From Nemertoderma westbladi (taxonomy: Eukaryota > Animalia > Xenacoelomorpha), in contig JAUCBJ010002599.1 in the NCBI GenBank assembly GCA_032718475.1, forward strand, positions 1 to 49,376: a DNA stretch of 49,376 nucleotides, written 5' to 3'. Below are positions 1-49,376 of the stretch, piece after piece (positions within the stretch are counted from its first letter, which is position 1; every line of letters starts with the position of its first letter). The position numbers and the translations under genes are program-made. The notes under the pieces were generated by a model. The model saw nothing but the letters and a program-made list of their open reading frames with translations, had not been told where the DNA came from and did not search any database.

Positions 1-1410
1 TGTACTCTATTGCAGCACCAAAATTACAAGTAGTGCACAATTTTCACAAAATTTGAAAGCTACATTTTTCGGCTAATTGTTTTTCAATACAGGTTTTCTG
101 GGGCGCAAAATACATTGGAAAATATTTAAAATTGATATGATTACTATAAATGGCTGTTTAGACCTCTCTGCGTAGGAAAAAAAAAACGAAAAAAAACAAG
201 TAACCAGCACTTTTCAGTTAGAACACAAAATTATTAATTCACTTATACGATACTATAAATTCACATTTTCAGGTTTTCTAGGCGCTGATTCTAATGGAAT
301 ACATTTCTAATATGCCAGATCATTGCTTCTTGTAATTTTCGGCGTAATTTGGCAAATTTTGGTGCTCGTACCAAATTTTGTACCCATCACCAAAAAGTAC
401 AAGTATGCGATGTCCAGTGCTGTTTTTATAGATTCCATCGGATTCAGGACGCTCATTAACCCGTATAACGCAAGAAACAATATGATACTATCTACTGATC
501 AATTTGCTTATTTTCCAAAATTTCGTGCTGGCACAACAATTTTCACCCACCAGCGAAAAATACAAGTATGAAAACTCTTATGAAATGACTAAATAAATAA
601 ATAAATAAAATACTGATTCCATTGAATTCAGAACCCTAACAAACCCGTATAACGCAATAAACAAGGTGACACAGTCAATTGATATATTTGATGGTTTTCA
701 AAATTTGGTGCTAGCACCACAATTTGCACCCACTTCCGAAAAATACAAGTTTGAGATGTTTAGTTCGATAATTATATATTCCATTGAATTCAGAACAGCC
801 TTAAACCTCTAAAACGCAAGAAATAAATTGTCACAAGCAATTTTATCTATTGAATGGATTTTCAAAACTTTGTGCTAGCACCAAAATTTGCACAGAGCAT
901 CGAAAAATACATGTTTGGTACGCTTGGTGCAACTCGTATATATTCCATCAAAACCAGAACCCCAAAAAACCACAATTGCGTAAGAAACAAGTTTCAAACA
1001 ATCAATTTACAAAATTGACATATTTCAAAATTTGGTGCTGGCATCAAAATTTGGAACCCGCCGAAAAAAACAAGTTTGAAATTTCTAAATCAATTTAAAT
1101 GAATTCCATTCAATTGCTAACACCAAAAAACCGATGCAAATCAAAAATATAGATGTTACAATTCATATTTAATGAAATGTAATTTTCAAAAAATGTCTCA
1201 AAAAAAGTGCCAAAAGTGATGCTATAACTCGAAAACTACCCAATATTTTTGAAAACGGTTTTCACTACTAAGAAGACAATAGATTTTTACAAAAAGTCAT
1301 AAACTTTAAGATTCCCAACTGCGTTTGTTTCAGAATTATAATAAAAAAACCACGGGGGGGGGGGGGGGGGTGGTGGGTCATATTGACCCCCCCCCCCGTG
1401 TTTAATAGGG
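1..1410. mobile_element. Non-autonomous piggyBac-like (TTAA) DNA transposon/MITE, copy 1; left end lies outside the window
   Basis: Ends ...TAATAGGG followed by TTAA (1411-1414); subterminal GGGTCA-TAT-TGACCC hairpin; colinear with the complete copy at 32511-34086; no credible coding capacity. Confidence 0.85.
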
Positions 1411-1434
1411 TTAAATTTCCGATTAATTATGTTA

Positions 1435-1761
1435 TAACTTCCAAATCCTGGAAAGCCTATTCAAGGCTGCCCATGCCTTTCCCTTACGTATTCGAAGGTC
1501 CTAACGTCCTGACTTCCGGATCAATGATCCCAGGTAGCAGAAGTCGTCCACATGCTCAGGCATACCGTCCTTTGAGCTTATGCTCATCCTATCAGAGACT
1601 TGCTGAGAACTTTCAAAGTTAACTGTCAAAATTTTGGTCTTTTTATAGATAATAAAAAGACCAACACTAGAAGCAGCCTTCTAATGAACTGAGAGGCCGT
1701 TGGGCTCCCTCTAGTTAATCTGAGAGTACTACTACGTCATCAGCAAAGTCTAGATCAGTTA
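1435..1761 (-). pseudogene. RTE-clade LINE reverse transcriptase fragment (3' part, from the DFADD motif onward)
   Basis: Minus strand reads (KYL)TDLDFADDV...; closely similar to 40075-40400 of the RTE copy on the plus strand; joins 3288-3676 once the L2 insertion is removed. Confidence 0.8.
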
Positions 1762-3287
1762 ATAATAATAATAATAATAATTAATTTATATAGCACACTA
1801 TACATAATGATCTAGGCGCTCGCACAGATGTAAATTCAAAAGTTTCATCTGATCTACCGGTATCAGTACGTTAGTAGGCCTGAGATAAAAACATTAAAAA
1901 GCACCACTTTAAAAACAGCGAAAAGCTAAAACAATTTAAACACATATTTATATATACAAAGGATAATTGACCATAGAGGACAGGCGCTACCAAAAATATA
2001 TTCACTAAATAAATAATGCTCAATAAAGTAAAAATCACTAAAAATTTGTTAAAAACATGATGCAAGACTAGGCGGGATATTCCAAACTAAAATAATGTGT
2101 TTTTAGCCTCTTTTTAAATACATTGATTGATGTAGACGATCGGACATCTATAGGGAGGGCATTCCATATTGTGGGTGCAGCGTAAGAAAAACAACGTTTG
2201 CCGTAGTTTTCAAGATGATATTTCGGTACTACTAAAAGACCCATACTACTTGACCGTAGAACACGTAAAGGGACGTATTCAGTGATCAATTCGCTAAGAT
2301 ATGGAGGAGCCAGTCCATTGAGGCATTTGAATATATATAACTCAATTTTATAATCAATTCTACGAGCAATAGGGAGCCAATGAAGGGCTTTTAATACTGG
2401 CGTTATATGTTCCCGTTTACGGATTCCACACAGTAGTCTCGCAGCACTGTTCTGTACATATTTAAGCTTCTTGAGAGATTTGTTTGGTAATCCATAATAC
2501 AAGGCATTATGGTTGTCCAGTTTACTAGTTATTAGGGCATGAATTATAATTATCCGAGAAATATCTCTTGATCTTTGAAATATTCCTAAGGTGGAAAAAT
2601 GTAGAACGAACCGTTAGTGATATTTGTTTCTCTAAGGTCAGGTGAGAATCAACAGTTAGTCCTATGTTTCGTGCTGATTGGCTGCAAGAAACGGTTTCAT
2701 AACCAATATGGAGTTGCGGCTCTTCTAACTGTGGTCCAAACCGGGACTGCAATAATAGAACCTCTGTCTTATCTGAATTCATCTTTAAAAGATACTTCTT
2801 CATCCAGGTAGAAACATCCTGTAAGCAGCTTTCAGTCACTTTTACAGCCGTATTAACATCAATCGGTTTAAAAACTATATAGATCTGGGTATCATCTAAA
2901 AAATAAAGATATAAATGGAAATACAACCCATGGTTCCTTATAACTTTAGACAGAGAACGAGTATATAATATCGTGAATAAGAGAGGCCCAAGGACCGACT
3001 CTTGAGGTAATCCGTATCTAACTGTTTTTGCTAGGGAGTACGAATTTCCGATTCGAACCTTTTGTGATCTATTCGCAAGATATGACCGAAACCACTGTAA
3101 CACATTACCACTAACCGCCAAATCATCCTCCAGTATTTCTAACAACTTATGATGATCAACTGTGTCGAAGGCGGCTGAGAGATCTAGTAAGACCAATAGA
3201 ACGGCTGATCCATCATCGATAGCCCTCAGTATATCATAATTTACCTTGAGTAATGCTGATTCTGTCCCATGATTCACACGATATGGC
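1762..3287 (-). mobile_element. 5'-truncated L2-clade LINE (RT plus C-terminal ORF2, frameshifted) inserted into an RTE fragment
   Basis: HGTESALLKVNYDILRAIDDGSAVLLVLLDLSAAFDTVDH, GLPQESVLGPLLF, DDTQIY, HITPVLKALHWLPI, FSYAAPTIWNALP are L2 motifs; L2-type 3' end GTGCTATATAAAT plus (TTA)n tail at 1762-1800; GTTA at both junctions. Confidence 0.9.
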
Positions 3288-3676
3288 GTTAGGTACTTGG
3301 CAGGATTTCCTCGACTTCTGGAGCCAGTAGGTGGAGTTGCCATCACCCCATCACCATTATTAACATAGTAGTAGAACATAGAACATTGTCAACCACAATT
3401 ATGAATAAAAATGGCGCAAGTGTATCTCCCTGGAGGACTCTCCATAACACTTCAAATGGTTCTGTGTCACCATCAACAGTAGTCACAAATGTCGCCGAAC
3501 CATCGTATACTGATCTGATTGCTGCAATAATTTCAGATTCGGAATTTCTGATTTCATTTTTCCCATAATGAAAGTATGCTGAACATACGTGAGCGAGAGA
3601 CTCAATCAAAAACTTTGAAGAAGTTAACAAAGATAACAGCAAGCTGCCTGTCTTACTTTTTTGATAACTCATCAAT
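3288..3676 (-). pseudogene. RTE-clade LINE RT fragment (5' part)
   Basis: VLQGDTLAPFLFIIVVD and PPTGSRSRGNPAKYL; same family as 38870-40530. Confidence 0.85.
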
Positions 3677-3739
3677 CAAACCGACAGTGAAACGGACAGA
3701 CAGCCATAGCTCAAGAAGAAATAGAAACAAATTTTAAAG

Positions 3740-3951
3740 GTAGGAGTGGATACGGCGCCTGAACTGCTAACACAATAGTGTTTGATGGCGCAGGTTCGAA
3801 CCTAACTAAAGGCTCTAGAAATTTCGCACTGTTGTGTTAGGCAAGACACTTACTTAGTGCCTACGCCAACCCAGCGGTATAATGGGAACATGGCTTTGCT
3901 GAGGGGATAATAATAAATGCGCTTTGAGTATGCCGAGCGAGAAAAGCGCTA
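3740..3951 (+). mobile_element. tRNA-derived SINE with L2-type 3' tail (copy 1)
   Basis: A-box-like GTAGGAGTGG, B-box GGTTCGAAC (3793-3801), central GGCAAGACACTTA and ACCCAGCGGTATAATGGG blocks, L2-like stem GCGCTTTGAG...AAAAGCGCTA. Confidence 0.7.
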
Positions 3952-4758
3952 TTTCATTTCATTTCATTTCATTCATTTAATAATCAAATAAGATTGATAT
4001 TTAAAATATATATTATGCACAATATATTAAGTAAAATATGGTAGTACGTCCAGAGATAAATAACCAGACATATTATAAATAACCATAATAGTAATATTAT
4101 TATTTTTAAATAGAATGATGGATTTCAATATCATTTCATACTCGTTTTGTTAAAACGCTTCATTGTATTGTCACGTCAAACTGTTACATCCCTATGTTAC
4201 ATCCCTTGCCGATATTTCCATAATTCAACAAAAATCGCCCTATTATATGAAATTAGAAGAATTATTTTATTTTTACCCTTTTCGCCTTCAAATGTATCTA
4301 ATTTAATTCCATTTTATCATAAACATCGGAAGTGCTACCTCCGATGGCATTCCCGTATCTCACAGAAAGCAAAGGAAAATTTACGCAAAATATCGATTTC
4401 CTGCCGTCTATCTGTCGAAAAGCAATTAAACTTTGCAAAAATGTTCCCAAAACAATAGAGATATCAGAGGACGTCCAATGTAAATGTAGATAGCACCACC
4501 AACACGTTGTGGCCTTAACCCGCGGTAACAACTAGCCTCTCTGGTAGGAGTTTAATATTTTATCTAATTACATTACGCCTCCTTGACGATTTGATTTGGT
4601 AGTTTGACAGTTTGATCAATACTGCTGCGAGGTTGCAAATGTACTGATTACAGGTACCGTTACGCTCAGTACACACATACTTCACGCAGCTACCGACATG
4701 AATTAGTCTGAAGGAGCAGCACCCATAAGCAGAAACATATAATAATACGGGGATAAAC

Positions 4759-6079
4759 GCTACGCCTACACCTACTCCTATTCCTACTCCTATGGCTACA
4801 TCTACGGCTACACATACTCCTACACCTACTCCTATTCCTACTCCTATGGCTACACCTACGGCTACACATACTCCTACACCTACACATACGGCTACACCTA
4901 CTCCTATGCCTACACCCATGGCTACACATACCCCTACGCCTACACCTAAGGCTACACATACTCCTACACCTACACATACGGCTACACATACTCCTACGCC
5001 TACACATACGGCTACACATACTCCTACGCCTACACCGATGGCTACACCTACTCCTATTCCTACTCCTATGGCTACACCTACGGCTACACCTACACATACG
5101 GCTACACATACTCCTACACCTACACCTAAGGCTACACATACTCCTAAGCCTACATCCACGGCTATACATACTCCTACGCCTACACCTACGCCTACACCTA
5201 CACCTACAACTACACCTACAACTACACCTACACCTACACCTACACCTACACTTACACCTACACTTACACTTACACTTACACCTACACCTACACCTACACC
5301 TACACCTACACCTACACCTACACCTACACCTACACCTACAACTACACCTACACCTACACCTACACCTACACTTACACCTACACTTACACTTACACCTACA
5401 ACTACACCTACACCTACACCTACACCTCCACCTCCACCTCCACCTCCACCTCCACCTCCACCTCCACTTCCACCTACACCTACACCTACACCTACACCTA
5501 CACCTACACCTACACCTACACCTACACCTACACCTACACCTACACCTACACCTACACCTACACCTACACCTACACCTACACCTACACCTACACCTACACC
5601 TACACCTACACCTACACCTACACCTACACCTACACCTACACCTACACCTACACCTACACCTACACCTACACCTACACCTACACCTACACCTACACCTACA
5701 CCTACACCTACACCTACACCTACACCTACACCTACACCTACACCTACACCTACACCTACACCTACACCTACACCTACACCTACACCTACACCTACACCTA
5801 CACCTGCACCTACACCTACACCTACACCTACACCTACACCTACACCTACACCTACACCTACACCTACACCTACACCTACACCTACACCTACACCTACACC
5901 TACACCTACACCTACACCTACACCTACACCTACACCTACACCTACACCTACACCTACACCTACACCTACACCTACACCTACACCTACACCTACACCTACA
6001 CCTACACCTACACCTACACCTACACCTACACCTACACCTACACCTACACCTACACCTACACCTACACCTACACCTACAC
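4759..6079. repeat. (ACACCT)n microsatellite: degenerate higher-order part 4759-5170, near-pure tract to 6079
   Basis: Directly visible hexamer array; explains the PT/VG ORFs. Confidence 0.97.
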
Positions 6080-6692
6080 TGTCATCAGCGAAATGCCATT
6101 TCAAATAAATATATTTATTCGACATACTGTACAGTATGTCTCAGAATAGAGTGACCAATCAGCATTCAGACTCAGACCGTATATATAAAGCTCAACCATC
6201 AGACTTTCCGATTCATTCTGTATTCTATTTCAATCACAACATTTTTCCCACAAATTTGGTTATTACTTTTTCTGCCTTTTCCGCTTTCCTACTTCAGTAC
6301 TCCTTCATTCAGAATTCAGCACTTTCTTTTACATTCAGACATTGCAGCCTTAGTAGATCTTTACTTTAGATAATACTGTAATATTCAGATTCAATATGCA
6401 ATATCCAGTCCGGCAGTACCGGTATAATATTTAGATTACTTTAGTCATATTCATTCGCCTATGGTACCGGCAACCGGTAATTACTACATTTACAATAAAA
6501 TGCAAGATGACACAACCACTGTCTTTAAACCTTTTCCATCAGTCCATGCAGACAGAATTAGCGATCAACCAAAATAGAACATAGTTTGGCGGCGTAGACT
6601 ATTGTTCTCAATAGAATTAGAATGCAGATACAGTATTTCACATATTTCAGTTCATCATCACATTACTCAGTTCAGCAGTTCCGCCGCGAACA
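6080..6692 (+). repeat. 5' LTR of element A (613 bp) with TATA box at ~6180-6189
   Basis: TGTCATC...GCGAACA; CCAAT at ~6155 and TATATATAAA; near-identical to 10563-11167 except an 8-bp indel and a few substitutions. Confidence 0.92.
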
Positions 6693-7256
6693 TTATAACC
6701 AAATTTAATTTTTTAAGCTACCTTAGTCTTCACATAGGCCTATTCAGACAGTCAGACATTTCAAATATTCCGGCATTCCTTCACCCTGCAGCCCTGCCTA
6801 GTACAGTAGCAGTAGTACCGGCAGACCGGTACATCAGGATATATAGGCAGATCTGCCTGTCTGCAGATACGCTTATTACAATATAAGCATTACGGTACCT
6901 ACCTAGGCCCCATATGGTCCTACTGCCTGACGGCCCTATCATCCTATTGTGTATTGTAAATCGAGATTGCATAGGCAGGCCTATGTCCCTGTAAATGTAT
7001 CTCACTATCTGTATAGTCCAATATCAGACTTAAGATTTTTTTGCTGGTAGGCCAAACAGCTATTCAGAAATTCAGACTTTTAGGCCTTTAATTCAGACCG
7101 CGATGCCGTCGATAGGCCTAATACCGGTACCACGATACCGTCGATAATACCGGTACCGCGAATACCTACGTTCAGCAGTTCAGAGGTCAATTCCGTTCTA
7201 CGAGCTGCAGCTGACCGGGTTCGCAATCCAGCAATCAGGTATTTACTGACAGCAGC

Positions 7257-9658
7257 ATGTCGAGGAAGACGGGTGAAGAAGATCCACGAATGGATCTTGA
7301 TGCAACTGTCACCAATAGTGATACCCTGGGATTGCCAACCAATCCCAGTGGACATGGATTATCTGATTCAGGTGGGATCCAAACAAATCAGGAACAGGAT
7401 GTTGGTAACAAAGGTAGGAATGATGGCCCTGTATGTAGGCCTAGATATATGCCCTCGTCATCGGAAGTCGATCTCATAAATTCTGTAAAGCGGTCAGTAT
7501 CTGGTTTAAAATCTCATTTTTCGAAATGTTCATCTGTTTTGGCACCAAAAAGTTCAGGTGACATTGGTTCCAGTACGGTTAGTGTGAAAGACTTGAAGAC
7601 TCCTCAAAGTTCATCAACTTTTTTAGATCACAATATTAATAATGGCTTTTTATCACCTGAGTTGCCCTTCTGTAAAGAGTCTTTATACCAGTCTTCTATA
7701 CGTAGATCAAAAAAATCGAATTCCATTATCAGCAAGAATTCTAGTAAATCTAGCCACAAATCCTCAGCAAGCCATTCCGCCAGCTCAGTTTCAGCAAATG
7801 CTACTCTAAAGTTTCTTAAGGCTAGTAGTGAACGCAAATTAACAAAATTACGGTGCGATTTGGATGCTGAACAATCTAAAATAACCAAACAATTACATGA
7901 TGAACATCGTAGAGGCCTAATACAAATTGCTGAGCTAAATGAAAGTCTTGCTGCTCAGGAATTAAAACTTTTGAATCCTGAGATGGCAGCTCAGGTCGAT
8001 AATATTTTTCCAGAACCATTTCCCTATTCAGAACCTTTATGCCTATCAGATTCAGTACCAGTACCCTTAGACCTCTCAGATTTAGATCCTTTCTCAAACT
8101 CAGAACTTGTTTCAGATTCAGAACCTGTTCCATATTCAGAACCTTTTTCAGATTCAGAACCTGTTCCATATTCAGAACCTTTTTCAGATTCAGAACCTGT
8201 TCCATATTCAGAACCTTTTTCAGATTCAGAACCTGTTCCATATTCAGAACCTTTTTCAAATTCAGAACCTTTAGATGTATCAGATTCAGAACCACTTTCA
8301 GTTTCAGAACCTTTTTCAGATTCAGAACCTTTTGCATCAAATTCAGAACCTCTTTCAGATTCAGAACTCCTTTCAGATTCAGAACCTTTAGATGCATCAG
8401 ATTCAGGACCTCTTTCAGATTCAGAACCTTTTTCAGATTCAGAACCTTTAGATACATCAGATTCAGAATTTTACCCTATCTCAGAACCTTTTACTAATTC
8501 TGAACCTTTCCCTAACTCAGATCCTTTTTCAGATTCAGAACCCATTAACCTTTCAGATTCAAAATCATTTCCTTCCTCAGATTATTTTTCAGATTCAGAA
8601 CCTTTAACTAACTCGGAACCTCTTTCAGATTCAGAACCCCTAGACCTTTCAGATTCAGAACCTTTAACTATCTCGGAACCTCTTTCAGATTCAGAACCTT
8701 TAACTAACTCGGAACCTCTTTCAGATTCAGAACCCTTAACTAACTCGGAACCTCTTTCAGATTCAGAACCCCTAGACCTTTCAGATTCAGAACCTTTAAC
8801 TATCTCGGAACCTCTTTCACTGTTTCAGATTCAGAACCTTTAACTAACTCGGAACCTCTTTCAGATTCAGAACCTTTAACTAACTCGGAACCTCTTTCAG
8901 ATTCAGAACCCCTAGACCTTTCAGATTCAGAACCCTTAGATGTATCAGATTACGAACCTTTCGCCAACTCAGAACTATTTTTAGATTCAGAACCTTTTAC
9001 CAACCTAGAACCTTATTCAGATTCACAACCTGTAAACCTATCAAATTCCGAATCTGTATCTAGCTCAGAATCTTTCTCTAGTTCAGAACATTTACCTAGA
9101 TTTGGCTCTTTCCCATTCTCGGGTTCCTCAAATCCAATGACAACCTGTAATAAAGAAACATCTTTTAGCTTAATTATGGGGGGACAGTCGGGGCATACTA
9201 TTTCGTCGGTACAATCATTTTTTCTTCCATCATTTCCTTCAAATATGTCAACCCAAGCATTCCATTCCTACTCAATGGCTAATACTGATTTGCATTCCCT
9301 TTCAGATTCCGAAACTTTTTCAAATTTTCCACTACGGCAGAGTATTAGCCAATCTGTAATCATACCCCAGCGGCCCCAGCCAGGGTTGGCATATCCTTTA
9401 GAAAATTGTACCGTTCCATTCAATACAATAAATGTACCCCCTGTAAAAGGTGATTCCGTACCAGTTTGTGTTGCTTCAGCCAAAGGTATCCCTGCTTCTG
9501 ATTCTCAGTTTCAGGTTGTTCAACCTGCTTCCCAACAGGGATATAAAACTTGTACTTTTCCTATTAAGTCGGCTCTTACAGCTACAACTGACACCTTCAG
9601 AAAACTACCATTTACATATACATATATCTATGTATTTTTTGCTTTCAGAGTAAGTTAG
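7257..9658 (+). pseudogene. gag-like N-terminal ORF of element A (528 aa to 8843, continuing after a frameshift to 9658), expanded by SEP(F/L)SD repeats
   Basis: Ser-rich stretch followed by a predicted coiled coil (SASSVSANATLKFLKASSERKL...AAQELKLL), the layout seen in BEL/Pao gag N-termini; no capsid, knuckle or pol motifs recognised. Confidence 0.5.
8010..9030 (+). repeat. Coding minisatellite based on TCAGAACCT(T/C)TTTCAGAT (18 bp) with 36-bp and longer higher-order units
   Basis: Directly visible; encodes SEPFSD/SEPLSD/SEPVPY repeats. Confidence 0.93.
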
Positions 9659-10156
9659 GCTGCTAGATCTATCATGATTTGCTCAAGATCAACCATTCAA
9701 CCGTCACAACCTACTACGATATGACCAAGAATAGCAACGCCATCAGACTCTATTAGCCATTCCGCAGTCGTATGTTAAGCTTATTCTTTCCGTCCGTAAT
9801 ATCATTTAACTCATTTATATATAGATGCGGTGCAATTTTGGTGACGGTATATAATGTATAATACCTGCGCGAGTCTATCGATCTACTTAGGCTGCATATC
9901 AAATTTCTTTTCAACATTATTTTTCCTTCTTCAATATTTTTCTTTTTGATTTCGTTTGATTTCTGCCCTTTCAAAAAAAAAAAAAAAAAAAATCATATTG
10001 GTCTTATTTTAGTACTGATTGGTACCTCTAAAATATCTAAAATATAAAATTCAAATTATATACTATATATAGCTATATGTATGTGTGAGTAAATTCACAC
10101 TAATAAAATAAATTAAAAATAATATAAAGTAATGGTTCTCCCCTTTCTCCTTTCAT

Positions 10157-10402
10157 ATGGTTTTAATCCATACTTTTAATTGTACGTCTTATATGTGCCC
10201 TTTGTACGTCCTATATGTGCCCTTTTGTATGGTTTTAATCCATACTTTTAATTGTACGTCCTATATGTGCCCTTTGTACGTCCTATATGTGCCCTTTTGT
10301 ATGGTTTTAATCCATACTTTTAATTGTACGTCCTATATGTGCCCTTTGTACGTCCTATATGTGCCCGTTGTACGTCCTATATGTGCCCTTTCTTTGTACG
10401 TC
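10157..10402. repeat. 72-bp tandem repeat (x3 plus partial) built from 22-bp TTGTACGTCCTATATGTGCCCT subunits in the 3' region of element A
   Basis: Unit starts at 10157, 10229 and 10301. Confidence 0.92.
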
Positions 10403-10562
10403 CAGTCAATTAAATATGATTCAATTTGTAATAATACACACCCTAATTAAATAAAAATTATAATATATCCCTACAGAATTAAAATAAACATGTCGTAACA
10501 TTTCGCCACGTAGTTCAATCCAATTTATTGCGAAAATGTTCGCCATAAATTGTAGGGGGGAC

Positions 10563-11167
10563 TGTCATCGGCGAAATGCCATTTCAAATAAATATATTTA
10601 TTCGACATACTGTACAGTATGTCTCAGAATAGAGTGACCAATCAGCATTCAGACTCAGACTGTATATATAAAGCTCAACCATCAGACTTTCCGATTCATT
10701 CTGTATTCTATTTCAATCACAACATTTTTCCCACAAATTTGGTTATTACTTTTTCTGCCTTTTCCGCTTTCCTACTTCAGTACTCCTTCATTCAGAATTC
10801 AGCACTTTCTTTTACATTCCGACATTGCAGCCTTAGTAGATCTTTACTTTAGATAATATTCAGATTCAATATGCAATATCCAGTCCGGCAGTACCAGTAT
10901 AATATTTAGATTACTTTAGTCATATTCATTCGCCTATGGTACCAGCAACCGGTAATTACTACATTTACAATAAAATGCAAGATGACACAACCACTGTCTT
11001 TAAACCTTTTCCATCAGTCCATGCAGACAGAATTAGCGATCAACCAAAATAGAACATAGTTTGGCGGCGTAGACTATTGTTCTCAATAGAATTAGAATGC
11101 AGATACAGTATATCACATATTTCAGTTCATCATCAGATTACTCAGTTCAGCAGTTCCGCCGCGAACA
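10563..11167 (+). repeat. 3' LTR of element A (605 bp)
   Basis: Preceded by PPT 10554-10562, followed by TSD TACAC. Confidence 0.92.
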
Positions 11168-11246
11168 TACACCTACACCTACACCTACACCTACACCTAC
11201 ACCTACACCTAAACCTACACCTACACACCTACACCTACACCTACAC
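11168..11246. repeat. Continuation of the (ACACCT)n microsatellite split by element A
   Basis: Directly visible. Confidence 0.95.
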
Positions 11247-11249
11247 TCT

Positions 11250-11692
11250 TCCACTTCTTTCACTTCCAGTCTCGAGACTCACCATTGTTCAGAATGTGAT
11301 AAAGTACAGTTAACTGACCACGAAATCGAACTGTTGAATTATTTATATGAATTACACTCAACCCCATCAAGCAATGAACGGGTGGCGCTTTATTATATTG
11401 ATGGATTTATAGCCAGCAAATATCCATCATTAGCTTCTGTTGATAATGAAGTTATTGCTGGCACAGTTTATCTCGAGAACTTAAATCGTGGTGGTTTAAC
11501 TCATCCACAGCAATACCACAATCAATGCCTCTACAATCTCGTCATTAATATGTACAACCTCCTTGTTGCTCTGGGAACAGTTAGCTGTATAAATCGAGTG
11601 ATCCAATTGATTGATATGGTTGCCTTTTATTCACACTGTTCCTTGGAAATACCGGACAAGTCGAAACGTTCCCTTGGAAACGTTTTTCTAAA
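11250..11692 (+). pseudogene. P-element/THAP9-type transposase C-terminal remnant
   Basis: ALYYIDGFIASK...YLENLNRGGLTHP resembles the YIAGY...K / RGGLxxP signature of P-superfamily transposase C-termini. Confidence 0.7.
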
Positions 11693-11990
11693 ATACACTC
11701 GATCTAGCTCGCGAGGAAACTACTTTATTCCATCTACAAGATTAGTAGTTGCACAAAAATCAATACACTATGACGGGTCAATAGTATGGAATAACCTTCC
11801 CCAAAATATTAAATTACAAAAATCTCGAAGCAGTTTTATAAAGTACCTAAAAAATCACCTCTTCTCACTGCTTGATCGTATTTAAAACTCCGAAAACTAG
11901 TTTTCCCAAAAAATTTATTCTTATCTAAATTGTTATTATTTAAATAATTATTTCCCCATAATTTACTTATTATTTGCGCATAATTTCATA
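11693..11990 (+). mobile_element. Short 3' fragment of an L2/CR1-group LINE joined to the P-element remnant
   Basis: TRSSSRGNYFIP...SIHYDGSIVWNNLPQNIK...SFIKYLKNHL, a typical ORF2 terminus; absent from the duplicate at 14300. Confidence 0.75.
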
Positions 11991-12105
11991 ACTAGATGTT
12001 AGTAACTATAATTTGTAAGCATCTATGACGCGGTGAAAGCCCATCGTCCTCATTTCGTGTTCGCCGTCGCCCTTCATGTCTCTGATTAGTAAATCCTCCC
12101 CTAAT

Positions 12106-14300
12106 TCATCTAAAAAATAAAGATATAAATGGAAATACAACCCATGGTTCCTTATAACTTTAGACAGAGAACGAGTATATATCGTGAATAAGAGAGGCCC
12201 AAGGACCGACTCTTGAGGTAATCCGTATCTAACTGTTTTTGCTAGGGAGTACGAATTTCCGATTCGAACCTTTTGTGATCTATTCGCAAGATATGACCGA
12301 AACCACTGTAACACATTACCACTAACCGCCAAATCATCCTCCAGTATTTCTAACAACTTATGATGATCAACTGTGTCGAAGGCGGCTGAGAGATCTAGTA
12401 AGACCAATAGAACGGCTGATCCATCATCGATAGCCCTCAGTATATCATAATTTACCTTGAGTAATGCTGATTCTGTCCCATGATTCACACGATATGGCGT
12501 TAGGTACTTGGCAGGATTTCCTCGACTTCTGGAGCCAGTAGGTGGAGTTGCCATCACCCCATCACCATTATTAACATAGTAGTAGAACATAGAACATTGT
12601 CAACCACAATTATGAATAAAAATGGCGCAAGTGTATCTCCCTGGAGGACTCTCCATAACACTTCAAATGGTTCTGTGTCACCATCAACAGTAGTCACAAA
12701 TGTCGCCGAACCATCGTATACTGATCTGATTGCTGCAATAATTTCAGATTCGGAATTTCTGATTTCATTTTTCCCATAATGAAAGTATGCTGAACATACA
12801 TGAGCGAGAGACTCAATCAAAAACTTTGAAGAAGTTAACAAAGATAACAGCAAGCTGCCTGTCTTACTTTTTTGATAACTCATCAATCAAACCGACAGTG
12901 AAACGGACGGACAGCCATAGCTCAAGAAGAAATAGAAACAAATTTTAAAGGTAGGAGTGGATACGGCGCCTGAACTGCTAACACAATAGTGTTTGATGGC
13001 GCAGGTTCGAACCTAACTATAGGCTCTAGAAATTTCGCACTGTTGTGTTAGGCAAGACACTTACTTAGTGCCTACGCCAACCCAGCGGTATAATGGGAAC
13101 ATGGCTTTGCTGAGGGGATAATAATAAATGCGCTTTGAGTATGCCGAGCGTAGAAAAGCGCTAAAATAATAAATAAATAAAAATAATAAATAACCAATAG
13201 TAATATTATTATTTTTAAATAGAATGATGGATTTCAATATCATTTCATACTCCTTTTGTTAATATGCTATTATATGAAATTAGAAGAATTATTTTATTTT
13301 TGCCATTTTCGCCTTCAAATGTATCTAATTTAATTCCATTTTATCATAAACATCGGAAGTGCTACCTCCGATGGCATTCCCGTATCTCACAGAAAGCAAA
13401 GGAAAATTTACGCAAAATATCGATTTCCTGCCGTCTATCTGTCGAAAAGCAATTAAAGTTTGCAAAAATGTTCCCAAAACAATAGAGATATCAGAGGACG
13501 TCCAATGTAAATGTAGATAGCACCACCACCACGTTGTGGCCTTAACCCGCGGTAACAACTAGCCTCTCTGGTAGGAGTTTAATATTTTATCTAATTACAT
13601 TACGCCTCCTTGACGATTTGATTTGGTAGTTTGACAGTTTGATCAATACTGCTGCGAGGTTGCAAATGTACTGATTACAGGTACTGTTACGCACAGTACA
13701 CACATACTTCACGCAGCTACCGACATGAATTAGTCTGAAGGAGCAGCACCCATAAGCAGAAACATATAATAATACGGGGATAAACGCTACGCCTACACCT
13801 ACTCCTATTCCTACTCCTATGGCTACACCTACGGCTACACATACTCCTACGCCTACACATACGGCTACACCTACTCCTATGCCTACACCCATGGCTACAC
13901 ATACCCCTATGCCTACACCTAAGGCTACACATACTCCTACACCTACAAATACGGCTACACATACTCCTATGCCTACACCTAAGGCTACACATACTCCTAC
14001 ACCTACACATACGGCTACACATACTCCTACGCCTACACCTACGCATACGCCTACACCTACACCTACACCTACATCTACACCTACACCTACACCTACACCT
14101 ACGCCTACACCTACACCTACACCTACACTCTTCCACTTCTTTCACTTCCAGTCTCGAGACTCACCATTGCTCAGAATGTGATAAAGTACAGTTAACTGAG
14201 TTAGCTGTATAAATCGAGTGATCCAATTGATTGATATGGTTACTGTTCCTTGGAAATACCGGACATGTCGAAACGTCCCCTTGGAAACGTTTTTCTAAAA
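12106..14300 (+). repeat. Local direct duplication of the block 2892-11691, without element A: L2 piece, RTE piece, SINE, spacer, ACACCT array, P-element remnant
   Basis: 12106-13162 is nearly identical to 2892-3950; 13267-13820 matches 4240-4795; 14125-14300 matches 11242-11691 with internal deletions. Confidence 0.92.
12951..13190 (+). mobile_element. tRNA-derived SINE, copy 2, with A-rich (AAAT)n tail
   Basis: Duplicate of 3740-3951. Confidence 0.7.
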
Positions 14301-14368
14301 CGATTGTGCATTCATGGAATAATTCATGTGAAAGTAAACGACGCAAAATAAATAAACTCTGTCTCTAA
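14130..14368 (+). pseudogene. P-element transposase C-terminal remnant, copy 2 (internally deleted, retains the native stop)
   Basis: Matches 11250-11692 with deletions and ends LGNVFLK...SKRRKINKLCL-stop. Confidence 0.6.
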
Positions 14369-15453
14369 GTCGACAATACCAACCCTACCAGCCACCATGT
14401 ACTTATTGTACTTGACTACCATCACATCACAAACCAAAAGGCCCTTTTCAAGGCCACCACATCCAATAACAACAGTATCACCGAAGCTATTTGTTTGTAA
14501 CATAGATTCATTACATATCATGACTTCGCTGTGTTAATATCGATAATATCAATAATTCGATATGTTTTCTTTAGAAAAAAATGCGGACAGTTTTAATGTC
14601 TACAATAAATTATTATTACAATATTTAATTATTATAAATAAAATATATCATAAATATGAAATAATAATAATAATAATTTAATTATCCTTCCAAAAATGCG
14701 GATAATAAAATGAAATATTATTATTAATAAGTATTAATATTAATAATTAATAAATTAAGTAATTATAAGTAATCGTAATTATTACTAAATTTAGCTTTAA
14801 AATTTATTATTTAATTGATATTACTTAATCTCTTAAACTCAGAACTGACAATGCTGTAAAGGATGCTTATACAGTAGAAGTTCAAAACCGCTTTGAAGCA
14901 CTTCAGTCAATGGATGAAGACCAATCCACCGATTCAATATACCAGAATATAATAACAGCCCACAAGGAATCAGCTAAGAGGCATATCCCCCAGAAACCCA
15001 AACGAAAACAGTATGTGTCATGGCAAAACTCTGAGGTTACTTGTAAGAGAGAAGATCTTAAGCTAGCCGACAAAGTTAAAACCGAACAACCAACAACTGA
15101 AAACATTAACAAGGTTGTGAAAGCTAAGGACGATCTTAAATTGACCTACAACATCAGCCAGGAAAAGTACATACAGGATAAAACTGAAGCAATTACAACT
15201 GCTCACATACAGCAACAATCAAGAATTACCTGGTAAACTGTAAATGAGGTATCTGGTCTGAAAAGTTGTGCAAAGGGGCGCCTCAAAGCCGATAGTCCTG
15301 AAGAACGTGTTGGGAAGTGGAAAAATCACTTCAGCAACTTGCTTGGGCGCCACCAAACATCGAGGTCAGCCCTAGAGGAAAATATATGACAAGACACTAC
15401 CTATAGAAACAGGGGACTTCACACCTGCCGAACTCCAAAGAAGCATAAAAAGC

Positions 15454-16677
15454 ATGTCCAAAAATAAAGCGAGTGGATTAGATGAAATCCCAGCGGAGGT
15501 ATGGAAAACCGGAGTGCTAAACAGACCATTATTGAATGTTTGCAACCGGATGTTAAAAGGGGAAAAGCCACCACCAATTTGGACTAAAGGTCAACTAAAG
15601 CCTCTCCCCAAGAAAGGAGACCTCGGCATACCAACAAACTATCGTGGGATCTGTCTGCTTGTGGTAGCTGCCAAAATATACAATAAAATGATTCTATATA
15701 GGATTAGGCCTCACATAGAGAAACTACTGCGTAAGAGCCAAAACGGATTTCGACCAAGTAGATCAACAATAGCTCAGATACTTGCACTACGGAGACTGAT
15801 TGAAGGAATTAAGTCAAAGAATCTCCCCGCAGTCATGACTTTTGTGGACTTCAAGAAGGCATTCGACTCCATCCATAGAGGTAAAATGCTTGAAATCCTA
15901 AGAGCTTATGGAATACCAGAAGTAATTGTTGCTGGCATTGGATTGTTATATTGTGACACAGAAGCGCAGGTACTCTCACCAGATGGTGAAACTGAGTTTT
16001 TCTCAATCCTGGCTGGCGTACTGCAAGGTGACACATTAGCCCCATTACTATTTGTAATTGTGCTGGATTACGCAATGAGGACGGCCACAAAGGGTGAAGA
16101 TCTGGGATTCACACTTCAAGAACGCAGAAGTAGTAGATATCCGGCAACTACAGTCACAGACACCGACTTAGCGGATGACATCGCCCTGCTCTCTAATACG
16201 CTAGCAGATGCACAGCTTCTACTAAATAAAGTGGAGAGGGCTGCTAAGGAGGTTGTATTGCATATAAATGCTACAAAGACCGAATACATGACCTTTAATG
16301 TTGATGGGAACTTGACAACCATTGATAATAATCAACTAAGGAAGGTCGATGACTTCCAGTACCTTGGATCATGGATAGAGAGTAGCAAAAAGGACATAGA
16401 AGTTAGGAAAGCAAAGGCTTGGGTAGCTGTATCAAAAATAGATACCATCTGGAAATCAGATCTCTCCAGGCACTTGAAGACTAAGTTCTTTCGAGCTACA
16501 GTGGAAAGTGTATTTTTATACGGGGGTGAGACCTGGACACTGACTAAATCACTTGAACAACGAATTGATGGTTGCTACACAAGACTACTAAGGGCAGCCC
16601 TAAACATCAGCTGCAGACAACACATGACAAACGCCGAGCTTTATGGTACAATACCACCTGTATCAACCACCCTCCGT
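15454..16677 (+). pseudogene. pol: RTE reverse transcriptase domain; C-terminus continues at 18938-19171
   Basis: NYRGICLL, SQNGFRPSRST, FVDFKKAFDSIHR, GVLQGDTLAP, LADDIALL, FQYLGS. Confidence 0.93.
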
Positions 16678-16713
16678 TGTAGCATCGAATACAGGAATAC
16701 AACGAACGTTCTC

Positions 16714-17098
16714 TCAGTTCCCCATGCATTTCCCTCTCATATTTCTCAACCCAGCCATTTTCTATCCATTTGTTAACCTCAGCATTAAGGAGTTTACTTT
16801 GTGGTTGCCCTATAGTGATGCCATAATCCCCAAGACCAGACCCCAGATGTTTTATCGGAGGGTTTCCCCCTTTCCATGTCCATTTCAATTCCCAATATCG
16901 TTTTTCATTCAGCCATGTAACTACAAAATCTTTCTCAACAAGTTCGACATCTCCATTCACACTTTTAGCAACCTTAATAAATTTACCCAGACGGGGATAC
17001 GGAACAGTATGTCTGGGGGGGAACCATTCAGGTGCATTAACGTTTAACTCACTATTCACACCCCTGATAGACTGCTCATTACGCCCATACACTTCCAC
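16714..17098 (-). pseudogene. pol: pol remnant: linker and start of RT, cut by the deletion
   Basis: EKDF...WELKWTW...EVNKWIENGWVEKY resembles the segment just before RT motif 1 in Gypsy-type elements. Confidence 0.55.
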
Positions 17099-17407
17099 TT
17101 TGTCTCCCCCAGCATCCTGGAAAGCAGCAGAGCAAACACTACTTTGTAATGGTGTTTCAATGAATTCACTATGGAGCCTTCCAAGGCCTGTACTTTACAT
17201 GCAGTTGAAGTTCTACTGGCTGGCTAACACCTGGTGCATTGAATAAAGTACATGACACCATACCAATCAAAGGCCTTTTGTCACCTAAAGTATTTAGAGT
17301 CTAATAATGAGAGTCTAAATCTTACACAATAATCATACTTTACATTATTTCGGTCTAAAAAAACCCTGTGAAATCAATGAATGAGTACAAAATGTATCTA
17401 ATCCCAC

Positions 17408-18420
17408 TCATAAATTACAAACTATTTCATTAAATGACACAGTGGATTGTACTACAGGTAAACATTTATTATACGGGGAGCACCTATAGCTATTTAAAGC
17501 TGAGGTTGCACAGATACCCCCCCTTCGCCAGTTTCCCAAACTCGGCCCATTTACTGTAGGACATTCACGACGCATGTGTCCTCTACCCCCACATCCATAG
17601 CAACGGGCCCATTTCATCGGTCCTGTTAACCCGCCAGTAACAGGCTGAGCTACCGGTGTAACCTGCATACAGTATTTACGTAAATGGCCCACCTGGCCAC
17701 ATCGCCAACACATCAGCCTGTCTCCATTAAAACGTTGTCCCCCTCCACCACGTGTAGGCAGGCGGGTTGAATAGTTCCCAACTCCACGGCTACGATCCGA
17801 ATTTACCATGGCTCCAGCGATTGTAAACCCCTCAGCATCCTCAATTGCTGCTAGAACATTATGAGCCCTAGCAACCAGTTCTGACAACGGTACAGAAACC
17901 CCATCTGCAGCCAAAGACTTTCGAAGCTGTGAAGAAACTTCCACAGGTAAACCCACAATGAATTGACTCTGTAGCATAACATTAGTCGCATCTGAAATCC
18001 CAGCCAAGGATAATAATCACTTTAAGTCGGCTAGGAAGACTTCATATGTTTCACCAGGACGCACAACACGGTTTTTAAACAAATTATAAGCTTGGAAACG
18101 AGTTATTGAAAAAGCCTCACTCAACTTTTGTTTCAAAACAACCCAATCTTCTTGTCATCGGTTGAAAGCTGTTGATATACTGTGAATGCATTGCTCTTGA
18201 GGAACAATGGTGCGAATTTAGCTTTTCTAGCGCCCCAATCCTGTAATTCTGCGATAACTTCGAATTTTTGCGCCCACTCTTCGAAATTTTGGTTGTCCAC
18301 TCCTGTAAATTTATCCAAAACGCCATCCAACTTTACACTCAAATTTCGGGCACTGCTACCGGTACCGGTACCTTCACCTTCACCTCTCGACGTTCCCGTC
18401 ACCTGGCCGTCGTTATCCAT
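17408..18420 (-). pseudogene. gag: Gypsy-type gag with two CCHC zinc knuckles (frameshift and stop)
   Basis: KFTGVDNQNFEEWAQKFE, QFIVGLP, CWRCGQVGHLRKYC, CYGCGGRGHMRREC. Confidence 0.85.
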
Positions 18421-19526
18421 ATATTTAAACCTCAGTCTGGTATGAACTAAACTTTTAAGTACCGCGTCCGTTAAGTATAGGGCCTACAGTGGTAGGCTAG
18501 CGGTGTCAAAATTATGTTACCGGTTGACCAGTAATACAGTAGGCCTAATACTGTAATAGGAAATAAGTAAATGCAGCCTCGCGGTGATAGCTTGTAGCAT
18601 CAAATACAGGAATACAACGAACGTTCTCCCAAACTTCCCAGTCACTTAAATAATTAATATATCTTCGAGCGTCAATGCAATCATTTATTATATATATATG
18701 TAATATAACAATATAAACCAGTATACACAATTAACAATAACCAATTACTGAATCCAAGTAATAAACCTAATCAGTGCAACCCAAGTACCACTCCACTGCC
18801 CTACCGCCTACCAGTACACTTCCACACTCTCTACTAACTATCACTCTCCATCCTTCCTCGCCTTAGGTCCTCACCTACTCCCCGACCTATCGCCCTACTC
18901 TCACCGCACACAATTGCACCCGCCGACCCAACACCGTGAACACAGATTAAGATTCAGTGGGCACTGCTGGCGAAGTAAAGACGAGGTCATACCAGATCTA
19001 CTTCTCTGGCAACCAACTCATGGAAAGCGTAGTCGTGGACGACCGGCCATAACATATATAGATCAACTTGAAAGGGATACTGAGCTTGGGAGAAACGAAA
19101 TTGCGACAACTATGGAGAATCGGGAAGCCTGGAAGGATCTCATTTCCACTGTCCAAGTTCGCTCGACCTAGTAGTAGTAGTATTACTTAATAACACAATG
19201 GTGCAGAATTTACCTCAAATTTGCAATAACATTATTATATTACGCTAAGCTTCGAATTAAAAAGTGAATATTTTAAATAATATTATTATTTTGTTAATTT
19301 ACTGCCTAAAAATACTGTGATAATGCCTCCCACACTTTGTGACTCGGCCATTTGTATACAGACATATACATACATATACAGTATAATGTCTGTATGTAGG
19401 TACAAGCCTACCTGCCTGATACTGCTGTCTGCCTACTGCTGTACTGCTCTGACGGTACCGGTCTGCCGGTACTGCAGCAGTGTGGTAGGTCCATAAAAAA
19501 ATGAAATTGAAATAAATGTAGACTCA

Positions 19527-20373
19527 ATGGACGATTTGAGAAGCCTGACAACTAAGAAAATTAATAAACTGCAGAATGCACAGTTGAAGGCTATTTATCC
19601 AAGTAGTCGGTTTGGCAGTTAAAGATAATCTTAGTCAATCCCTATTTTCCGGGGCAACGAACGATGCCGAAGAAGAATATGTTGGGGGGGATGTAATCGA
19701 GCAAGGGAAGATTTCCCACAGGATCCTAAAGGAATTGAGAAAGTTGCGAGGCGAAGTTCACGAAATCGCGGCAATGAAGGCGACCATTTCAAAACAAAGC
19801 AGCGATGTAAGCCGGTTAACGACAGAAAACGACGGCTTGAAGAATACAGTGAAAGGCATGGAGGGACAGTTAGCGCTGGTGAACAACACAATCGGACACC
19901 AGCAAAGGTTGATGGAAGAATTGGACAATAAAGAGCGTGAACTTAAACTTGTTACCACGGGAGTTCGGGAAGAAGATGAGAACAGCAGTGAAACGGATAA
20001 ACAACAAATTGGAAAGATAATTGGTCTGATTGGTTGTGAGGCACCGGGCAATAGTTGGGATATCCAATGACTGGGGAAATTACGACCGGATCGGAAACGC
20101 CCAATACTGCTCACTTTGCCTAATTCTCGAATACGAAATGACATACTTAAGTCTGCTCGCAAGCTGAAGGATTCTGACGACGGAGATATGTTGTTGGTAT
20201 ACATAAAGCGAGACACTCACCCGATGATCAGAATAAGAGAGGAAAACCGCCCACGTTCACGTGCTTCGGAGGAACGGCAGAAGCCAATCAACCAAGGTAG
20301 GTGAAAATAAGCTACGATTACAGGAGGAGAGTGCTCACCCGTGATGATGTAGTGATCGATAGGTTTATGTTAG
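19527..20373 (+). pseudogene. LINE ORF1 (coiled coil plus RRM-like region), disrupted
   Basis: Heptad-rich segment then ERELKLVTTGVREED, LGK...RPILLTL, VYIKRD motifs typical of LINE ORF1 proteins. Confidence 0.75.
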
Positions 20374-20401
20374 TCAGATAGAGGTGCGGGGCATAACGAT
20401 C

Positions 20402-20840
20402 TGAAAACTTAACACTTTGTTCATGGAATGTTGATGGTCTGAAAAATAAACTAGAAGATAGAAATGTTCTTTCATATTTATGTAGTTACGATATAGTATG
20501 GCTATTAGAAACTAAAACTGCGTGGCGAATAAATGTCCCTGGTTTCATGTGCTACTCAAATCCGTCGGCGGCGGAACATCGTGGTGGGATTGCTGTCTTG
20601 ATCCGCTCGAGTTTGAATCATTTAGTTAAACGGATAAACTGTTCAACAAAGGGCCAGATTTGGTTAGAACTGTCAAGTATGCCTGCTGGGGTGGTGCTCG
20701 GGGGATGTTATATCCCACCGAGTGATTCTCTGTACTTTGAACCATCTCTTTTTGCGATGTTGGAAAGTAGGATGGTACAGAATCATTGTATAGTTCTAGG
20801 GGACTTTAATGCGAGAGTAGGGCAGCCACAATTCGGGGTA
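20402..20840 (+). pseudogene. LINE ORF2 AP-endonuclease, N-terminal part
   Basis: SWNVDGL, LLETK, GGIAVLIR, CYIPP, LGDFNARVG. Confidence 0.9.
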
Positions 20841-21369
20841 TGTTAGCTTATTCAATCCCGCTAACACCCCATAAAGTTAAGCCGATAAGCAATATTGGGA
20901 GCCACGAGATTGGGTAATCAACCAACTCGTGCCACCCCAATAAGAATGGGAAGGAGAAGCACACAATTAGGGTCAGGGGCCAAACCCCTAACCCAGAGAG
21001 AACAGGTGGAGTGAACGGGAACACTCCAAAGGGCGCCAACAAGGGTATCAACCAATCAGAGGGGGGAAAGGCATCGATTAGGTAGAGTAACAAGGCCAAC
21101 CGTGCAATATAGCCAGTTGGCAGTAATCATTCCATTCAGTTATCTCAGTATCATATTGGTGCTAGTTAGGTTAGATAGTTTAGCTAGGGAAGGACCAGGA
21201 CTTTAGTTACCGTATCCTGCCTTCCGTGTACGACAATCCATATCTATATCTATATCTTTATACCGGCTATTATATACAACGAACGACACGAACTCATTTA
21301 CTTTCACACATGGCGGGGACGCGTGAACTAACACCGGATAAACCGGGATCCTTCCTGGATCCCGTCATA
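20841..21369 (+). repeat. 5' LTR of element B
   Basis: TGTTAG...CCCGTCATA (CA terminus mutated to TA relative to the 3' LTR). Confidence 0.95.
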
Positions 21370-21538
21370 GTAACTAAATCAACTGCTGCCCTAGCTGAAC
21401 ACAGTAACTAAAACCAACTGCTGCCCTAGCTAAACTCAGCAACCAAACCCTTCGATAGCTAGTTAAATCGGAGCCGCCGCCCTAGATAAACTCAGCGACT
21501 ACTATCGACTACCAGCCACCAATTTAGAGACAAAGGAG

Positions 21539-24500
21539 ATGAGTCGGTCAGGTGAGACAACGCCGACGCGGACCCCGGACGAAGAATTAATGATCCGCGA
21601 GGCCACAACCAGGCGGTACAGACCCACAACGCCGGACCCATCGATAACGGGTCATCCGGCAGTTCAGGATGAGGGGGGCCGCCTGGAACCCGAGGTCGAG
21701 CCGAGAGGAGGAGAGAGCGAGGCGGAAGGAGACGGAGACGAGTCGACACGAGACACGGATGTCGGTATCGATGTCGCCGGCCAGCCACAGGCCGAAGGCG
21801 ACGAGCGGCCCACCGAAACGGCGATGGTGGGGCCGACGGTACGACGCCGGACCCGAAGAGACGGAGGAGATGTCGGTACCGATGTCGCCGGCCAGCCACA
21901 GGCCGAGGGCGACGAGCGGCCCACCGAAACGGCGACGGTGGGGCCGACGGTACAACGCCGGACCCGGAGAGACGGAAGAGAGGTCGGCGACGAGGACGTC
22001 GGGGTTTCTGAGCGACTTCGACAGGCCTACAACGCGACCCGGAGACTACTAGAGGAGGCCAGAAAAGGGGCGAAGATAGACGAGGTGAGACTGAGGAAAC
22101 GACTAGGTGAGTCGAATAAACACTTTAATTATCTAATGCGCTTCGGGCAAAGAGAACTGGCAAAGGAGAGAGCGAGAGGGGTTGCCGAGGAACTGTATGA
22201 CTTGTGGCGGTGTAGGGGTATGGAACCTAGCGTAGTGTACGTAGGGCCATACTTAGTCGATGCCCGGGGATTAAAATTAGTGGGTTGGGAGAGACCTGAA
22301 GGGGGCGAATCCGAGGTTAACCCCGAGGATTCGGCCTCGTCGGTCGGAAGAAGTTCCGGGATGCGGGGGAAAGTCAGTAGGTCGGGAAGGCGGAGGGAGT
22401 CCGTCGTAACCGATAAGTCTGCTACATCCTCCACGAAAGAAAGACTGGTGAGAGAGATAGGTGCCGCGTACCGTCTCGAGCTGATAGAGCAAGGTCAGAG
22501 GGAAATGGATAAACAGCTGGAGGAGGGGAGAATGAGGCTGGAGAGGAAAACGGCATTGATTAGAGAAACCGGAGAGAGGGCCGAAAGGGCTTTGAGAAGC
22601 CTTAGGGAGTGTGAGGAAATAGAAGAAAAGGAGTGTAGGGAACGTGAGGCGAGAGAGGAAAAGGAACGTAAGGAACGTGAGGCGAGAGAGGAAAAGGAAC
22701 GTAAGGAACGTGAGGCGAGAGAGGAAAAGGAACGTAAGGAATGTGAGGCGAAAGAGGAAAAGGAACGCAAAGAGCGTGAAGCGGAGCGTAAGGAGCGTGA
22801 GGCGAGAAGGGAAAGTGAACGCAAGGAGCGTGAAGCGAGGCGAAGGGAGAGCACTAGGAGAGTAGCAGAGTTGGCTGACCAGGACGCGCGGGAGTGTGAG
22901 AGGAGAATGGCAGAAGCTGAGCGAGAGCAAAAGGAATTAGAGAGACGCCAAAGTGAGCTTGCGGAACATAGGATTAGACGCACGCACGAGCTGCAACTGG
23001 TGCGGGCGGGGGCGTCTGAGAGCGGGACTGGCTCGAATATTTTAGGGGAGCCGGGAGCCGTGGATGCATTTATTAACACCCCACTTACAGGGACCGCACG
23101 ACAGACCCAAAACTGGTGTGACCGTACGGGTGGGGGAGGTAATAATGATAATGCTACAGTAGACATTGTTAATATTAATGGTACCGTATGGGATAACTCT
23201 AACCAAACCTTTATTGCAGCAAATAATACTCTACCTAGTAGCAGTAATTTAAATTTAAATACAAATAATAATAATTCAAATAATTTAAATAATGATCCAA
23301 GCCCGAATTTACAAAATATTTCAAATAATTTAAATAATGATCCAAGCCCGAATTTACAAAATATTTCAAATAATTTAAATAATGATCCAAGCCCGAATTT
23401 ACAAAATAATTCAAATGATTTTGTTTCAAACGAACAAATTAATTCCGTTTCCGATATGGGTGCTATTAACGTAAACACGTCGGGCGTATATGGCCAGACA
23501 GACGGAGGCCTGGTAGGCCGTATAGTTGGTAGGCAGGGAGTGACTGGGTTGGGTAGACCCAGTGAGGGCCTGGTAGGCCACGTAGTTCGTAGGCAGGGAG
23601 TGACTGGGTTGGGTAGACCCAGTGAGGGCCTGGTAGGCCACGTAATTGATAGGCAGGGAGTGACTGGGTCGGGTAGACCCAGCGAGGGCCTGGTAGGCCA
23701 CGTAGTTGGTAGGCAGGGAGTAGAGGGCCTGGTAGGCCACGTGATAGCAGAGGGAGAGGCGGGGGTGAATAGACCCGACCGCGGCAGGGTTGATGTGTCC
23801 ACTAGAGAGGGATATAGTAGCGGGGTGAGGGATAACGAAGTTAGATGTGGCGAGTGGGGGGGGCTATAGGGGCCCCACAACAGCGAGTTAGCGGCGAAAG
23901 GGGGGGGGCAGAGAGTGTCCCACAGCCGTCAGCGGATAATGCGCGGGCCAAAATAGGTAAACCGCAACACCCGGCGACGGAGAGCAATAGGGGGATTGCG
24001 AGTATCCCCGGCGGCGTGCGACCGAGCAGAGAGAGACAGGTTGACGTCGTAAGAGGGTGGACGAAGCATCGAGCCCGATCAGAAGAGGGAAGAAGAACAG
24101 TGGGGTTTAACCGGGAGGTTGACGAGAGATCTCACGAGCGGGAACACCCCACTGAAAGGAGAAGAAGAGAAGACAATAGTAGGAGTATCGCCGCGAACGA
24201 TAGAAGAACGAGGACGGATAGCGAGCCGTCGGTAGTCGAGATGAGAACAGAGAGTCAGTGGGGTCGGACTCCGGGAGATTGCCGTCACCCCGGAGAGATG
24301 CGACCTGGTGAGGTGCATTACGCGCCGATGGAGGGGTACGCGATGTACCGGTACGAAGACGAGAACAGTAGAGAGGGGGGTCGAAGAGAAACTTTCCGAC
24401 GGAATATACCTACCGATCGAGAGTATGGTAGCCACGGGGAGGACTATTCGAGAAGAATAAACTTCGATCCCGAGCGACACATGCAGACTGTAGGACATAC

Positions 24501-27479
24501 TGTAGGCCTTACTGCACATACCATAGGCCATACTGAGAGAGGCAATGTAGGGGATAGGATGGCGCGGACAATGGGATTAAACCCGGAAGTAGCGGAATAC
24601 ATACCGACGAGTAGGCCAGAAGTTGATAGGCCTATACCGGTACCAGTACAGCAGTATGACTACAGCATGCAGGGACATAACATATACCCAGGGGAGGGGG
24701 GAATTATTGCGGATAGGTGTATGGGCCCCAATATATTAACATCAACCCCAATACCAAACATACCGGTGGGGGGGGGGGGGCAGGGTGACATTCCCCCATC
24801 ACAATATCAACAATATACCCCGATAGGAGCAAGAACAACGAGACCCTTGGATGAAAATAGGTCGTGTGACACAGAAATATGGAGGGGGCCGCTACCCCCG
24901 ATGACATACCCAAGTCAAAGAAAGTCAAGAAATAGGACGGACGGACCGCACCAGACAGGAGAAACCATACAGCATCCATCGAATCCATTGGAAGCGCAGG
25001 CGATGGGGATGGCCACGTTGATCGATGCGTTAAAAACGAGGATCGAGTTACCACCCGTGGAACCATTCAAATTCGATGGGAGTAGGCCGGAAGAATATCT
25101 ACAGTTTCGGCGCATGTATAGTAACGAAATACTAACAAAAAACTTGACACAGGCGGAGTGCCTAAAGTATCTGCAAGTATACACAGGAGGCCCAGCATAC
25201 GATATCGTGAGGCAATATCAAGGAATAGAGGGCGGGTCACGACAGCATGGCGGGCACTGGATAGGGAATACGGGCACCCGACCAAGATCATCAGGCAGAC
25301 GCTGAGATGCATAACATCGGGTGGCCTACAGGATAATCCCGTTAGCATTAAGACGTTCGCTAACAAAGTCGAAAAGGCGCTAATCGTGCTGAAGACGCTA
25401 GACGCGCCATACGAGCTCAATGCGTCCAATAACATCACCACGATAGCGCAGGCACTACCGAACTGGCTGGGCAATAAGTGGAGGAAGATTGCTTTCTCCA
25501 CTCGAGACAAGAAGGGTGCGGAACCGGGTTTGGAAGAAATGTCAAGCTTCTTAAACTATGAGGCTGAACTAATAACTGACCCAGTCTATAGCGAAGATAG
25601 CCTGGGAAAGGGACCGAAGACGGATTACCATAGACCGAAACCAGAGCGCAATACATCAAACGCATTACCGAGGCTCAGGCAATCATTGCCATATGCAGCG
25701 ACGCAGGGGACTACAAGTCCACAGCTAGCCGAAGATAAGACAACACCATGGAACGGACAGGGGAACAATAACAACACGAATAAACATAACCCCAGTACGT
25801 CCAGTAGGCAGAATCCAAACAATAAGAATATTAGGGACTTTGGTACAAACGCAACTGCGATACGCAATGCACTGTATAAAGAGGGCTACGACCCAAAGAG
25901 CAAATGCCAGCTACACGCAAATGCGCTTCATCAAACCATGAACTGCAGGTACTGGCAGGCGCTGCCTAGGCAAGATCAGATAGATTATACGTCGAGCAAT
26001 AAAATCTGCTCGCGATATGTGATGAGTGGGCATAGAGCAAGGGAATGCAAGGAGAAGCTGATCAAATTTGGTCAGAGGAGAGGCCAAACGATGGCGACGA
26101 GCACAGTAGGGGCGAAGAAGAGAGGAACGGTGTTACTTGGAGTAGTACCCGTGCGAGTGATCGGGGAAGGCAATCGATCAGTAACAACACTAATGCTGGT
26201 TGATAGTGGAGCTGCCTTCACATTAGTCGAGGAATGGGTGGACGAAGAGATAGGATTGAGAACGAGGCCAAGCAGAATGGCGGTAACAACCATCTCTAGC
26301 AAAGATGAGATTCTGGAGATGAGAACAGGACGGTGCGCAATTGCAGCAGTGGCACCGGGATGCGACTATGGGGCAACCATCAACCCCATCCAAGTGATAG
26401 AGTCAATTAATATCAATGCCAGGCGGCCAACTAACATCGAGGTCGAGCAATATAAATTCCTGGACGACATTGACTTCTCAATCCCAGATGTGGACGTTAG
26501 GAAGGTATCCATCATAGTAGGAATGGATTGCCCAACGGCCCACGAAAGAATGCAAACGGTCTTCGGCGAAGACAAGCAGTGTGACCCGGTGGCGATATTA
26601 ACACCATTCGGGTGGACACTGACAGGCCCAATTAAGAGTAATATACCATTCCATGTGTCTGAGAGTTCAGGATGCATGGTGCCAGGAACTGTCGACGAGA
26701 TAGAGGAGAGGCCAGAGATGGGCAATAGTGGTAGACAGCTAGAAGTGGAAGCAACACCAAGAGAGTGGGCGGAGGAGAATGGCATGGATGCAGAAGATCT
26801 AGAGACGATGGGTTGGAACAAGAGTCCCAGCAAGCATCGGTATGGAGATGGAGAGGAGCGGACGGCAAAATGTCCGGGGGACAGGCCGGAGGAGTGTCCG
26901 GAAGATATGCCGGTCCGGTTGGGAGGCATGCCGACAAGGGGGAGGCCGAGCGGGAGGACAAGATGGAAAGGGAGAAGATTTGAGACGACCAGACCAGGGG
27001 CAGAGAAGCCCGTGGGTGGGCGTGTGATGGACAAAGGAGCCGGGAAAGTAGGAGGCGTGCTGCATACGCACGCGGGACTGACAGGGTGTGAGGGGGCATT
27101 ATATGGGCAGAGATTGTGTATACCGAAGGACGAACGGGGGTCGTCGAGGCCTTTAATGCCAGCACACATATTAAGGGGGAGGCCAGAAGAGGTGGCATCC
27201 AAGATTAAGGAGAAGAACAGGGGCGGCATTATACCGCCGGGCGACACGTTGAAGGGTGGCACTTTGCCGCCAAGGGACGACCACGAGATCAGAAACATAA
27301 ATAACAGACAGCATTTCCAAAGACAGGAGAAAAGGCCACCAGAATTGACAAGGAGAGTGGAGCGAAGAATTAGAGGACCTGTGGGGTGGCAGTGGGAGAG
27401 TTGCCTGCTGGAGGAATCACCCCTTGGGTCGCTGAGTTGTCCAATAGGTTGGACTGGGATGAAAGAGTTAGATCCGTAA
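21539..27479 (+). pseudogene. gag: BEL/Pao gag-protease polyprotein in three overlapping frames (shifts near 23860 and 25230)
   Basis: PEDSASSVG plus coiled coil; LPPVEPFKFDGSRPEEYLQF...LKYLQVYTGGPA and AWRALDREYGHP (DUF1759-type gag); degenerate Cys/His knuckles; aspartic protease LVDSGAAFTLV, IIVGMD, AILTPFGWTLTGP. Confidence 0.88.
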
Positions 27480-27637
27480 AAAGTGCGGGCAGAGGTGTTA
27501 CCTGTCTGTTAGAAGGAGCACCTCAGCGGAGTTAGAGAAGAGTTTAGTCGTCCAAGTTTTGGACTGAGGGGGGTGGGATTGAGGGCGAGACGCCCTTCCC
27601 ACACAAAAAAATAAAATAAAAAATAAATAAAATAATA

Positions 27638-28170
27638 GTACGTAGTAGGTACGCAGTTAGTAGGCAGAAGTTAGTCAGTAAGAAGGTACGTAGTACCTAG
27701 AGTTAGTTAGTTAAGAGGTACGTAGTACCTAGAGTTAGTTAGTCAGTTAGTTAGTCAGTAAGAGGGTACGTAGTACCGTCAGTTAGTTAGTTAGTTAGGA
27801 GGTACGTAGTACCTAGAGATAGTTAGAGAGTTAGAGGGTACGTAGTACCGTTAAGTAGAGAGTTAGAGGGTACGTAGTACCGTTAAATAGAGAGTTAGAG
27901 GGTACGTAGTACCGCTAGTTAGAGAAGAGTTAGAGGGTACATAGTACCGTTAGTTAGAGAAGAGTTAGAGGGTACATAGTACCGTTAGTTAGTTAGAGAG
28001 TTAGAGGGTACGTAGTACCGCTAGTTAGTTAGAGAGTTAGAGGGTACGTAGTACCGCTAGTTAGTTAGAGAGTTAGAGGGTACGTAGTACCGCTAGTTAG
28101 CTAGAGAGTTAGAGGGTACGTAGTACCGCTTAGAGAGTTAGAGGGTACGTAGTACCGTTAGTTAGAGAGA
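27638..28170. repeat. Tandem array of ~14 GGTAC-(G/A)TA-GTACC mini-palindromes separated by (AGTT)n/AGAG spacers, 28-48 bp period
   Basis: Directly visible between gag-protease and the exonuclease ORF. Confidence 0.93.
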
Positions 28171-28193
28171 GAGAGAGTAAGAGGTAAAAGGGG

Positions 28194-28200
28194 TATATAA
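28194..28200 (+). promoter_or_regulatory. Candidate internal TATA box upstream of the exonuclease ORF
   Basis: TATATAA immediately after the tandem array; function not shown. Confidence 0.3.
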
Positions 28201-28655
28201 GATATAGATATTAGTTAGCAGTTAGTAGCGAGAGGGGGGCATATGAGTACAGCTGGGTAAATCGTGTGGCCACACGACGCATACTGCTGTACTGCACAGG
28301 CCCACAGAGTAGGCCGGAATGTGGATTAGAGAATAGAACAATCCATAGGCAATAGTAAGTAGTAGGACAGTAGAATTAAAATTAAATTAAAAATAAATAG
28401 AATAGGGCTGAAAGTTACAAAGTAATGGCAACACTAGGAAAGTTATTCTAGAATATAATAAAAGTAACGGACAGAAATTGTAAATTAAGCTCATTTACTA
28501 GCTTCAGGATTAATTAGTAATAATTTAGGCTAAAAGGCGCAGTTAAGTAAGAAATAGGCCATTATCGGACAGTACAGAACATCCTAGATACATCACTCAT
28601 CTGTATTGCGCCTTGGTAAGGCACCACCTTGCAGGTGAGCGAGTGAGTGTTCGGA

Positions 28656-31202
28656 ATGGCGAACAAGTTGATCAGAAAGAGAAAGGCGGAGTCAGGAGGA
28701 AAGGAGATACTGGTGGATTTCACCGAGAGGCATCCGGAAGAGAAGACGAGAGGATACTACGAGAGGTTGGAAAGGGGTCACGCGGCACGAGCGCTGCAGG
28801 ATCACTTCCGGGAGATGCACAAACAGCGGCTGGTCGGGACCTATGGGACGCCGTCGCTGGACAACGCGATCTTCCAACACTCCCACTACGTGGTAAAAGG
28901 GGACGAGGCGAAGTTCGGGATTCCGAAGTACCCGAGGGAATCACCGAGGAAGGACTGGAAGAGATTCATAGAGTCCGTCAAAAGAGGAGGATATATGGTC
29001 CTAGACGACGAGGGAACCGTGGAAGACGAGGCGGGTTCGAGACGAGGAACGGCGGGGTCGGCCAGGACCATACTCCTACATTTGGCCGCGCCAAATGGGG
29101 ACATCTTCTTATTCGATCTAGGAATGTATGGGAAGAAGGACGGGCCGAAATTAAACCGGTTACCGAAAGCGGTACAAGTCTTGGTAAGAGAGAAGTCGAC
29201 GACGAAAGTGGGATCGGCGATTCGCGAGGATGCGGAGAGAATCATCGGTCCGGACACCACCAACCTCCTGGATATGCAGAAGGTCTTTATGGCTATGACG
29301 GCACCGGATGGGTTGGGGGTAGTCGAAAACACAGGCTAATGCGGGGCGGTGGCAATGGGCCAATTATTGGGGCTCGTGTGCCACAAACCGATGGATTGGG
29401 GGAAGTTCAGGGAAGAATACGGAGCAGAACTAGCGAACTCGCTAAAGTGGGGAGCGAGACCGGGAAAGCAGGAGGTATATCAATTCCGCAGGGGAGCGAT
29501 AAAGGTATATCAGAAGTGATATATCCTGCAGGAGGACTGGATGATGATAAGTTTGCTTAACTTATTCATGACCGTGGTTATCGAGAGGGAACCAGGGGCA
29601 TTTCTGTTATCGGGATCACCCCTAAGCTACAGGAGAGCCTTTAAAGTGGCCTTCGACGGTCTGGTAGACCACCCGGGGCTGAAGGGCGAGTCGGTGTACT
29701 ACAACAGCCGGCATCTGGTAGACGGGGAGACAGATACGCCGTATCAGAGATGGGAGCAGCTAGAAACGGATAGACGAGAAGCAAAGCGACTGGAAGAAGT
29801 CGCCAGACGGGAGAGGATAGAAGCAGAGGAGAGGGAAGAGGAGGCCAGGACACAGAGTTACGGCTTCGAGGAACAGGCAGGCTTAGACGAGCTTCATTGG
29901 ACTTCGTCAGGGAGTTCGGGGGAGTCTCTAGGGCGAGAACTGGGATGGACGGTGGGGTCACCGAAACAGTCGACGTCGGGGTTGCAAGCGATGCCCATAC
30001 CAGCGGGCGCCGAAGGCGACCAACCGCCAAGGAAGCTAAGGGAGTTAGAGGGATGGAGAGCTACTGGCGAGAGCCAAGGCGGGAAGGGACAAAGTGGATC
30101 CATCGGGATACCGGGGTTGGAGTCACTGCCAGAGGAGGAGGACGACGACGACGAGTTCGGAGAGATGCCGCCCATCGAGAGGATAGGCCACTCGGACACG
30201 GACTGGGTTGGCGGAAGGGTGGTGACGGCCAGTGGGGCGAGGGCCTTCTGGAACAGATCCGGCAAGCGGACCTGGGTGCACGAGGAGCCGGCGATGGATT
30301 TCGCGGGGAGCACTATCAGGTTGGGCGAACAACCAGGGACGGCACCACGGATAGTATTCGGGGAGACGATGCCCGAGAGGGGCGGAGAGATCGACGTAGA
30401 TAGAGACACCAACATGGAGAAATTCGCTTACCAGCGACTCCACAGACCGCGGAGATCGCTTGGGACGAAAGACGACGTGGGACGGGAGACATTGGTACTC
30501 GGCTGCGACTACTGTGGGAGACAGACCCACCAGGAAAGGAGCTGCTTGTACCGGTTCCAGAAGGGAACCTTTTGTCTCTACTGCCGAGAACCAAGTCACA
30601 GGATGGGGGCGTGTCCACGGTTGCATAACTGATGTCCAAAGTGCCACTTTCGGGGACACTACGGACGCCAGTGCGACTGGATGGACGACGAAGAGAAGTT
30701 CAGGAGATTCGAGGAGTGGGCCGACGTCGGGGCCATGACGCGTCAGCGCATGAAGGCCCAGGAGTTCAAGTGGGGTTTCTTCCTTATCAATCAGGAGGCT
30801 CACATGGAAATCATAAAGCGGAGGCTACCGTTTACCTATCAAGAGGTAGCAACGGCGGCGTCGTATGCCGGAGTAATGAACACACAAAGATATTTGGACA
30901 GGTGGACGCCACAGAACCGAGGGGAGTTTAGGGATTTCTTGGCGGAGCACGTACCGCAAGCAATGAAGATGATCCTATGGGACGCCACCAGAGGGAGACA
31001 ACAGGGCCACTCTGAGGGGCCACCGGCGAAGCGATATCGGGCACTAATAACACCAGCACCCAAGGAGCCAACAACCGGAATCAGCAGGGAGGTGGCGGCG
31101 AAAGTCCGAAAGCAGAAAGCGGATCCCAGAGGAACGGTGGTAACCAAGAAACGACCCAGGGAAGAGGACGCCAGGGGGAACTATCCCCAGAGGAACAGAT
31201 AG
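28656..31202 (+). pseudogene. DEDD 3'-5' exonuclease (WRN/EXD/Mut-7-like) plus coiled coil plus three CCHC zinc knuckles; 848 codons with three premature stops
   Basis: ExoI MVLDDEG, LLHLAAPNGDIFLFDL, LPKAVQVLVREKSTTKVGSAIRED (ExoII), LLDMQ, ExoIII-like SLKWG...QKxYILQED; CDYCGRQTHQERSC, CLYCREPSHRMGAC, CPKCHFRGHYGRQC. One reading frame; stops at 29337, 29517 and 30630 are sense codons in copy C. Confidence 0.8.
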
Positions 31203-31916
31203 GTTCCCAGGGCCGAGGGAGAGAAACTGGGACTTGGACGTGGTACGCCTGGAAGGCGCCGCATGGGACGTACGAACTATTAGGTACAAATTTAATTAAT
31301 GCAAATAATCATATAAGTGCAATTTGTATGTACGTACGTAGTAATTAGTAATCTACAAATACATACATTCGGAGTAAGTACCATAGTCATACAACCTTTC
31401 TCAATTAGCTACTGGGACTGGGGGGGAAACTGACTATGGCACTATGGACGAGACACGAGACAATTTCACACTTCTTGAGTGCGACGGCACAAGAGGGGGG
31501 GGGAGATTCGTCAGGAGGGATGAGGTAGTCAAAGTGGGGTTGAGGGACGGAGTAATAGTGCGAAGTGCGGAGAGAGTGCGGACGCAATTCTAGTGTGTGG
31601 GGGGGGGAGAATAAGAGGCTGAGTGAGGGACGAGGAGGCCAGAGTGTATGAGAGAGTTAGGGTGAGAGTGGAGAAGAGATAGGGCGAAAGTGTTGGGGAA
31701 ACAAAAGTTGCGTGAGAGGTGAGCGCGATCGGCCCGACATGGGACGCCAGGCATAAAGGGTAGTGTTATCATGCCCATAGGGAGCGGCCTGGAAAGCCGG
31801 CTCCGAGAGAAAAGAATTCCACCCCACACCCGATACTAGATCGGGATCCAGCGGGATTGTAGCGCACTTTTTTGGTTGATGCTATCTTCTTACCGGGAAG
31901 ATAACATGGGGGGGAG

Positions 31917-32445
31917 TGTTAGCTTATTCAATCCCGCTAACACCCCATAAAGTTAAGCCGATAAGCAATATTGGGAGCCACGAGATTGGGTAATCAACCA
32001 ACTCGTGCCACCCCAATAAGAATGGGAAGGAGAAGCACACAATGAGGGTCAGGGGCCAAACCCCTAACCCAGAGAGAACAGGTGGAGTGAACGGGAACAC
32101 TCCAAAGGGCGCCAACAAGGGTATCAACCAATCAGAGGGGGGAAAGGCATCGATTAGGTAGAGTAACAAGGCCAACCGTGCAATATAGCCAGTTGGCAGT
32201 AATCATTCCATTCAGTTATCTCAGTATCATATTGGTGCTAGTTAGGTTAGATAGTTTAGCTAGGGAAGGACCGGGACTTTAGTTACCGTATCCCGCCTTC
32301 CGTGTACGACAATCCATATCTATATCTATATCTTTATACCAGCTATTATATACAACGAACGACACGAACTCATTTACTTTCACACACGGCGGGGACGCGT
32401 GAACTAACACCGGATAAACCGGGATCCTTCCTGGATCCCGTCACA
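31917..32445 (+). repeat. 3' LTR of element B
   Basis: TGTTAG...GTCACA, preceded by the PPT, followed by the TSD. Confidence 0.95.
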
Positions 32446-32510
32446 GGGTACAATTTCAGTATAGAAGGAGCCAATGATCAAACAGTAAACTCGAACGGTC
32501 GGACACTTAA

Positions 32511-34086
32511 CCCTATTAGTACCGGGCTATAAAATGTTGTACAAATACCAGGGGGGGGTCATATTGACCCCCCCCCCCTCTAAAATCTACAAATTTTTAC
32601 GAAAACGTCTGATTTTTTTGTTTGTACGTAGGTATCACTAGTCTGGAACAGACCAAAAAAAAAAGTTTCTAAAAAATGTACTGCGGTGGTTATATTGCAG
32701 CACCAAAATTACAAGTAGTGCACAATTTTCACAAAATTTGAAAGTAACATTTTTCGGCAAATTGTTTTTCAATACAGGTTTTCTGGGGCGCAAAATACAT
32801 TGGAAAATATTTAAAAATGATATGATTACTATAAATGGCTGTTTAGTCCTCTCTGCGTAGGAAAAATATGAAAAAAACAAGTAACCAGCACTTTTCAGTT
32901 AGAACACAAAATTTTTAATTCACTTATGAGATGCTATAAATTTACATTTTCAGGTTTTCTGGGGCGCTGATTCTATTGGAATACATTTCTAATATGCCAG
33001 ATCATTGCTACTTGTATTTTTCGGCGTAATTTGGCAAATTTTGGGGCTAGCACCAAATTTCGTACCCATCACCAAAAAGTACAAGTTTGCGATGTTCAGA
33101 GTTGTTTTTATTGATTCCATCGGATTCAGGACCCTCATAAACCCGTATAACGCAAGAAACAAGATGATACTATCTACTGATCAATTTGCTTATTTTCCAA
33201 AATTTGGTGCTGGCACAACAATTTTCACCCACCGGCGAAAAATATAAGTTTGAAAATTCTTATGAAATTTTTACTGATTCCATTGAATTCAGAACCCTGA
33301 CAAACCCGTATAACGCAAGAAACAAGGTGACACAATCAATTGATATATTTGATGGTTTTCAAAATTTGGTGCTAGCACCACATTTTGCACTCACGAAAAA
33401 TAACTCACCGAAAAATACAAGTTTGAGATGTCTAGTTTGATAATTATATACTCCATTGTATTCAGAACAGCCATGCCATAAACCTCTAAAACGCAAGAAA
33501 TAAATTGTGACAAGCAATTTTATATATTGAATGGGTTTTCAAAATTTCGTGCTAGCACCAAAATTTGCACACAGCATCGAAAAATACAAGTTTATTACGT
33601 TTGGTGCAACTCTTATATATTTCATCGAAACCAGAACCCCAAAAAACCCCAATTGCGTACAAAACAAGTTTCTAACAATCAATTTACAAAATTAACATAT
33701 TTCAAAATTTGTTGCTGGCACCAAAATTTGGCACCCGCCGAAAAAAACAAGTATGAAATTTCTAAATCAATTTATATGAATTCCATCCAATTACTAACAC
33801 CAAAAAACCGGTGTAAATCAAAAATAGAGATGTTACAGTTCATATTTAATGAAATGTAATTTTCAAAAACGTCTCAAAAAAAGTGCCAAAAGTAGGGTTA
33901 AAAAATGGTGCTATAACTTGAAAACTACCCAATATTTTTGAAAACGGCTATCACTACTAGGAAGACAATAGGTTTTTAGGAAAAGTCATAAAATTTCAGA
34001 TTCCCAACTGCGTTTGTTTCAGAATTATACTAAAAAAAACCCGGGGGGGGGGTCATATTGACCCCTCCCCCCCGGGTTTAATAGGT
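32511..34086. mobile_element. Complete non-autonomous piggyBac-like element (1576 bp), copy 2
   Basis: TTAA at 32507-32510 and 34087-34090; termini CCCTATTA...TAATAGGT; removing it restores the LINE APE frame VNSNGRTL|KGICLARQHMVANNL. Confidence 0.92.
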
Positions 34087-34090
34087 TTAA

Positions 34091-35619
34091 AGGAATTTGT
34101 TTAGCCAGACAGCACATGGTCGCAAACAACCTTACAGTTGAATCATTGGGCGTTAAACTGTATGGAAATCTAACATTTAGGAAAGGTCGAACCTGGGTGT
34201 CAGATATAGATTTGTGTATTGTGCACAGAGAACTCTTTAACACGCTGGACGCGCTTGATATACACCAGGATCAAAAGGTATCAAATCACTCTCCATTGTC
34301 AATCTCTACAGGGATGTTAATGAGTGCTAGTTGGGATTCTCTATATGAAAGGGCTAAGAACCTAGGTGCACATATTCATGACCAACCTCCTCAGGGGGCA
34401 CAAACAAGCTCGGATGCACTATCTAAAGAATTAGCGGTCACTCTGTGGATCTGAGTTCATTTACACAGTGCTTGGAGTTAACCAACCCGCCAAATATTAG
34501 TAACCAAAACTGCTGTCTCCGTGAAATAGAAGGGGAATGTGACGACGCATTTAATTTAATAGATGGCGCTGCTAGGAAATGTATAATGAAATATTTAAAG
34601 TAATAAATATATTACGAGGATATCGTCTTGACGAGATGGGAACGGCTGCTTGAGATCGATGATCCAAAATTAATCTGGGGGGCAGTGGGATGGAAAGGCG
34701 AGATCCGACAGGACACAATCGACAAAGTGTCACAGCCGTCTGATGAAAATTTTAAGATCCATTTTGAACATCTTCTCAACCCACAGCCGACAGACACAAG
34801 CGATTTAGCCTTAAATGCAGCGAATGGTGATATATATGTACCTGTGTTAGATGACCCTTTCTCCCTTAAACCGAACAAATCGTATATAGGAATATCCCCT
34901 GCTGTATTCTTAGCACTTCCTGGGAAATGGTTAATATTTTTTCTATCTATTTTTTGTTGTGTATTTCGGGGAGCGTGGTGTCCGCTGGTTTGGGCCTTTA
35001 GTAAATTAGTAACAATATTCAAAACTGGAAATAAAATGTTCTGTAATAACTAGTTAGTGTGATGGAAACCATAGCAAAAGTCTACGATAATATGCTTATA
35101 AATTCGAGATTACTTAAGTGGTGCAATATCAGTAAATGCCAGGCGGGGGGGCAGAAAAACCGGGGATGTTTGGAACAAATCTTAGCGTTACGTTTATTGA
35201 TAGATTTAACAGTGTTTAAAAAAGTTAAACTGTTTGTGTTATTCGTAGATTTTAGTAAAGCATACGACCGCGTTCCGCGAGGTAAACTTTTAGAAGAATT
35301 GCAATTATTGGGGTGCGGTTCTATAATGTTACGAGCCCTTAAGGCGCTATACATAAATACAAAATCTGTTTTAAGAACGGCGTATATTATTACTTCAGTA
35401 GGAGTCCGCCAGGGGCGCCAACCAGCGTCACCCTTTTTTGCATATACCTCAATCGTTTAGTTACAATGATTTTCGGTGCTTACCGTACGGATGGATTCCT
35501 AGGTGTAGTACAGATATTGCTATTAATGGACGACACCGTTTTACTTGCCACTACTCGTGAGCAATGTATCGATAAATTAACAATAATGTTGGAGTACTGT
35601 AATCAATATGGTATGCAAG
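34091..35619 (+). pseudogene. pol: Host LINE ORF2: end of APE and RT domain with LMDD catalytic motif
   Basis: SDIDLCIV, SNHSPL, QAGGQKNRGCLEQI, FVDFSKAYDRVPR, GVRQG, LLLMDDTVLLAT. Confidence 0.88.
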
Positions 35620-37164
35620 ATAGATTTATTTATACATTATGTAAAAACAATAACAAATACACCAAACAATGTACCGGTATAAAGGTATTGTCCAACATAA
35701 CATATAGGATTACCCCTAAAGCTTTGCAGCTTATTTCCAAGGGGGTCCTTTATGTTACTTGGTTACAAATACAATATTACACTACGCTAACCTAAAACCA
35801 ATATAAAACGTAATTACACTATGTACATGTACAACTTTACCGAGAGCGTGACAATGCCCGACTCAACGATAAAGATGTAATGTACAGAACAATTTATTAT
35901 AAAACGTAATTACAGTATAAATAGTAAATAATTAATAAACTAATAACTTACTGTAGGACTATTGTACCTATTTTTACATTGCACACGGAGATGAGATTTA
36001 ACTGCAGATTTAAAAGAATGTTGATTATTTAGGTTTTTAATTTCATTAGGCAGAGCGTTCCAATTTTTTATGCCGTTAAAAAAGAAAGTATCAGATTCAA
36101 AGGATTTACAATTCGGGAGGTAGAAGTTTGAAGCACTAGCTCTGGTACTGTAAGAGTGTGTATCGCGTACTCTGTTGAATTGTTGTTTTAGGTAATTGGG
36201 ACATTTACCATTATACACTTTATGCACATGGTTAATGCGTAGCTGCTTAACTCTACTATCTAAGTCAAGTAGTCCAGATTCAGAAAAGTCATCTGGAGTT
36301 AGGTGGTGCCTAGGTTTGTAGTCTTTAATAAATCGTACTACTTTATTCTGAGCTACTTGTAATTTACATTTAAGCTGTTTGGTTAAGCCTTCATACCAAG
36401 AAGAGCACGCATAGTCCATGTGACACTGTATTAAAGAAGAGCAAAGTAACTTGCGGGAGTCGGTGTTTAAACTATTTTTATTTCTGTATAGAAACCTAAG
36501 CCTACTGTTAACTTTCGAGAAAATATTTTTCACTGTACTTTCTCCTGATAAGCAGTTATCCAATGTGGCGCCTAAATATTTAACTTCCTTTTTATTTTCA
36601 ATCTTATGTCCATTACTAGTGACTTCAAACTTAGTTACCTTCTTTAACTTTCTTTTGGAACCAAATAAAATACTTTTAGTCTTACCGTAGTGAATGGATA
36701 GCTTATTATCAACCAACCACTCATTACAGGATTCTAGAACTGCACTTAACTTTTGGGAAATATGGATAGGATCTTTATGAGAGAAAATAAGAGCACTGTC
36801 GTCGGCATATAAAATGAGTTTAAAATCGGGATCTATACTACTTATCATATCATTTACATAGCATACAAAAAGCAGAGGACCTAATATACTACCTTGCGGT
36901 ACACCACAGGTAATCTCTTGTACAGTAGACAGCGATTTGCTAATGACTACAGTTTGACCTCTGTCTGACAGGTAGGACTTGAACCAGTCTATAGAACCTA
37001 CACCCATCAGGCCTAACTTACCAAGCAGAATTTCGTGATCTACAGTATCGAAAGCCTTTTGTAGGTCCAACATTACCATACCAGTATATAAACCCTTTGC
37101 GTTATTACATCTAATTGTATCAGTTAAGTTAATAAGGCAGGTGTCTGTAGAATATGATTAAGTA
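35620..37164 (-). mobile_element. 5'-truncated L2/CR1-group (Crack-like) LINE with an open RT/C-terminal ORF (35940-37079)
   Basis: 8-bp TSD TATGCAAG (35612-35619, 37165-37172); [31 protein letters not shown]; removing it restores host QYGMQ|VNQKKT. Confidence 0.93.
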
Positions 37165-37172
37165 TATGCAAG

Positions 37173-38179
37173 TAAATCAGAAGAAAACACAATTTTTCGT
37201 AGTTAACGGTAACAGCGATGATAGGAAGGCAATGGAGTGTATGCGTATAAAAGTTAACCACTGTACGGATTATATTTATTTAGGTAGTATTTTCACAGAG
37301 GATGGAAAATTATCTACTGTGCTTAGTTTACATAATGATATTTGCAGGGATAATGATATTTGCAGAGATACGGTGAATAAGATTTTGATTTTCAATGGTG
37401 CGAATCCTGATATGTCATTTATTATGAAAAGACAAGTATTTGAGGCGGCTGTTTTATCATCTATATTATACGGATCGGAATCATGGCTTACAGATAATCT
37501 AAAAGTGATAGAAAAACATTACCACCGTATGGTTAAGGTATTGCTTTCAGTGCGCGAACAGACACCAAACGATATGTGCTTATAGAAATGGGTATGCCAT
37601 TACTTAGTGAAATGATTACAGTACGTAGGGGTAATTTTATACGAAAACTGTTAAAGGGTAACGATAAAGAATTACCAATAATACAGGTCATTGATATTTG
37701 TCAAGAAAATAATACTCTAAGTTATAGGTATCTACTAACAATAATCATAATAGAGTTACTAATAAACTTGATAGTGTAAGAAATAGAATATTAAATAAGC
37801 CTGATAGTGCTACAAAATTTCATACATATAGGTCAGTTCTAAATAGGAATCTAAACCCTCATCCAATTTATCAGTTGTGTAGGAATCATATCCCTGAGAT
37901 AGTGAGGAAAGATTTTACCCATTTGCGATTAATATCGCACAACTTACGCGTTGAGAAAGGCCGGTGGAGCAGAACCCCGAGGCCGCTCCGGTATGCTTGT
38001 GCGATAATAACAGCATCCAAGACGAAGATCATGTACTATTATACTCTGAGCTGACTGAGCACTGTAGGAACAAATATAATAAATTACAATTTTCATCGTT
38101 AGAGACTCTATGGTCAAATAATAATTACATAGATGTTTGCAGTTTCGTTTCAGATGTATTAAAAACGTTTGAGCCGTAG
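37173..38179 (+). pseudogene. Host LINE ORF2 C-terminus with Cys/His domain
   Basis: YIYLGS, ILYGSESW, SHNLRVEKGRW...CLC...QDEDHVLL. Confidence 0.85.
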
Positions 38180-38869
38180 TACATAAGTGTTGGGGGGGGG
38201 GGGGGGGGGGGGGGGATCAAATTTAGATTTATTGTATTACGTTAATTAGTCCATTGGACAATAATAATGTTTTTGGGTTTAGTTTGATGTAATTAAATGT
38301 GATTGTAACAGAATTGATTAATGTGACGATTTATTACATTGTTGTGCCGTGTATAATTTTATTATTATGGTCAATAAAACATATATATATATTAAAAATA
38401 ACTAGAACGATAAATTGTTTAATTAAAATGACGGTACTGGTGTACTCTTTATTCGACTTTGCAAAGTCAGCCTCCACTTTCATTGGCATGGCCTACAGTA
38501 TATATTAGGTTGTGTTTGTGTAGTATACTATTACACCAGTACACTATGTTTATTATTATTATTAAAAGTTACAGGAATAAGAAAGTTGAGAACTGAGAAC
38601 TGTTCAGAAATTTGGGTCCCCCCAAATCACGATATGTAAGTGGAATTTAAACTTTAAAAATATAAGAATCAAACATTTAAACAACACAATTAGGTAGAAT
38701 GCAACATACATTTAGCATTTACAGCATGTCTCCATAGTACAATAAAATGGCGCAATGTAAATAAAAGTTTATATATCACCGTGGACTATCTAGATAAAAT
38801 ACTGTAGATAAAAATTAATGGCATAAAATTAATCTATACGGTGTAAACAGAATATGATTATTGGCTATA

Positions 38870-40530
38870 ATGTATAATGCAGAGACTGCAGAGACAGTTC
38901 CTGTATACCCTCGAAACAGGAAAAGGGCCCCCTGGACTGACAACAAAATTCAGAAATGCCGAAATGACCTTATATGGCGCAGAAAGAGTCGCGACTCAAA
39001 CAGACTACAGCGGCCAAGAATGCAGTTAAGGCTGCATCTAGGTCCCTGAACAGGCAGTACTCTGTTAATCTACAGGAGCTAATAAACCAACAGGTTGATG
39101 CCATCAATGATGCTGACGACAGCAGGCAATCATCTCAGGCATGGAAAGCGATCAACTTGCTTACTGGTCGGAAAAGCCAACCAACCATCAAGGTTAAGGA
39201 TGAATCACCAGCTGATCACCTCAATGGTTGGAAGGCCCACTTTAAAAAGCTCCTCAATAATGACAGGGTATTGCCTGATAACTTTATAGAAGTAAAAGTG
39301 TCTGAGTCTGTACTCCCAGATATTCCCATTGGCGATATATCATTTGCAGAAGTGAAGGCTGCTGCAAAGAGCATTAATACCAATCGTGCCAGTGGAGTAG
39401 ATGGTGTTCCCCCTGAGGTCTTTAAAATACCTGAGTGTTTAAAGCTCATATATCCCATCATAGTAGACACGTACCAAACAACAAGAGTTCCACAAGAATT
39501 GAAAACAAATAAGTGGTGCCAGTTCCCAAGAAGGGCAACCTCTATGGTTCTTTTCGGGGAATCTCATTGATCTCGATTGGAGCTATACAATAGAATTCTA
39601 TTAAATCGCATCAGGGATCCCATTGAGAGACTGCGCCGTGGAAATCAGAATGGGTTCCGTAAAGGTCGTGGGACCATGGAGTCCCTTTTGACACTTAGAA
39701 GGATAATTGAAGAGTTATCAAAAAATAAAGACAGGCATCTGGCTGTTATCTTTGTTGACTTCTTCAAGGCCTTTGAATCAGTCTCTCGCTCACGGATGTT
39801 CAGCATACTTTGATTATATGTGATTCATAATATATGGAATTCACAAAATGGATTGCAGCAATCAGATCATTATATGATGGTTCGACAACATTTGTGTCTA
39901 CTGTTGATGGTGACACAGAACCATTTGAAGTGTTATGGGGCGTTCTACAGGGAGACACACTTGTTCATAATTGTGGTTGACTATGTTCTACGCATGTCCT
40001 TAGATCATCATAATGATGATGGGGTGATGATAACTCCACCTACTGGCTCCAGAACTCGAGGAAATCCTGCCAAATACCTAAATGATCTAGACTTTGCTGA
40101 TGACTTAGGAGTACTCTCAGAATCACTAGAGGGAGCCCAACGGCTCCTCAGCTCATTAGAACATGCTGCTTCTAGTGTTGGTCTTTTTATTAACTCCAGA
40201 AAGACCAACATTTTTACAGTTAACTTTGAAAGTCCTCAGCAAGTCTCTGATCGGATGAGCTTAAGCTCAAAGGATGGTATGCTTGAGCATGTGGACGACT
40301 TCTGATACCTGGGATCATGGATCCGGAAGTCAGGTGGGGACCTTCGAATACGTAAGGAAAAGGGATGGGCAGCCTTAAATAAGCTTTCCATGATTTGGAA
40401 GTCACCGAGAATTAATCAGAAACTTAAGGTCCGATTATTTAGAGCAGCAGTAGTTCCAGTACTCCTCTATGGGAGTCCATGCTGGGCTCTAACTGCTGAG
40501 GACACCAAATCTCTGGATGGCACATTCACA
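38870..40530 (+). pseudogene. pol: Degraded RTE-clade LINE (RT), truncated at both ends
   Basis: ASGVDGVPPE, NQNGFRKGRGT, FVDFFKAFESV, DLDFADDL, LLYGSPCW; many frameshifts. Confidence 0.88.
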
Positions 40531-40897
40531 AGTAGGTACAGTAGTAAAGTAAAACAGTGCAAATTCATTAAAAAAAAGGTAAGAAAAACAACTGAGAGTG
40601 GAAAATTAAATAAAACAGGTATTATAGTAAAAAAACGGTACAAATTCATTTAGATAGCAGATTAATGCATAACGGATTGCATAGCATGTGAGTAATAGTA
40701 TGAGTATAGGACAACAAAATACGATATACATGTTTTAACATATGGGAAAATTAAATAAAATAAGTAGTAAAGTAAAACGGTACAAATTCAATAAAAAAAA
40801 AGCGGTAAAAAAACTGAAGTTAAAATAAGATTAATAAAATATATGGTTAAATAAGATTTACAGTAATTATGAGTTTGATAGATTAGGTGAACAAGTG

Positions 40898-42720
40898 GAT
40901 TAGATTAGATTAATTCCACCAGGAAGTGTAGAACTTAGTAGCAGAGTTGTAATGGTCATTTAAGTTAGATTTGAACATATTCACACTTAGGGAAGTAACA
41001 ACCACATCAGGAAGAGCATTCCAGGGAGATATGACTCGGAACTGGAACGAATCGGCCCGGATTTTTAGATGGACGGTCGTTTTGGTGAGTTTTAAAGAGT
41101 TACCACGACAGAATTGACGATAAGGAGAAGAAACTCTGCCAATCGACTGCATCAACACCCGTTAGCATGCGATATAATTGGATAAGGTCCACGCGAGAAC
41201 ATCGGTATTCCAGAGTAGGTAGTCCCAAGCGACGCAATCGGTCCGGATATGGAAGGTTACGAAGGCCCACTACCAAACGGGTAGCCCGACGTTGGACAGA
41301 CTCAAGTAGGCGGATTTCTCCTACATTGCTGGGTGACCAAACTGGAGATGCGTATTCCACAAAAGGATGGACAAGTGACTTATAGAGACTAATGAACATG
41401 TCTTCATTGAGATGTTTAAAACTTCTATATACTAGCCCCAGAACCTTATTTGACTTCTTCACGATAGTAGCTATGTGCAATGAGAACTGGAGAGAATCAT
41501 CTAAGTTCTCACCCAAGTCTTTCTCTGTTTCGGTTGTCTCCAGTGTGTGTGACCCGAGGGTGTAAGTGTACCTTGGGTTGGAGCGACAAATATTCATTAC
41601 CTTGCATTTCTTATGATTAATAATTACCAGGTTTTGCTCCACCAATCCAATATAACTAGATCACTTTGCAGGGATCCCACAGAGCATTTAATAGAGGAAT
41701 CAACTGCAGCAGAGTCTTTTAAGTCATCAGCGAACAAGTATGCCAAATGTCCTAGGTGTGCAGGAATGTCATCTACAAATCCCAAGAAAAATAGTACCCC
41801 ATCGACACTTCCTTGGGGAACCCCACTATCAACCGGTACGAGAAAGTCTTCCTGGATGTCTCCGTGTTCAACCCCTTATCGGAAACGAACGCGGCGATGT
41901 CGTTGGAAGCAGCGCACTCGCACCACGAGGCACGCAAACGCCTCAAGTACAAAGACCGGATTCGCGAGGTAGAACTGGCGACATTTGTGCCCCTCATCGT
42001 TTCTGCATTCGGTGGGATGGCTACGGCAATGCGCCAGTTTGTGAAACGGCTGGCATACAAGCTGTCGGACCGCCGTGAAATCCGGTACTCCGACTGTGTT
42101 TCCTGGATCCGGAGACAAATTAGTTTTGCGCTTCTGCGGTCCAGTCTGATGTGTCTTCGTGGCGCGCGTTCCGCATCCAAGCGGCCAGTTCACCACGCGA
42201 TATTGGACACCTCCATACGGCTGGCGAATGCGGATACGGACTGCGGGGTTGCTGGGTAGTTCAGTTGGGTAGTTCAGTTACCACTGACAGACTGCTGCAA
42301 CGGACAGGATTAATTAATAATATTAAAAATTGTTTGAATTTCCCCCGTAAATGCTAAATGTATCGTGTAGTATATATTTGTTGGCATTTTGCTTTATTAA
42401 ATTGACATAAAAATGAAAAAAAAAAAAAAAAAAAAAAAAAAACTATCAACTGATAGCCATGTTGAATGTTCACCACCAATTACTACTATGCGTTGGTATC
42501 TACCTGATAAAAACGAACTAATCCACTTCAAAAGGTTACCAGTTATCCCCAATGACGTCAATTTGAGGAGTAGACATTGACAGAATCAAATGCTATACGA
42601 AAGTCTAAAAAGGCAATACATTTATTATTTAAAGCATAATAATAATATATAAGATTTGTTTAAGACTTCTTGAAACTCTAATCAATCGACTCAGCGTATT
42701 TGAAAACCCCCCGATAAAGG
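40898..42720 (-). mobile_element. CR1-clade LINE 3' portion interrupted by a CRE element
   Basis: EKDLG, VEYASPVWSP, LESVQRRATRLV, WNALP; (AATCT)n tail at ~40898-40910; RT continues WLSVDS|GVPQGSV across the insertion; 5' limit approximate. Confidence 0.85.
41834..42441 (+). mobile_element. 5'-truncated CRE-clade (restriction-like endonuclease) non-LTR retrotransposon with poly(A) tail
   Basis: FLDVSVFNP...HEARKRLKY...FVPLIVSAFGG...WIRRQISFALLRSSLMCLRGAR; poly(A) 42416-42441; 9-bp TSD ACTATCAAC (41825-41833, 42442-42450). Confidence 0.85.
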
Positions 42721-43859
42721 TTGAACATACTTTATGAAGAAATCAGTTTGTGAAAAGTTGAGCCTTCAAGTTTGAAGGCCTAAATCCGGATACCAGGCCT
42801 GTCTTTTAGTAGGTCTCTTGATTCACCCATTATCCTCGGCTACTATCAGACCATGGACGTCTAGAATCTTCGTTTCTAGTAGGACTGGAAACTGTGTAAT
42901 CGTAAATAGAATGAGGCCTACTTTGACGTATGACTTTGTTATAAGTGATATATTTTAGGAAACTTCCTATCTAAACCGCTGCCATTTGGGTTTGTCTCTG
43001 AACGTTATTTCTATTGGTAATGGGTTAACTGGTGAACTCTTGCAGAATTCTGAGCAACATAATTTGTCTTTTGGATGTCAAATTTGACAGTAGTCACAAG
43101 ACTTGTGACTGTTTTCAGGCTTGAATGTTGTAACTTATGAAGTGATTTTATTCTTAAGCTATATTTTTGTGCAAGTTGTGTTAATTATTTCTTTATCTCT
43201 AACCACGAACACTAGTCATTACTTGAGGCTGGTTAATATAAGTCTCACCGAGTGAAGCTTGTAATATTTATTGCGCAAAGCTGGTATATTGAATCAGTCA
43301 CATGAGAATTATGATTCTAGTTACAATAATTAATATAAAGGAAATAGAGGATAAATATTTTTAAACACATAAATATTAATTTTTAAGTAAATTCAACAGA
43401 ATCGGTCAGTCATCTGATATAGTTTTACGATTTGGTTTATGAATAGTTTTGTTTCTGGTATCCCCATCACCGATCTGGGTTTCTTTCTATTCCTTTTTTA
43501 TTGAGGAGACTCCATTGAAACCATGAGATGGGAAGTATCCTTCTTCTAGAAGCCAGGATTGACCAGTGTACAAATGTCTGAAACATTCAATGATATGATG
43601 GTATACAAATTATGATGTGCGTGTAGCTTTTCTATAATAATATAAAATGTAATGTAATAAATAATTTAAACTTAATGTAATACATTTTGAGTTGTTCAAA
43701 AAATGGTCTAGAACACAATTTTTGGTGTAAAAAGAAAGGAGCTCGATAAAATATTTCAAAAAATATTTTTTTTTGCTGTACAAACCATTATGTAAGAGCT
43801 GGTAGTCACAGATTTAGCGGTATTTTTTATGACACCAAAAGTATTTAAATCCAGGGGTG

Positions 43860-44006
43860 AGGACCCCCTTGGAAATAAGCTGCAAAGCTTTAGGGGTAAT
43901 CCTAAATGTTATGTTGGACAATACCTTTATACCGGTATATTGTTTGGTATAATTGTTATTGTATTTATATAATGTATAAATAAATCTATATATCTATCTA
44001 TCTATC
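43860..44006 (+). mobile_element. ~150-bp 3' tail of the LINE family at 35620-37164, with (TATC)n end
   Basis: Reverse complement of ~35620-35750 with few differences. Confidence 0.85.
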
Positions 44007-44029
44007 TTTAGTTTAGGAAAAACGGAACT

Positions 44030-44246
44030 CAATATGGGGAGATGGTCTCGTACATCACCTAGTGAACGCATCTGCTATTGTTCATTAGCTACTGTACACG
44101 ATGAAGAACATGTGTTGTTGTTCTGTGACAATACTAGAGAGCTTCGCTGTAAATTGGTTTTAATGACTATTCGTCTCTAAAATTCGTCAGTTTTACCGAG
44201 ACTTTGTGCATTTTGTTATGAGGTGCATGAGGTGTTTAGTAAGTAA
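44030..44246 (+). pseudogene. C-terminal Cys/His fragment of a LINE related to the 19527-38391 element
   Basis: GRWSRTSPSERICYCSLATVHDEEHVLLFC...LCAFCYEVHEVFSK-stop parallels GRW...CLC...QDEDHVLL...VCSFVSDVLKTFEP-stop. Confidence 0.7.
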
Positions 44247-45124
44247 ATAAAGGTGCAAGAGGTGTTTATTAAGTAAATAAAGGTGCAAGAGGTGTTTAGT
44301 AAGTAAAGTAAAGGTGCAAGATGTGTTTAGTAAGTAAAATAAACCTGCAAGAAGTGTTTAGTAAGTAAATGAAGGTACAAGAGGTGTTTAGAAATCAAAA
44401 TAAAGGTGCAAGAGGTGTTTAGTAAGTAAATAAAGGTGTAAGAGGTGTTTCGTAAGTAAACAGGTGCAAGAGGTGTTTAGTTAGTAAAATAAAGGTGCAA
44501 GAGGTGCTTAGTAAGTAAAATAAAGGTGAAAGATGTGTTTAGTAAGTAAAATAAAGGTGCAAGAGGTGTTTAGTAAGTAAAATAAACGTGCAAGAAGTGC
44601 TTAGTAAGTAAATAAAGGTGCAAGAGGTGTTTAGTAAGTAAAATAAAGGTGCAAGAGGTGTTTATTAAGTAAAATAAAAGTGCAAGAAGTGTTTAGTAAA
44701 TAAATAAAGGTACAAGAGGTGTTTAGAAATCAAAATAAAGGTGCAAGAGGTGTTTAGTAAGTAAATAAAGGTGCAAGAGGTGTTTAGTAAGTAAATAAAT
44801 TTGCAAGAGGTGTTTAGTAAGTAAAATAAAGGTGCAATAGGTGTTTATTAAGTAAATAAAGGTACAAGAGGTGTTTAGAAATCAAAATAACGGTGCAAGA
44901 GGTGTTTCGTAAGTAAAAAGGTGCAAGAGGTGTTTAGTTAATAAAAGAAAGGTGCAAGAGGTGTTTCGTAAGTAAAAAGGTGTAAGAGGTGTTTCGTAAG
45001 TAAAAAGGTGCAAGAGGTGTTTAGTTAGTAAAATAAAGGTTCAAAGGTGTTTAATTAGTAAAATAAAGGTACAAGAGGTGTTTAGTAAGTATGTAAATGT
45101 GCAAGAAGTGTTTAGTAAGTAAAT
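44222..45124. repeat. ~30-bp minisatellite GGTGCAAGAGGTGTTTAGTAAGTAAATAAA, about 30 copies
   Basis: Directly visible; ends at the LTR of element C. Confidence 0.95.
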
Positions 45125-45709
45125 TGTGACGGGATCCGAGAATCCCGATTTATCCCGGTGGTTGTCTTATCTACGCGTCCCCGCCGTGTGTGTGAAAAGA
45201 GTTCTGATGTTGAGAGTTACTCTGACTATTGTTGAACGATATGTATAGATGTAGAATATAATCGGATAAAGTATAAGCATAAGTGAATGAATAAGTACCG
45301 GTAAAATAGCTGAATGATGATGGTGGCAGTGGACGGTGATAAGAGTTTCCGTTCTGCCCTAACTAACTGACTAACTAAAGTGAATGAAATGACACAGCAA
45401 CTGGTAATATATTGCACTGGTTGGCCGTATTACATTACTCAGTGGATGCCTTCCCCCCATTGGCTAATAACTCACTTCTCCCCCTCCCATCTCTCTGGGA
45501 GTGTTTCCCCCTGCTGCTATCACCCTCTCCCTCCCGGAGGTGTAACCTCTGACCCCTGCTGTGTGTGTGTGTCCCTTTGGGGTTTGTCGCCCCGTTTATT
45601 GGGGTGATACGAGGTTGATTGGCAATCAACCTCGTACTCCCAATATTGCTTAAAGCTCCAGCTTGGCCAACTTTGTGTGGGATGGTTTGCGGAATTGAAT
45701 ATGCTAACA
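45125..45709 (-). repeat. 3' LTR of element C (585 bp)
   Basis: Same termini as the B LTR; interior only patchily alignable. Confidence 0.9.
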
Positions 45710-46392
45710 CTCCCCCCCCATGCTATCTTCCCGGTGAGAAGATAGCATCCACCTCTAGTGCGCTACAATTCCGCTGGATCCCGATCTACTATCGGGCGTG
45801 GGGTGGGATTATTTTCTCCGGAGCCAGCATTCCAGGCCGCTCCCTATGGGTATGATATCGCTACCCCGTTTTCCTGGCGTCCCGTGTCGGGCCGATCGTG
45901 ACTTTCTCTCACACGATTTTTGTTTCCCCAACACTTTCGCCACTCTAACTCCACTCTACTCTCACCCTGACTCTCCCTACTTCTCCTCACTCCTGCTCTA
46001 ACCCTCGGACCTCCTTGTCCCTCACTCTGCCTCTTACTCCTCCCCCCCCCCACACTTGAATTGCACCTCCACTCTCTTCGCGCTATCACTCGACCCCTGT
46101 CTCAACCACTCACTCCTGGCGAGCCTCACCCCCTTCCTGTGCCGTCGCACTCAAGAAGTGTGAAGTCGTCCAGCGTCTCGTTTGTCATAGTCAATTGTTC
46201 CCCAGTCCTAGTAGCTAATTGGAAAAAGGTTGTATGACTATAGTACCTACTTTGATTATATTTTCTTGCTAAACTAATAATTGTTACGTACGTACATACT
46301 AATTGCACTTTTCAATTATTTAAATTATTTGAATTTGTACTTAGGAGTTCGCACGTCTCACATGGTGCCTTCCAGGCATGCCACATCGAAGT

Positions 46393-48961
46393 CTAGTTCG
46401 TTCCACCTGACATTGGGAACCATCTCAACTCTTTCCCTCTGTCGTCCTCCTCCCTTGGTCGCTTCCTGGCCGCTGCCGCTCCTTTGGTCTTATCTCCCTT
46501 CAGGCTCCTGACCCTTGCCGTCACCTCTCTACTAATCCCGGTCGTCGACTCCTTGGGCGCTGGTGTTATTAGCTCCCGGTATCGCTTCGTGGGTGGCCCC
46601 TCCGAGTGGCCCTGTTGTCTCCCCCTGGTGGCGTCCCATAGGATCACTTTCATCGCCCGCGGCACATGCTCCGCCAAGAAATCTCTGAACTCCCCTCTGT
46701 TCTGTGGCGTCCACCTGTCCAAATACCTCTGCGTATTTATCACCCCGGCATACTACGCCGCCGTCGCTACCTCCTGGTAGGTAAACGGAAGTCTCCGTTT
46801 GATAATCTCAAAGTGGGCCTCCTGGTTGATGTTAAAGAAGCCCCACCGGAACTCCTGGGCCTTCATACGTTGCCGAGTCATGGCCCCGACGTCGGCCCAC
46901 TCCTCGAAGATCCTAAACTTCTCTTCATCGTCCATCCAGTCGCACTGGCGTCCGTAGTGCCCCCGGAAGTTACACTTCGAACACCGGTTGTGCAACTGTG
47001 GACTTGCCCCCATCCTGTGGCTTGACTCGCAGCAGTAGAGACAACTAGTCCCTTTCTGGAACCAGTATAGACAGCTCCTTTCCTGGTGGGTTTGCCTCCC
47101 ACAGTAATCACAGCCGAGCACCAATGTCTCCCGCCCCACGTCGTCTTTCGTCCCAAGCGATCTCCGCGGTCTGTGGAGTCGCTGGTAAGCGAACTTCTGG
47201 ACGTTAGCATCCCTGTCCACGTCGATCTCCTCGCCCCTCCCGGGCATCGTCTCCCCGAATACTACCCGTGGTGCCATTCCCGGTTGCTCGCCCAACCTGA
47301 TGGTGCTCCCCGCGAAATCCATCGCCGGCTCCTCATGCACCCAGGCCCGCTTGCCGGGTCTATCCCAGAAGGCTCTCACCCCACAGGCCGTCACCACCCT
47401 CCCGCCAACCCAGTCCGTGTCCGAGTGGCCGATTCTCCCGATGGGCGGCATCTCTCCGAATTCGTCGTCATCCTCGTCCTCCTCTGGGAGTGGCTCCAAC
47501 CTCTGTATCCCGGTGGACCCACTGTGTCCCTTCCCGCCTTGGCTCTCGCCCATGACTTTCAATCCTTCCAGCTCCCCTAGCCTCCTTAGCGGGTGATCGC
47601 CCTCGGCGCCCGCTGGTATGGGCGTCGTCTGCAATTCCGATGTCGACTGTTTCGGTGATCCCACCGTCCACCCTAATTCTCGCCCTAGAGACTCCCCCGA
47701 ACTCCCTGATGACGTCCAACGAAGTTCGTCTAAGGCCGCCTGTTCCTCGAAGCCGTAGCTCTGCACTCTAGCTTCTTCCTCCCTTTCCTCTGCCTCTCTC
47801 CTTTCCTGTCTAGCGATTTCTTCCAATCGCTTCGCTTCTCGTCTATCCGCCTCTAGCTGCTCCCATCTCTGATACGGCGTATCCACCTCCCCGTCTACCA
47901 GATGTCGGTAGTTATAGTACACCGACTCGCCCTTCAGCCCCGGGTGGTCTACCAGACCCTCGAAAGCCGTCTTGAAGGCTCTTCTGTAGCTCAGGGGTGA
48001 TCCCGAAAGCAGGAATGCCGTCGGTTCATTCTCAATGACGATGGCCATGAATAGGTTAAGCAAACCCATCATTATCCAGTCCTCCTGCAGGATATATCGC
48101 TTCTGATATACCTTTATCGCTCCTCTCCGGAATTGATACACCTCTTGTTTCCCTGGCCTCGCTCCCCACTTCAGCGAGTTCGCCAACTCCGCTCCGTACT
48201 CCTCTCTGAACTTACTCCAGTCCATTGGTTTGTGACACACGAGCCCCATTAGCTGGCCCATCGCCACCACTCCACAATGGCCTGAGTTCTCCACTAGTCC
48301 CAACCCGTCTGGTGCTGTCATAGCCATGTAGACCATCTGCATATCCAGAAGGTTGGGGGTGTCCGGACTGATGATTCTCTCCGCATCGTCGCAAATCGCC
48401 GATCCTACTTTCGTCGTCGACTTCTCTCTCACTAGGGTTTGCACCGCCTTCGGCAACCGGTTCAACTTCGGCCCGTCCTTCTTTCCATATGTCCCTAGAT
48501 CGAATAGGAATATATCCCCATTTGGCGAGGCCAAATGTAGGAGTATGGTTCTGGCCGACCCCGCCGATCCTCTCCTCGAACCCTCCTCGTCTTCCATGGT
48601 CCCCTCATCGTCTAGGACCATGTATCCTCCTCTGCTGACGGACTCTACAAACCTCTTCCAATCCTTTCTCGGTGGCTCCCTTGCGTACTTTGGAATCCCG
48701 AACTTCGCTTCGTCTCCTTTCACCACATAGTGGAAATGCTCGAAGATCGCGTTGTCCAGCGATGGCGTCCCGTAGGTCCCGACCAGCCGCTGTTCGTGCA
48801 CCTCCCTGAAATGGTCTTGTAGCGCTCGCGCTCCGTGACCTTTCTCTAACCACTCGTAGTATCCCCTTATCTTCTCTTCCGGATGCCTCTTGGGTGAAAT
48901 CCACCAGTATTTCCTTTCCTCCTGACTCCGCCTTTCTCTTTCTGATCAGTTTCCCCGCCAT
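46393..48961 (-). pseudogene. DEDD 3'-5' exonuclease / CCHC-knuckle ORF of element C (one +1 frameshift near 48893, one TAG at 46753)
   Basis: 682-aa open segment 46753-48801 with the same motifs as 28656-31202. Confidence 0.82.
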
Positions 48962-49376
48962 TTCGAACTCTCTCACTCGCTCACCTGTAAGGTGGTGCCT
49001 TGCCAAGGCGCAGTACAGATGAGTGATAAAGTTAGGATGGTCTGTACAGTTCGACAATGGCCTAGCTCTTACTTAACTTCGAGTTTTCTCCTAATTTTCC
49101 CTACTTAATTTCTAAAACTGCTAAATTGTACCCTAAATTGTAATTTTGTCCGTTACTTTAATTATGTTCCAGAATATTTTCCTACTGTTACCATAATTTG
49201 TCTAATTTCTGCCTTTTATTTTTATTTTAATTTAATTCAATCCTACTACTGTGCTACTACTTATTATTGCCGATGGATTACTCTATTTCATAATCCACTT
49301 TCTGGCCTACTCTGTGGGCTTGTGCAGTACAACAGTATGCGTCGCGTAGCCTACATGATTTATCCAGCTGTACTTA

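Follow-up and report, generated by a model that had tools for sequence, protein, structure and literature searches.

A pol-less BEL/Pao-type retrotransposon of Nemertoderma westbladi with a predicted DEDDy exonuclease and three zinc knuckles

The Juno and Vesta LTR retrotransposons and the Terminons of bdelloid rotifers carry a third open reading frame (ORF3) encoding a DEDDy nuclease (Rodriguez et al. 2017, PMC5408684, excerpts). According to the same excerpts, the DEDDy ORFs have no clear link to copy number, and the nuclease cargo has neither an assigned function nor clear signs of selection. A DEDDy domain followed by CCHC fingers is present in the cellular RNase D of T. brucei (PDB 7c42/7c45), a guide-RNA trimmer with four fingers near the nuclease, which increase RNA binding and cleavage (PMC7797062, excerpts). 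Belpaoviridae are 4.2-10 kb long and are characterized by LTRs of 0.2-1.2 kb, a target duplication, a polypurine tract, a gag, a protease, reverse transcriptase (RT), RNase H, integrase, and a tRNA-Arg/Gly primer site (PMC8742986). The elements roo, Tas, Cer7, and Anakin have an extra gene 3' of the pol position, and the gene captured by BEL/Pao elements encodes a glycoprotein (PMC7642597, excerpts). In Tf1 and Tj1, which belong to another superfamily, the bases directly following the 5' LTR can pair with an internal stretch of that LTR, and the transcript 5' end serves as the primer (PMC4600332, excerpts).

The window analysed here is a stretch of 49,376 nt of the Nemertoderma westbladi contig JAUCBJ010002599.1, and contains copy B (20841-32445, plus strand) and part of copy C (45125-49376, minus strand) of one retrotransposon family. 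Similar to the rotifer elements, copy B has an RNase D-like DEDDy third ORF in the place of env, with the catalytic residues kept and the function predicted. Full pol is present in all the rotifer families described in the excerpts of PMC5408684, whereas copy B lacks it; the rotifer motif is stated there as DEED, whereas that of copy B is D-E-D-E. The excerpts describe no triple knuckle like that of copy B on rotifer ORF3. The preliminary description of this locus mentioned DEDDy ORFs from rotifers and nematodes; the rotifer precedent is borne out, while the word nematode, like the word BEL, is absent from the text of PMC5408684. Our literature search found no DEDDy ORF in a BEL/Pao element, including in excerpts of PMC6431247, PMC12440569, PMC6338049, PMC13269885, PMC3118150, and PMC12451622; the layout may be catalogued in Repbase, Dfam, or GyDB.

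Copy B is a complete LTR element of 11.6 kb, as originally proposed. The 529-bp LTRs (20841-21369 and 31917-32445) differ by six mismatches and are flanked by identical 5-bp target-site duplications (20836-20840 and 32446-32450). The 3' LTR runs TG..CA, from which the second-last base of the 5' LTR departs, and is directly preceded by a G-rich polypurine tract (31908-31916). The gag gene (21539-25481) is composed of a long low-complexity N-terminal part, a coiled coil, and a DUF1759-like capsid region (25072-25481), and its frame is broken twice, around 23850-23870 and around 25235. The gag halves flanking one frame break match PF03564 (DUF1759) collinearly at positions 1-50 and 58-139 of 148, with E-values of 0.009 and 0.006, each below the curated Pfam cut-off. 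DUF1759 is a marker of BEL/Pao elements. Downstream of the capsid region are a degenerate Cys-His (nucleocapsid) region (25893-26072; zf-CCHC E 0.12, and sequence) and an aspartic protease (26148-26630, DSG at 26202; PF13650, E 3e-5), in which 18 of the 21 differences listed between copies fall at third codon positions. The BEL/Pao assignment of gag and protease in the preliminary description is thus upheld; the two frame breaks in gag are a correction to that description. Pfam did not match DUF1758 in copy B.

RT, RNase H, and the integrase core are absent from copy B according to a six-frame Pfam search of the whole element and a motif scan, in agreement with the earlier reading. With stops read as X, two protease families were the sole matches at E<=1 in the six frames, and the scan turned up neither an RT motif nor an integrase motif in its proper context. 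Copy B therefore classifies as a BEL/Pao derivative and not as a full member; it differs from BEL/Pao elements in lacking RT, RNase H, integrase, and the tRNA-Arg/Gly primer site, and in its length, while sharing their LTR size, target duplication, polypurine tract, DUF1759-like gag, and protease. Its extra gene lies 3' of the pol position, as in roo, Tas, Cer7, and Anakin, and encodes a predicted nuclease instead of a glycoprotein. The protease is separated by about 850 bases from a non-coding spacer with tandem arrays (27638-28173; 36-bp unit x12.4, and related). The multi-copy region in place of pol (26631-27532) is open to 27479 and has no relevant Pfam or Atlas match; 6 of the 18 differences listed between its copies are at third positions, which amounts to no third-position bias. 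The region is probably a decayed remnant of pol. Short motifs at 27153-27179 and 27458-27481 resemble the end of a BEL integrase; the idea of a decayed integrase end 3' of the protease was not retained, as Pfam and Atlas gave nothing for it.

The third ORF (28656-31202) comprises 848 codons with in-frame stops at 29337, 29517, and 30630, and is preceded by a candidate splice acceptor (28620-28634) 21 bases upstream, the AG context of which is shared by the two copies. The predicted protein is formed by a DEDDy 3'-5' exonuclease domain (28950-29561), a long coiled-coil-like helix (29739-29903), and three CCHC knuckles followed by a conserved C-terminal helical module (30492-30854). The domain contains the motifs LDDEG (ExoI, D117 and E119), KVGSAIRED (ExoII, D192), and YILQED (ExoIII, Y289 and E293); these motifs and the three knuckles lie at the places given in the preliminary description. 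YILQED had been reported as a variant of ExoIII, which holds, but its aligned form is Y-x3-E, common to relatives P0004 and P0006. The helix corresponds to residues 338-392 of the copy C model, with a block pLDDT of 79-97 over most of it. Copy C (82% identity over 3.8 kb) is the diverged 3' part of a second copy, consisting of spacer, third ORF, tract, and LTR, and ends at the window edge. Its third ORF (48961-46393, minus strand) is broken in frame once, near 48890, and contains a single stop, at 46755-46753; its LTR (45709-45125, minus strand) is identical to that of copy B in 59% of alignment columns.

The third ORF almost certainly has the DnaQ/RNase D (DEDDy) fold that RNase D, WRN, EXD2, and Nibbler share, consistent with the initial assignment. 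The best profile match was T. brucei RNase D (E 2.1e-7), in which the two domains follow one another as they do here; EXD2 matched as well (E 6.9e-6), and Atlas placed the domain at 0.92 to a PF01612 cluster. A profile built from relatives only, with the window copies left out, still matched EXD2 (E 2.6e-5) and recovered the nuclease of copies B and C (E 4e-20 and 1e-18) and the knuckle module (E 1e-30). The structure model superimposes on the Nibbler EXO domain with Z 13.3 (rmsd 3.5, 194 aligned) and on WRN with Z 12.7 (rmsd 3.0, 163 aligned). The exonuclease domains of EXD2, WRN, and Nibbler/Mut-7 share the fold at 11-14% identity to the third ORF; since the Z values of NrnC-like nucleases tie, the subfamily is left unassigned. 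Modelling from a single sequence gave no usable structure (mean pLDDT 34), the single-sequence search of solved structures gave no matches, word-seeded protein searches returned nothing for the nuclease, the gag-protease, or alignment A1, and neither Pfam nor NCBIfam recognised the nuclease of the window copies. The layout resembles that of T. brucei RNase D, except that nuclease and knuckles in the third ORF are set about 300 residues apart by a helix and a linker, and a further conserved module follows; the common layout may be convergent.

The relatives form an unnamed protein family of 33 clusters, 11 of which have the exonuclease-plus-knuckle layout and two of which are recognised as PF01612 by Pfam. 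The family occurs in many unrelated samples, and the closest relatives are proteins without a name, none of them annotated as a host gene. They are known as proteins alone, as the locus around any of them was not found among metagenome, genome, and viral contigs. All five catalytic positions are kept in both window copies and in six of the 12 aligned relatives; the other six lack at least one catalytic residue or are cut short. The fourth acid is Glu293 instead of Asp, and this position is acidic in ten of the 12. We predict that unbroken copies probably encode an active enzyme.

The third ORF evolved under strong purifying selection. Between copies B and C, dN is 0.067 and dS 0.606 over 796 codons, giving a dN/dS of 0.11, a value of the B-C pair in which the pol-less branches are not isolated, as the 5' part of copy C is outside the window and the ORF of copy B is broken. 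By part, the ratio is 0.10 for the nuclease and 0.07 for the knuckles; constraint is strongest just after the latter, at 0.04. Seventeen of the 18 differences listed among copies, leaving out two rows at the stops of copy B, are at third positions. Recent capture of a host nuclease gene, now decaying as cargo, would agree with the stops or frame breaks that interrupt copies B and C alike and with the abundance of DEDDy genes in hosts. This origin is largely refuted by the low dN/dS at a dS of 0.6 between two element-borne copies, the deep coverage of the ORF in all four sequencing runs, and the unnamed nearest relatives, and we give it next to no weight.

The pol-less region is covered along its length in reads of three studies and in many diverged copies; therefore, the pol-less copy is probably not a one-off deletion. 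Individual contigs over the region, which are short and none of which spans it whole, reach depths of 163-1054, compared with 6-30 for the shallowest contigs. A multi-copy pol-less subfamily probably exists, and this part of the proposed pol-less family is supported; loss of pol across the whole family is not, as about nine-tenths of the protease depth stops short of the next 850 bases of copy B. In runs X1, X2, and X3, the protease is covered 9 to 16 times as deeply as the pol-less region, and three long contigs (one from X3, two from X5) depart from copy B at 26621-26651 with 240-813 letters unaligned. Most relatives thus differ after the protease and may carry pol, and autonomous relatives that share the nuclease may outnumber the others. 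The third ORF is deeply covered across its length in all four runs, reaching 44-73 thousand in X1, where the pol-less region is at about 6 thousand. The depth of the latter resembles that of variable gag stretches of the same subfamily, which fall to 3-14 thousand.

The leader at the primer-site position (21370-21449; 35-bp unit x2.4) has no TGG-type site after 21369, and thus no 18-nt tRNA-Arg/tRNA-Gly-type primer site, a feature beyond the preliminary description. The first nine leader bases pair with 21202-21210 in primer geometry (reached in 16 of 2000 shuffles), and an adjoining 13-nt pair was reached in none of 2000. The LTR segment involved (21177-21210) is a candidate self-primer or leader stem, with a duplex energy of -32.5 kcal/mol and a fold z of -2.76. 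As in Tf1, the candidate primer site is complementary to the element's own LTR, and its 3' end is at the LTR boundary. The diverged LTR of copy C still pairs with the leader of copy B (-23.1 kcal/mol), although the 9-nt match is inexact. Self-priming of copy B through this pairing is possible.

We tentatively propose, at slightly less than an even chance, that copy B is a pol-less BEL/Pao element that borrows Pol and whose family-wide nuclease-knuckle gene likely trims RNA 3' ends against small-RNA silencing. Gag and protease would build and mature the particle, their established role in Ortervirales. RT and integrase would be supplied in trans by an autonomous relative, probably itself with the nuclease gene, and a fragment of the element RNA would prime reverse transcription. 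The third ORF would be translated from a subgenomic RNA made by splicing; the knuckles may keep single-stranded RNA in place for cleavage, in the manner of trypanosome RNase D, and the trimming of 3' ends may blunt silencing. A role of the nuclease against small RNAs is, taken separately, plausible but somewhat doubtful. It is quite improbable that a long-lived, self-priming pol-less lineage uses the gene to trim piRNAs/siRNAs, perhaps repaying its Pol helper, with the 33-cluster family being the same device elsewhere. A serious contender, still short of probable, is that the nuclease simply belongs to an autonomous BEL/Pao family of gag-pol-ORF3 layout, as its usual third gene; copy B would belong to an internally deleted minority carrying the gene as a passenger, with the selection earned in autonomous ancestors. 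The tenfold fall in depth after the protease, the long contigs diverging there, and the far higher depth of the third ORF argue for such a passenger, as do the three stops in copy B, the absent third-position bias in the pol-less region, and the short integrase-like motifs. However, the variable gag stretches are equally shallow, so that divergence alone can explain the depth drop. The pol-less region is, moreover, old and present in multiple copies itself, and no family-linked pol sequence was seen. What separates the passenger explanation from the proposed one is solely whether the gene benefits pol-less copies.

Two further readings concern the activity of the protein. The nuclease could mature the element's own RNA, by trimming a cut LTR strand as far as the LTR-leader duplex, which would place the primer end by the LTR boundary, or by trimming the genomic 3' end. 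We consider such a role unlikely: it fits the missing tRNA-type site, the 9-nt and 13-nt pairs, the pairing of the copy C LTR with the copy B leader, and the 3'-end processing suggested for rotifer ORF3 (PMC5408684, excerpts), but the 9-nt match is inexact in copy C, Tf1 self-priming reportedly uses the RNase H of RT (study cited in PMC4600332), and a helper could provide such a step. Alternatively, the protein could be mainly an RNA-binding scaffold for export, localisation, or packaging that binds without cutting, its nuclease fold weakly active or dead. The Glu in ExoIII, the relatives without catalytic residues that retain the knuckle module, and the strongest selection just after the knuckles point to a scaffold. 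So do the fold matches, among which are Exd1 and, at the top of the Foldseek list, Egalitarian, a non-catalytic protein. Against it, the full acidic set plus Tyr is kept in both window copies and half of the aligned relatives, and the Glu variant recurs in otherwise complete relatives; we regard a scaffold as decidedly unlikely.

Compared with the rotifer cases, the nuclease cargo described here belongs to a different superfamily, has evolved under purifying selection, and includes a predicted RNA-binding module. It offers a concrete protein for asking whether animal retrotransposons encode anti-silencing or RNA-processing enzymes, and the LTR-leader pairing is a structure for testing tRNA-independent priming in BEL/Pao elements.

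Matches to the BRINP and CpXC families in Pfam were rejected as noise of Cys patterns, and searches against plasmids and phages gave chance matches only. The empty-site joint (depth 45-122) was discarded as a single-copy yardstick because the insertion target is a repeated LINE, the endonuclease ORF of which (PF03372, E 2e-9) is interrupted by copy B.

Copy B is a complete LTR element spanning positions 20841-32445. Its LTRs, 529 bp each, have 6 mismatches between them, and the element also shows a target duplication of 5 bp and a polypurine tract of 9 bases. It interrupts a LINE (20397-20840 and 32451-35795, with the LINE RT at ~35050-35620) within the endonuclease ORF, and the splitting of this ORF confirms the ends of the insertion. 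A second insertion seems to break the same LINE at ~32510-34060. The copy B insertion appears fairly young, because its LTRs differ by 1.1%. Despite this low difference, the copy is broken: gag has two frame breaks and the third ORF contains three stops. Copy C, a second, diverged copy, occupies the minus strand between 45125 and the end of the window and shares 82% identity with copy B over 3.8 kb. The LTR of copy C is far more diverged from that of copy B than the rest of the copy. The final 60-65 LTR bases (21305-21369, 32381-32445, and 45190-45125), including a terminal hairpin, are conserved between the two copies far above the rest of the LTR.

The gag halves flanking the second frame break match positions 1-50 (E 0.009) and 58-139 (E 0.006) of DUF1759 collinearly, both under the curated cut-off. 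We take DUF1759 to be a marker of BEL/Pao elements. The protease matches PF13650 (E 3e-5). Protease families were the sole matches in a six-frame search of the whole element, with none for RT, RNase H or integrase. The preliminary description of an element with both LTRs, target duplication and polypurine tract, and with BEL/Pao gag and protease but without pol, thus holds for copy B. The reading frame stays open for ~280 codons past the protease; no family match was found for these codons, which contain two short motifs reminiscent of the BEL integrase end.

According to the ICTV profile, the 5' LTR of Belpaoviridae is followed by an 18-base site for tRNA-Arg or tRNA-Gly (PMC8742986). No tRNA-type primer site was found after the 5' LTR of copy B. 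The leader (21370-21449), with a 35-bp tandem unit beginning at the LTR boundary, pairs with LTR segment 21177-21210 in two helices with primer geometry. Leader bases 1-9 are exactly complementary to 21202-21210 (reached in 16 of 2000 shuffles), so that the 3' end of an LTR-derived strand would abut the LTR boundary; the adjoining leader-LTR pair spans 13 bases (0 of 2000 shuffles). Folding of the region gives a z of -2.76. The pairing resembles the self-priming of Tf1 and Tj1 (PMC4600332).

The third ORF (28656-31202) was not recognized as a nuclease by Pfam, NCBIfam or solved-structure searches with the window copies on their own. In the Atlas, its nuclease domain groups with clusters of PF01612 (0.92). 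Among 1.84 billion representatives searched, there were 33 relatives at E<=0.001, in which the best stretch was the knuckle region in 32 and the nuclease in one; none of the 30 looked up has a functional name. In a leave-one-out test, the N-terminal domain was shared by 11 of the 33 relatives, or 11 of the 13 in which 300 or more residues precede the knuckle motif, and by 0 of 33 reversed controls. A profile of 12 relatives, built with the window rows excluded, recovers both window copies (E 4e-20 and 1e-18; best reversed control E 8). Profiles match EXD2 with the window rows (E 6.9e-6) and without them (E 2.6e-5); T. brucei RNase D is also matched. The structure model, predicted from 36 sequences, has a mean pLDDT of 61 and a disordered linker. 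Solely DnaQ-type nuclease domains occur among the 50 VIA matches listed for it, including Nibbler (Z 13.3, rmsd 3.5 over 194 aligned positions) and WRN (Z 12.7, rmsd 3.0 over 163); as these Z values are tied with those of NrnC-like enzymes, the DEDDy subfamily is left unassigned. Residues D117, E119, D192, Y289, and E293 are all kept in both window copies. The full catalytic set is present in six of the 12 aligned relatives, and the other six are degenerate or cut short. The profile and structure matches agree with the preliminary assignment, and the third ORF is predicted to be a DEDDy nuclease with a DnaQ/DEDD fold. In one relative, P0002, the knuckle module occurs twice and the nuclease is degenerate. 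The P0029 cluster has the knuckle module but no nuclease domain; its five members are nearly identical and sit on several contigs (15-37 kb), as expected for a repeat-borne gene.

Over 796 codons, the third ORFs of copies B and C differ with a dN of 0.067 and a dS of 0.606, a ratio of 0.11 (nuclease 0.10, linker 0.21, knuckles 0.07, following module 0.04); the 5' part of copy C lies outside the window. Of the differences listed for this ORF from the reads (40 of 1473 rows, two rows at the stops of copy B excluded), 17 of 18 fall at third codon positions. The low ratio and the third-position bias thus show that the third ORF was maintained in the family, though not necessarily after the loss of pol. 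Shortened variants exist, as joints that leave out 555-750 bases of its end (30474-31226) occur in runs X1-X3 at a depth of 160-420.

Parts of the element are present in five of the six listed sequencing runs; four runs were compared over the whole element and three over the protease/pol-less junction. Coverage spans the entire pol-less region (26631-27532) in X1 and X3 and part of it in X5. The contigs there diverge by up to ~15%, some at a depth of 675-1054 versus 6-30 for the shallowest, so the region is repeated and old. A multi-copy pol-less subfamily probably exists. The preliminary description went further, to a pol-less family. Summed depth, which in these short contigs does not equal copy number, is 3.5-6.7 thousand in the pol-less region versus 41-93 thousand in the protease, 9- to 16-fold lower, and rises to 14-73 thousand in the third ORF. 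Three long contigs depart from the copy B sequence at 26621-26651. In variable stretches of gag the depth is as low as in the pol-less region (2.7-14 thousand), which counts against reading the drop as pol in the majority of copies. Among 40 of 118 rows listed, third positions account for 18 of 21 differences in the protease and six of 18 in the pol-less frame, the latter as expected of a decaying remnant. Every member of the copy B subfamily may lack pol, and the wider family may be different; that the entire family lacks pol seems unlikely. A 45-base block past the pol position (27546-27591), with a short inverted repeat inside, is the most deeply covered part of this region, at 278 thousand in X1 and 153 thousand in X3; it is possibly a cis signal common to several families.

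DEDDy third ORFs, which the preliminary description mentioned for some bdelloid rotifer elements, have been published for the rotifer elements Juno and Vesta and for Terminons (PMC5408684; PMC6431247). Juno and Vesta combine this ORF with a full pol (PMC5408684), whereas copy B has it without pol. Captured glycoprotein genes are known in BEL/Pao elements (PMC7642597), and gag-only non-autonomous elements are also known. A BEL/Pao element with a DEDDy nuclease was not found in a literature search.

We hypothesize that the gag and protease of the element would build the particle and that Pol would be supplied in trans. The third ORF is probably read from its own spliced message, with a candidate acceptor in a conserved AG context at 28634. 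Trypanosome RNase D, in which the zinc fingers increase RNA binding and trimming (PMC7797062), is the nearest analogue of its protein. We tentatively favor the view that the protein trims RNA in the 3'-5' direction and so counters small-RNA silencing, because retention of the gene where Pol is borrowed is best explained by a cell-level benefit. A close rival, somewhat less probable, is that the protein processes the RNA of the element itself; binding without cutting, also a close rival, is the more doubtful of the two.

Elsewhere in the window, a long Ser/Pro-rich ORF at 7215-9658 contains a coiled coil as well as numerous short repeats; it has no Pfam match and by eye looks like another gag N-terminus. 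Long hexamer-based tandem arrays (4560-6150 and 13590-14210) lie within a duplicated segment (~2500-6100 and ~12000-14200). Another LTR element, on the minus strand at 16600-18500, has an RT-like start and a broken gag, in which two zinc knuckles match PF00098 (E 2e-7).

Follow-up and report, generated by a model that had tools for sequence, protein, structure and literature searches.

How does a retroelement of BEL/Pao descent start reverse transcription when the sequence behind its 5′ LTR holds no site for a tRNA? BEL/Pao replication is poorly understood, and the ICTV profile of the Belpaoviridae describes host-tRNA priming through an 18-nt primer-binding site (PBS) for tRNA-Arg or tRNA-Gly (PMC8742986). 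The question is raised by element B, which lies with elements A and C in a 49,376-nt contig of Nemertoderma westbladi (JAUCBJ010002599.1, the whole of which is called the window here). As the original prediction had held, B is without a tRNA PBS, there being no TGG within 300 nt after its 5′ LTR. No tRNA gene was found in the window, and Rfam gave no match at 20800-21800.

Anatomy and origin of element B

Judged by its sequence, B is a young, non-autonomous BEL/Pao derivative that borrows its enzymes from elsewhere (Table 1). Its LTRs are 98.9% identical and its target site duplications (TSDs) intact, which indicates that B was reverse transcribed with its present leader. The TA end is peculiar to this 5′ LTR, since at base 21368 the 3′ LTR and all contig depth give CA. 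As in the Belpaoviridae, the LTRs fall between 0.2 and 1.2 kb, have TG...CA ends and are accompanied by a polypurine tract before the 3′ copy. However, the reverse transcriptase (RT), RNase H and integrase that follow the protease in that family were not found after the protease of B, and tblastn with seven long polyproteins matches 24928-26711 only. For want of pol, B is taken as a non-autonomous derivative and not as a full member of the Belpaoviridae, and for want of an RT it would be unable to prime by itself.

The BEL/Pao origin itself, which had also been foreseen, is borne out by the relatives of the Gag and protease frames. Among the 150 matches listed from a search of 1.84 billion representatives (E from 1e-25 to 1e-11, the best from 1e-25 to 1e-14), all eight of the long relatives scanned carry Peptidase_A17 together with DUF1759, and the protein atlas matches of the B frames are DUF1759 clusters. 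In B the DUF1759-like domain is divided by a frame change near 25230, and its two halves match DUF1759 in Pfam weakly and fall short of the cut-off (E 0.017 and 0.0078).

Downstream of the protease region, B and C each have an extra 3′ ORF with three CCHC knuckles. Comparison of the two copies gives a dN/dS of 0.117 over 706 codons, a sign of purifying selection. The product is a likely candidate for a 3′-5′ exonuclease of the PF01612 kind: the ORF has an atlas feature score of 0.94 to a cluster in which 50% is PF01612, and it has acidic motifs that may be catalytic, as matched by eye to the patterns of DEDD exonucleases. There was no match in Pfam or the PDB, word-index protein searches returned no relatives, and a single-sequence model (pLDDT 35) gave no support for a fold. 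No exonuclease-like ORF was found in A, although A shares the RNA layout described below.

Several other features of the window can be recorded here. The target into which B inserted (20400-20835) is a reading frame that presumably starts like a LINE endonuclease, going by a W-N-V-x-G motif recognized by eye. There are also local duplications with LINE RT pieces, and a 164-bp repeat family (2892-5095 / 12106-14128 and 8-1415 / 32693-34091). A LINE RT frame (15376-16776) ends at a small gag-like fragment with a CCHC knuckle, which lies on the minus strand between 40-bp direct repeats (16677-18631); the upstream repeat is not followed directly by TGG. An AGTTAG-rich array of 36-nt tandem units (27600-28173) separates the protease region of B from its 3′ ORF, and AGTTAG words of this array occur upstream of the anchor arm in the LTR as well. 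Element A stands in a CTACAC array; it is without pol, and its Gag-like ORF contains an 18-nt repeat (SDSEP-like) about 50 times. A 31-bp satellite abuts the LTR end of C (44221-45124), a 14-bp perfect hairpin lies in its U3 (45608-45636) and an 11-bp hairpin just before its polypurine tract (45720-45748); similar hairpin arms are seen in B near 20890-20925 and 31870-31900.

Table 1. Positions, in the window, of the features of elements A, B and C
Feature	Position	Strand	Remarks
Element B	20841-32445	+	11.6 kb; flanked by TSD GGGTA
5′ LTR of B	20841-21369	+	529 bp; TG start, TA end in this copy
3′ LTR of B	31917-32445	+	TG...CA; 6 differences from 5′ LTR
TSD GGGTA of B	20836-20840 and 32446-32450	+	
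Polypurine tract of B	31908-31916	+	GGGGGGGAG; directly before 3′ LTR
Predicted promoter of B	CCAAT 21052; TATA-like 21105-21111; initiator-like TCAGTT 21136-21141	+	Motif match only; predicted start 21138
Anchor arm in LTR of B	21177-21189	+	Partner is leader 21389-21400 or 21424-21436
Tract in LTR of B	21202-21210	+	Predicted 3′ end of self-primer; putative cut 21210/21211, from geometry
Stem 21211-21221 / 21312-21321	21211-21321	+	Directly 3′ of tract, closes variable loop; pair probability 0.57-0.97
Internal second partner ("decoy") of B	21323-21331	+	GT(G)AACTAA; near-copy of primer site, one bulged base after second letter
GATAAA and terminal hairpin of B	21337-21364	+	Possible poly(A) signal, in C too; 8-bp hairpin 21344-21364
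Primer-site position	21370-21378	+	LTR-flush, complementary to tract, no TGG
Tandem duplication, 34 + 35 nt	21366-21434	+	21366-21399 and 21400-21434; last four LTR bases, primer site, spacer, anchor complement
Third, degenerate anchor-complement copy	21467-21501	+	66%
Gag and aspartic protease of B	21539-27479	+	Three open frames: 21467-23869, 23845-25305, 25125-27479
Extra 3′ ORF of B	28656-31202	+	Internal stops 29337, 29517, 30630
Extra 3′ ORF of C	46753-48945	-	Open for 730 codons
3′ LTR of C	45125-45709	-	Tract 45344-45336, TCTTATCAC; internal partner 45174-45165, GT(A)GATAAGA
Element A	6080-11167	+	5′ LTR 6080-6692; 3′ LTR 10563-11167
Pairing parts of A	6252-6263; 6564-6573; 6695-6706	+	Tract; internal partner AT(C)AACCAAA; post-LTR complement

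Two partners for one LTR tract

The border of the B LTR is fixed by comparison with the 3′ LTR and by the TSD, and it is at this border that the pairing begins: the LTR ends at 21369, and the nine bases from LTR+1 onward (GTAACTAAA) are the exact reverse complement of the tract. A colinear helix joins 21389-21400 to 21178-21189 with one G-U pair, and the second leader copy (21424-21436) is an exact complement of the whole anchor arm. When the LTR was shuffled 20,000 times with its dinucleotides kept, the 9-mer at the border recurred at a frequency of 0.0026 (0.0091 with offsets of 0 to 3 allowed) and the colinear 12-bp helix within 30 nt at 0.00015. Hence, the complementarity between leader and LTR, claimed from the sequence beforehand, is real and exceeds chance. 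Searches with the LTR-end DNA pattern gave only chance prokaryote-like matches (five metagenome-contig loci dissimilar to the window, no viral contigs and one bacterial record), and protein-seeded searches of viral contigs found no loci.

The tandem duplication of the leader was part of the same prediction, and two units, of 34 and 35 nt, are indeed there; its place, however, is probably outside the mechanism. The second unit opens with the last four bases of the LTR and a similar five-letter word adjoins downstream, which fits slippage. Most likely the second unit is a spare site that arose in this way, incidental to priming. Duplication through copying of a primer was rejected, because the spacer is not a complement of the LTR. 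We also rejected, for the A and B copies, a primer built by splicing: across all GT/GC-AG introns of 30 to 480 nt within the LTR, the best junction in B gave 8 nt, fewer than the 9 available unspliced, and none in A reached 8.

When the LTR was folded without its leader, a second partner for the tract appeared inside the LTR itself. Elements A, B and C all have such a partner, each time bulged after the second base; in C, the partner is the complement of that element's own tract. Over the nine positions of tract and internal partner, B and C have four unchanged, one changed on one side only and four changed on both sides, and all four double changes give Watson-Crick pairs, an outcome with a chance of 1 in 81 if the changed partner bases were random. 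The frequencies in shuffles were 0.012 for B, 0.0004 for C and 0.016 for A, in tests designed after the motif had been seen and with B and C being kin. Cross-pairing energies favor the cognate partner only modestly for each tract, and the internal partner of B pairs better with the tract of C than with its own. The comparison supports a pairing constraint on the tract in B and C, the covariation being with the LTR-internal partner. The internal partner of C also spells the same letters that had been foretold for the primer site of C, whose own leader lies beyond the window, and so lends that forecast indirect support.

Predicted folds place the two partners in competition. In the ensemble that includes the leader, pairing of the tract has probabilities of 0.59 and 0.21 for the two leader copies of the primer site, about 0.8 in sum, and of about 0.19 for the internal partner. 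In the 3′ LTR sequence, the internal pairing reaches 0.45-0.67 at seven of its eight pairs and 0.23 at the other, whereas the 5′ LTR sequence folded alone gives at most 0.04, so these predictions are sensitive to single changes. The internal-partner helix extends the stem that adjoins the tract on its 3′ side, and a single base facing the 21210/21211 step is left unpaired. Both arms of this stem are kept in C, and contig depth drops inside its loop.

How far the arrangement extends to the other elements can be read from their LTRs. The spacing of CCAAT, TATA-like and initiator-like motifs is the same in A, B and C, with predicted starts at about 6215, 21138 and 45381, respectively, which would put the end of the tract at +49, +73 and +46. 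GATAAA stands 27 nt before the LTR end in both B and C, a hint that the 3′ end of the RNA carries the entire hairpin a second time. The anchor arm of C pairs with the leader of B over 15 bp with one bulged base, although the C tract is mismatched to the 9-mer of B at four of nine positions. For A, the same geometry had been claimed, and a complement of its own LTR does follow the LTR (the 12-mer recurred in shuffles at 0.00025). However, the match is not flush but begins at LTR+3. This 2-nt gap in A goes with a base before the 3′ LTR that is not a purine, and B is flush at both ends, a correspondence that we count in favor of the model set out below. The minimum-energy fold of A contains the pairing of tract and internal partner, and its leader helix has a probability of 0 in the predicted ensemble of 6213-6900. 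AATAAA lies upstream of the internal partner in A, so the partner would be missing from the 3′ copy, which speaks against that model. By its sequence, A can be placed among the LTR elements with its class unproven: its ORF did not match BEL/Pao proteins significantly (lowest E 0.099, among 156), and Pfam gave no match of note.

Contigs from other samples show which of these parts are shared. A high-copy B family is present in three samples of one organism, with 337, 176 and 19 contigs on 21130-21470; a fourth run (X6, which we guessed to be RNA) gave none there and one on the start of the C LTR. Of 33 substitution rows over 21130-21470 at a threshold of 1%, none falls in the 18 bases of the tract and primer site. 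The anchor helix has three, two giving G-U pairs and one, in a single X5 contig (21397), breaking a pair; the unpaired spacer has two, and the internal partner one, at the bulged base. Insertions after 21329 make up about 5-8% of depth in X1. Substitution rows are absent from the whole of 21194-21264, whether paired or unpaired, and divergent subfamilies and contig ends were clipped and uncounted, so the invariance of the 9-bp helix is weak support for it. Depth falls between the bins 21370-21381 and 21382-21393 from 17190 to 547 in X1 (31-fold), from 11094 to 232 in X2 (48-fold) and from 182 to 124 in X5 (1.5-fold). Since unmatched tails were clipped (15 against 9066 across the C LTR end), this fall past 9-12 nt after the LTR indicates that the 9-mer is shared and that the sequence beyond it varies. 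As for the duplication, contigs reach into both units in X1, X2 and X5, none with 31 aligned letters on each side of the join, and in one X5 contig a single unit is followed by divergent sequence. We read the duplication as shared but optional, and reject it as a required feature.

A proposed primer cut from the element's own RNA

With moderate confidence, we favor a reading in which B, given helper enzymes, uses a 5′ fragment of its own RNA as the primer of reverse transcription, at the LTR-complementary site. Transcription would begin near 21138. In the 5′ copy the tract, whose complementarity to 21370-21378 is observed, is predicted to fold onto that site, with the register held by the anchor helix. 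Where the tract meets the adjoining stem, cleavage between 21210 and 21211 would free a 3′-OH that sits exactly at the LTR end; the primer would be about 73 nt in B, 46 in C and 49 in A. By analogy with Tf1, the likely cutter is the RNase H of the helper, whose RT would then extend from the LTR border. No leader follows the 3′ copy of the repeat, whose tract would pair with 21323-21331, a role that might keep this copy off the primer site. Plus-strand copying of the primer would rewrite the 9-nt site in every cycle, which would explain why this helix has drifted fast between B and C, at four of nine positions, beside a conserved anchor helix. Counting against the scheme, the predicted primer is four to seven times as long as the 11 nt of Tf1 and requires an internal cut.

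A more detailed version, which we regard as rather improbable, has a long capped primer of 46-73 nt arise from the bulged repeat hairpin, with a cut opposite the bulge, strand exchange from the internal decoy to the primer site, and the element's own exonuclease finishing the end. If true, LTR reverse transcription would have a third kind of start, beside tRNA and the 11-nt primer of Tf1.

The covariation lies inside the LTR and not with the primer site, which gives some room to another account, unlikely in our view, in which the tract and its two partners act as an RNA switch in translation, packaging or dimerization and the primer is a host RNA, for example a tRNA half without TGG. Half-tRNA primers exist in copia lineages (PMC6317226, in excerpt), and the invariance of the B-type 9-mer in contigs is what an external primer would enforce. 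However, the post-LTR sequences of A and B differ, each being complementary to its own tract from its first bases, and the C tract cannot pair with the 9-mer of B; nor is there a reason for a switch to end exactly at the LTR end. The priming strand might alternatively come from the other end of the RNA. Since tract and anchor arm occur in both LTR copies, the 3′ repeat could be cut or trimmed to the tract, possibly by the element's exonuclease-like protein, and pair within a circle or dimer of the RNA; a 3′-5′ exonuclease would be halted by a duplex ending at the LTR border, and the 3′ ORF resembles PF01612 clusters and is under purifying selection. We think this quite unlikely, because the internal partner and stem are predicted to close the 3′ copy, which would protect it from trimming, A shares the layout but was not found to have such an ORF, and the exonuclease reading stands without the backing of Pfam, PDB or fold.

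A functionless origin of the pairing is the least probable of these accounts, and we give it very little weight. A leader prone to duplication and a B copy that is broken and non-autonomous would suit a one-off fold-back or template switch that copied the LTR in reverse into the leader. Against such an event, complementarity is lacking in the spacer that separates the two helices, three samples have the identical 9-mer behind the LTR at high depth, the tract co-varies with its internal partner, and A shows the layout again in other letters; moreover, B was reverse transcribed with this very leader.

Of the tRNA-independent priming in a BEL/Pao lineage that had originally been proposed, the lineage, the missing complement to a tRNA 3′ end and a pairing constraint on the tract (by way of the LTR-internal site) have held up, and from these we infer the self-priming itself. 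The model predicts the post-LTR letters of any subfamily from its LTR alone, the predicted C-type primer site being GTGATAAGA, and internal partner and tract together define the predicted cut site. A self-made primer would free elements in a widespread group of animal retroelements from the need for tRNA, and would take away what tRNA-fragment defenses aim at. Self-priming would likewise account for those copies in which annotation tools place no PBS.

Relation to known self-priming elements

The self-primer of Tf1 consists of the first 11 bases of its RNA, with an RNase H cut between bases 11 and 12 (PMC7175516, in excerpt). Self-priming has been proposed for Tj1 (excerpts of PMC4600332), and there are predictions of it for Tcn1 and for the TAR lineage of plant copia elements (excerpts of PMC6317226). 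Elsewhere, the excerpts of PMC3601003, PMC6934838 and PMC5443660 mention it only for gypsy-type or hypothetical elements. A term search within the BEL/Pao surveys PMC3118150, PMC554778 and PMC6238403 found no discussion of primer sites, and no report of self-priming or of an exonuclease ORF in BEL/Pao elements was found in the literature covered, which is that outside subscription journals.

With the Belpaoviridae (Semotivirus), B shares a DUF1759-type gag, a Peptidase_A17-related protease, the range of LTR length and the polypurine tract (PMC8742986). However, it has neither a tRNA PBS nor RT, RNase H or integrase, it is 11.6 kb long, and in place of env it has the exonuclease-like 3′ ORF. 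In the TAR lineage of plant Ty1/copia elements (Houba, Osr-1), as in B, self-priming is predicted outside Tf1/sushi, which suggests that the trait arose more than once; that lineage belongs to the plant copia superfamily, and an internal second partner like that of B goes unmentioned in the excerpts (PMC6317226).

The closest parallels are the Tf1/sushi elements, among them Tf1 and Tf2 of Schizosaccharomyces pombe and Tj1 of S. japonicus, and Tcn1 (Ty3/gypsy). According to the excerpts cited above, these elements, like B, have no tRNA site and have after the LTR a complement of their own LTR-derived RNA, and in Tf1 a cut would free the primer, as we propose for B. Unlike Tf1/sushi, the gag and protease of B are of the BEL/Pao type and not of the Ty3/gypsy chromovirus type, and B is without RT and RNase H. 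Its tract would lie at +65 to +73, by promoter motifs alone, whereas that of Tf1 is at +1 to +11. B further adds the anchor helix and the co-varying partner inside the LTR, and it is this second partner of the tract, at 21323-21331, that is new here. Taken together, these likenesses and differences suggest that B most likely works in the manner of the Tf1 self-primer, without being a member of the Tf1 group.
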